NCBI RefSeq assembly: GCF_018977255.1
Contig: NW_024704753.1
Span: 124,001 to 188,000 of the forward strand
DNA: 64,000 nt
Direction: 5' to 3'
From: Callorhinchus milii
Taxonomy: Eukaryota
The first letter of the stretch is position 1. Each line of letters opens with the position of its first letter. This document shows, piece after piece, positions 1-64,000 of the stretch. The notes below the pieces were generated by a model. The model saw only the letters and a list, made by a program, of their open reading frames with translations, made no database searches and was not told where the DNA came from. The translations under genes and the position numbers were made by a program.

Positions 1-557
1 AACCCTATTTCCCAGAGGATTGACTGAGTTTCTGGTGAAACTGGTTCTGGATATTAGATTTCAGTGAATTTGGACAGTGATGTTACAGTAAAGAAGATAT
101 AGAGATTGGCCGAAAGTATTAATACATGAGATTTGGTTTGTGTTGAAGTTCATGTTACAGAACTGTATAATATCTTTCTAGAAATGCTATCTTCAGGATT
201 TTTTAAAATATTTGAACATTATAAATATGTAAAAATTATTTACATTTGATATATCACCTGTATTTTTTAAATGTCTCAAATTTATGTATGTTTTCTGACT
301 ATCCAGTGCCTTGGAAGCCATTTGCAGTTTTACGTCCACCTTAAAAAAAACACTCAAATATTTGTGAAATTAGCATAGATTGTTTCCAGTTAAATATAAA
401 TTGTTTAAAAAGCTCACAACCAGAGGAATTACCTGAAGTTATACCTTAAAGTGGCTGCTGATTACTAATCAGAAATCATCGCTTTGACCCTGTGTTGGTG
501 TGTGAACGCCCCCCAAAATTTTTTTTATGTAATTTCTTTAAAATTACAAGTTTCCAG

Positions 558-2475
558 AAAGATGGGCACTGAGGAGAGTCATCAACTTAAAAAGAAAAAA
601 AGAAAGAAGCAGCCTCTGAAGGAACAGAGAGGTTTTCAGGCAGTGAGAGTCGATCTGTCTAAACCTGCTCAGGTGGGAATAAAAGAAAATCAAAATTTCA
701 GAGGTGAGAAAATTAAAGGTGAAACATGCATGTTAAAATCCACTTGAGATGTTTATATTTATTTCACAAGTTAAGTACTTCAATTGAGTGCTCTTGCTTT
801 CTCGTCTTCTCTTGCCTGTTGATAGTGACAGTGTTGTAGAAGTGGATTCCACTCCTGGAAATGTGAATTAATAACACCTGAAAATTTAGAAGGAATTTAC
901 TTTTCTCAAAAGTTAATTGAAAAAGAAATCCAAGAAAATATACAGCAAATTTCAAACAGATTATTTTTGTATAAATGAGATTTAAAGACGGACCCTGAAA
1001 TGTTATTAATGAGCAAAACCTATTTGTAGACTGTGCCCTCCTTCCCCCCACACCCCACTCTCCCCGATCCTGATCCCCAGCTCAGGTCCAAAACACTAAT
1101 TGTCCAGCACCTTAGGACGTCCTCCCGATGTGAAAGGCGCTATACAATGTAATTTTGTTGTTGTGGAGAGATGCTGAGTTGGTCATATATCCTTTCTATT
1201 CTGCAGTTATTTATTGCAGAACTGACTAATTTTACTTATTATCTGGAAATAATACATGTATTTTTAGAGCTCAGTGTTAGTAAGGTATAAAATGAATTGT
1301 CATTTGCAACTTGTGTAAATAGTGCAGTTAAAAAAATTGAAAACTTCATTCATGTAACTGGGACAATTTATAGTGTATTATTTTATGTCACTACAATGGC
1401 TTAATAATAAAAAAATCTTTCAATTGATATAGCTTATTATGTGGTTGAAACATCTCAAAATGCTCACAGGCTTTACAGTAAAATAAGTGACTTTGTATTT
1501 ATGAGGTTAAGACTGAGCTACGACTGTAGCATTATTATTGCGACAGTTGACCTCTTCTTTTCTCTCACAGTTAGCAAAACAGAATTGGGCTCCTTCTCAG
1601 CGGTAAATCTTCTTCGCCAGAGATTGCATGACAAAATTGAAGAATCCCGTGGACAGGTGAATTCAAAAAATTATGTTTCTGTGAGAAGCAAAGCAATGTC
1701 TTCCTTTCCAGTCGCTGCGTTAGTCGTATTGCATCTTGCCTTTTTTGAAAAAAATCAACATAGAATATATACTTTTTTTGAATAGGTCAACCAGAGAGGC
1801 TTGTCATCTGAAGAATTAAAGAAGTTACGTCTGCGTAGAAAACAGGAACGGGAAAGAAAAAAACGAAAACGAAAAGAATTGCGGATAAAGAAAGAACAGG
1901 AGACATTGCCTCAGGAAGAGTGTGTGGCATCAGACACTCAAAAAGGAGAGACAACGCAGGAGTGCAGGAAAGTGGAGGAGCAAATAATCTTCAATAAAAT
2001 TGAAGTATCATCTCAAGTAGTCAATAATAAAATACTGAAGAAAAAAGAGAAAAAAGGAAAGATTAAAGGTGGTGTCACACCCTTGACTGGTAAAAACTAC
2101 AAACAGCTGTTGTCCAGGCTAGAAGCTCGGAAGAGTAAGATAGAAGAACTGAAGAGCAAAGATGAAGATAAAGCAAAGGAAATTGAGACAAAAATGAAAT
2201 GGACTAATGCTCTTTACAGAGCTGAGGGTGTGAAGATCAAAGACAATGAAGAAATGTTGAAAATCGCATTAAAAAGAAAGGAGAAGCTGAAGGCCCAGCG
2301 CCAGAAGAATTGGGAGAAACGAACTGAGCAAGTGGTGGAGAAGATGCAACATCGTCAGAACAAGAGGCAGAGAAACCTAAAGAAAAAGAAACTGGCCAAG
2401 ATAGAGAGGAAAAAGGATAAGGCGAGAAAGAAGGGCCGTGTTCTGCCAGAAGACATCAAAAAAGCACAACTTTAA
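558..2475 (+). CDS. SURF6: Surfeit locus protein 6 (nucleolar matrix protein), copy A, coding exons 2-4: 558-703 (alternative donor 718), 1571-1656, 1786-2475; exon 1 lies just left of the window
   Basis: Lys/Arg-rich C-terminal SURF6 domain (LTGKNYKQLLSRLEARK, MKWTNALYRAEGVKIKD, KKGRVLPEDIKKA). AG/GT boundaries have compatible phases. Confidence 0.92.
1040..1165 (+). mobile_element. 3' tail fragment of an L2-type LINE (also at ~27345-27470)
   Basis: cagcaccttaggacgtcctcccgatgtgaaaggcgctatacaatgtaat followed by (ttg)n matches the 3' end of the L2 RT fragment at ~46100-46160. Confidence 0.65.
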
Positions 2476-2496
2476 AAACAATTTCATGTTTTCAAA

Positions 2497-2526
2497 AATA
2501 AATGCTCCTTCCCCCTCAAAATAAAT
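2497..2526 (+). terminator. SURF6 polyadenylation signals (two AATAAA)
   Basis: AATAAA at 2497-2502 and ~2520-2525, just after the stop at 2475. Repeated in copies B and C. Confidence 0.6.
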
Positions 2527-4564
2527 TCACCGGTCTTTTATCATAATGTATAATGTTTGTAATTTTTTTTAAACCATCTGCAATGTACATTTGTAATCTT
2601 ATCTTCACTTATGATATGAAACACCAGATCATTACAATTAACTCAGATTTAATAACTGTAACAAAAGATCACAGTGTAATAAGGAAACAAAGGAACAGGA
2701 GTAGGCCATTCAGCCACTCAAGCCTGTTCAGCCATTTTATATCACGGCTGACCTATGACTCAACTCCATTGTGCATTTCATGCTGAGCTGTGTTTCCCAC
2801 CAGGAGGCTCACAGGGAGTTCCTGGTACCCACCTAGAGAGGTTCAAATCCATACTTGTTATATCAAATGGCCAGTTCGTGATTATCCTCCTTTGGGGCAG
2901 GTGAGTGGGGTCTCCTTGGAGCTGAACTACCTCCAAGGCGACATGTTTGGCAACGGAATATCAGAGCCATACCTTTCTGGTGGTCTTTAGTCCAGTTCCT
3001 GAGGCAGGCAGTTGTGCAGTACCCCAGGGCACTAATGGTGACAGGCCAGTCATCCTGGCACATCGGCAGGGCAAATTGGTTATTGGGGGCAGGGAATCCT
3101 CACACTCAGCTCCCATTAATCCTGCAACCCAAAGCCCTAACGGCTAGGGTTGTCATAACTGGACAAGCAAGGGAAAACTTGCCAGACAATGCTCTCAATG
3201 GTAAGCTAGGCAGTTCAGAGCACAAAAGGAGACCATTCGGTCCATCATGTCTGTGCCGGCTCTTTGAAAAGAGCTATCCAAATCAATCCTACTCTCTCTC
3301 CCCATAACCCTACAAACTTGTCCTCCACAAATAATTATCTACAGTTTTAGCTGGTTAGATTCCAGCAGTTACCCCCAACACATACTCTAGATGCTAAGCT
3401 TTGGCTCTTGCCAACCCATGCCTAATAACTTCCAGAGTTAGGTAAGTGGAATCCATCCCACCAGGGAGAGTGATTATGGCATTCCAATAATGCAACAAGC
3501 ATTCATTTCATGTGTGGGTGGGATGTAGGGAATACTGTTTGGTTTGGATACTCTTAAAAATGGTGATCAGTTTCCACGTGTGTCAGACACTTGGCTAACC
3601 AAACACAGCTTTGAGAAGTGGTTTGAGACATCTTCCTGAAGTGAAAGATGCTACATAAATGAAAATTGTTTTTTGCTGAAGGGCACCTGTGACCATGTAC
3701 TGTACAAATGCCTGCAGAAGAGAATCAATTTTTAGAGAAAAGTTGAGAAACAAAACATGTGAAAGTAACATTTGCAAATAGTAGATATCACAAGGCTGAT
3801 CAGAATGTTTTTGGCTCCCATTCACCTTGGAGTCATTTTATATGTACAAATATCAAGGTTTGAACTTGCAATCAGTGCAGGGCCACAGTACAGCTGTGTT
3901 TTACTAATACAGAATGATGCAACACTGATCTGTTTACTCACCAGAAAATGATTCAGGAGATAAAATAATTTCTTACATTGTCAATCGTATCTCATGAACA
4001 ACTGTTGAAATGATCTTTTGCCAGTTAGAACTTGTTTTGTTGAGAACATGGAACTAATTTAATCATTAGAAGTGCATGACCTTTATTAATATTTGCCACA
4101 CATTACTTATTACGCATTGAAATTGCCATTGGCTTTACATAGACTGTTGAATAATTGTTTCTGTAATCTTTCTGGATTTTTGCAAAGGTGTTTTGGTGGA
4201 CAGCATCAAACAGCAAACGGGATGCAGTTACTGGTGACTAAATAGTAAGTGGTGGTGTGGGTGCCCTACTATCTACTGCCAGTCCCAACTTCTCTATAAT
4301 CTCCAATGGATTCTCATCCCATGGTGACTATGGTGTACTCAAGCTCTCCCCTGTTATCATCTGCAGGCATATGGGTCAATATCCATATTTACCAAATGAA
4401 ATTGATCTCCACTTTGATTGCAAAGAACATAGTCAGATTTATCAAGTCAACAGATCCAAGATACATGGAATTCAGTGAAGCAAGATAATAAGCTTTGGAT
4501 ATAAGAATAGTGGACAGCAACCTATTCTAAATGGAAAACATTGAGAATTAGGGCACATAAGTCA

Positions 4565-6785
4565 TTACAACAACAACAACTTGCACTTATATAGTGCCCT
4601 CCACGCTTGGTGGCATCTCAGAGCTTAACAATGGTGGAGCCCAAGGCTGAGCCAGGGGGAGGGGAAGGTGACCATAGGCACGGTCAAAAAGTCTTCAGGT
4701 GCGACTTGAATATGGGGAAGGAGGGGCAAGGCGACAGGGTTGAGGGAGGGAGTTCCACAGTTTTGGGGCGTAATGGCTGAAGGGACGGCCACCGATGGTG
4801 GAGCGGAGGATTCGGGGGATGCAGAGGAGGCCGGACTGAGTAGAGCAGAGGCAGCAGGTACTGCTGTGGGGAGAGAAGAGGTTAGAGAGATGGGGGTGGG
4901 GTGGGTGGGGGGCAGGGAATGGAGGGATTTAAACATTAGAGAGAGGATCTTGAAGTGGATCCACTCTGTAACAGGAGCCACTGGGGTTTAGCAAGAACTG
5001 GGGTAATTGAGGGAAGGAGTTTGGTGCAGGTGAGAATGCGGGCGGCGAAATTTTACACAAGCTGAATTTTGGAGGAGGGGAGACTGGCGAGGAGGGCGTT
5101 AGAATCGACTCGCCGAGAGGTGACAAAGGCATGGACAAGGGTTTTGGCAGCTTTTGGGGTGAGGTATTGTCGGAGATGGGCAATGTGGCAGAGGTGCAAG
5201 AAAGCAGTGCTGGTCAGGGACCGGACATGGGGGAGGAAGAATAACTGGGGATCAAACCTAATGACTAAGTTGCGCATGGGTTCAGAGAGTTTTAAGAACA
5301 GGTCGGGTAGATTGAGGAGGTCGGAACCATGGGACAGAAGATGTTGGCAGGAGCCAAAGGGTATGGCTTCCGTCTTGTGGATGATTAACTGCAGACAAGC
5401 TGACAGAACATCAGGATACTGAGGGTCGCAGCTGGAGATGGAAAAGTAGAGTTGAGCGTCATCCACATCCATGTGGAAGTTAACCCTGTGTCTGCAGATG
5501 ACAACACTGAGAGGGAGCATATAGATGAGGAAGAGAAGGGGACCAAGAATGGATCCTTGGGGTATCTACCCCACAGGTGACCGGGTGAAAGTGCGAAGAA
5601 AAGCCATTTGCAGAAATGTGCTGGTGGTTTATAAGGTAGGATTCGAACCAAGTGAATGCGGTCCCACTGAGCTATGATGGAGGACAGGCGTTGCACGAGG
5701 ATGGCGTGATCAACTGTGTTGAACGCGATGGAGAGGACCAGGAGGACAAGAAGGCAGAGGAAGCCCTGGTCACAGATAGATTTGTGGCCTTCACAAGCGC
5801 GGACTCTGTACTGTGGGCAGCCAAGGCAGAAACTGGACTGGAGGAGTTCGAGTAGGGTGTGGAGGGAGAGATGTGCACAAAGTTGGAAGGCAACAACGCC
5901 ATTCCAGAGCGTTGGAAAGAAAGGCAGGTTTGAGATAGGGCGAGAGTGGCCGAGGTTGGAGGGATCGAGGGTAGTTTTTTTTTAAGGAGTGGGGTGATGA
6001 TTGCAGTTTTGAGAGCGAGTGGGACTGATCCTGAGGAGAGAGACTGGTTATAGTGTCTGCCAGCAGTGGGCAGAGGAGGGGGAGCTGAGTGATCAGCAAT
6101 TGGGTGGGGAGGGAGTCGAGGCAGCAGGTGGTGGGTTTCATTGTGGATGAAAGATAGGAAGGAGAGATGGGGGCAAATGAATGTAGGATAGGGGCGTGGT
6201 AGGACCTGAGGGCAGGGTGGGTGAGGGAGATCTAATGGGGGGGCGGGGGGGGGGGGGGGGTGTGGTTGGTGACACAGGACAGAGGGATGAAGCTGCCAGG
6301 TGGATGTTGACAACATTAGAGGTAAGGAAGCCCATGACCTCTTCGCGCTTGGTGTTAGATGTGATGATTGAGGGAGCGCACGGAGGAGGTGGTAGGGGTT
6401 GGAGAATAGGACTGGGGAGTTACTGTTGACCTCCAGTATGATGTTTGAGTCGTGCGCAGTTTTTGCTTGTGACAGGGAGCAGTGGTAGGTGTGAAGATGC
6501 TCGAGCCACAGCTGGTGGTGAACCGTTAGGCTGGATTTCTGCCACTTGCACTCAAGCAACCAGGTTTGGGATTTTAGGGAGCGGAGATGGCTGTTGTACC
6601 AGGGGGTTCAGGTGGGTTTGGAGACAGTCCTGGATTTCAGGGGGACGAGGGAGTTCAAGATGGAGGAGAGGCGATCATGGAGCAGCTTGACGGCTGCTTC
6701 AGGGTTGCTGCAGGTAGAAGGCCAGAGGGATAGGAGGATTAATAGCTGCAAAGAGCTGCAGCATGTTCACCTCTCCCCAATTTGA
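4565..6785 (-). mobile_element. Decayed, 5'-truncated L2-clade LINE (reverse transcriptase remnant), copy A
   Basis: Frameshifted minus-strand RT pieces: VPLALKTAIITPLLKK, HSTESALVKATN, MDVDDAQLYFS (degenerate YADD), LRQYLTPKAAKTLVHAFVTSR. The 3' end has a (TTG)n tail at ~4567. Confidence 0.88.
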
Positions 6786-6879
6786 ACAGACTACCAGAGA
6801 GAGACTCTCCCTAAATTAATGCACAATCATGACAGACAGAAAAGTAGCTTTATGTTATCAAATCCAGAACCATATAAAA

Positions 6880-7110
6880 TTGTTGTCAAAACATTCATTG
6901 ATTTATTGATACAAATATTAACTATTTTACAAGCAATGCGACCCCTTTGTCTGAGCAACTCCTGACCAGCAGCATTACTTGTTTTAAAATTTGCTGAAAC
7001 CGTGGATCAATGGTTAGATCAATATTTTGCGAAACTAGAACTATTACTCAACAGTGCTGGATTATAAACTGGTTCCTGAAGCAGAACTTCACAGCCTCAC
7101 AGTTCCCACC
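6880..7110 (+). promoter_or_regulatory. ITIH proximal promoter with TATA box (7063-7068) and AT-rich HNF1/HNF6/FOXA-like motifs; duplicates at ~20030-20257 and ~33200-33433
   Basis: TATAAA ~45 bp upstream of a Kozak-like cccaccATG. CAAATATTAAC and GATCAAT motifs fit a liver-expressed plasma protein gene (inference). Confidence 0.5.
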
Positions 7111-7839
7111 ATGAAAGCAATTCTGCCCTGGGTTTTGCTGACTTCTATTCCAGCCTTAATATCTGCTGATTTCATCATAGCAGATTTAAAGCACCAAAAG
7201 GTAAAGCGCTATTCATTTCCAATTTTTTAGTGATTTTTCAATTAACTAAATTATCTTTTAAACTTATTTTTCAATTTGAGCAGAGTAAATCCACAGTCCA
7301 TTCAGCAAATGCCCAGAGCCCATGGAGAAGGACGTTAAAGATACTAGCCAAATTTATCTGAAGATATTTTGAGTTAGATAATTAGTCCGAAAGATAATTA
7401 AGTACAAATTGAAAAGTTAAAGTGTACAAATTTATCACATCTCTGCTGTTTTTCTATTAGGAATTAGATTGCGTGTTTTGGGCTAAACTGCAGGGATTTC
7501 TGCCTTGATGATTCATCAGTTTTGTTTGTATATCTTAAGATATTTCTTACTCTGTTGCCTAACTGATAAATGTTCCAGTTTCCTTCAGTCTTCAATAAGA
7601 AACAGACAGGTGATTGAAGCCTGAACTACAGTTATATTGCTTCTTTATTTTGAACTTGATACGTTCTCTGAGCTGGGTACTGACCATTGGGCTCATGTGC
7701 TGCAGAATGTGACCTAGAAAATAGTACCTGAAATGACAAGCCTTCAGTCTACATTCACTGCTATTTTCTTGCTGTTTTAAAAATAATAATAATAATCCTT
7801 GCATTTGATATAGCACTTTTAATGTCTTCAAGATGTCTC

Positions 7840-8240
7840 AAAAAAATCATAGAAATGCAGCCAAGAAGGAGGCGTTTGGCACAGATTCCCAGAGTGAGCT
7901 GTCCATTCAGACACACTGCATTGGCTCCCCTTCAAGTTGCTATCTTTCATGTACCTTTCTACATCCCCTCAATACTCCCTCTGCCACTTTCCTTGGCGGG
8001 GATTCTACAAGTGAAAAAGGTTCTCCTAAACACTCTTTTCACTCTTTTTGTGTCTATCTTATATCTGTGTCCCATATCACCAAATTCCCCACCAGTGGAA
8101 ACAGCTTCTCTCTATTTACCACTCATCATTGTATTTACCTCCATCAGATCCCCACTCAACCTTCTCTGCTCCAATTAAACAGACCCAAATTCTCCGATCT
8201 CCTCATTATCACAGCCCCTCATTCAGGGGAATCATTTCCT
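7840..8240 (-). mobile_element. Decayed CR1-type LINE 3' fragment in ITIH intron 1 (also in copies B and C)
   Basis: cccaccagtggaaacagcttctctctatttacc...atcagatccccactcaaccttctctgctcc is the typical reverse complement of a CR1 RT 3' end. Confidence 0.6.
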
Positions 8241-9239
8241 AAAATTGTATGTCCAATTCAACTTTTTCTAATTTTTCCCCCAAATAACATATGTCTCTGC
8301 TCCTGGTCCTTCCCTCCTCTTGCTGGCGTCCAGTTCTACAGGCACCTGTTTACCTCTTTTTTATTAATGAGTTGGATTATTGAGCTCTGCTGCCTGTATC
8401 TGCCCAATGCGAACCTGAAGTCCATCAGTCAGGTCTTTGTTAGAAATTGATTTATTTTGTGCACTGTCTAATTATACAGCACAATCTTATCAACATTATG
8501 AATAACTGTATGAATAACTGATGTTCTTTTTCCCTTGTTGGAAATAGAAAAGAAGCGTCGATGGGCACCCCACTAAAGTAGGTCTAATTCCTGATATTGC
8601 TGCTCTGTAATGGTTCTGTGTAGTGTAACTGACTTTAACCTAAGTTGTGCCACAGATTCGAAAAAACGTTGCAATTTTGATGATGTAACTGTTCAGTTTG
8701 GATATTTCTAATTTCAACAATAAGCAGAATGTCTCTGTGTTTGTTCAGTCTGTACTGGAACTGAAAATAACCCCCACTTAATATCAATTTACTATATGTA
8801 TTTACATCGGACTTCTCTGGACATTATTAAGTGTTAAATATAATTTCTTGCACATAAAAACATAATCCTTGCATCCGATATAGCACCTTATCACATCGAT
8901 GAAATGTTTCAAAGTGCTTTGCAGGATTTACTGTTGAATATAGTGAATGATTTTTTGGCGAATACTGGCATACATTAGTGTTCATATTATCTTTATTTTT
9001 CAGCAAGTGAAGGAGCTTGAAATTTACAGTTTTAAGGTTGATTGCAAAATTACATCTCGATTCGCTCGCAATGTGGTGACCAGTCGGGTAGTGAACCGAG
9101 CGAATGAGTCCAAAGAAGCTTTGTTTGATGTACAGCTGCCCAAAACAGCCTTCATTGCCAACTTCAGCATGTGTGTATTTGCTCTGTTACTTGAGATAAT
9201 TTGTGTGTAAATAGAACAGTGAACTTTGTGACAAACTCC

Positions 9240-9600
9240 CTGACTAATCACAAGATTGGTTTGAACGAAAAACATCCTACGGCTCATCTGATCTCAGCCA
9301 TAACCTTCAATCCTCTCATAACAGCATCAAGCTGCCTTGGAAGCACTCCGGGACACTACCCCACTTGACAGGCTATATTAATGCAAGTTGTTGCTTAAAT
9401 GAGTCCAGTGTCCTGGCCTCAACCGCTCTTGTTGGCAGCCTGTTCCAGTTGTTAATTAACCTCTGAGTAAAGAAAAACTTCCTGGTATCTGACCAGAAAT
9501 TGCTTTACAACTTTAAACCTGTGACTTCTTGTCCTACTGTTTCGATGCATTCTAAAGTATTCTGAGTTTACTTTTTCAATCCCATTTAACATTGTACAGT
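9240..9600 (-). mobile_element. Decayed CR1-type LINE 3' fragment in ITIH intron 3 (also in copies B and C)
   Basis: ggcagcctgttccagttgttaattaacctctgagtaaagaaaaacttcct...tttaaacctgtgacttcttgtcct is a CR1 3' signature in antisense. Confidence 0.55.
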
Positions 9601-11169
9601 ATTTTCTTGACCACTAACAGCGGTGTCCAACCACGAGGTGGCGCTGTCTCACATGATCAACGAGTGAAGAGGCTGGAGCTGTAGAACTGGGTCTTATTGA
9701 GTCAAATCAGATTTCATGCCACTGGAAATAAATATATAAAACTTAATGTTAAGCCTGAGGTAAATATTGCTCATGACTATTGCTTTATTAAGCAAATGCA
9801 GAACACCGCCTAGTACTGATCGATTGATTTGTCTATAGGGTCCTCGCTGAGTCAGCGATTCTCAAGCTTGAAGAGCCCCATCTTATCTAATTGCTGCTCA
9901 TTCCTCCAACACTTGGGATCATCCTCTAAACTGCCTTCAGGCCATTTAATCCACATTCTGCTGACAAATGTGAAAGTCGTCCTGATTGGACCAACTCAGA
10001 TTTTTTGTTTGGTTCAAAGTTTCCTTTGAGGATAATACAAAATGCCATTTGTAGCACATTTCACGTTGGGAGGATGTCCCAAGGCGCTGGACGATAAAGG
10101 AGGAAATGAGAGATGAACCAGCAAAGAGACAGACTGGGGCTGAGAACAATGAATCGGGGATACTGTATACTAATTCTGTGTTCTAATGCTAGGATTATAG
10201 ATGGGGTGGTTTACGTTGGAGTTGTGAAGGAGAAAGAAGTGGCTAAGCAGCAGTACCAGCAAGCAGTCGCACGAGGGCAGACAGCAGGTCTTGTGAAGTA
10301 AGGATCAAAGGGCTTCTTTTCAATCTTCCTCAGTCATTTTGCCTCCTTTCCCCACAAAGACAAGCCTCATGAAGGGATGGGACACAACCTAAATCAGGTC
10401 ACTGATTCCCAGAATGTACTTCTCTCCAGATATTTACCAGTTATAGAATCTTTCCCACAATATTAATGTATGTCTGAACAATTTGATTACATGGGAGAAG
10501 GTGTGACATCTCATTTTAATGGACAAAACTGACTTTTTGGATAAAGCGATCTCAGTGTAGTCTTGCATGTTAACTCACCACTACAAATGTCTAATTCTGT
10601 CTTGATAGGAATTCTCTCAGAAAACTATTTATATGGGAGTTGTTTGTATCAATTTTTGATGAATTAATCATTTAACTGCCATTGAATGTTCATTGAATGT
10701 TCCAAAGACATTCGAGCTTCCTAAAGCATTTATTCTCAAGTAAAAGCTTTTTTTAGTAAAGCAACATTTTAACCTGTGTATGGTTTAAGATATATGCTTC
10801 ACATTTTTCATGAATGATTTAGGTTAGTTAATTACAGACGGGGGCTATTTTACATTTTAAAAAATCTGTTTTATATTCTTCGTGTCCAAAGAGTAACTGG
10901 AAGGAAAATGGAAAAGTTTAAAGTTTCAGTAAATATCGCAGCAGCTAAAAAAGTAACATTTGAGCTGGTTTATGAAGAATTACTCAAGCGTAAACTGGGG
11001 AAATACGAGATGGTGATCAGAGTAAAGCCTGAACAGCTTGTCCAGCATTTCCAGGTATGTAGCAGGGATGGGAGCTAGCCACTGTGGCACTTGTCCAACC
11101 AGGGCCCACTGACTCCTCATGAAGTGCACCTACACAACAACAACAATATCAACAACATGTCCTTGAAAT

Positions 11170-11985
11170 GTGCAGCGCTTGTGGAAATGGTTGTGAAAAA
11201 GCTAATATTATTCAGGGTTTATACATAGGGACATAGAGTACAAATGTAAAGGAATAATAATAATCCTTGCATTTGATATAGTGCCTTATCACGTCTTCTA
11301 GATGTCTCAAAGCGCTTCACAGAATAGACTGTAAAGTGAATTGACTGTATATTTGTGGGTGAAACACTGCAGCCAATTGCACACAGCAGCATCCCACAAA
11401 CAGTCGTGGATTGAAAATAACCAATTTATTATTGTTTTTGTTTTTGGAGGGATTATTATTAGGTGTGTGGAGTCAGGAAACTTGCCCAAGATTTTCCTCT
11501 GCCTGGAATTGAACTCAGGTGTCTCGCTTGCAAAGCGAATGCTCTAACCACTGAGCCACAGGATGCCACAATCCCAGGGATGAGGGGCATTAGTTCTAAA
11601 GAGGGTGAATTAGTTGGGTCTGTTTTTCATTGGCGTAAAGAAGATTGTGAGGCTACCTGATAGAAATGTATATCATTCTGAGGGGTTTTGATGCTAAGTA
11701 ATGGGAAGCTATTGTCATTGGTAGGTTTGTCAGTGAGTAGGGGCCACAGTTATAAGACAATAAAGTTTAGGAGATTTTTTTCACTCAGAATAGTTGGGAT
11801 GTGGAATGCTAGAGGCAGAGTGTGTTCTGGGTTTCAGAGGGAAGTCAACATGTATATGAATGTTAGCGGCTTGAAGGCCTATGGCAACATGGCAAGAGCA
11901 GAGGGAGTGAAAGAACAGCTTCCTCTCAGACTGGGTGCAGAATTGATCGGCCAAAGGCCTGCTTCTGTGCTATGAATTTCTATAA
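11170..11985 (+). mobile_element. CR1-type LINE 3' fragment in ITIH intron 5, interrupted by a SINE (copies ~24340-25155 and ~37515-38330)
   Basis: agggacatagagtacaaa lies before the SINE. After it come gaagattgtgaggctacctgatagaaatgtatatcattctgagggg, tttttcactcagaatagttgggatgtggaatg and ggccaaaggcctgcttctgtgctatgaatttcta. Confidence 0.7.
11253..11567 (-). mobile_element. tRNA(Ala)-derived SINE (copies 24421-24735 and 37597-37911)
   Basis: The minus strand begins ggcatcctgtggctcagtggttagagcattcgctttgcaagcgagacacctgagttcaattccagg (box A and box B) and ends in an (ATT)n tail. Confidence 0.85.
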
Positions 11986-12199
11986 TTGTAAAAAATATTT
12001 TATTTCCTCTGTGCCTATTTTCAAATGTTTAACAAACATGTTAACACTAATTACATTCCATCACATTTCAACCTCTCCAGATTGATGTCCATCTGTTTGA
12101 ACCACAAGGCATTGCCTTTTTGGATGTTAATGCAACATTTTTAACAAATGATTTAATGCCAATTGTGAAAAAGACTCTAACAGGAAAAAAGGTACATTA

Positions 12200-12631
12200 T
12201 TAATAATAATAATAATCTGCATCCTTGCATTTTGTATAGTGCCTTTCATGTTGGGAGGATGTCCCAAAACTCTTCACAGAATTTACTATGAAGTAGAGTG
12301 ATTGTGTATTTGTAGACAAACATAACAGCCAATTGCACAAACAATGATCTGCAAACAGCCATGATTTGAATGACCAATCTTATTTGGGGTATTTTTGGCC
12401 AAGATACTGGGAGAAATCTCTTCTCAAATAGTGCCATAGCACCTTTAACATCCATCTAAACGGGACCTCACTTTAATGTCTCATTCAAAGGACAGCACCT
12501 CCGACAATGCAACACCACCACAGCATTACATTGGAGTGCCAGCTTAAACTATGTGAGTTCAAGTCCCAATGTGGGGCTCAAACCCACAACCTTCTGGCTC
12601 AGAGGCATGAGTGCTGCTAACTGAGTCAGGC
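12200..12631 (-). mobile_element. Deu-domain tRNA SINE (DeuSINE/SacSINE1-like) (copies ~25368-25799 and ~38544-38975)
   Basis: Minus strand has a tRNA-like head (ctgactcagttagcagcactc...ggtttgagcccc), a central gcattgtcggaggtgctgtcctttgaatgagacattaaagtgaggtcccgt...atggcactatttgagaagag resembling the Deu core, and an (ATT)n tail. Confidence 0.7.
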
Positions 12632-13372
12632 TTGACAGACTGTTGTATACTTTGAGGTTTACACATGTGGATATGACAATCTTACCGTGAATTGCTGTGT
12701 GATTCAGGCTCACATTTCCTTCACACCAACACTGGATCAGCAGAGTGCCTGTACCAGTTGCCAGAACACTGGCTTGGATGGAGATTTTATTATGACTTAT
12801 GATGTGGACCGAGACCTGTCGGCTGGGAACATAGCGGTAGGCAACTACAACAACAACAACAAGATTACATTTGTATCATGCCTTTCAAGTCGGGAGTACG
12901 TCCCAAGGCGCTGGGACGTTTAGCTAATTCATTATTACGTTTTGAGTGAAAAGCTGTTAGCATTCATTATTTTAACACTTCTTTTTTCCAGATAGTGAAT
13001 GGATATTTTGTTCATCATTTTGGACCTGCAAATCTACCTAGAGTTCCTAAAAATGTTGTCTTTGTGATTGACCAGAGTGGCTCCATGATGTTTACAAAAA
13101 TGTTCCAGGTAAGGAAGCTGATTATGGGAAGGTTGGTTTCAGTTCCTCAACGTCTCCTTGATCTCATTGTTTGTCCAAAAGAATGCTCATTTGGGTTGAA
13201 GATATTCCCATGAAATGCCAGGAGAAAACGGTCAGTTCTGTATAATCCAAATACAGTCGCTTGTTAACCAGCTGTTTGGCTCTTCAGTGCAGCCAACAGC
13301 CAACAGCTGGCGCCATCCCAGCTGGACAAGTATTGAGCCTCACAGTTTCTGTTAGTTTGACCAAAACTGCAG

Positions 13373-13703
13373 ATAATAATAATAATAATAATAATAATCC
13401 TTGCATTTGATATAGCGCTTTTCACGTCAGGAGGACGTCCCAAAGCGCTTCACAGAACACACTGTAAAGTGAATTGACTGTATATTTGTGGGCGAACGCG
13501 GCAGCCAATTGCGCACAGCAATGTCCCACAAACAGTCGTAGATTGAAAATGACCAATTTAATTATTGTTTTTGGTTTTGGAGGGATTATTATTAGGCTCT
13601 GTGTGGAGTAAGGAAACTTGCCCAAGGTTTCGCCCTGCCTGGAATTGAACTCAGGTCTCTCACTTGCAAAGCGAGTGCTCTAACCACTGAGCTACAGGAC
13701 TCC
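13373..13703 (-). mobile_element. tRNA(Ala)-derived SINE, young subfamily (copy 39716-40044)
   Basis: Minus strand reads ggagtcctgtagctcagtggttagagcactcgctttgcaagtgagagacctgagttcaattccagg with an (ATT)n tail, closely matching 56982-57306. Confidence 0.9.
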
Positions 13704-15273
13704 ACAAAGATAAGAGACAAAGCAAACTATTACCCTGTATCCTCCACCTGAGCAACTCCACACCCACCACTGAAGCTGGTCTATATCTGTTATTGGAGCC
13801 CTGTCTGCACCAGTGCAGCTCAGTGTGCAAGACTGCTGTTAACATTGCAACACTTTCTGCCACCATTACATCGCCAAGTTCCACCAATGCTGCTTCGCAC
13901 TGATCATTAGAAGATGCCTGATATCAGCCTCTTCCTCCAGTTTGTTCCTCCTCACAACGACTGTCAACCCTGTTGTAATGTGTCACTATGTTCTGTGTAT
14001 TTGTAATGTGTGTCTGTGTGGATATGAAACTGCATTTTTTTATTTGGTCATGTATTGTTTTTCGGTGTTTTGTTTCTTACAGACTAAGGAGGCACTTCAC
14101 AAAATTTTAGATGATTTAAATACGGAGGATAATTTTGCATTCATTTCATTTTCTTCGAGTTTTAGAAAATGGAAGAATTCCTTAATCAGAGCAACTACAG
14201 CGAACGTGGTTGAAGCTCATAAATATGTTAGTGAGCTTCACGCCGGTGGAGGTAAAGGAACTCTTCATTACCGTTTTTAAACAAAAACAGAAACTTTATT
14301 ATAGTATAATTTTAAAATTAAAAAACGAATGATGAGCTTTAGAAGTAAGACAAGGGCTTGAGAAAACAACAACTTGCATTTATAATGGGTCCTTCAAATG
14401 GGTAGCATCTCGGAGAGTTTAACAGCGGCAGCTCAGCCAACAGAAAAGAGCAAATTACCTGCTTTTTATCGTATTTTAAATCATGTTGAATTCTCTCAAA
14501 ATGTTTTACAATAATGACTGTCAAGTATTGTGATTATTTTTGTTGCTGGTTTTGCACCGGCAACATCTCACAAATAGTTGATTAATCTTGGGGATTGTTG
14601 GTTAATACACGTGGTGAAACTCGCTTCTCTCTTTCAATTGTGAACTGGGATTTGACAGTGTGTGGTGTGGGTGTTTGGTGTGGGTGGCAGTGTGTGGTGT
14701 GGACAGTGTCAGCGAACTCTCCCCACACCCCCTCCAGTTCCTGCTTATTCTTAAACTTAAATTGAAAGCTTGAAAAGTCAGCTAAGAGTTGATTTTTTTG
14801 TCCGTAATGAGAGAATTTTTCTTTTGTTTCAGGAACGAACATAAATGACCCTCTGTTGGAAGCAGCAAAACTTCTGGATGACGCTCACAATCTGGGGCAG
14901 GTACCCGAGAGAAGCGTCTCCATGATCATTCTGCTGACTGATGGCGACCCCAATTCGGGTGAGCAAAGCTCAATGTCATTCTGCGGTACCGTATGTCCTT
15001 TCACTCTTGGAAAAACTCCATCCTCCACTCACTGAGCACTCACCCTAATACATAGGAAATAACGTGCTCTGATCAACGGGAAATAGGCATTTTTATTAAA
15101 TGGATAGTTCTAATTTTTTTATTATTTTATTGCAGGAGAATCCAATCCCACCAAGATCCAATCCAATGTTAAATATGCCATCAATAACAAGTACAACTTG
15201 TACTGTCTGGGATTTGGTTACGATGTTAAATACAGTTTTCTCGAAAAAATGTCCATAGAAAATAGCGGCATAG

Positions 15274-15613
15274 GTAAGATAGAAGAACTGAAGAGCAAAG
15301 ATGAAGATAAAGCAAAGGAAATTGAGACAAAAATGAAATGGACTAATGCTCTTTACAGAGCTGAGGGTGTGAAGATCAAAGACAATGAAGAAATGTTGAA
15401 AATCGCATTAAAAAGAAAGGAGAAGCTGAAGGCCCAGCGCCAGAAGAATTGGAGAAACGAACTGAGCAAGTGGTGGAGAAGATGCAACATCGTCAGAACA
15501 AGAGGCAGAGAAACCTAAAGAAAAAGAAACTGGCCAAGATAGAGAGGAAAAAGGATAAGGCGAGAAAGAAGGGCCGTGTTCTGCCAGAAGACATCAAAAA
15601 AGCACAACTTTAA
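15274..15613 (+). pseudogene. SURF6: SURF6 last-exon 3' fragment with a 1-bp frameshift
   Basis: Reads KIEELKSKDEDKAKEIE..., and has aattggagaa where the other copies have aattgggagaa (~15451). Confidence 0.9.
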
Positions 15614-17697
15614 AAACAATTTCATGTTTTCAAAAATAAATGCTCCTTCCCCCTCAAAATAAATTCACCGGTCTTTTATCATAATGTATAATGTTTGTAA
15701 TTTTTTTAAACCATCTGCAATGTACATTTGTAATCTTATCTTCACTTATGATATGAAACACCAGATCATTACAATTAACTCAGATTTAATAACTGTAACA
15801 AAAGATCACAGTGTAATAAGGAAACAAAGGAACAGGAGTAGGCCATTCAGCCACTCAAGCCTGTTCAGCCATTTTATATCACGGCTGACCTATGACTCAA
15901 CTCCATTGTGCATTTCATGCTGAGCTGTGTTTCCCACCAGGAGGCTCACAGGGAGTTCCTGGTACCCACCTAGAGAGGTTCAAATCCATACTTGTTATAT
16001 CAAATGGCCAGTTCGTGATTATCCTCCTTTGGGGCAGGTGAGTGGGGTCTCCTTGGAGCTGAACTACCTCCAAGGCGACATGTTTGGCAACGGAATATCA
16101 GAGCCATACCTTTCTGGTGGTCTTTAGTCCAGTTCCTGAGGCAGGCAGTTGTGCAGTACCCCAGGGCACTAATGGTGACAGGCCAGTCATCCTGGCACAT
16201 CGGCAGGGCAAATTGGTTATTGGGGGCAGGGAATCCTCACACTCAGCTCCCATTAATCCTGCAACCCAAAGCCCTAACGGCTAGGGTTGTCATAACTGAC
16301 AAGCAAGGGAAAACTTGCCAGACAATGCTCTCAATGGTAAGCTAGGCAGTTCAGAGCACAAAAGGAGACCATTCGGTCCATCATGTCTGTGCCGGCTCTT
16401 TGAAAAGAGCTATCCAAATCAATCCTACTCTCCTCTCTCCCCATAACCCTACAAACTTGTCCTCCACAAATAATTATCTACAGTTTTAGCTGGTTAGATT
16501 CCAGCAGTTACCCCCAACACATACTCTAGATGCTAAGCTTTGGCTCTTGCCAACCCATGCCTAATAACTTCCAGAGTTAGGTAAGTGGAATCCATCCCAC
16601 CAGGGAGAGTGATTATGGCATTCCAATAATGCAACAAGCATTCATTTCATGTGTGGGTGGGATGTAGGGAATACTGTTTGGTTTGGATACTCTTAAAAAT
16701 GGTGATCAGTTTCCACGTGTGTCAGACACTTGGCTAACCAAACACAGCTTTGAGAAGTGGTTTGAGACATCTTCCTGAAGTGAAAGATGCTACATAAATG
16801 AAAATTGTTTTTTGCTGAAGGGCACCTGTGACCATGTACTGTACAAATGCCTGCAGAAGAGAATCAATTTTTAGAGAAAAGTTGAGAAACAAAACATGTG
16901 AAAGTAACATTTGCAAATAGTAGATATCACAAGGCTGATCAGAATGTTTTTGGCTCCCATTCACCTTGGAGTCATTTTATATGTACAAATATCAAGGTTT
17001 GAACTTGCAATCAGTGCAGGGCCACAGTACAGCTGTGTTTTACTAATACAGAATGATGCAACACTGATCTGTTTACTCACCAGAAAATGATTCAGGAGAT
17101 AAAATAATTTCTTACATTGTCAATCGTATCTCATGAACAACTGTTGAAATGATCTTTTTGCCAGTTAGAACTTGTTTTGTTGAGAACATGGAACTAATTT
17201 AATCATTAGAAGTGCATGACCTTTATTAATATTTGCCACACATTACTTATTACGCATTGAAATTGCCATTGGCTTTACATAGACTGTTGAATAATTGTTT
17301 CTGTAATCTTTCTGGATTTTTGCAAAGGTGTTTTGGTGGACAGCATCAAACAGCAAACGGGATGCAGTTACTGGTGACTAAATAGTAAGTGGTGGTGTGG
17401 GTGCCCTACTATCTACTGCCAGTCCCAACTTCTCTATAATCTCCAATGGATTCTCATCCCATGGTGACTATGGTGTACTCAAGCTCTCCCCTGTTATCAT
17501 CTGCAGGCATATGGGTCAATATCCATATTTAAAATGAAATCTCCACTTTGATTGCAAAGAACATAGTCAGATTTATCAAGTCAACAGATCCAAGATACAT
17601 GGAATTCAGTGAAGCAAGATAATAAGCTTTGGATATAAGAATAGTGGACAGCAACCTATTCTAAATGGAAAACATTGAGAATTAGGGCACATAAGTC

Positions 17698-19930
17698 ATT
17701 ACAACAACAACAACTTGCACTTATATAGTGCCCTCCACGCTTGGTGGCATCTCAGAGCTTAACAATGGTGGAGCCCAAGGCTGAGCCAGGGGGAGGGGAA
17801 GGTGACCATAGGCACGGTCAAAAAGTCTTCAGGTGCGACTTGAATATGGGGAAGGAGGGGGCAAGGCGACAGGGTTGAGGGAGGGAGTTCCACAGTTTTG
17901 GGGCGTAATGGCTGAAGGGACGGCCACCGATGGTGGAGCGAAGGATTCGGGGGACACGGAGGAGACTGGACCCAGTAGAGCAGAGGCAGCGGATACTGCT
18001 GTGGGGAGAGAGGTTAGAGAGATGGGGGTGGGGGGGGGGGGGGCAAGGAATGGAAGGAATTAAACACTATAGTGAGGATCTTGAAGTGGATCCGCTCTGT
18101 GACAGGAGCCAGTGGGGTTTGGCCAGGACTGGAGTAATTGGAATACGGAGTTTGGTGCGGGTGAGAATGCGGGCGGCGAAATTTTACACAAGCTGAATTT
18201 TGGAGGAGGGGAGACTGGCGAGGAGGGCGTTAGAATCGACTCGCCGAGAGGTGACAAAGGCATGGACAAGGGTTTTGGCAGCTTTTGGGGTGAGGTATTG
18301 TCGGAGATGGGCAATGTGGCAGAGGTGCAAGAAAGCAGTGCTGGTCAGGGACCGGACATGGGGGAGGAAGAATAACTGGGGATCAAACCTAATGACTAAG
18401 TTGCGCATGGGTTCAGAGAGTTTTAAGAACAGGTCGGGTAGATTGAGGAGGTCGGAACCATGGGACAGAAGATGTTGGCAGGAGCCAAAGGGTATGGCTT
18501 CCGTCTTGTGGATGATTAACTGGAGGAAATTTGCGCTCATCCAGACAAGCTGACAGAACATCAGGATACTGAGGGTCGCAGCTGGAGATGGAAAAGTAGA
18601 GTTGAGCGTCATCCACATCCATGTGGAAGTTAACCCTGTGTCTGCAGATGACAACACTGAGAGGGAGCATATAGATGAGGAAGAGAAGGGGACCAAGAAT
18701 GGATCCTTGGGTATCTACCCCACAGGTGACCGGGTGAAAGTGCGAAGAAAAGCCATTTGCAGAAATGTGCTGGTGGTTTATAAGGTAGGATTCGAACCAA
18801 GTGAATGCGGTCCCACTGAGCTATGATGGAGGACAGGCGTTGCACGAGGATGGCGTGATCAACTGTGTTGAACGCGATGGAGAGGACCAGGAGGACAAGA
18901 AGGCAGAGGAAGCCCTGGTCACAGATAGATTTGTGGCCTTCACAAGCGCGGACTCTGTACTGTGGGCAGCCAAGGCAGAAACTGGACTGGAGGAGTTCGA
19001 GTAGGGTGTGGAGGGAGAGATGTGCACAAAGTTGGAAGGCAACAACGCCATTCCAGAGCGTTGGAAAGAAAGGCAGGTTTGAGATAGGGCGAGAGTGGCC
19101 GAGGTTGGAGGGATCGAGGGTAGTTTTTTTTTAAGGAGTGGGGTGATGATTGCAGTTTTGAGAGCGAGTGGGACTGATCCTGAGGAGAGAGACTGGTTAT
19201 AGTGTCTGCCAGCAGTGGGCAGAGGAGGGGGAGCTGAGTGATCAGCAATTGGGTGGGGAGGGAGTCGAGGCAGCAGGTGGTGGGTTTCATTGTGGATGAA
19301 AGATAGGAAGGAGAGATGGGGGCAAATGAATGTAGGATAGGGGCGTGGTAGGACCTGAGGGCAGGGTGGGTGAGGGAGATCTAATGGGGGGGCGGGGGGG
19401 GGGGGGGTGTGGTTGGTGACACAGGACAGAGGGATGAAGCTGCCAGGTGGATGTTGACAACATTAGAGGTAAGGAAGCCCATGACCTCTTCGCGCTTGGT
19501 GTTAGATGTGATGATTGAGGGAGCGCACGGAGGAGGTGGTAGGGGTTGGAGAATAGGACTGGGGAGTTACTGTTGACCTCCAGTATGATGTTTGAGTCGT
19601 GCGCAGTTTTTGCTTGTGACAGGGAGCAGTGGTAGGTGTGAAGATGCTCGAGCCACAGCTGGTGGTGAACCGTTAGGCTGGATTTCTGCCACCTGCACTC
19701 AAGCAACCAGGTTTGGGATTTTAGGGAGCGGAGATGGCTGTTGTACCAGGGGGTTCAGGTGGGTTTGGAGACAGTCCTGGATTTCAGGGGGACGAGGGAG
19801 TTCAAGATGGAGGAGAGGCGATCATGGAGCAGCTTGACGGCTGCTTCAGGGTTGCTGCAGGTAGAAGGCCAGAGGGATAGGAGGATTAATAGCTGCAAAG
19901 AGCTGCAGCATGTTCACCTCTCCCCAATTT
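17698..19930 (-). mobile_element. L2-clade LINE remnant, copy B
   Basis: Duplicate of 4565-6785 with the same RT fragments. Confidence 0.88.
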
Positions 19931-20257
19931 GAACAGACTACCAGAGAGAGACTCTCCCTAAATTAATGCACAATCATGACAGACAGAAAAGTAGCTTTAT
20001 GTTATCAAATCCAGAACCATATAAAATTGTTGTCAAAACATTCATTGATTTATTGATACAAATATTAACTATTTTACAAGCAATGCGACCCCTTTGTCTG
20101 AGCAACTCCTGACCAGCAGCATTACTTGTTTTAAAATTTGCTGAAACCGTGGATCAATGGTTAGATCAATATTTTGCGAAACTAGAACTATTACTCAACA
20201 GTGCTGGATTATAAACTGGTTCCTGAAGCAGAACTTCACAGCCTCACAGTTCCCACC

Positions 20258-23200
20258 ATGAAAGCAATTCTGCCCTGGGTTTTGCTGACTTCTATTCCAG
20301 CCTTAATATCTGCTGATTTCATCATAGCAGATTTAAAGCACCAAAAGGTAAAGCGCTATTCATTTCCAATTTTTTAGTGATTTTTCAATTAACTAAATTA
20401 TCTTTTAAACTTATTTTTCAATTTGAGCAGAGTAAATCCACAGTCCATTCAGCAAATGCCCAGAGCCCATGGAGAAGGACGTTAAAGATACTAGCCAAAT
20501 TTATCTGAAGATATTTTGAGTTAGATAATTAGTCCGAAAGATAATTAAGTACAAATTGAAAAGTTAAAGTGTACAAATTTATCACATCTCTGCTGTTTTT
20601 CTATTAGGAATTAGATTGCGTGTTTTGGGCTAAACTGCAGGGATTTCTGCCTTGATGATTCATCAGTTTTGTTTGTATATCTTAAGATATTTCTTACTCT
20701 GTTGCCTAACTGATAAATGTTCCAGTTTCCTTCAGTCTTCAATAAGAAACAGACAGGTGATTGAAGCCTGAACTACAGTTATATTGCTTCTTTATTTTGA
20801 ACTTGATACGTTCTCTGAGCTGGGTACTGACCATTGGGCTCATGTGCTGCAGAATGTGACCTAGAAAATAGTACCTGAAATGACAAGCCTTCAGTCTACA
20901 TTCACTGCTATTTTCTTGCTGTTTTAAAAATAATAATAATAATAATCCTTGCATTTGATATAGCACTTTTAATGTCTTCAAGATGTCTCAAAAAAATCAT
21001 AGAAATGCAGCCAAGAAGGAGGTGTTTGGCACAGATTCCCAGAGTGAGCTGTCCATTCAGACACACTGCATTGGCTCCCCTTCAAGTTGCTATCTTTCAT
21101 GTACCTTTCTACATCCCCTCAATACTCCCTCTGCCACTTTCCTTGGCGGGGGATTCTACAAGTGAAAAAGGTTCTCCTAAACACTCTTTTCACTCTTTTT
21201 GTGTCTATCTTATATCTGTGTCCCATATCACCAAATTCCCCACCAGTGGAAACAGCTTCTCTCTATTTACCACTCATCATTGTATTTACCTCCATCAGAT
21301 CCCCACTCAACCTTCTCTGCTCCAATTAAACAGACCCAAATTCTCCGATCTCCTCATTATCACAGCCCCTCATTCAGGGGAATCATTTCCTAAAATTGTA
21401 TGTCCAATTCAACTTTTTCTAATTTTTCCCCCAAATAACATATGTCTCTGCTCCTGGTCCTTCCCTCCTCTTGCTGGCGTCCAGTTCTACAGGCACCTGT
21501 TTACCTCTTTTTTATTAATGAGTTGGATTATTGAGCTCTGCTGCCTGTATCTGCCCATTGCAGTACAGTTACCAATGCGAACCTGAAGTCCATCAGTCAG
21601 GTCTTTGTTAGAAATTGATTTATTTTGTGCACTGTCTAATTATACAGCACAATCTTATCAACATTATGAATAACTGTATGAATAACTGATGTTCTTTTTC
21701 CCTTGTTGGAAATAGAAAAGAAGCGTCGATGGGCACCCCACTAAAGTAGGTCTAATTCCTGATATTGCTGCTCTGTAATGGTTCTGTGTAGTGTAACTGA
21801 CTTTAACCTAAGTTGTGCCACAGATTCGAAAAAACGTTGCAATTTTGATGATGTAACTGTTCAGTTTGGATATTTCTAATTTCAACAATAAGCAGAATGT
21901 CTCTGTGTTTGTTCAGTCTGTACTGGAACTGAAAATAACCCCCACTTAATATCAATTTACTATATGTATTTACATCGGACTTCTCTGGACATTATTAAGT
22001 GTTAAATATAATTTCTTGCACATAAAAACATAATCCTTGCATCCGATATAGCACCTTATCACATCGATGAAATGTTTCAAAGTGCTTTGCAGGATTTACT
22101 GTTGAATATAGTGAATGATTTTTTGGCGAATACTGGCATACATTAGTGTTCATATTATCTTTATTTTTCAGCAAGTGAAGGAGCTTGAAATTTACAGTTT
22201 TAAGGTTGATTGCAAAATTACATCTCGATTCGCTCGCAATGTGGTGACCAGTCGGGTAGTGAACCGAGCGAATGAGTCCAAAGAAGCTTTGTTTGATGTA
22301 CAGCTGCCCAAAACAGCCTTCATTGCCAACTTCAGCATGTGTGTATTTGCTCTGTTACTTGAGATAATTTGTGTGTAAATAGAACAGTGAACTTTGTGAC
22401 AAACTCCCTGACTAATCACAAGATTGGTTTGAACGAAAAACATCCTACGGCTCATCTGATCTCAGCCATAACCTTCAATCCTCTCATAACAGCATCAAGC
22501 TGCCTTGGAAGCACTCCGGGACACTACCCCACTTGACAGGCTATATTAATGCAAGTTGTTGCTTAAATGAGTCCAGTGTCCTGGCCTCAACCGCTCTTGT
22601 TGGCAGCCTGTTCCAGTTGTTAATTAACCTCTGAGTAAAGAAAAACTTCCTGGTATCTGACCAGAAATTGCTTTACAACTTTAAACCTGTGACTTCTTGT
22701 CCTACTGTTTCGATGCATTCTAAAGTATTCTGAGTTTACTTTTTCAATCCCATTTAACATTGTACAGTATTTTCTTGACCACTAACAGCGGTGTCCAACC
22801 ACGAGGTGGCGCTGTCTCACATGATCAACGAGTGAAGAGGCTGGAGCTGTAGAACTGGGTCTTATTGAGTCAAATCAGATTTCATGCCACTGGAAATAAA
22901 TATATAAAACTTAATGTTAAGCCTGAGGTAAATATTGCTCATGACTATTGCTTTATTAAGCAAATGCAGAACACCGCCTAGTACTGATCGATTGATTTGT
23001 CTATAGGGTCCTCGCTGAGTCAGCGATTCTCAAGCTTGAAGAGCCCCATCTTATCTAATTGCTGCTCATTCCTCCAACACTTGGGATCATCCTCTAAACT
23101 GCCTTCAGGCCATTTAATCCACATTCTGCTGACAAATGTGAAAGTCGTCCTGATTGGACCAACTCAGATTTTTTGTTTGGTTCAAAGTTTCCTTTGAGGA

Positions 23201-25941
23201 TAATACAAAATGCCATTTGTAGCACATTTCACGTTGGGAGGATGTCCCAAGGCGCTGGACGATAAAGGAGGAAATGAGAGATGAACCAGCAAAGAGACAG
23301 ACTGGGGCTGAGAACAATGAATCGGGGATACTGTATACTAATTCTGTGTTCTAATGCTAGGATTATAGATGGGGTGGTTTACGTTGGAGTTGTGAAGGAG
23401 AAAGAAGTGGCTAAGCAGCAGTACCAGCAAGCAGTCGCACGAGGGCAGACAGCAGGTCTTGTGAAGTAAGGATCAAAGGGCTTCTTTTCAATCTTCCTCA
23501 GTCATTTTGCCTCCTTTCCCCACAAAGACAAGCCTCATGAAGGGATGGGACACAACCTAAATCAGGTCACTGATTCCCAGAATGTACTTCTCTCCAGATA
23601 TTTACCAGTTATAGAATCTTTCCCACAATATTAATGTATGTCTGAACAATTTGATTACATGGGAGAAGGTGTGACATCTCATTTTAATGGACAAAACTGA
23701 CTTTTTGGATAAAGCGATCTCAGTGTAGTCTTGCATGTTAACTCACCACTACAAATGTCTAATTCTGTCTTGATAGGAATTCTCTCAGAAAACTATTTAT
23801 ATGGGAGTTGTTTGTATCAATTTTTGATGAATTAATCATTTAACTGCCATTGAATGTTCATTGAATGTTCCAAAGACATTCGAGCTTCCTAAAGCATTTA
23901 TTCTCAAGTAAAAGCTTTTTTTAGTAAAGCAACATTTTAACCTGTGTATGGTTTAAGATATATGCTTCACATTTTTCATGAATGATTTAGGTTAGTTAAT
24001 TACAGACGGGGGCTATTTTACATTTTAAAAAATCTGTTTTATATTCTTCGTGTCCAAAGAGTAACTGGAAGGAAAATGGAAAAGTTTAAAGTTTCAGTAA
24101 ATATCGCAGCAGCTAAAAAAGTAACATTTGAGCTGGTTTATGAAGAATTACTCAAGCGTAAACTGGGGAAATACGAGATGGTGATCAGAGTAAAGCCTGA
24201 ACAGCTTGTCCAGCATTTCCAGGTATGTAGCAGGGATGGGAGCTAGCCACTGTGGCACTTGTCCAACCAGGGCCCACTGACTCCTCATGAAGTGCACCTA
24301 CACAACAACAACAATATCAACAACATGTCCTTGAAATGTGCAGCGCTTGTGGAAATGGTTGTGAAAAAGCTAATATTATTCAGGGTTTATACATAGGGAC
24401 ATAGAGTACAAATGTAAAGGAATAATAATAATCCTTGCATTTGATATAGTGCCTTATCACGTCTTCTAGATGTCTCAAAGCGCTTCACAGAATAGACTGT
24501 AAAGTGAATTGACTGTATATTTGTGGGTGAAACACTGCAGCCAATTGCACACAGCAGCATCCCACAAACAGTCGTGGATTGAAAATAACCAATTTATTAT
24601 TGTTTTTGTTTTTGGAGGGATTATTATTAGGTGTGTGGAGTCAGGAAACTTGCCCAAGATTTTCCTCTGCCTGGAATTGAACTCAGGTGTCTCGCTTGCA
24701 AAGCGAATGCTCTAACCACTGAGCCACAGGATGCCACAATCCCAGGGATGAGGGGCATTAGTTCTAAAGAGGGTGAATTAGTTGGGTCTGTTTTTCATTG
24801 GCGTAAAGAAGATTGTGAGGCTACCTGATAGAAATGTATATCATTCTGAGGGGTTTTGATGCTAAGTAATGGGAAGCTATTGTCATTGGTAGGTTTGTCA
24901 GTGAGTAGGGGCCACAGTTATAAGACAATAAAGTTTAGGAGATTTTTTTCACTCAGAATAGTTGGGATGTGGAATGCTAGAGGCAGAGTGTGTTCTGGGT
25001 TTCAGAGGGAAGTCAACATGTATATGAATGTTAGCGGCTTGAAGGCCTATGGCAACATGGCAAGAGCAGAGGGAGTGAAAGAACAGCTTCCTCTCAGACT
25101 GGGTGCAGAATTGATCGGCCAAAGGCCTGCTTCTGTGCTATGAATTTCTATAATTGTAAAAAATATTTTATTTCCTCTGTGCCTATTTTCAAATGTTTAA
25201 CAAACATGTTAACACTAATTACATTCCATCACATTTCAACCTCTCCAGATTGATGTCCATCTGTTTGAACCACAAGGCATTGCCTTTTTGGATGTTAATG
25301 CAACATTTTTAACAAATGATTTAATGCCAATTGTGAAAAAGACTCTAACAGGAAAAAAGGTACATTATTAATAATAATAATAATCTGCATCCTTGCATTT
25401 TGTATAGTGCCTTTCATGTTGGGAGGATGTCCCAAAACTCTTCACAGAATTTACTATGAAGTAGAGTGATTGTGTATTTGTAGACAAACATAACAGCCAA
25501 TTGCACAAACAATGATCTGCAAACAGCCATGATTTGAATGACCAATCTTATTTGGGGTATTTTTGGCCAAGATACTGGGAGAAATCTCTTCTCAAATAGT
25601 GCCATAGCACCTTTAACATCCATCTAAACGGGACCTCACTTTAATGTCTCATTCAAAGGACAGCACCTCCGACAATGCAACACCACCACAGCATTACATT
25701 GGAGTGCCAGCTTAAACTATGTGAGTTCAAGTCCCAATGTGGGGCTCAAACCCACAACCTTCTGGCTCAGAGGCATGAGTGCTGCTAACTGAGTCAGGCT
25801 TGACAGACTGTTGTATACTTTGAGGTTTACACATGTGGATATGACAATCTTACCGTGAATTGCTGTGTGATTCAGGCTCACATTTCCTTCACACCAACAC
25901 TGGATCAGCAGAGTGCCTGTACCAGTTGCCAGAACACTGGC
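20258..25941 (+). pseudogene. ITIH3: 3'-truncated ITIH3-like copy B: exons 20258-20347, 21716-21745, 22172-22338, 23361-23465, 24060-24222, 25249-25359, 25876-25941 (cut)
   Basis: Matches exons 1-6 and part of exon 7. The sequence switches to the GC-rich SURF6 promoter after ...CQNTG. Confidence 0.85.
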
Positions 25942-26290
25942 CCTCACGGCCCGGTTCGCGTATGTGCAGTGTACGTCATCAGTCAGCGCCGAAAGGCCCA
26001 CGTGCAACTGCAGCCGAGAAGCCGAGCGCGACCCCCGACCCCGACCCGCCGCACCCCCCGACCCCGGGCCGCCGCACCCCCCCGGACCCCCGGGCCGCCG
26101 CACCCCCCGACCCCGGGCCGCCGCCTGTGTCCTGTGAACATCGTCCCGTTTCCTGTTTGAAGCCTCTGAGAGTTGGTTATCGCTGACACAATGGCGGACC
26201 TGAGTCTCGCCGCTAAAGACAAGTACCTACAGCGTCTGGGAAGCAAAGTGTGCGCCGCTCAGCGCCAGGAGCCACACCAGCGAAAACTTG
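25942..26290 (+). promoter_or_regulatory. CpG island / TATA-less promoter of SURF6, with a short GC-rich tandem repeat (cccccgaccccgggccgccgca, about 3 copies, 26030-26125) and a CRE-like TACGTCA
   Basis: Very high GC and CpG density directly upstream of and overlapping the SURF6 ATG at 26191. Confidence 0.75.
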
Positions 26291-28780
26291 GGTAAACATT
26301 GTTGCAGAACCCTATTTCCCAGAGGATTGACTGAGTTTCTGGTGAAACTGGTTCTGGATATTAGATTTCAGTGAATTTGGACAGTGATGTTACAGTAAAG
26401 AAGATATAGAGATTGGCCGAAAGTATTAATACATGAGATTTGGTTTGTGTTGAAGTTCATGTTACAGAACTGTATAATATCTTTCTAGAAATGCTATCTT
26501 CAGGATTTTTTAAAATATTTGAACATTATAAATATGTAAAATTATTTACATTTGATATATCACCTGTATTTTTTAAATGTCTCAAATTTATGTATGTTTT
26601 CTGACTATCCAGTGCCTTGGAAGCCATTTGCAGTTTTACGTCCACCTTAAAAAAAACACTCAAATATTTGTGAAATTAGCATAGATTGTTTCCAGTTAAA
26701 TATAAATTGTTTAAAAAGCTCACAACCAGAGGAATTACCTGAAGTTATACCTTAAAGTGGCTGCTGATTACTAATCAGAAATCATCGCTTTGACCCTGTG
26801 TTGGTGTGTGAACGCCCCCCAAAATTTTTTTTATGTAATTTCTTTAAAATTACAAGTTTCCAGAAAGATGGGCACTGAGGAGAGTCATCAACTTAAAAAG
26901 AAAAAAAGAAAGAAGCAGCCTCTGAAGGAACAGAGAGGTTTTCAGGCAGTGAGAGTCGATCTGTCTAAACCTGCTCAGGTGGGAATAAAAGAAAATCAAA
27001 ATTTCAGAGGTGAGAAAATTAAAGGTGAAACATGCATGTTAAAATCCACTTGAGATGTTTATATTTATTTCACAAGTTAAGTACTTCAATTGAGTGCTCT
27101 TGCTTTCTCGTCTTCTCTTGCCTGTTGATAGTGACAGTGTTGTAGAAGTGGATTCCACTCCTGGAAATGTGAATTAATAACACCTGAAAATTTAGAAGGA
27201 ATTTACTTTTCTCAAAAGTTAATTGAAAAAGAAATCCAAGAAAATATACAGCAAATTTCAAACAGATTATTTTTGTATAAATGAGATTTAAAGACGGACC
27301 CTGAAATGTTATTAATGAGCAAAACCTATTTGTAGACTGTGCCCTCCTTCCCCCCACACCCCACTCTCCCCGATCCTGATCCCCAGCTCAGGTCCAAAAC
27401 ACTAATTGTCCAGCACCTTAGGACGTCCTCCCGATGTGAAAGGCGCTATACAATGTAATTTTGTTGTTGTGGAGAGATGCTGAGTTGGTCATATATCCTT
27501 TCTATTCTGCAGTTATTTATTGCAGAACTGACTAATTTTACTTATTATCTGGAAATAATACATGTATTTTTAGAGCTCAGTGTTAGTAAGGTATAAAATG
27601 AATTGTCATTTGCAACTTGTGTAAATAGTGCAGTTAAAAAAATTGAAAACTTCATTCATGTAACTGGGACAATTTATAGTGTATTATTTTATGTCACTAC
27701 AATGGCTTAATAATAAAAAAATCTTTCAATTGATATAGCTTATTATGTGGTTGAAACATCTCAAAATGCTCACAGGCTTTACAGTAAAATAAGTGACTTT
27801 GTATTTATGAGGTTAAGACTGAGCTACGACTGTAGCATTATTATTGCGACAGTTGACCTCTTCTTTTCTCTCACAGTTAGCAAAACAGAATTGGGCTCCT
27901 TCTCAGCGGTAAATCTTCTTCGCCAGAGATTGCATGACAAAATTGAAGAATCCCGTGGACAGGTGAATTCAAAAAATTATGTTTCTGTGAGAAGCAAAGC
28001 AATGTCTTCTTTCCAGTCGCTGCGTTAGTCGTATTGCATCTTGCCTTTTTTGAAAAAAATCAACATAGAATATATACTTTTTTTGAATAGGTCAACCAGA
28101 GAGGCTTGTCATCTGAAGAATTAAAGAAGTTACGTCTGCGTAGAAAACAGGAACGGGAAAGAAAAAAACGAAAACGAAAAGAATTGCGGATAAAGAAAGA
28201 ACAGGAGACATTGCCTCAGGAAGAGTGTGTGGCATCAGACACTCAAAAAGGAGAGACAACGCAGGAGTGCAGGAAAGTGGAGGAGCAAATAATCTTCAAT
28301 AAAATTGAAGTATCATCTCAAGTAGTCAATAATAAAATACTGAAGAAAAAAGAGAAAAAAGGAAAGATTAAAGGTGGTGTCACACCCTTGACTGGTAAAA
28401 ACTACAAACAGCTGTTGTCCAGGCTAGAAGCTCGGAAGAGTAAGATAGAAGAACTGAAGAGCAAAGATGAAGATAAAGCAAAGGAAATTGAGACAAAAAT
28501 GAAATGGACTAATGCTCTTTACAGAGCTGAGGGTGTGAAGATCAAAGACAATGAAGAAATGTTGAAAATCGCATTAAAAAGAAAGGAGAAGCTGAAGGCC
28601 CAGCGCCAGAAGAATTGGGAGAAACGAACTGAGCAAGTGGTGGAGAAGATGCAACATCGTCAGAACAAGAGGCAGAGAAACCTAAAGAAAAAGAAACTGG
28701 CCAAGATAGAGAGGAAAAAGGATAAGGCGAGAAAGAAGGGCCGTGTTCTGCCAGAAGACATCAAAAAAGCACAACTTTAA
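26191..28780 (+). CDS. SURF6: Surfeit locus protein 6, complete copy; exons 26191-26291, 26864-27009, 27877-27962, 28091-28780 (~340 aa)
   Basis: N-terminus MADLSLAAKDKYLQRLGSKVC resembles the vertebrate SURF6 N-terminus. Intron phases 2/1/0 are consistent, and the C-terminal SURF6 domain is intact. Confidence 0.93.
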
Positions 28781-30869
28781 AAACAATTTCATGTTTTCAA
28801 AAATAAATGCTCCTTCCCCCTCAAAATAAATTCACCGGTCTTTTATCATAATGTATAATGTTTGTAATTTTTTTTAAACCATCTGCAATGTACATTTGTA
28901 ATCTTATCTTCACTTATGATATGAAACACCAGATCATTACAATTAACTCAGATTTAATAACTGTAACAAAAGATCACAGTGTAATAAGGAAACAAAGGAA
29001 CAGGAGTAGGCCATTCAGCCACTCAAGCCTGTTCAGCCATTTTATATCACGGCTGACCTATGACTCAACTCCATTGTGCATTTCATGCTGAGCTGTGTTT
29101 CCCACCAGGAGGCTCACAGGGAGTTCCTGGTACCCACCTAGAGAGGTTCAAATCCATACTTGTTATATCAAATGGCCAGTTCGTGATTATCCTCCTTTGG
29201 GGCAGGTGAGTGGGGTCTCCTTGGAGCTGAACTACCTCCAAGGCGACATGTTTGGCAACGGAATATCAGAGCCATACCTTTCTGGTGGTCTTTAGTCCAG
29301 TTCCTGAGGCAGGCAGTTGTGCAGTACCCCAGGGCACTAATGGTGACAGGCCAGTCATCCTGGCACATCGGCAGGGCAAATTGGTTATTGGGGGCAGGGA
29401 ATCCTCACACTCAGCTCCCATTAATCCTGCAACCCAAAGCCCTAACGGCTAGGGTTGTCATAACTGGACAAGCAAGGGAAAACTTGCCAGACAATGCTCT
29501 CAATGGTAAGCTAGGCAGTTCAGAGCACAAAAGGAGACCATTCGGTCCATCATGTCTGTGCCGGCTCTTTGAAAAGAGCTATCCAAATCAATCCTACTCT
29601 CTCTCCCCATAACCCTACAAACTTGTCCTCCACAAATAATTATCTACAGTTTTAGCTGGTTAGATTCCAGCAGTTACCCCCAACACATACTCTAGATGCT
29701 AAGCTTTGGCTCTTGCCAACCCATGCCTAATAACTTCCAGAGTTAGGTAAGTGGAATCCATCCCACCAGGGAGAGTGATTATGGCATTCCAATAATGCAA
29801 CAAGCATTCATTTCATGTGTGGGTGGGATGTAGGGAATACTGTTTGGTTTGGATACTCTTAAAAATGGTGATCAGTTTCCACGTGTGTCAGACACTTGGC
29901 TAACCAAACACAGCTTTGAGAAGTGGTTTGAGACATCTTCCTGAAGTGAAAGATGCTACATAAATGAAAATTGTTTTTTGCTGAAGGGCACCTGTGACCA
30001 TGTACTGTACAAATGCCTGCAGAAGAGAATCAATTTTTAGAGAAAAGTTGAGAAACAAAACATGTGAAAGTAACATTTGCAAATAGTAGATATCACAAGG
30101 CTGATCAGAATGTTTTTGGCTCCCATTCACCTTGGAGTCATTTTATATGTACAAATATCAAGGTTTGAACTTGCAATCAGTGCAGGGCCACAGTACAGCT
30201 GTGTTTTACTAATACAGAATGATGCAACACTGATCTGTTTACTCACCAGAAAATGATTCAGGAGATAAAATAATTTCTTACATTGTCAATCGTATCTCAT
30301 GAACAACTGTTGAAATGATCTTTTGCCAGTTAGAACTTGTTTTGTTGAGAACATGGAACTAATTTAATCATTAGAAGTGCATGACCTTTATTAATATTTG
30401 CCACACATTACTTATTACGCATTGAAATTGCCATTGGCTTTACATAGACTGTTGAATAATTGTTTCTGTAATCTTTCTGGATTTTTGCAAAGGTGTTTTG
30501 GTGGACAGCATCAAACAGCAAACGGGATGCAGTTACTGGTGACTAAATAGTAAGTGGTGGTGTGGGTGCCCTACTATCTACTGCCAGTCCCAACTTCTCT
30601 ATAATCTCCAATGGATTCTCATCCCATGGTGACTATGGTGTACTCAAGCTCTCCCCTGTTATCATCTGCAGGCATATGGGTCAATATCCATATTTACCAA
30701 ATGAAATTGATCTCCACTTTGATTGCAAAGAACATAGTCAGATTTATCAAGTCAACAGATCCAAGATACATGGAATTCAGTGAAGCAAGATAATAAGCTT
30801 TGGATATAAGAATAGTGGACAGCAACCTATTCTAAATGGAAAACATTGAGAATTAGGGCACATAAGTCA

Positions 30870-33110
30870 TTACAACAACAACAACTTGCACTTATATAGT
30901 GCCCTCCACGCTTGGTGGCATCTCAGAGCTTAACAATGGTGGAGCCCAAGGCTGAGCCAGGGGGAGGGGAAGGTGACCATAGGCACGGTCAAAAAGTCTT
31001 CAGGTGCGACTTGAATATGGGGAAGGAGGGGCAAGGCGACAGGGTTGAGGGAGGGAGTTCCACAGTTTTGGGGCGTAATGGCTGAAGGGACGGCCACCGA
31101 TGGTGGAGCGAAGGATTCGGGGGACACGGAGGAGACTGGACCCAGTAGAGCAGAGGCAGCGGATACTGCTGTGGGGAGAGAGGTTAGAGAGATGGGGTGG
31201 GGGGGGGGGGGGGGGCAAGGAATGGAAGGAATTAAACACTATAGTGAGGATCTTGAAGTGGATCCGCTCTGTGACAGGAGCCAGTGGGGTTTGGCCAGGA
31301 CTGGAGTAATTGGAATACGGAGTTTGGTGCGGGTGAGAATGCGGGCGGCGAAATTTTACACAAGCTGAATTTTGGAGGAGGGGAGACTGGCGAGGAGGGC
31401 GTTAGAATCGACTCGCCGAGAGGTGACAAAGGCATGGACAAGGGTTTTGGCAGCTTTTGGGGTGAGGTATTGTCGGAGATGGGCAATGTGGCAGAGGTGC
31501 AAGAAAGCAGTGCTGGTCAGGGACCGGACATGGGGGAGGAAGAATAACTGGGGATCAAACCTAATGACTAAGTTGCGCATGGGTTCAGAGAGTTTTAAGA
31601 ACAGGTCGGGTAGATTGAGGAGGTCGGAACCATGGGACAGAAGATGTTGGCAGGAGCCAAAGGGTATGGCTTCCGTCTTGTGGATGATTAACTGGAGGAA
31701 ATTTGCGCTCATCCAGACAAGCTGACAGAACATCAGGATACTGAGGGTCGCAGCTGGAGATGGAAAAGTAGAGTTGAGCGTCATCCACATCCATGTGGAA
31801 GTTAACCCTGTGTCTGCAGATGACAACACTGAGAGGGAGCATATAGATGAGGAAGAGAAGGGGACCAAGATGGATCCTTGGGGTATCTACCCCACAGGTG
31901 ACCGGGTGAAAGTGCGAAGAAAAGCCATTTGCAGAAATGTGCTGGTGGTTTATAAGGTAGGATTCGAACCAAGTGAATGCGGTCCCACTGAGCTATGATG
32001 GAGGACAGGCGTTGCACGAGGATGGCGTGATCAACTGTGTTGAACGCGATGGAGAGGACCAGGAGGACAAGAAGGCAGAGGAAGCCCTGGTCACAGATAG
32101 ATTTGTGGCCTTCACAAGCGCGGACTCTGTACTGTGGGCAGCCAAGGCAGAAACTGGACTGGAGGAGTTCGAGTAGGGTGTGGAGGGAGAGATGTGCACA
32201 AAGTTGGAAGGCAACAACGCCATTCCAGAGCGTTGGAAAGAAAGGCAGGTTTGAGATAGGGCGAGAGTGGCCGAGGTTGGAGGGATCGAGGGTAGTTTTT
32301 TTTTAAGGAGTGGGGTGATGATTGCAGTTTTGAGAGCGAGTGGGACTGATCCTGAGGAGAGAGACTGGTTATAGTGTCTGCCAGCAGTGGGCAGAGGAGG
32401 GGGAGCTGAGTGATCAGCAATTGGGTGGGGAGGGAGTCGAGGCAGCAGGTGGTGGGTTTCATTGTGGATGAAAGATAGGAAGGAGAGATGGGGGCAAATG
32501 AATGTAGGATAGGGGCGTGGTAGGACCTGAGGGCAGGGTGGGTGAGGGAGATCTAATGGGGGGGGGCGGGGGGGGGGGGGGGGTGTGGTTGGTGACACAG
32601 GACAGAGGGATGAAGCTGCCAGGTGGATGTTGACAACATTAGAGGTAAGGAAGCCCATGACCTCTTCGCGCTTGGTGTTAGATGTGATGATTGAGGGAGC
32701 GCACGGAGGAGGTGGTAGGGGTTGGAGAATAGGACTGGGGAGTTACTGTTGACCTCCAGTATGATGTTTGAGTCGTGCGCAGTTTTTGCTTGTGACAGGG
32801 AGCAGTGGTAGGTGTGAAGATGCTCGAGCCACAGCTGGTGGTGAACCGTTAGGCTGGATTTCTGCCACTTGCACTCAAGCAACCAGGTTTGGGATTTTAG
32901 GGAGCGGAGATGGCTGTTGTACCAGGGGGTTCAGGTGGGTTTGGAGACAGTCCTGGATTTCAGGGGGACGAGGGAGTTCAAGATGGAGGAGAGGCGATCA
33001 TGGAGCAGCTTGACGGCTGCTTCAGGGTTGCTGCAGGTAGAAGGCCAGAGGGATAGGAGGATTAATAGCTGCAAAGAGCTGCAGCATGTTCACCTCTCCC
33101 CAATTTGAAC
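30870..33110 (-). mobile_element. L2-clade LINE remnant, copy C
   Basis: Duplicate of 4565-6785. Confidence 0.88.
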
Positions 33111-33433
33111 AGACTACCAGAGAGAGACTCTCCCTAAATTAATGCACAATCATGACAGACAGAAAAGTAGCTTTATGTTATCAAATCCAGAACCATATAA
33201 AATTGTTGTCAAAACATTCATTGATTTATTGATACAAATATTAACTATTTTACAAGCAATGCGACCCCTTTGTCTGAGCAACTCCTGACCAGCAGCATTA
33301 CTTGTTTTAAAATTTGCTGAAACCGTGGATCAATGGTTAGATCAATATTTTGCGAAACTAGAACTATTACTCAACAGTGCTGGATTATAAACTGGTTCCT
33401 GAAGCAGAACTTCACAGCCTCACAGTTCCCACC

Positions 33434-36400
33434 ATGAAAGCAATTCTGCCCTGGGTTTTGCTGACTTCTATTCCAGCCTTAATATCTGCTGATTTCATCA
33501 TAGCAGATTTAAAGCACCAAAAGGTAAAGCGCTATTCATTTCCAATTTTTTAGTGATTTTTCAATTAACTAAATTATCTTTTAAACTTATTTTTCAATTT
33601 GAGCAGAGTAAATCCACAGTCCATTCAGCAAATGCCCAGAGCCCATGGAGAAGGACGTTAAAGATACTAGCCAAATTTATCTGAAGATATTTTGAGTTAG
33701 ATAATTAGTCCGAAAGATAATTAAGTACAAATTGAAAAGTTAAAGTGTACAAATTTATCACATCTCTGCTGTTTTTCTATTAGGAATTAGATTGCGTGTT
33801 TTGGGCTAAACTGCAGGGATTTCTGCCTTGATGATTCATCAGTTTTGTTTGTATATCTTAAGATATTTCTTACTCTGTTGCCTAACTGATAAATGTTCCA
33901 GTTTCCTTCAGTCTTCAATAAGAAACAGACAGGTGATTGAAGCCTGAACTACAGTTATATTGCTTCTTTATTTTGAACTTGATACGTTCTCTGAGCTGGG
34001 TACTGACCATTGGGCTCATGTGCTGCAGAATGTGACCTAGAAAATAGTACCTGAAATGACAAGCCTTCAGTCTACATTCACTGCTATTTTCTTGCTGTTT
34101 TAAAAATAATAATAATAATAATCCTTGCATTTGATATAGCACTTTTAATGTCTTCAAGATGTCTCAAAAAAATCATAGAAATGCAGCCAAGAAGGAGGTG
34201 TTTGGCACAGATTCCCAGAGTGAGCTGTCCATTCAGACACACTGCATTGGCTCCCCTTCAAGTTGCTATCTTTCATGTACCTTTCTACATCCCCTCAATA
34301 CTCCCTCTGCCACTTTCCTTGGCGGGGGATTCTACAAGTGAAAAAGGTTCTCCTAAACACTCTTTTCACTCTTTTTGTGTCTATCTTATATCTGTGTCCC
34401 CATATCACCAAATTCCCCACCAGTGGAAACAGCTTCTCTCTATTTACCACTCATCATTGTATTTACCTCCATCAGATCCCCACTCAACCTTCTCTGCTCC
34501 AATTAAACAGACCCAAATTCTCCGATCTCCTCATTATCACAGCCCCTCATTCAGGGGAATCATTTCCTAAAATTGTATGTCCAATTCAACTTTTTCTAAT
34601 TTTTCCCCCAAATAACATATGTCTCTGCTCCTGGTCCTTCCCTCCTCTTGCTGGCGTCCAGTTCTACAGGCACCTGTTTACCTCTTTTTTATTAATGAGT
34701 TGGATTATTGAGCTCTGCTGCCTGTATCTGCCCATTGCAGTACAGTTACCAATGCGAACCTGAAGTCCATCAGTCAGGTCTTTGTTAGAAATTGATTTAT
34801 TTTGTGCACTGTCTAATTATACAGCACAATCTTATCAACATTATGAATAACTGTATGAATAACTGATGTTCTTTTTCCCTTGTTGGAAATAGAAAAGAAG
34901 CGTCGATGGGCACCCCACTAAAGTAGGTCTAATTCCTGATATTGCTGCTCTGTAATGGTTCTGTGTAGTGTAACTGACTTTAACCTAAGTTGTGCCACAG
35001 ATTCGAAAAAACGTTGCAATTTTGATGATGTAACTGTTCAGTTTGGATATTTCTAATTTCAACAATAAGCAGAATGTCTCTGTGTTTGTTCAGTCTGTAC
35101 TGGAACTGAAAATAACCCCCACTTAATATCAATTTACTATATGTATTTACATCGGACTTCTCTGGACATTATTAAGTGTTAAATATAATTTCTTGCACAT
35201 AAAAACATAATCCTTGCATCCGATATAGCACCTTATCACATCGATGAAATGTTTCAAAGTGCTTTGCAGGATTTACTGTTGAATATAGTGAATGATTTTT
35301 TGGCGAATACTGGCATACATTAGTGTTCATATTATCTTTATTTTTCAGCAAGTGAAGGAGCTTGAAATTTACAGTTTTAAGGTTGATTGCAAAATTACAT
35401 CTCGATTCGCTCGCAATGTGGTGACCAGTCGGGTAGTGAACCGAGCGAATGAGTCCAAAGAAGCTTTGTTTGATGTACAGCTGCCCAAAACAGCCTTCAT
35501 TGCCAACTTCAGCATGTGTGTATTTGCTCTGTTACTTGAGATAATTTGTGTGTAAATAGAACAGTGAACTTTGTGACAAACTCCCTGACTAATCACAAGA
35601 TTGGTTTGAACGAAAAACATCCTACGGCTCATCTGATCTCAGCCATAACCTTCAATCCTCTCATAACAGCATCAAGCTGCCTTGGAAGCACTCCGGGACA
35701 CTACCCCACTTGACAGGCTATATTAATGCAAGTTGTTGCTTAAATGAGTCCAGTGTCCTGGCCTCAACCGCTCTTGTTGGCAGCCTGTTCCAGTTGTTAA
35801 TTAACCTCTGAGTAAAGAAAAACTTCCTGGTATCTGACCAGAAATTGCTTTACAACTTTAAACCTGTGACTTCTTGTCCTACTGTTTCGATGCATTCTAA
35901 AGTATTCTGAGTTTACTTTTTCAATCCCATTTAACATTGTACAGTATTTTCTTGACCACTAACAGCGGTGTCCAACCACGAGGTGGCGCTGTCTCACATG
36001 ATCAACGAGTGAAGAGGCTGGAGCTGTAGAACTGGGTCTTATTGAGTCAAATCAGATTTCATGCCACTGGAAATAAATATATAAAACTTAATGTTAAGCC
36101 TGAGGTAAATATTGCTCATGACTATTGCTTTATTAAGCAAATGCAGAACACCGCCTAGTACTGATCGATTGATTTGTCTATAGGGTCCTCGCTGAGTCAG
36201 CGATTCTCAAGCTTGAAGAGCCCCATCTTATCTAATTGCTGCTCATTCCTCCAACACTTGGGATCATCCTCTAAACTGCCTTCAGGCCATTTAATCCACA
36301 TTCTGCTGACAAATGTGAAAGTCGTCCTGATTGGACCAACTCAGATTTTTTGTTTGGTTCAAAGTTTCCTTTGAGGATAATACAAAATGCCATTTGTAGC

Positions 36401-39400
36401 ACATTTCACGTTGGGAGGATGTCCCAAGGCGCTGGACGATAAAGGAGGAAATGAGAGATGAACCAGCAAGAGACAGACTGGGGCTGAGAACAATGAATCG
36501 GGGATACTGTATACTAATTCTGTGTTCTAATGCTAGGATTATAGATGGGGTGGTTTACGTTGGAGTTGTGAAGGAGAAAGAAGTGGCTAAGCAGCAGTAC
36601 CAGCAAGCAGTCGCACGAGGGCAGACAGCAGGTCTTGTGAAGTAAGGATCAAAGGGCTTCTTTTCAATCTTCCTCAGTCATTTTGCCTCCTTTCCCCACA
36701 AAGACAAGCCTCATGAAGGGATGGGACACAACCTAAATCAGGTCACTGATTCCCAGAATGTACTTCTCTCCAGATATTTACCAGTTATAGAATCTTTCCC
36801 ACAATATTAATGTATGTCTGAACAATTTGATTACATGGGAGAAGGTGTGACATCTCATTTTAATGGACAAAACTGACTTTTTGGATAAAGCGATCTCAGT
36901 GTAGTCTTGCATGTTAACTCACCACTACAAATGTCTAATTCTGTCTTGATAGGAATTCTCTCAGAAAACTATTTATATGGGAGTTGTTTGTATCAATTTT
37001 TGATGAATTAATCATTTAACTGCCATTGAATGTTCATTGAATGTTCCAAAGACATTCGAGCTTCCTAAAGCATTTATTCTCAAGTAAAAGCTTTTTTTAG
37101 TAAAGCAACATTTTAACCTGTGTATGGTTTAAGATATATGCTTCACATTTTTCATGAATGATTTAGGTTAGTTAATTACAGACGGGGGCTATTTTACATT
37201 TTAAAAAATCTGTTTTATATTCTTCGTGTCCAAAGAGTAACTGGAAGGAAAATGGAAAAGTTTAAAGTTTCAGTAAATATCGCAGCAGCTAAAAAAGTAA
37301 CATTTGAGCTGGTTTATGAAGAATTACTCAAGCGTAAACTGGGGAAATACGAGATGGTGATCAGAGTAAAGCCTGAACAGCTTGTCCAGCATTTCCAGGT
37401 ATGTAGCAGGGATGGGAGCTAGCCACTGTGGCACTTGTCCAACCAGGGCCCACTGACTCCTCATGAAGTGCACCTACACAACAACAACAATATCAACAAC
37501 ATGTCCTTGAAATGTGCAGCGCTTGTGGAAATGGTTGTGAAAAAGCTAATATTATTCAGGGTTTATACATAGGGACATAGAGTACAAATGTAAAGGAATA
37601 ATAATAATCCTTGCATTTGATATAGTGCCTTATCACGTCTTCTAGATGTCTCAAAGCGCTTCACAGAATAGACTGTAAAGTGAATTGACTGTATATTTGT
37701 GGGTGAAACACTGCAGCCAATTGCACACAGCAGCATCCCACAAACAGTCGTGGATTGAAAATAACCAATTTATTATTGTTTTTGTTTTTGGAGGGATTAT
37801 TATTAGGTGTGTGGAGTCAGGAAACTTGCCCAAGATTTTCCTCTGCCTGGAATTGAACTCAGGTGTCTCGCTTGCAAAGCGAATGCTCTAACCACTGAGC
37901 CACAGGATGCCACAATCCCAGGGATGAGGGGCATTAGTTCTAAAGAGGGTGAATTAGTTGGGTCTGTTTTTCATTGGCGTAAAGAAGATTGTGAGGCTAC
38001 CTGATAGAAATGTATATCATTCTGAGGGGTTTTGATGCTAAGTAATGGGAAGCTATTGTCATTGGTAGGTTTGTCAGTGAGTAGGGGCCACAGTTATAAG
38101 ACAATAAAGTTTAGGAGATTTTTTTCACTCAGAATAGTTGGGATGAGGAATGCTAGAGGCAGAGTGTGTTCTGGGTTTCAGAGGGAAGTCAACATGTATA
38201 TGAATGTTAGCGGCTTGAAGGCCTATGGCAACATGGCAAGAGCAGAGGGAGTGAAAGAACAGCTTCCTCTCAGACTGGGTGCAGAATTGATCGGCCAAAG
38301 GCCTGCTTCTGTGCTATGAATTTCTATAATTGTAAAAAATATTTTATTTCCTCTGTGCCTATTTTCAAATGTTTAACAAACATGTTAACACTAATTACAT
38401 TCCATCACATTTCAACCTCTCCAGATTGATGTCCATCTGTTTGAACCACAAGGCATTGCCTTTTTGGATGTTAATGCAACATTTTTAACAAATGATTTAA
38501 TGCCAATTGTGAAAAAGACTCTAACAGGAAAAAAGGTACATTATTAATAATAATAATAATCTGCATCCTTGCATTTTGTATAGTGCCTTTCATGTTGGGA
38601 GGATGTCCCAAAACTCTTCACAGAATTTACTATGAAGTAGAGTGATTGTGTATTTGTAGACAAACATAACAGCCAATTGCACAAACAATGATCTGCAAAC
38701 AGCCATGATTTGAATGACCAATCTTATTTGGGGTATTTTTGGCCAAGATACTGGGAGAAATCTCTTCTCAAATAGTGCCATAGCACCTTTAACATCCATC
38801 TAAACGGGACCTCACTTTAATGTCTCATTCAAAGGACAGCACCTCCGACAATGCAACACCACCACAGCATTACATTGGAGTGCCAGCTTAAACTATGTGA
38901 GTTCAAGTCCCAATGTGGGGCTCAAACCCACAACCTTCTGGCTCAGAGGCATGAGTGCTGCTAACTGAGTCAGGCTTGACAGACTGTTGTATACTTTGAG
39001 GTTTACACATGTGGATATGACAATCTTACCGTGAATTGCTGTGTGATTCAGGCTCACATTTCCTTCACACCAACACTGGATCAGCAGAGTGCCTGTACCA
39101 GTTGCCAGAACACTGGCTTGGATGGAGATTTTATTATGACTTATGATGTGGACCGAGACCTGTCGGCTGGGAACATAGCGGTAGGCAACTACAACAACAA
39201 CAACAAGATTACATTTGTATCATGCCTTTCAAGTCGGGAGTACGTCCCAAGGCGCTGGGACGTTTAGCTAATTCATTATTACGTTTTGAGTGAAAAGCTG
39301 TTAGCATTCATTATTTTAACACTTCTTTTTTCCAGATAGTGAATGGATATTTTGTTCATCATTTTGGACCTGCAAATCTACCTAGAGTTCCTAAAAATGT

Positions 39401-42400
39401 TGTCTTTGTGATTGACCAGAGTGGCTCCATGATGTTTACAAAAATGTTCCAGGTAAGGAAGCTGATTATGGGAAGGTTGGTTTAGTTCCTCAACGTCTCC
39501 TTGATCTCATTGTTTGTCCAAAAGAATGCTCATTTGGGTTGAAGATATTCCCATGAAATGCCAGGAGAAAACGGTCAGTTCTGTATAATCCAAATACAGT
39601 CGCTTGTTAACCAGCTGTTTGGCTCTTCAGTGCAGCCAACAGCCAACAGCTGGCGCCATCCCAGCTGGACAAGTATTGAGCCTCACAGTTTCTGTTAGTT
39701 TGACCAAAACTGCAGATAATAATAATAATAATAATAATAATCCTTGCATTTGATATAGCGCTTTTCACGTCAGGAGGACGTCCCAAAGCCTTACAGAACA
39801 CACTGTAAAGTGAATTGACTGTATATTTGTGGGCGAACGCGGCAGCCAATTGCGCACAGCAATGTCCCACAAACAGTCGTAGATTGAAAATGACCAATTT
39901 AATTATTGTTTTTGGTTTTGGAGGGATTATTATTAGGCTCTGTGTGGAGTAAGGAAACTTGCCCAAGGTTTCGCCCTGCCTGGAATTGAACTCAGGTCTC
40001 TCACTTGCAAAGCGAGTGCTCTAACCACTGAGCTACAGGACTCCACAAAGATAAGAGACAAAGCAAACTATTACCCTGTATCCTCCACCTGAGCAACTCC
40101 ACACCCACCACTGAAGCTGGTCTATATCTATTATTGGAGCCCTGTCTGCACCAGTGCAGCTCAGTGTGCAAGACTGCTGTTAACATTGCAACACTTTCTG
40201 CCACCATTACATCGCCAAGTTCCACCAATGCTGCTTCGCACTGATCATTAGAAGATGCCTGATATCAGCCTCTTCCTCCAGTTTGTTCCTCCTCACAACG
40301 ACTGTCAACCCTGTTGTAATGTGTCACTATGTTCTGTGTATTCGTAATGTGTGTCTGTGTGGATATGAAACTGCATTTTTTTATTTGGTCATGTATTGTT
40401 TTTCGGTGTTTTGTTTCTTACAGACTAAGGAGGCACTTCACAAAATTTTAGATGATTTAAATACGGAGGATAATTTTGCATTCATTTCATTTTCTTCGAG
40501 TTTTAGAAAATGGAAGAATTCCTTAATCAGAGCAACTACAGCGAACGTGGTTGAAGCTCATAAATATGTTAGTGAGCTTCACGCCGGTGGAGGTAAAGCA
40601 ACTCTTCATTACCGTTTTTAAACAAAAACAGAAACTTTATTATAGTATAATTTTAAAATTAAAAAACGAATGATGAGCTTTAGAAGTAAGACAAGGGCTT
40701 GAGAAAACAACAACTTGCATTTATAATGGGTCCTTCAAATGGGTAGCATCTCGGAGAGTTTAACAGCGGCAGCTCAGCCAACAGAAAAGAGCAAATTACC
40801 TGCTTTTTTATCGTATTTTAAATCATGTTGAATTCTCTCAAAATGTTTTACAATAATGACTGTCAAGTATTGTGATTATTTTTGTTGCTGGTTTTGCACC
40901 GGCAACATCTCACAAATAGTTGATTAATCTTGGGGATTGTTGGTTAATACACGTGGTGAAACTCGCTTCTCTCTTTCAATTGTGAACTGGGATTTGACAG
41001 TGTGTGGTGTGGGTGTTTGGTGTGGGTGGCAGTGTGTGGTGTGGACAGTGTCAGCGAACTCTCCCCACACCCCCTCCAGTTCCTGCTTATTCTTAAACTT
41101 AAATTGAAAGCTTGAAAAGTCAGCTAAGAGTTGATTTTTTTTGTCCGTAATGAGAGAATTTTTCTTTTGTTTCAGGAACGAACATAAATGACCCTCTGTT
41201 GGAAGCAGCAAAACTTCTGGATGACGCTCACAATCTGGGGCAGGTACCCGAGAGAAGCGTCTCCATGATCATTCTGCTGACTGATGGCGACCCCAATTCG
41301 GGTGAGCAAAGCTCAATGTCATTCTGCGGTACCGTATGTCCTTTCACTCTTGGAAAAACTCCATCCCTCCACTCACTGAGCACTCACCCTAATACATAGG
41401 AAATAACGTGCTCTGATCAACGGGAAATAGGCATTTTTATTAAATGAATAGTTCTAATTTTTTTATTATTTTATTGCAGGAGAATCCAATCCCACCAAGA
41501 TCCAATCCAATGTTAAATATGCCATCAATAACAAGTACAACTTGTACTGTCTGGGATTTGGTTACGATGTTAAATACAGTTTTCTCGAAAAAATGTCCAT
41601 AGAAAATAGCGGCATAGCTCGACGGATTTACGAGGATTCCGATGCAGCTTTGCAACTGCAGGTAATGTGAGGCGTCAGTGTCTGTATGTGAGGGTAATAT
41701 ATTCAATACTATAACTGCAAGTACGGTAATGCCGTGATATAATTTATTCATTTGCTTCTTTCAAACTTGTGTTCGAATGCGGACTAGGGAATTTAAATGC
41801 AAATGTTCTGTAATATGGCAAATGCAAAACCAAATGATTCATCTTTTTCGTCGCATTTGAATGTAAATTCAAATGTGTTGTCTCCAAATGCAAATGTACT
41901 GGAAGCCCATGTGGCATTTTATTATAATATTATTGATACGTTTGGTCAACTTCAACTGTTTCAGACATTTAGATCCAGTATAAATGTGGTAACTTTTGTC
42001 TCGAGCACATTTAATCCTAAAATGCATTTGGACCAAAGTCTGGTTCCTTTCAAGATATTGATATTAAATGTTGATGCTTACCAAATGAATGAATCTGTAT
42101 GAATAGCCCAATGATAATCTCCCGGTTTATTTTATAACATAAAATGCCATGTGCGCCCTGGCCAGTCATCCTATCCTGTGTACAATGCAATACGTTTATC
42201 TACAAACATCTATCTCCATCGAGGTTCCCTTCGAGAGGGTGTCCCCGATGTAGATTCGTACAGAAACGAGGGAAAAGAAGGCGATCGATCATCATGTTGG
42301 AAATAGGAAAGAAGAAGTTATCAAGTTGAAACAACTTGTGTATTTCTTCAAACAGTGACGAGTTAGTATTAAGAGTATTATACGCTGCTCCACTGCGGTG

Positions 42401-45046
42401 CGTTAGTACATTGCGACATGAAAGGCGCTAACGTCAATGTGGATTATATTGTACTGTAAGACGAGACTGATCATAGAATAGCAACATCACTCACAGAGAG
42501 AATTTAATCCACAACTGGAACTTTTACCATTTTTTGCAATTTCAGATTTGTGCCTTTTTTTTGTTGCTAAATATTTAAATTCCTTAACTCTGTTCATTCT
42601 AATCAATTTGTCAGTAATAGTAAGATAATGACTTTTTTCATCTCTTTTTTTAAACAGGGCTTTTATAATGAGGTGGCAAACCCACTGCTTTTGAACGTTG
42701 AATTACAATACTCGCAGAATGCTGTGTCAGATGTGACCCGGAGCACATTTAAACAGTATTACGATGGCTCGGAGATTGTGGTGGCTGGAAGGATTGCAGA
42801 CAATGATCTAGATATGTTCGTTGCTGATATTAGAGCACAGGACGTATGTTTACATTACTAAATTCGGTTACTAGTTGCTAGTTATCAAATACAACTCATG
42901 TTGACAGTATGTTATTACCTAAATTGTCAGGTTGAACATAAGGTTCAGTTGTGTTGTGTTCTGTACAATACAGTGGAAATATGGTCCAATAATTCAGTCT
43001 TAACAATTACTGCAAACTGAGTGAAATGGGGTGGGCTGTGCCAGTAAAGGTGTCGCTTGTGCAGAGATGTCTACAGTTGCTGTACAGAGAGCCACACTCA
43101 CTGCTTGATTCCCTAACAGGCCAACAGTAACATCACGATGACTTATGAGGTCAGTATGTCGGAGGTTGATAATATTACGCAGCAGCAACAATATATTTTT
43201 GGAGACTTCACCGAACGCATGTGGGCTTATCTGACCATCCAACAACTGTTACAGCAACGGTAAACTCATGGCTCTTGGCTTTGAAATCTAAAGTAGATTA
43301 TCTTAATAATAGTGGCAATAACATTTATCTTTTTGTTGTTAACCGTACCGTGTATCAGCTGCTATTCTCACAGTCACAGCACGACCCCCCCCCACCACCA
43401 CACAGCACACAATCATTCTATCCCGCACAGTAGTTGTGGATCTCAGGCCAATGCTCATCCTTATGTAACTGAGAGCCGTTGACTGTTCTCACCTGTACTG
43501 ACTGCTCAGAATCTCTGTTTGCATTTCTTTCACCACAGATGTTAGTCTGAACTTGTGTACAATCTAAACAGTTGCAAATAATCACATTAAATCTGCGGTG
43601 CTTGTTTGGTGTAACACTAATTCAGCTGATTTGCCACATTTAGGATTTCAGTTGGTTCTGAGGAGAAGAAACTTCTGACAGACAGAGCGCGAGAACTTGC
43701 CTTGAAGTATAATTTTGTAACTCCACTGACGTCAATGATTGTGACAAAACCAGAGGAACAGATGGATCAGGGAGAGTTTTTGGCAGAGAAACCAGTAGAA
43801 GGAGGTATAATAATAATAATAATGTCTCAATAATAATAATAATCCTTGCATTTGATATAGCATTTAAAATGAAAAAAAATCTTTCAAAGTGTAAACCGGA
43901 TAATTTTATGATAATGTGTGAGCAGAGGCACGAGTCTGTTAGATGTTTAAAGAGACTTGTTGGGATATTTTTCAGACCGCCCCCATCAAGCACAAAAGTA
44001 TCACTCTCCAAGTCATTCAAGGATATCAGGTAACTTCATTTTATTCATTTTTATTATGTTGAGTGATGTTGTGGAGAGATAACTCTTCATTCCGGTAGAT
44101 CCCACCCTCAACACCGATATCAATTAGTCTAAGGAGAAAATATATACTTTAGCAGATGTTTTCCTCCAGATCCGTGGTCTTTTGTTAGTGTATCTCATAA
44201 CAATGTTTACCAGTAATTCTACATAAAACGTAACCACTCATTTTTAAAAAAATGTAATGTGTTCAATTATTTTTCCATGTTCTCCGTGCTGGCATTTATA
44301 TAGCGCTCTGGGATGCTACCTTGCGTGAGGGGCACTGTACAAATGCAGGTGGTTGTTGTTGTTGTTGTCTATCCTTTGCTCCACCTGGTCTGGCCTTCTT
44401 TTGTTGGCCACTGTGGCCTCCGGTTCTCTGCCCAAGTGGCCATTGTTCATGTCTGAGCCTCAGCAGTGAGTGTGGGCAGTCACTGGACTGTAGAGGGTGT
44501 CACACATTTGCATACAAAGTAGAGGATTCTGTAGAGGGACCAGGAACAGGAATTCTGGCTTATTTGACCCTTCCCAACCCTGGGACCAACCAAGCCTTGA
44601 GACCAGCAAATGTAGCACGAATCAGGATTTGAACCAGTGAACTGTTAGTGTGGACATTACAGGTCTATCCACAATGCCATCAGAATTACCCCAAGTTAGA
44701 ATATTGGTGTGTGACTTTAGCAGTTAGATTAAAGGATTATATAATTTGTCATCAATAATAGGTTTATACCTATTCAAATGCAAGGACTATATTATTATTA
44801 CCTGACTTGGGCCAATAGAAAAGTATGGCCGCACTTTCCCCGCCGAATCCGCCAATCACCATCCTCTGCTTCAAGCCCGCTATAAATAGTTTGTGGCCCG
44901 CCGGCCGCCCGGCTGTTTACCCAACGTCATTATGGGTAGGGCAGCTCAGGACATGCATTCGTGGGGCGGCGCAAGCGGCAAATGGCTTCACTCACAAGCT
45001 CCGCTGTTGTGATTGTCTGTGTGTGTGTGTGTTTGTGAGTGTGTAT

Positions 45047-45080
<34 letters not shown>

Positions 45081-48000
45081 ACATGTGTGTGTCTGTGTGT
45101 GTGAGTGTGTGTCTCTGTGGGTGTGTGAGAGTGTCTGTCTGTGTGCGTGTGATGACACCCAACTCTATCTTTCTGCCTCCATCCTCAACTCCAGGACCAC
45201 TGCTGTCCTGACAGACAGTCTGTCTGCCCCCACCATCAGCCCCAGACCCACTGCTGTCCTGACAGACTGTCTGTCGGACATCAAGTCCTGGATGAGGGCA
45301 AATTTCCTACAGTTGAATGTGAACAAATGTGAGGCCTTCCTGATTGGCTCACGCCAGCGCCTCAGCACCTCAGGCTCTGGCAGCATCAACCTCCATGGTT
45401 GCAAACTACAACTCACCAGCCAGTCAGGAACCTCGGTGTCTTGTTCGACCCTGAACTGTCTTTTATTTCCCGCATGCAAGCCATGACCCGCTCTGCCTTC
45501 CCTCACCTCCGTAACATCGCCCGACTCCGCCACTACCTCACCCCTCAGGCCACTGAAACTCTTGTTCATGCCTTCATCACCTCCAGGCTTGACTATGCAA
45601 ACGCCCTGCTCGTCGGCCTTCCCAACTCCTCCCTCCACACCCTGCAGGTAATCCAGAACTTTGCAGCCCGTGTCCTCTCCCGCACCAAACTCCGTGACCC
45701 CATCTCCCCCACTCTCGCCCAACTCATTGGCTCCCTAACCTTCAGAGGATCCAGGTCAAAATCCTGGTCCTCACCTACAAAGCCCTCCATGACCTCGTCC
45801 CACCCTACCTCTGCACCTCCTAACCCCCTACCAACCCGCCCGCTCCTTCCGCTCAGCCGGCTCTGGCTGCTCCACGTCCCCCGACCCACCCGACCCACCA
45901 TTGGGGGAAGAGCCTTCAGCCATTCTGCCCCCAACCTCTGGAACTCCATTCCCCAATCACTCTGCCTCGTACCCTCCTTAGCCTCCTTCAAGTCCCGCCT
46001 CAAAACTCTCCTCTTTGACCATGCCATTGGTCACCCCCCTTCCCCTCCCCTCCCTTCTTCCCCCTGACCCCAGCTCGGGTCTGAAATGCTGTACTCTGTC
46101 CAGCGCCTTGGGACGTCCTCCCAACGTGAAAGGCGCTATACAAATGTAATCTTTTTGTGGTTGTGTGAGTATGTGTGAGTGAGTGTCTGTCTGTGTGTGT
46201 GAGTGTCTGTGTGTGTGAGTGTCTCTGTGTGTGACTCTGAGTGTGTGTGTCTGTCTGTGTGTGAGTGTCTGTGTGTATGAGTGTCTGTGTGTGTGTCTGT
46301 GTGTCTCTGTGTGTGTGAGTGTCTCTGTGTGTGTCAGTGTGTGTCAGTGTCTGTGTGTCTCTCTGTGTGAGTGTCTTTGTGTGTTTCTGTGTGTGTGTCT
46401 GAGAATGTCTTTGTGTCTCTCTGTGTGAGAATGTCTTTGTGTGTCTGTGTGTGTGGGTGTGTCTGTGTGTGTGTGAGAGTGTCTATGAGTGTGTGTGCGT
46501 GTGATGACATTGTATCATTTGTCTTCAGCAGGTTCATACCATTCGACCAGCGGTAAGTCATCTTTTTGGTCCACACTGGAGTTTCTCCAGCTTTATAGGA
46601 GAAGCACAGNNNNNNNNNNNNNNNNNNNNNNNNNNNNNNNNNNNNNNNNNNNNNNNNNNNNNNNNNNNNNNNNNNNNNNNNNNNNNNNNNNNNNNNNNNN
46701 NNNNNNNNNNNNNNNNNNNNNNNNNNNNNNNNNNNNNNNNNNNNNNNNNNNNNNNNNNNNNNNNNNNNNNNNNNNNNNNNNNNNNNNNNNNNNNNNNNNN
46801 NNNNNNNNNNNNNNNNNNNNNNNNNNNNNNNNNNNNNNNNNNNNNNNNNNNNNNNNNNNNNNNNNNNNNNGAGTGTCTGTCTGTGTGAGTGTCTGAGTGT
46901 GTGTGAGAGAGTGTCTTTGTGAGTGTATGTGTGTGAGTGTCTTTGTGAGTGTGTCTGTGTGTGTGAGTATCTGTGTGAGAGTGTCTCTCTGTGTGTAAGC
47001 GAGTCTGTGTGTGTGTGTGTGAGTGTCTGTGTGGGTGGGTGAGAGTGTCTGTCTGTGAGTGTGTCTGTGTGAGTGTGTCTGTGAGTGTGTGTGNNNNNNN
47101 NNNNNNNNNNNNNNNNNNNNNNNNNNNNNNNNNNNNNNNNNNNNNNNNNNNNNNNNNNNNNNNNNNNNNNNNNNNNNNNNNNNNNNNNNNNNNNNNNNNN
47201 NNNNNNNNNNNNNNNNNNNNNNNNNNNNNNNNNNNNNNNNNNNNNNNNNNNNNNNNNNNNNNNNNNNNNNNNNNNNNNNNNNNNNNNNNNNNNNNNNNNN
47301 NNNNNNNNNNNNGAGTGTCTATGAGTGTGTGAGAGTGTCATTGTATCATTTGTCTTCAGCAGGTTCATACCATTCGACCAGCGGTAAGTCATCTTTTTGG
47401 TCCACACTGGGGTTTCTCCATCTTGCTCTTGTTGGATATAGGAGAAGCACAGTAACATGGGCAGGATGTAATGGGAGCGAGGGGAGCTGGGATGATGTTG
47501 CGTGGCTGAAAGCTTGCCTACTGATAATTTGGTGGTTTGTGTGGGGGAAATGAAGCAGCCGGGTGTTAGTTGGGGGGAGGTTAGCTTAGCTGCTGTGACT
47601 GTAGAGTTTTAGAACTTCACAGACTCAGGTGCAGGAGAGGACATGGGCTGCAGAGTTCTGGATGGTCTACAGCTGAGTAGGGAGGAGCCTGGCATAGTAG
47701 GGTTGGATGTGATGAAGATGTGAATGAGGTTCTCAGCAGCTTGGTAGAGAAGAGTAGCAGAGGTGAACAATGTTACTGATTTGCAATGGTGAGCAATGTT
47801 ACTGATTTGCAAAAAACAGAGTAATTTAACTTACAGTAATCATTTATTTAATTAAAGTTAAATTAAGTTATATTATTTATATTGTTGATGTCTTTTTCAA
47901 GTTGACAGCGATCCTCATTTTCTCATTGCAATGAGGCCACCAAATGATGCTGTCTGTTTCAACATCGATGAGAAGCCTGGTGTAATTCTCAACTTGGTCA

Positions 48001-51000
48001 CTGACCCGGTCACAGGTGGGAATCTTAGTCTTTCAGATGCTTAATGAGATCATGGCCCACCCCCACACAGTATTTCAAAGGATTAACTTGGATTTGTAGA
48101 CAGGTGATTTATATCATAGCATCCCACAAAGGTTTCTGTTTGGGCAAGTCAAACAGGAAACAGTAAAAAACACTAGTTACATCCCTGCAACTCCAGTTTT
48201 CTCTCTTTAATACCAATATTGGTTCCAATTGAAATATGAGCAAAACCACACTGCTTGGACAGGAAAGATTCATCTTCAGCTCAGATTGTACATAATAAAA
48301 ATAAAATAATAATAAAAGGGTCAAATTTAGCACTGGAACAGATGTCGCAGAGCAAGTATACTGAGGGTGAATAGGAGACCATTGCAAAATTCAAAAGGAT
48401 AATAAATATGGAAATGCTGAAGAAATAAAGATAATTGACTATGTTTAGTGATTCAGAAAGAAGTGTTGTTCTTTTGAAATGGATTTTATCCAGTTAAAAC
48501 AATTTAAATTATACAAAGCTAGAAATAAACACAGATAACTAACATTATGTTAATTTGAGGACCATTGAATGCCATCTTGAGTGATGTCTTTATTTAACCA
48601 AGTTCTAGATCCTCGACTTAACTTTTAAATCCATTCCATTGTCTTGCCACACCCTACCCATCAAAACCCCGTCGCTCCCTGTGTTTAGTGGGCACTCACC
48701 TGCTTCACGTGGCCTGACCCACCATCTGAGTTTGGGCTTTCAGCATATCTGCCCCCATTCTCTGAGGAACGCCATCTTGGAATCTCTTCAACTTCCTTCA
48801 AAGCCCGCCTCAAGACCTTCTTCGACCACACTTTTGGCCATCTTTCCTCCTCTCACCCCTACCCCTAGACCCTCACCGCCAGTTCGGATACAAACCTTAA
48901 ACTGCCCAGCATCTTGGGACATCCTCCCGACGTGACAGGCGCTCAATAAATGTCATTTTGTTGTTGATGTTGTTGTACACCTTCCCCGGTAGTGACTGCT
49001 CTCCAAAGCTATTACAGAATGTCCTGGAAGTATATCCTCATGAGTAATCAGACCTTCAGTTAGGTATTATACATCAATCATGTCTTTAATTCAGAATAAA
49101 TAACCTTTGGTTTTGTGATCAAGATTATACTGAAACTTGCTGCCCAAGGCATAAACCATTGCGACCGTTCACAAAGAGCTCCCAGATAGTCTGACTATTG
49201 ATCAACCTTCTGCATGTTTCAGATTTGTGACAAAATTAAAAATCAAAAACATGCCTTCGGTCACCCTCCTACTCCCATCTTCCCTTCCCTCCACTCCTGA
49301 TCCCAACTCCCAGCTCGGGTGCAAATCCTTGACTGTCCAGTGTCTTGGAATGTTTTCCCAACATGAATGGCTCTATACAAATGTAATTTCTTGTTGTTGA
49401 ATTAGACATTTTTTTGAAAGTCATGATATCCCTTATATTTTAGTTGCACAAAGTTGACTCATCCAATAAAACTTAATATTCAGAAGGTGTGTTTAAAGAT
49501 GTTATCCTAATATTACCCACAACTCTTATTATCAAAAAGGAGGGAGTATTTTCTAGAATAGTCCAGTACTTTAGAATGATCTATTGCTTGATAATATATG
49601 CTTTAAAACTTCAATATAGGTTTTGTGGTGAATGGAGAACTGATTGGGGACAAGAAGACAGAAAATAATAAGAAAGTAAACACATACTTTGGAAAGTTTG
49701 GGCTTGTGTACAACAAAATGGAACTAAGGATGGAGATCACAACACAGGAAATCAAACTGTTCCATGGTGCGGACATCACAAGATTCCCCTGGTCAGCAAC
49801 AGCGACCTCAACACACGCTGGGTAATGTTTACAGTCACACCTTCTCATTACAGCACTCCGGTCAACGCTAATTACACTAAACCCCAGCTATAGCTGGACA
49901 AATGGGGTGGGGGGGAGATCTGGTCCAGTTAGCTGCAATAATAATAATCCTTGCATTTGATACAACGCCTTACCACATCTTCGAGACGTCTCAAAGTGCT
50001 TCACAGAATATAATAATAATAATGTTTGCATTTGTTATAGTGCTTTTCATGTCTTCTAGACGTCTCAAAGCGCTTCACAGAATATACTGTAAAGTTAATT
50101 GACTGTATATTTGTGGGTGAAACTGGAATCTCTGGCCAAGTGTAACTACAATCAATGCCTTTAATTGGTTTTATCAGTGCTGGAAAATGCCAGTGAATCC
50201 TGTCACCAGCATTGTTATTGTTGGAATCCTGTGAGCAGATAGATGATAGCTTATTCGCAAAATTCAAGAATTACAATAGTGAATAAACTATCTTTTGCTC
50301 CCGGGATTCAAACTGTGTCGAAGTGGGTATCCCTGGCCATTGAAGGCCAGCGAGTAGGGTGAGGTGATAGGATAGTGAGTCTATACATGAGCTTGTGAAC
50401 CCCATCTCAGGGTTGGTACCCGCATCCAGTAACCATGGATTTACTCTATTCCTAATTACAATTAGCTTCAATTGACATAAATATACCTGGGGTCTTTGCA
50501 TGTCAAACCTGATGTGTACAGTTCCTGCTCAATGTAGCCGTTTAGTATAAAAATATTCTTGGAATTATTCTGAATTCACTCTGTCTAGAGAAGTCATCAG
50601 TAAGTATTTATTTAGTGTAGTTTGCCGATTATCTTCCTGAGTATCGTAATGTTTGCTGGGTAACTTCCAGCAGAGTGTCTCTGAATAGTCATCAGGAAAA
50701 GGTACCCTGGGTGATTATGTCTTCACTCACAACAAACTCCCCTTGTCCAGCTTCCCAATCTTTGACAGACTCCACTGGTTCCACTTTGAATAAATTGACT
50801 TCAGATTTCTCATGCCTTCACACCCTAGAATCTCCCACTTCTCTTCCCATCCCTTCACTCAGCTAACAGGCTTGTGGTGTCCCCCCCCCCCCCCCCCCCA
50901 CACACACACCTATCCATTGTGGCTGGGCCTTCAGTATATAGTATATGCCCACTTACATCAATCGCTCTACTTCATCCCCTTTATCTTTACATCCAACCTG

Positions 51001-52156
51001 AAACTCTACCTCTTACCCTTCTCCCTTGTTTGGGTCCAATCCCACCACAATACAGCAATTTGAGGTACCACGCTACTTGAAGAATGCCATATAAGTTGTA
51101 ATTAATATTTTGAATCTATAATAAATCATCTCCAATATTGTTTCCAGCTTCGCAATCACCATCAATAAGGAAAGAAATCTGATAGTCACAATGGGAGTTG
51201 ATGTAACATTTGTTATTCTGCTCCATCGGGTCTGGAAGAATCACCCACTACACCAAGACTTCCTGGGCTTTTATACCTTGGACAACCACAGGTTTTCAAG
51301 TCAGACCCTTGGATTACTTGGTATGAACAATATTCACTTCATTATCCTCTGCTGCTTTGCAAAATCCAACTTTGCAGGTTTTGTTATCAAATTTGCTGAT
51401 GGCTACATGGTATGAACACTACAGATATTGTGGGTTCCTTAGCTTAGATACACTCACAGTAACTGAACTTCAAGGTACATATATTCTCTGGGAGTCCCTC
51501 ACACACTGCACCCTCTTCCTCACTCAATGATTCCATGCTACAGTACAATGAAATTGTCAAACAATATTGTTGCTTTGAGCAGAATGTTCTCCCATTGACT
51601 ACTTTTTAACTCAATTATACATAAAGTATTAGGAAAATATTCAGAATTGACAGTGTCACAATAGTCATTAGACCTTTATTTATATAATAAATTGCACTTT
51701 GCAGTTCCCTGTATATTTAGTTTTCTCATTCTGATGCACTATTCAATCAAACTCAAGCAAGCTCTCCTCACTCCTCATTCAGGTCAATTTTACCACCCAA
51801 TCGATGCTGAGGTGTTCAACATTCGCCCCGGATTTGATCAAGGCAAAGTGGATGCAACAATGTTTGTAAAAGGTCACAAGCTCACAGTAACCAGGTAGAA
51901 TGTTTTAATGTTTGATGTGATTTCATTCTTTGTGGTTTCTTGTGTTTTTCCTTTTTAAGCCATTAACTTTTACACATATTTTATTGATGACTTTAATTTT
52001 AGGGGGAACCAGAAAGATTACAGACTGGACCCAAAACACGGAACCGATGTCCCATGCTGGTTTGTTCACAATAGCGGAAAAGGATTTATTGATGGAAACC
52101 ATACCGACTATATTGTTTCCACTCTGTTTGACCCAATTAACATCAAACCAGTCTAA
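33434..52156 (+). CDS. ITIH3: Inter-alpha-trypsin inhibitor heavy chain, H3-like, complete (~902 aa, 21 exons): 33434-33523, 34893-34922, 35349-35515, 36537-36641, 37236-37398, 38425-38535, 39052-39180, 39336-39452, 40424-40592, 41176-41301, 41480-41661, 42658-42843, 43120-43259, 43644-43804, 43976-44029, micro-exon 47360-47383 (or 46529-46552), 47902-48015, 49620-49821, 51148-51320, 51783-51894, 52003-52156
   Basis: Signal peptide plus KKRS, VIT domain ([19 protein letters not shown]), vWA MIDAS motifs ([22 protein letters not shown]), [46 protein letters not shown] cleavage site and the C-terminal propeptide ([18 protein letters not shown]). Exon lengths sum to 2709 nt with no frameshift. 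The choice of ITIH3 over ITIH1/ITIH4 is by recalled similarity, and the two linker exons are less certain. Confidence 0.88.
45013..45150. repeat. Imperfect (TG)n microsatellite
   Basis: gtgtgt/gtgagt/gtctgt run. Confidence 0.9.
45150..46165 (+). mobile_element. L2-clade LINE 3' end (RT C-terminus and 3' UTR)
   Basis: [83 protein letters not shown]. Tail gcgccttgggacgtcctcccaacgtgaaaggcgctatacaaatg. Confidence 0.92.
46165..47340. repeat. Long imperfect (TG)/(GTCT)/(GTGA) microsatellite containing two assembly gaps (N 46610-46870 and 47094-47312)
   Basis: Low-complexity sequence and N runs are directly visible. Confidence 0.95.
48600..48975 (+). mobile_element. Decayed L2 3' fragment
   Basis: ggctttcagcatatctgcccc...ccttcaaagcccgcctcaagaccttc...gggacatcctcccgacgtgacaggcgctcaataaatg followed by (ttg)n. 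Confidence 0.65.
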
Positions 52157-52287
52157 CTTGGAAGATGACTAAAAGTCACTTTAGTGACCCCCTATTATGA
52201 ACAGGAATTAATTTCAGTATTAATAGTAAATTAAACACTCAAAATAGTCTTGGCCCCTTTGATTGTGTATTGGAACGAGACAATGAA

Positions 52288-52297
52288 AATAAATAAA
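52288..52297 (+). terminator. ITIH polyadenylation signal (overlapping AATAAA)
   Basis: aataaataaa ~130 bp after the stop codon, followed by a GT/T-rich stretch. Confidence 0.65.
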
Positions 52298-52526
52298 GGT
52301 AATGCATATCTCTGTCTCGTTGGTTACTGTTTATAATGAATGTCTTAAAGTGCATCACAGTGGGTTTGAGGGGTAAACACAGCAGCCAATTTGGACTTAG
52401 TAAAGTCCCATTAGAGCAATAATTAATTTAACTGGAATATATTAATGCATTTGATATTGTACCAATAATTTCAAGTGCTTCACAGTTTCTATGAATTGCA
52501 GTGACTATGTTTATATGCAAAAGCAC

Positions 52527-52912
52527 AATAATAATAATAATAATCCTTACATTTCATATAGCACTTTTCCCATCAGGAGGATGTCACATTGATTCACAGT
52601 ATTTACAGTATTTGTAAGTGAACTATGTACCCAATTTGTGACAGCAATGTCCCACAAACAGTGAATGGTTGATTTTATTTAAGGGGATTGTCCGACAAGG
52701 CCCAACTCCCAAGAGAAATGGCCTTCTCCTTTTGGATAGATCATAGGATCTTTAAGGTTCGCAGTGAACAGAGCACAGACTGGAGATGAGGTTTAACATT
52801 TCACCCAAAGGACATTTCGAGCGATGTCCGATACTGAGGCTTCAGCCCAGACTGTGGGGCTCGAACCCACAATCTCCTGCCCCGGGGACTATAGTCTAAC
52901 CGCTGAGTCAGG
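52527..52912 (-). mobile_element. Degenerate Deu-domain SINE between ITIH3 and NEK4
   Basis: (AAT)n tail at the left, gaggtttaacatttcacccaaaggaca core remnant, and tRNA-like head ggggctcgaacccacaatctcctg...aaccgctgagtcagg, parallel to 12200-12631. Confidence 0.6.
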
Positions 52913-53000
52913 TGCAATGTTCATGAGGCATAAATATAACTCGATTTGGTTTAAATTCTCTTAAATATGGTGTTGCGTTTTCGCATGTATCAGCCACCAC

Positions 53001-53323
53001 ATGGCGGCGCTGTGCGTGTGTGTCGGGGCTGCAGTCCCGCTCCCGGGCGGTGGTGGCGCTGTGTGTGTGTGTGTGTGTGTGTGTCGGGGCCGCAGTCCCG
53101 CTCCCGGGCGGTGGTGGCGCTGTGTGTGTGTGTGTCGGGGCCGCAGTCCCGCTCCCGGGCGGTGGTGGCGCTGTGTGTGTGTGTGTCGGGGCCGCAGTCC
53201 CGCTCCCGGGCGGTGGTGGCGCTGTGTGTGTGTGTCGGGGCCGCAGTCCCGCTCCCGGGCGGTGGTGGCGCTGTGTGTGTGTGTGTGTGTCGGGGCCGCA
53301 GTCCCGCTCCCGGGCGGTGGTGG
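53001..53323. repeat. GC-rich minisatellite, 6 units of GGCGGTGGTGGCGC(TG)nTCGGGGCCGCAGTCCCGCTCCCG, in the NEK4 promoter/5' region
   Basis: Six copies of gcagtcccgctcccg separated by TG tracts of variable length. Confidence 0.95.
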
Positions 53324-53414
53324 CCCGTTGCCTGGTGATGGTGAAGCTCGGTCTGGGAATGAATGAGGAGACGACTCCGGGCGGTGCTGAGGGATCGCGG
53401 CCTCCCGCACAGTG

Positions 53415-56400
53415 ATGGAGCGGTACAGCGTGAGCAGGACGGTGGGGAAGGGCAGCTACGGGGAGGTGCAGCTGGTGAAAGACCGCAAGGAACTCCGCCA
53501 GGTAACGAGCTGAGGCCCAGCGCCTGCCCGCGGCTCCCAGGGCCCTGAGGGCTGTGGGTTACAGCCTCACGTCAGGGTCCAGACCGCGGCTCCGCTGTGT
53601 CTGTTCACAGTGAACATCCCATAACTCTTCAAGTTTCTCCTCGTATCGTGGCCTCGGCCCAAGCGGACCATTGGACATTGTTGGCTTCAGTCACTGTGTG
53701 TGTGGGGGTCACTGTGTGGGTGGGGGGGGGTCACTGTGTGGGGGGGTCACTGTGTGTGTGTGGGGGGTCACTGTGTGTGTGGGGGGGGGTCACTGTGTGG
53801 GGGGGTCACTGTGTGTGTGGGGGGGTCACTGTGTGTGTGGGGGGGTCACTGTGTGTGGGGGGGGTCACTGTGTGTGGGGTCACTGTGTGTGGGGGGGGTC
53901 ACTGTGTGTGTGGGGGGGTCACTGTGTGTGTGGGGGGGTCACTGTGTGTGTGTGGGGGGGTCACTGTGTGTGTGGGGGTCACTGTGTGTGTGGGGGTCAC
54001 TGTGTGGGTGGGGGGTCACTGTGTGTGTGTAGGGGGGGGTCACTGTGTGGGTGGGGGGGGTCACTGTGTGGGTGGGGGGTCACTGTGTGGGTGGGGGGTC
54101 TGTGTGTGGGGGGGTCACTGTGTGTGTGGGGGGTCACTGTGTGTGGGGGGTCACTGTGTGTGGGGGTCACTGTGTGTGTGGGGGGGTCACTGTGTGTGTG
54201 GGGGGGTCACTGTGGGTGGGGGGGGCATCGCTGGTCCAGATTAATTGGTGCGTTTTGCGAAACAATAATCATTTTTGCATTTGATATTGCGGAATTCAGA
54301 TCGGAAAGACGTCTCAAAGTGTTTTAGAAGACGAAGGAGTGTAGGGATGAGAGGATGGCCGATCGTATGGTTAAAGAGGAAGGTCTTGTGACGGACCTTG
54401 AAGGAGGCAAGGGGCGGGCGGGGGGCGGCGAAGTGGAGGATCTCCAGGATAGAGTTCCAGAGGATTGGAGCAGAGAGACACGATGATGGCAGGGTGAAAG
54501 ATAATAATACATTTTCAAATAATAATACATTTATAAATCAAATAAAATTGTTGAAAGGTTTGAAGAGAAAGTTCTGAGAAATCATGGCATTACAGAGCAG
54601 CTTTGTGCTTGTATGGCTCTATGTATTGCTCCCCCACCTCTGCGACCTTCTAACCCCTGATCAACCTGCCTGCACCTTCCGCTCAATGGGCTCTATCCTG
54701 CTTCACTTCCCCCACCTCGTCCGCCCCACCATTGGTGGGCGGGCCTTCTGCCACTCTGCTTTTGGAATTCCATCCTGTCGTCCCTCCGCCTCACCTCATC
54801 CCTTGCCTCCTTCAAGACCCGTCTCAAGATCCTCCTCTTGAACCATGCCTTTGGTCACCCTCCTTCCACCCTCTGCCCTCCACCCTCCCCAACTTTCAGC
54901 TCGGGTCTGAAGCACTCATTGTCCAACACCTTGGGATGTCCTCTCAACGTGAAACGCGCTACAAATGTAATTTTGTTGAGCAACTAAAGTCATGTCACAG
55001 AGAGATTGAAATTGAGAATCCCTCAGTACATAAATGAATCAGATATTTATCTACTTAAACAACAAATTTAAAATGCAACCAAACAATTTAGATTTGTTTA
55101 GAGCTTTTCATGTCAGGAGCAGAGCTGAGGCTGATGGTACACACATTTATAATAATCCAGCGCCTTGGGGCATCCCTCCGATGTGAAAAGCGCTATACAA
55201 ATGTAATTTTGTTTTGTATTGTAATCCTTGCATTTACACTTCTCTCTGTTTGCGCTTGTTTTTCAGTACGTGGTAAAGAAGCTGAACCTGAGAAATGTCT
55301 CGAGCCGCGAGCGCCGGGCAGCAGAGCAAGAGGCACAGCTCCTGTCCCGGCTTCGTCATCCAAACATTGTTACCTATCGCGAGTCATGGGAAGGGGTGGA
55401 CGGACACTTGTACATTGTGATGGGCTACTGTGAAGGTGGTGATTTGTATCACAGATTGAAAGAACAGAAAGGCAACCTGCTTCCAGAGAGTCAAGTGGTG
55501 GAGTGGTTTGTCCAGATTGCTATGGCTTTACAGGTACTGCATTGGACTTCCAGCTTTAGGAATGTAATGCGATACAGAACAGGCTCAGTGGACTGAATGG
55601 CATCATCCTGTTCATCATAGCTTTGTACATCAGCAAACCTTTATATTCACTATAGAGTCACTTAATTGAAACGCAAAATACTGAAAATCTGAAAACAAAA
55701 ACAGAAGTGGCTGGGAACATTCAGCAGGTCAGGCAGCATCTATGGAGAAAGGAAAGTGAGTCAATGTTTCGGGTCAACGACCCTTCGTATGACGTTAACT
55801 CACATTCCTTTCTCCAGAGATGCTGCCTGACCTGCTGAATGTTCCCAGTCACTTAATTGAATCACTTATTGAATGTGTGCATGAATACTGAGCATCAATC
55901 CTTTTAATAATATCTTTAGATTAGGAACTTCACAGCTTATCAGAATGTGTTTACCTGTAGAGAATTACTAACGTAGTGCAGCACAAATGGCAACATGGTC
56001 TACATAGGAACATGGGTAGATTCTAGGAAAGTACATGGAAATGCAGATAGAAATATAAATTGGAACACGAGTTTAGACAAGGGAACTAACATGGGACTGC
56101 ACTGTACTTGGTGCAGTTTCTTCATCCCTCTCGGTCATTGTGTTATGCTGTCAGTCTGTGTGTTATGCTCTCAGTCTGTGTTACGCTCTCACTCTATGTG
56201 TTACTCTCTCAGACTGAAACCCTAGTCCATTCCATTCTTTGTCACCTCTTGGCTGGACTATTCAAACGCCCTCCTCGCCGGTTTCCCATCCACTACCATC
56301 CATAAAATCCAGATCATTCAAAACTTTGCCACCCGCATTCTCACCCGCACCAAACCCGGCTCCCCGATTACCTCAGTCCTGGCCAGACTGCACTGCCTGC

Positions 56401-59400
56401 CTATCCCAAAGAAGGTCGACTTCAAGATCCTCACCCTCGTATTCAAGTCCCTGCACTCCTCTGCACCCCCCGACCTCTCTGACCACCTCTCTCCTCAAAA
56501 CAGTACCCGTTGCCTTCGTTCCTCCAGGTCTGGCCTCCTCCTCGTCCCCGAGTCCTCCGCTCCACCCTAGGTGGCCGTGGCTTCAACCACTATGCCCCAA
56601 GGCTCTGGAACTCCCTTCCTCACTCCCTTCCCCTCGCTCCCTCTTTTCCTATTTTCAGATCCCTGCTGAAGACCTTTCTCTTCGACAGCGCCTTTGGTCA
56701 CCTTCCTCCCCCTGGCTTGGTCCCGGGATCCGTTACTGTGAAGCTCTGAGACGCCGTCCGGCGTGGAGGGCGTTATGTATATCCAAGTTGTTGTTGTTAT
56801 TGTAGTCTGTGTGTTACGCTCTCCATCTGTGTTACGCTCTCTCCATCTGTGCCTTACGCTCTCCGTTTGTGTTACGCTCTCCGCCTGTGCATCACGCTCT
56901 CTCCGCCTGTGCGTTGCGCTCTCTCGGTCGGTGCGTTACGCGCTCTCGGTCGATGCGTTATGTGCTTTAGGTTGTTAGGTTGGAGTCCTGTAGCTTAGTG
57001 GTTAGAGCACTCGCTTTGCAAGTGAGAGACCTGGGTTCAATTCCAGGCAGAGGGCGAAACCTTGGGCAAGTTTCCTTACTCCACACAGAGCCTAATAATA
57101 ATCCCTCCAAAACCAAAAACAATGATAAATTGGTCATTTTCAATCCACGACTGTTTGTGGGACATTGCTGTGCGCAATTGGCTGCCACGTTCGCCCACAA
57201 ATATACAGTCAATTCACTTTACAGTAAATTACAGTGAAGCGCTTTGGGACGTCCTCCCGACGTGAAAAGCACTATATCAAATGCAAGGATTATTATTATT
57301 ATTATTCGGTGTTGATGTGTCATGTGCTGCTCAATGTCCTTTCTGTTCCAGTATCTACATGAGAAGCACATCCTGCACAGAGATCTGAAAACTCAGAATA
57401 TTTTCTTGACCAAATCAAATATTATTAAAGTAGGAGATCTGGGGATTGCTCGCGTGTTGGAGAGCCACCATGACATGGCCAGCACACTGATCGGAACTCC
57501 CTACTACATGAGCCCAGAGCTGTTCTGTAACCGGCCGTATAATTATAAGGTACAAACTGTGAGCGTGAAGCGTGGCACCAACTGGATGTTTATCACTTAT
57601 CTTTTGTTAGACAAGACTGATCACCCCGGCATCAGAGTCCTGCGCCCCCCACCCCACCAACGCCCCTCACAATCTGGGACCAGATTTCCCCAAGAATGAA
57701 AATGCACTGGTTGCATTTTGATGAAAACACAGAAACCTGTTTCGGTATTTGTGAAACACTTAATAGATTTTCTTTTTTTTTTTTACCAATTTTAGTACTA
57801 AGATGATTGCGGTCAGTGTAACAGTGCCCAGAAGAGGCTCTGGCTGTGTTAGTAACGCTACTGTTTGTTTCTTGCAGTCCGATGTCTGGGCGCTGGGATG
57901 CTGCGTGTTTGAAATGACGACACTGAAACACGCCTTTAACGCCAAGGACATGAACTCTTTAGTTTTCAAGATCATTGAAGGGAAGGTACAAAGTCAGCAG
58001 TGAGATTAGTTGCTTTTTATCCACCTGCTACCTCCGTCCCCAATATTAATGACTGAGAGAGATCAGAACAACCCCAACTCCCAGCGTTAGCCTTCTGACA
58101 TCTCTCGATGTTTCTGTATTTTTCCTGCTGTTTTTCTGTTCACAACAATCTGTATCCTGGTGGTTTCAGTCTTGTTTCCTGTAGACGGAAATATACTGTA
58201 AGCCGCGGCTTTCTGGACACCGCAATCTGCAATTCCTATCCAGCCGGCCAGGTCCCCATGTGTGTAGACCTCTGACGACCAACATTCCCATCAGCAGAGA
58301 GTTTAGTTGCCTGATGCCAGCATTGTAACTACACTTAGCCCAATATTTCCAGTTGCCAAACTGTAACTCGCCCCCATTGTCTCACCAGCCCGAGATTAAG
58401 TGAACCATCTGAGAGGTCCCAAGCGAGCAAAAGGGCGAGAGAGAGACAGACCAAAGAGAGAGAGAGGGAGGGAGGGAGAGAGGGGCTGTGAGAGGGAGTG
58501 TGGGGAGGGCTGTGAGAGAGCAGTGGGGCTTTGAGAGAGGTGGGGGAGAAATGGGGCATGGCTGTGGGAGAAGTGGGGGCTGTGAGCAAGGGGGAAAGGG
58601 GGCTGTGAGAGAGAGAAAGAGAGAGAGGGTGGCAGGGGGTCTGTGAGCAAGGGGGAGGTGGGGAGGGCTGTGAGTCAGAGGCCTCTGAGCAACACAGGGA
58701 GGCCAATATTTTGACCTATTTTGTTAGATTTTGCTCCTCTAATAAGTTTTCCATCTTCATACCACATCCCCGCTCTTTCCCTGTAATAATCCTCTAATCC
58801 CTTATTATCTAATTATTATCTTATTATCACGTGCTTATTATCTAAATCCCTTACTATTGCCGCAATCGATTGCCAACCTGGCAAAATAAAACTCTCTGTG
58901 AGTTGAGAATCTTTCCTGATCTCCCCTCTGCGCTCCCAGCAACCCTACCACTGTTACATTTTGAGAAATGCTTCACATTAATGTGTGAGTGTAGTCGAGC
59001 TGGTGGATTGGGTGTAACTGTAACAACAACTTGCATGTATATAGCGGCCCTCAGGCTGGGTAGGGCCGAGCGCTTGTCCCTGTGTCTCCTGTGGCGCTGG
59101 AGGCTGATCTCTGCCCTTGTCTCCCTGTGAAGCTTCCCCCGGTACCGGAGCCCTACAGCCGGCAGCTGTCGCTGCTGATCATGAGCATGCTGAGCCGCAG
59201 ACCTGAGGAGCGGCCAGAGGTCAAGGCCATCCTCAGGAAACCCTACATCAAGAGCCACATCGCCGTGTTCCTGGAAAACACAAAGGTGTACGTATGTTTG
59301 ACAAAATACAAATAAAATTCACTGAATTAAAATCTTTTTACATGAATCGCATTGTTTAAAGAGCAAGGTGGCCGTTGAATTATGAAGTTGATATTATTTT

Positions 59401-62400
59401 TAATGTATTTTTGATGCAGAAAAGCCATGAAGACCCGTAAGAGAAACGTCCCCGAGGCAACCCCTCCCAGTTGCTCGGCTGTGTCACCGCGGAATCAACC
59501 GGGCCCGTCCTTGGGCGCCCCCCAGCACGACTACAATCCGTCCCGCAAGTTTGGAAAGGTCAGAGGACATTAGAGCAAGTAACAGATTGGAATTCTTAGT
59601 CTGCACCAGATTTTGGTTGCTTCAGCACTTGATAGAAGTGCAGAGAAAGAGCAGTGAATTAACGTCAGGGACATTTAAGCGCTACTAAGTTATGTGTGGA
59701 AATAGATGTATCACATTTGAGGATATTTAAGTTTACAAAGAAATGTATTGATTTGCTGTGTTCCAGGGGGGAGAAAGTGAAGCTGAGGAGTACGGTGATC
59801 ATCGCTGTGCTGGTCGGCCAGTGTCCCAGTGTTCCGCTCCCAACTCGAACCTCAGCAGCACAGATACTCTCGCTACGCTCAGCAAGGTGGACATCAGTGT
59901 GGTCTCCGGACAGCAGAGGGGGAGCGGGAATCCTGGCCATATAACAGTGGCCGAGCCACGAATACGTTCCATTGACTGTCCGATCACAGAACCCACAGCA
60001 GCTGGTGTTCCCCTGGAGGCAGATCCTGCTGATAAACCCAAATGCCGCGTTGCTGGAGCTTATGACGAGAAAGAGGCCACGATGTCCCTGCTGCAGGCTG
60101 TGTGTGAGGCTGGGCGATCGCTGGCAGAGCAGGTACAGGCTGTTTCACGTGGCAATACCGAGTCCTGTCTTTACACCGTGTTTCTGCACTTCATGACAAC
60201 AGATGAGTTATGGCTGTAGGTTCTGAGGGCTGCGTCTCACAAGAGACTATTTAAAATAAATTATCATAAGTGTCATGTGAATTGTAAGGTAATTTGGAAT
60301 CCTGTAGCTCAGTGGTTAGAGCATTCGCCTTGCAAGCGAGAGACCTAGGTTCAATTCCAGGCAGGAGGCGAAACTTTGGGCAAGTTTCCTTACTCCACAC
60401 ACCTAATAATAATCCCTCCAAAACAAAACAATAATAAATTGGTTGTTTTCAATCCATGACTGTTTGTGGGACACTGCTGTGCGCAATTGGCTGCCGCGTT
60501 CGTCCACATACGGTCAATTCACTTTACAGTCTATTCTGTGAAGTGCTTTGAGACGTCTAGAAGATGCTATATCAAATGCAAGGATTATTATTATTAGTAT
60601 TAAGGTAACACAGTTGACACGAAGGCTGAATGCCTTCTCTGCTTCAGTACAATTCTCAGCAGGAACTGTGTTTTCAGATATGAACCTGAGTAAGTAAGAG
60701 AATACGTAAATCTGTCTGCCAAACCGTGTGGCAACACATCAGACAGCACAGTGGCCTCTTTGTTAACAATTATTCAGGAATAATAATTAATTGGCTTTTG
60801 TTTCATTTTATACAGATGAGCTTTGACTCCACAGAAAAGCTGCTAAGGCCATTTGTGCCTGTTGAAGTCTCAGTGAGTTTGTGTCTCTGGTTAATTACTG
60901 TACAAGAGTTTAGACAGAATGCCTGTGAGCTGTGCCTGGAAACTGCAAGTTTAATTCAAGGCTAGTTTGATTGTATCTCTTGCAAAACTTGGTGTAAATT
61001 CTCTTATTAAATAAAAATAAAAATGCCAGCCTTTCCTTGGTTATTGTACTGGAAGTGAAAACCTCATGTAATGTCTCCCCCAAATGGCAGCACCTCCAGC
61101 AAATACACAGCCTGAATTCACAACCTTCTGTCCCAGAGGCCAGAGCGCTGCAGACTGAGGTTTACTGTGTCTGTGAGAGACTCTACCCCACGTTAAGGGC
61201 AAGTTGTTGTTGCTGTACTGTTTGCCTGGCCTCTACAGTGTGTGATTGTAACCTTCAATTACTCCAATTTGCTCTCAGTCACTTAGTGGAATAATTTTTT
61301 TTACGTTAGGAAAACTGTTCGGGAATGATGGCTGCTGTGCCCAAGGATCGCGATCATGTTCCTCATCAGCCACAGAAATCTTGTTCTGAGCCGGTAAACT
61401 CCCATCAATATCAACACAGAGAGCAGAGTGAGGAGGTGGGAAACCAATACATTTCAGTAAATGTGTCCAGTCCCATCACCTCAAAACAGACTAGTGGCTC
61501 CTCAATGGCCAACCCCACATAGTGTATCGATCCCCTTCTTTGTACCTCTGGGTTACAGAGGGTTAAATCAACTGGGGCTCCTATTCCAAGGCCACCACCC
61601 CCCCCCCCCGCTTTCCCCCAGGCCGTTGTTCTGATACAATCAGAAAACTATCATTGACTTTTATCTGAAAGTTGAGCTTTTTTTTCTCTTCCAGGTAAAA
61701 GCCCCAGCCCCAAGGTTACGGTCTCCTCCACACAGCACAGCTCAGGTATGTGTGAGGTGTTACCCTGATCCTGGTGCAGTCTCCCCCTCAGTGATCAGCT
61801 GTGCAGAGCGGCGGGCGAGACCCTCACAGGTCTGTATCTTCATTATCTCAACCTTGTGTGGTTCTCGCCAGCCCGTTCTGTAGCTCTCTCTCCTCTCTCT
61901 GTGTCTCACTCACCCCCGCTCCCCACACATCACTCACACCACACTCCCCCGACACGCACATCACACTAATGAAGCCTCGACTTTTAATCCAATACAAATT
62001 ACATTTATACAATAACAATTTGGAGTTATATAGCGCCCCTCAGGCAGGGTAGAATCTCACAGGGCCTTTCATATTGGGAGGACATTTTTAAAGATTCATA
62101 TGAAGTACCGAAACAAGCCATTCGGCCTATTTGATCTGGCTAGTACTCACACTTCATATGCATAATTATCACAATGGCAAAAATAACATTGTGTGTTGCT
62201 GTACATATGTTTTTATGTTTGTGCAAGTGTATGTGTGCACACCCACCTTTGTGTGCATGGATGGGTGGTAGTGGGGGGCTGGGGATGTTGACCACGAAAT
62301 GTGAGGTGACAATTGTGTGTGTGATCAGGAGCGGCCGTTGTCTGCCCGAGAGCGGAGGAGATTGAAGCAGTATCGGGAGGAGCTCCCTCAGCCAGGTATG

Positions 62401-63982
62401 TCAGTAATACAGGCTGTGTAACCTCATTGTAAACCTCCCCTCCTCCATTGTGTCATATACAGAGTAAAACCATCTTCCTCCTCATTAGTGGTTTCTTCCC
62501 CCCCCCCCCCTTCCCTCACACACCACCCCCCTCCCCCACCCACACACAAATCCCACACAGATGCACACCCCTCACACACACACCCCTCACACACCCCACA
62601 CAGATCTGCATCTCACACAGACTCACATCCCATTCACACCCACATCCGACACACACACCACCCCCACACCACACACCCCATATCCAGACCCACACCCACA
62701 TTCCATACGCACACCCCACCCAACCCCCACCCTCTTCTCCCTCACACACACAATGACCATGCCCTTCATTGGGAGCTGTTTTGCTGCTCAGCTGTGGGCT
62801 TATTCAGAGCAGATCCACCGGGAATGTCACTGATCGGCATTGAAGCTCCCAGTGGGTTGATTCCTTATGAAGGATCCCAGCAGCAGTTTCAGACCTGTCC
62901 AGTCTGAGTGCTTCCTTATGGGATTAGTGTCACATTACTCTGGTGTGTGTCCGCTATGACATAAACACCCAGAGACAGACATTGTCCTGACTGCTGTCAC
63001 CAGCTGTTGTGTATGTGGTTAATGGGCTGAAGGGCTTTCCTCACCTTCTCCTGTGATCAAAACCTCTGTTAATCATTATTCATAGAGTTATACTGAGCAT
63101 TTTATGTATTTCTTTTCTATTCCCCCCAAATGTGGGCACGTATATGTGCACATTCAGTGTCCACATCTCACAGGAGCTTCCACAATGCAGCTGGACACAC
63201 AAACTCAAATGAAGAGAATGAAGGTGTTAAACCGAGCAGCCTCTCCTCAGCTTTTCCTTTTCCCCAGGAAAAGGTAATAATTCTTACAATAATTATTATT
63301 ATTAGATAAAAGATAACTGGTTTATTGTGTCACAGTGAGTGTTATTGTTGTGTTTGTAATGTTATCAGTTTGTGTTACTGATAGTGTAACTAGAACCATT
63401 GAAATTTACAATACAGAAAATAGCTCCTCACCCCATGAGCTGACGCCCTGAGAGCGATTGTTTAGTCCTATTCTCCTGCCTGTTCCTGTCCTATTTTATA
63501 ATTCTCCTTTTCATATTTTTATCAAATTCCATTTTAAAATGTAATCTGAATTCTGCCACATCCATAGTCTAGGTCAATGGTGGCCAACCAAATAAATATT
63601 TACATTCCATCAACTCTATATAAAACAATTCTTCACTGCTTCCTTTGTTGTTTTAATAATCACATTAACTGTATTTTCTCCAGGTGACTGACTGACTTAA
63701 GTGGAAACACTTTTCTCCCCATCTATGCTATCAAAATAAATCCCCCTCATAATTTTGAAACTGTTGTCAGGTTTCTCTTCCAACTTCTCCGTTTTGGTGA
63801 AAGCAGCTCCGGTTTTCTGCAAGAATAAGTCAAATTTGGGAACCCTGGTATGATTCTGGTGCACATTATTGCAATTTCTCATCCACATTTTGCCAGAATC
63901 TGAATGATTCGAGCCCCCTGTCAGATGATGAATGTTCGTCAACCAGCTCAACGGACCGATCTGAAGGAGACAGCAGAGAGAT
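53415..63982 (+). CDS. NEK4: NIMA-related Ser/Thr kinase NEK4, 5' part (continues past the window). Exons 53415-53501, 55267-55533, 57352-57549, 57878-57985, 59133-59287, 59420-59558, 59767-60132, 60816-60872, 61310-61435, 61695-61745, 62329-62395, 63158-63273, 63897-63982
   Basis: [87 protein letters not shown], plus NEK4-type [13 protein letters not shown] and [12 protein letters not shown]. Kinase exons are secure, while exons 7-12 are less certain. Confidence 0.92.
53690..54226. repeat. G-rich minisatellite GTCAC(TG)nG4-9 (~18-23 bp units, ~25 copies) in NEK4 intron 1
   Basis: Repeated gtcactgtgtg...gggggg units are directly visible. Confidence 0.95.
54630..54980 (+). mobile_element. Decayed L2 3' fragment
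   Basis: cccaccattggtgggcgggccttc...ccttcaagacccgtctcaagatcctcctc...ccttgggatgtcctctcaacgtgaaacgcgctacaaatgtaat. Confidence 0.75.
55671..55846. mobile_element. Short palindromic insertion (Penelope-like pLTR-derived) flanked by a 15-bp target-site duplication
   Basis: 63-bp inverted arms at 55705-55767 and 55792-55854 with 5 mismatches. AGTCACTTAATTGAA occurs at 55656-55670 and 55847-55861. Confidence 0.75.
56210..56803 (+). mobile_element. L2-clade LINE 3' fragment
   Basis: ETLVHSFVT-like start, [32 protein letters not shown], and a (TTG)n tail. Confidence 0.85.
56805..56962. repeat. Degenerate ~18-20 bp minisatellite (tgtgttacgctctccatc); related units at 56140-56210
   Basis: Repeated gttacgctctc units are visible. 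Confidence 0.8.
56982..57306 (+). mobile_element. tRNA(Ala)-derived SINE, full length
   Basis: Box A TAGCTTAGTGG, anticodon-like arm CTCGC-TTTGCAA-GTGAG, box B GGTTCAATTCC, L2-like 3' end and (ATT)n tail. Confidence 0.9.
60296..60597 (+). mobile_element. tRNA(Ala)-derived SINE
   Basis: ggaatcctgtagctcagtggttagagcattcgccttgcaagcgagagacctaggttcaattccagg...atcaaatgcaaggattattattatt. Confidence 0.9.
63390..63800 (-). mobile_element. Decayed CR1-type LINE 3' fragment in a NEK4 intron
   Basis: tagaaccattgaaatttacaatacagaa...gtggaaacacttttctccccatctatgctatcaaaataaatccccctcataattttgaaa is a CR1 3' end in antisense. Confidence 0.6.
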
Positions 63983-64000
63983 GTGAGTTCCATTCCAATC

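What the first reader, a model, noticed from the sequence alone, without database searches (positions are those of the whole stretch)
12774..28439. Triplication has Y-Z-X | Z | Y-Z-X geometry with both flanks about 2,500 bp: signature of a false gap-fill, or an unusual real rearrangement
Seen: the middle copy (15274-25941) contains only core Z (=2135-12773). The part of copy A beyond Z (X, 12774-15273) is 2,500 bp. The part of copy C before Z (Y, ~25942-28439) is about 2,498 bp. Both junctions therefore jump back by essentially the same distance (13,139 bp in copy A coordinates). Two independent natural breakpoints are unlikely to do that. Inference: two overlapping contig ends (...YZX and YZX...) were scaffolded with a gap, 2.5-kb flanks were mapped to a read or contig in reversed order, and the sequence between them (Z) was pasted in. 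That would make the extra SURF6 and the two partial ITIH copies false duplications. If real, this would be a very recent complex tandem amplification of SURF6 plus the ITIH 5' half.
Basis: partly seen in the sequence, partly recalled or inferred. Interest (0 to 1): 0.8.

Follow-up and report, generated by a model that had tools for sequence, protein, structure and literature searches.

The report
False triplication from gap filling
The apparent triple copy of the SURF6 and ITIH gene region in this elephant-shark sequence is almost certainly an assembly error, so the extra gene copies and the fused exon at the join should not be taken as biology.

Summary
The geometry is real in the sequence. 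Copy A (1-15273) and copy C (26308-41617) are 99.4% alike. The middle copy B (15274-25941) holds only core Z. The flanks are X = 2,500 bp and Y = 2,498 bp, and both joins jump back 13,139 bp.

The evidence points to an artefact:
- Flanks this alike arise by chance about 3 in 10,000 times.
- Join J1 is blunt, with no shared bases.
- B carries copy C's variants plus private 1-4 bp indels that look like long-read errors. A differs by haplotype-like variants.
- In Logan contigs of 4 of 4 other individuals of the species, the contig over X stops matching exactly at 15273 and runs on 94-1,795 letters. In 3 of 4, the contig over the start of Z begins matching exactly at 15274, with 268-999 other letters before it. 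None of the 32 listed pieces bridges J1.
- All five B-private indels in the laid stretch read as the A=C state in those runs. Two A/C differences appear as one state per individual, as alleles would.

J2, read depth and the reference animal's own reads were not tested. I put an artefact of any kind at about 0.93, the gap-filler route at about 0.8 and a real private triplication at about 0.05.

The parts
1..2134 (+). Y, copy A (cut by the window start; about 366 bp more lie before position 1). Holds SURF6 exons from codon 34 and the first part of its last exon.
   Evidence: Matches 26308-28439 with 2 one-base indels. tblastn of P0001.
2135..12773 (+). Z, copy A: second half of the SURF6 last exon (SURF6 ORF 1801-2472), intergenic repeats, and ITIH 5' exons including VIT (8947-9207). 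Haplotype-like differences from B and C.
12774..15273 (+). X, copy A: exactly 2,500 bp with further ITIH exons (read by me as the vWA part; Pfam gave no hit). It ends in mid-exon. I infer it is the last 2.5 kb of the left contig, used as an anchor.
   Evidence: Its three private 1-base deletions (14462, 14792, 15021) read as the copy-C state in 4 of 4 runs.
15273..15274 (.). Join J1 (end of X to start of Z). Blunt, no shared bases. It fuses an ITIH exon in frame to the middle of the SURF6 last exon.
   Evidence: contexts; ORF 15198-15518; contig matches stop at 15273 in 4 of 4 runs and start at 15274 in 3 of 4, and 0 of 32 listed pieces bridge it.
15274..25941 (+). Z, copy B: I infer this is the pasted gap fill. 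It has copy C's haplotype plus 8 private 1-4 bp indels. Its SURF6 fragment (codons 230-342) is frameshifted at 15450.
   Evidence: B-private indels at 15450, 15700, 17155 and 17531 read as the A=C state in 4 of 4 runs, and the one at 17538 in 3 of 4.
25941..25942 (.). Join J2 (end of Z, in the middle of an ITIH exon, to the start of Y, 249 bp before the SURF6 start codon). Not tested with reads.
25942..28439 (+). Y, copy C: 2,498 bp. I infer it is the first 2.5 kb of the right contig, used as an anchor. Holds SURF6 exon 1 (26191-26289), the following exons and the first part of the last exon.
28440..39117 (+). Z, copy C.
   Evidence: only 3 private differences.
39118..41617 (+). X, copy C: 2,500 bp. 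It continues without a break into unique sequence.
41618..52000 (+). V: unique continuation of the ITIH gene. The exon cut at J1 reads on here. ITI_HC_C lies at 51692-51895. The end coordinate is approximate.

Best explanation
The locus is single-copy in the animal: W - Y - Z - X - V, that is, one SURF6 gene followed by one ITIH gene and then a NEK-type kinase gene. In the long-read assembly, two contigs overlapped by the whole Y-Z-X stretch (about 15.7 kb, roughly one long read) but were not merged. They probably represent the two haplotypes. The left contig ended at 15273 and the right contig began at 25942. A scaffolder placed them end to end with a gap. A gap-closing step then took about 2,500 bases on each side of the gap (X on the left, Y on the right) and found both on a long read, or a read consensus, of the true locus. 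There they lie in the order Y...X, and the step pasted in the sequence between them, Z. The result is Y-Z-X | Z | Y-Z-X. Shown here: the geometry, the blunt joins, the error profile of the middle copy, the absence of J1 in four other individuals, and the allele-like behaviour of A/C differences. Inferred: the contig ends, the scaffolding gap and the anchor-based fill. The program is not identified. The confidence of 0.8 is for this whole route; an artefact of any kind is about 0.93.
For: (1) X = 2,500 bp and Y = 2,498 bp (2,500 in copy-A coordinates if the unseen 366 bp are of equal length). Both jumps are 13,139 bp. The chance of flanks alike within 2 bp is 3.3e-4.

(2) Joins are blunt. At J1 neither side shares a base with the native neighbour. 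The breakpoints lie inside exons at arbitrary places.

(3) Three-way alignment of Z gave 53 difference events. Of the 33 A-private events, 27 are substitution events, most in a cluster at 4806-5028, and 6 are indels, including ones of 19, 17 and 3 bp. Of the 14 B-private events, 8 are indels of 1-4 bp and 6 are 'substitution' events, 4 of which lie in one 10-bp shifted patch. C has 3 private events, and 3 differ in all copies. So B is copy C's haplotype plus small indels of the kind left in long-read-derived sequence.

(4) laid contigs of 4 samples from one study, same species label. At 15273, 4 of 4 runs have a contig whose match ends exactly there while the contig goes on for 1,795, 1,512, 94 and 389 letters. 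At 15274, 3 of 4 have a contig whose match starts exactly there, with 999, 268 and 588 letters before it. The fourth contig simply starts at 15291. None of the 32 listed pieces bridges J1. A contig that runs unbranched through the end of X argues for a single successor there.

(5) In one search, B-private indels at 15450, 15700, 17155 and 17531 read as the A=C state in 4 of 4 runs, and 17538 in 3 of 4. A-private deletions at 14462, 14792 and 15021 read as the C state in 4 of 4.

(6) The A/C substitutions at 13789 and 14002 appear as one state per run: the C state in X11 and the A state in X10, X12 and X13. That is how alleles of one locus behave, not fixed paralogue differences.

(7) Context. 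The window is Callorhinchus milii or a very close relative (99% to the named SURF6 of that species; the next best hits are 75-77%). A table in PMC12952989 (passages) lists that species' chromosome-level assembly as PacBio CLR, Falcon, Chicago plus Hi-C, HiRise. False duplications at contig boundaries about one read long, with a gap between the copies, are a described failure of such assemblies (PMC8081667 and PMC9516828, passages).
Against: - The four runs are other individuals. X10's contig carries three letters found in neither A nor C (14481, 14670, 15066), so the reference animal's own DNA was not tested.
- Only J1 was laid. J2 was not.
- Only 32 of about 235,700 laid pieces were listed, and the loose-end letters at 15273/15274 were not among the rows shown. 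A short bridging contig could therefore be hidden, and I could not read that the contigs run on into V and Y.
- Contigs give no usable copy number. Listed unique-looking contigs have word depths of about 6-14 over both X and Z, which shows no 2:3 step but is noisy.
- Y is 2,498 bp, not 2,500, in copy-C coordinates.
- No gap-closing program is shown to use 2,500-base anchors or to ignore anchor order.
- That the window comes from that particular assembly is not shown.
Confidence: 0.8

Rival explanations
1. An artefact by another route. A separate short contig or haplotig equal to Z was placed by the scaffolder between the two overlapping contigs and the gaps were then removed. Or the assembler's own graph made the extra pass through Z.
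For: This shares all the evidence that the structure is false. Unremoved haplotype pieces in FALCON assemblies are reported by the assembly's authors for the companion lamprey genome (PMC8302630, passage).
Against: A free-standing contig would have no reason to begin and end 2,498 and 2,500 bp inside the duplicated unit. No N run remains at either join.
Confidence: 0.13
2. A real complex triplication private to, or rare outside, the assembled individual. It would have been made by two template switches during replication, or by exchange between homologues, and it would give a second SURF6 gene, two truncated ITIH copies and an ITIH::SURF6 fusion exon.
For: The sequence is contiguous with no N at the joins. 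The fusion at J1 is in frame. The four runs tested are other animals, so a private variant is not excluded. Copies drawn from two haplotypes could explain the A-versus-C differences.
Against: Equal, round 2,500-bp flanks are unexpected for four independent natural breakpoints. There is no microhomology at J1. J1 is absent in 4 of 4 individuals, with unbranched contigs through both of its sides. The middle copy's private changes are nearly all small indels, one of which breaks the SURF6 frame. None of the five that lie in the laid stretch is seen in any run.
Confidence: 0.05
3. An older, fixed segmental duplication of the species, collapsed in the short-read contigs.
For: Contigs built from short reads do collapse near-identical repeats, so their silence on copy number is expected (tool caveats).
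Against: A fixed duplication would make a branch at the end of X (on to Z or on to V) and at the start of Z. Yet contigs of 4 of 4 runs pass the end of X unbranched for up to 1,795 letters. A/C differences appear as a single state per individual. The geometry argument also applies.
Confidence: 0.01

Closest known systems
[quoted passage not shown] 2021, PMC8081667; Ko et al. 2022, PMC9516828; passages read)
   Same: Two near-identical adjacent copies on one scaffold, about one long read in length (15.7 kb). Their differences look allelic. They occur in a PacBio CLR / FALCON-type assembly, and they create false gene gains (a second SURF6, partial ITIH copies).
   Different: Those papers describe a gap, or a read-depth gap, between the two copies. 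Here the gap is closed by a third, partial copy whose ends lie 2.5 kb inside the unit. That turns a false duplication into an apparent triplication with two chimeric joins. I did not find this Y-Z-X | Z | Y-Z-X form in the passages I read. I made no search aimed at it, so I make no claim that it is not in print.
Complex genomic rearrangements by replication template switching (the FoSTeS/MMBIR type, including duplication-triplication structures). Named from my own knowledge; no paper read here.
   Same: These can give a segment present three times between duplicated flanks, with two novel joins.
   Different: The described human duplication-triplication-duplication structures usually have the middle copy inverted, and joins often show microhomology (recalled). 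Here all copies are direct, J1 has no shared base, the flanks are equal and round, and J1 is absent from four individuals.

Membership tests
False duplication at a contig boundary (assembly artefact) | Near-identical copies adjacent on the same scaffold | tested here: met
   A and C are 99.38% alike over 15.3 kb and lie 26.3 kb apart.
False duplication at a contig boundary (assembly artefact) | The join between the copies is an assembly gap or lacks read support | tested here: met
   No N gap remains. However, J1 has no bridging piece among the 32 listed, and contig matches stop or start exactly at it in 4 of 4 and 3 of 4 runs. J2 was not tested. The runs are other individuals.
False duplication at a contig boundary (assembly artefact) | Read depth at haploid level per copy (summed about 1x) | tested here: inconclusive
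   Only contigs were available. The tool states that depth is no copy number. The listed unique contigs show word depths of about 6-14 over both X and Z.
False duplication at a contig boundary (assembly artefact) | Differences between the copies are allelic (haplotype-specific) | tested here: met
   Positions 13789 and 14002 show one state per individual: the C state in X11 and the A state in the other three runs. The A-private events are haplotype-like. Only 2 sites were informative. 15103 shows both states in all 4 runs and remains unexplained.
Anchor-based gap fill placed in the wrong order (the proposed route) | The inserted piece is bounded by fixed-length anchors taken from the two gap edges | tested here: met
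   X = 2,500 bp and Y = 2,498 bp. P = 3.3e-4 for flanks alike within 2 bp.
Anchor-based gap fill placed in the wrong order (the proposed route) | The inserted piece has the error profile of read-derived sequence | tested here: met
   B has 8 private indels of 1-4 bp in 10.7 kb, against 2 indels in C. The five that lie in the laid stretch read as the A=C state in the runs.
Anchor-based gap fill placed in the wrong order (the proposed route) | Assembly records show contig ends and a closed gap at these places | not testable with these tools
   No AGP or component record is on hand. The methods are in Supplementary Note 1 of PMC8302630, which was closed.
Real tandem or complex triplication | The novel joins exist in genomic DNA | tested here: not met
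   J1 was not found in 4 of 4 individuals, and contigs pass both of its sides unbranched. The assembled animal itself was not tested.
Real tandem or complex triplication | Copy number of 3 over Z and 2 over X and Y | not testable with these tools
   No raw-read runs were offered. Contigs give no copy number.

The most novel reading that the evidence does not exclude
The structure is real in the assembled elephant shark: a private direct triplication made by two template switches. It would yield a second intact SURF6, two truncated ITIH copies and an in-frame ITIH::SURF6 fusion exon, and the equal 2.5-kb flanks would be a coincidence.
Probability: 0.05. Interest if true: 0.4.

Novelty: not a real feature. 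Interest (0 to 1): 0.1.

Why it matters
It matters as a warning rather than as biology. About 26 kb of this window (two of the three copies) should be discounted. That includes the second SURF6 gene, the two truncated ITIH copies and the in-frame ITIH::SURF6 exon at J1, which was noted separately on this window (s1-904572). Gene-family counts, synteny maps and annotation built on this assembly would otherwise record false gene gains.

The Y-Z-X | Z | Y-Z-X pattern with about 2.5-kb flanks is also a simple signature that a program could search for. A note on another piece of the same genome describes an 'ABC-B-ABC' structure (s1-906028, untested here). If that one has the same flanks, the error is systematic and could be cleaned across the whole assembly.

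Tried and rejected
- Simple tandem array of period 13,139 bp: rejected. X plus 13,139 lands on Y, which is unrelated sequence, so the region is not periodic, and the two joins have different breakpoints.
- Two independent duplications (Z-X and Y-Z) later recombined: rejected. It needs two events of the same length.
- Microhomology at the joins: none at J1. For J2 only the right-hand side can be compared in the window, and it shares no base.
- Identifying the gap-closing program: failed.
  - From memory only, one MaSuRCA gap-closing script has a default of 2,500 bases for the match required on each side of a gap. No call verified this.
  - One search found 8 papers naming that script and listed 5. 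I read none of them, and nothing links the script to this assembly.
  - The assembly paper's methods are in Supplementary Note 1 (PMC8302630, passages only), which was closed. Those supplements may name the gap-closing step.
- Looking for the same geometry elsewhere in the genome through earlier notes: only a title turned up (s1-906028), with no coordinates or flank sizes. One search found nothing.
- Depth as a copy-number test: not usable, because all the runs were contigs.
- The loose-end letters at 15273/15274 were not among the rows shown. I therefore could not read that the contigs run on into V and Y.
- Site 15103 shows both states in all 4 runs. It does not fit the simple one-state-per-individual picture, and I leave it unexplained.
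- Pfam gave no hit for 4 of the 10 ORF pieces (12687-12920, 12995-13210, 13942-14277, 42628-42858). Calling these ITIH vWA-region exons is my reading of their motifs, not a tool result.
Full report
**Observation.** The window has 64,000 bases, with two N runs only, at 46610-46870 and 47094-47312. Self-megablast gives three long direct matches:
- 1-15273 with 26308-41617: 99.38%, 36 mismatches, 59 gap positions.
- 2135-12773 with 15274-25941: 99.13%.
- 15274-25941 with 28440-39117: 99.75%, 3 mismatches, 24 gap positions.

So the layout is copy A = (Y)-Z-X, ending at 15273; copy B = Z alone; copy C = Y-Z-X, from 25942 to 41617. X is 2,500 bp in both A and C. Y is 2,498 bp in C. Z is 10,639, 10,668 and 10,678 bp in A, B and C. 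The first 366 bp of Y (25942-26307) have their copy-A twin before the window's start. With breakpoints placed uniformly in a 15.7-kb unit, flanks alike within 2 bp occur with P = 3.3e-4, and both within 2 bp of 2,500 with P = 2e-7.

**Gene content.** Pfam (6 of 10 ORF pieces gave hits) finds:
- the SURF6 domain in 1801-2472;
- VIT in 8947-9207;
- ITI_HC_C in 51692-51895;
- protein kinase in 55228-55593 and 57322-57696;
- in the ORF across J1 (15198-15515), only SURF6 profile positions 105-163.

The SURF6 ORF is 99% identical to the UniProt-named SURF6 of Callorhinchus milii (P0001, 342 aa). The next best hits, from other cartilaginous fishes, are 75-77%. The window is therefore the elephant shark or a very close relative, as earlier notes of this scan say.

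A tblastn of P0001 against the window shows a complete SURF6 in copy C: exon 1 at 26191-26289 and the last exon ending at 28777. Copy A has the same gene minus exon 1, only because the window starts too late. Copy B has codons 230-342 alone, split over two frames at 15450. So the middle copy carries a gene fragment, not an 'extra SURF6'. J1 lies inside an ITIH exon and inside the SURF6 last exon. J2 lies inside another ITIH exon and 249 bp before the SURF6 start codon. After copy C the cut ITIH exon simply reads on.

**The joins.** J1 shares no base with either native neighbour. For J2 only the right-hand side can be compared inside the window, and it shares none.

**The copies compared.** A three-way alignment of Z has 53 difference events.

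| Copy | Private events | Kind |
|---|---|---|
| A | 33 | 27 substitution events, most clustered at 4806-5028, plus 6 indels including 19, 17 and 3 bp |
| B | 14 | 8 indels of 1-4 bp, plus 6 'substitution' events, 4 of them in one shifted 10-bp patch |
| C | 3 | 2 indels, 1 substitution |
| Differ in all three | 3 | - |

B therefore has copy C's haplotype plus small indels typical of read-derived sequence. A looks like a different haplotype. In X, A and C differ at 11 events. In the visible part of Y they differ at 2. Newly made natural copies would start identical. The A-versus-C pattern is not that of a very recent amplification.

**Independent DNA.** The look-up of sequencing runs listed 19 runs. 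Four of them (X10-X13: four samples, one study, same species label, Logan contigs) hold 76-83% of the sampled words. I laid them on 12300-18270, which spans J1.
- At 15273, 4 of 4 runs have a contig whose match ends exactly there while the contig continues for 1,795 (X10), 1,512 (X11), 94 (X12) and 389 (X13) letters.
- At 15274, 3 of 4 runs have a contig whose match begins exactly there, with 999 (X10), 268 (X11) and 588 (X13) letters before it. The X12 contig just starts at 15291.
- None of the 32 listed pieces bridges J1.
- Contigs built from short reads break at branch points. A contig passing unbranched through the end of X therefore argues that X has a single successor in these animals, and that successor is not Z.
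- The B-private indels within the stretch read as the A=C state in 4 of 4 runs (15450, 15700, 17155, 17531) or 3 of 4 (17538).
- The three A-private one-base deletions in X (14462, 14792, 15021) read as the C state in 4 of 4.
- The A/C substitutions at 13789 and 14002 appear as a single state per run: the C state in X11 and the A state in the other three. That fits alleles of one locus.

**Limits of this test.**
- Only 32 of about 235,700 laid pieces are listed.
- The loose-end rows for 15273/15274 were not shown, so the continuing letters were not read.
- Depth from contigs is not copy number.
- Site 15103 shows both states in all four runs and is unexplained.
- X10's contig has three letters found in neither A nor C. 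These are therefore other animals, and the reference individual itself was not tested.

**Mechanism.** The locus is single-copy. Two long-read contigs overlapped over Y-Z-X (15.7 kb, about one read) and were not merged, probably because they represent the two haplotypes. They were scaffolded with a gap. A gap closer then used about 2,500-base anchors from the gap edges (X and Y), found both on a read of the true locus in the order Y...X, and pasted in what lay between them. That reproduces every boundary. The geometry, the error profile and the absence of J1 are shown. The contig ends, the gap and the anchor step are inferred. The program is unknown.

**Context from papers.**
- A table in PMC12952989 (passages) lists the species' chromosome-level assembly as PacBio CLR, Falcon, Dovetail Chicago and Hi-C, HiRise.
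- PMC8302630 (passages) gives 68-fold PacBio coverage and refers the methods to a supplementary note that I could not open. It also reports unremoved FALCON haplotype scaffolds in the companion lamprey assembly.
- PMC9516828 (passages) lists gaps between duplicated pairs on one scaffold as a hallmark, and false gene gains as the result.

That the window comes from that particular assembly is not shown.

**Rivals.**
- Another artefact route, a separate Z contig placed between the two (0.13). It does not explain the 2.5-kb flanks.
- A real triplication private to the assembled animal (0.05). It is not excluded by the four other animals, but it needs the flank coincidence, blunt joins and an indel-only mutation profile in the middle copy.
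- A fixed duplication collapsed in short-read contigs (0.01). It is contradicted by the unbranched contigs and by the single state per individual.

**Verdict.** This is not a real feature. It is a known class of assembly error, a false duplication at a contig boundary, in a less familiar form in which the gap was filled by a third partial copy. Biological interest is low. Its practical value is as a searchable signature. A note on another piece of this genome reports an 'ABC-B-ABC' structure (s1-906028), which should be checked for the same flanks.

Noticed in passing
window 15198-15518: The in-frame ITIH::SURF6 ORF across J1, noted separately as s1-904572, sits on a join absent from the contigs of 4 of 4 other individuals. 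It is best read as a by-product of the assembly error.
   Followed up: yes
window 4806-5028 (= 17941-18160 = 31111-31331): 27 substitution events private to copy A are packed into about 220 bp of G-rich sequence. In the laid copy this patch lies in bins with word depths in the thousands, so it sits inside a high-copy repeat. It could be a real allele, a gene conversion or a consensus error near a contig end.
   Followed up: partly
window 13365-13707: A 343-bp piece inside an ITIH intron has word depths in the millions in all four runs, and contigs skip over it. It is a very high-copy short interspersed repeat of this genome.
   Followed up: no
window 46477-46609 and 47313-47452, beside the N runs: The two N runs lie in GT-rich minisatellite-like sequence. 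The stretch just before the first run is 85.5% like the stretch just after the second. This may be another small unmerged overlap at a gap. I filled in nothing and looked up nothing.
   Followed up: partly
window 53690-54225: A G/T-rich tandem array with self-matches at offsets of 56, 77, 99 and 135 bp, 86-88% alike, lying between the ITIH gene and the kinase gene.
   Followed up: no
window 15103: This A/C difference (G/A) shows both states in all four runs, unlike 13789 and 14002. It may be a common heterozygous site or an overlap of contigs. It remains unexplained.
   Followed up: no
another piece of the same genome (note s1-906028): An 'ABC-B-ABC duplication/triplication' at RNF34/KDM2B is reported by title only. 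It has the same geometry as here and could be a second product of the same assembly step.
   Followed up: no
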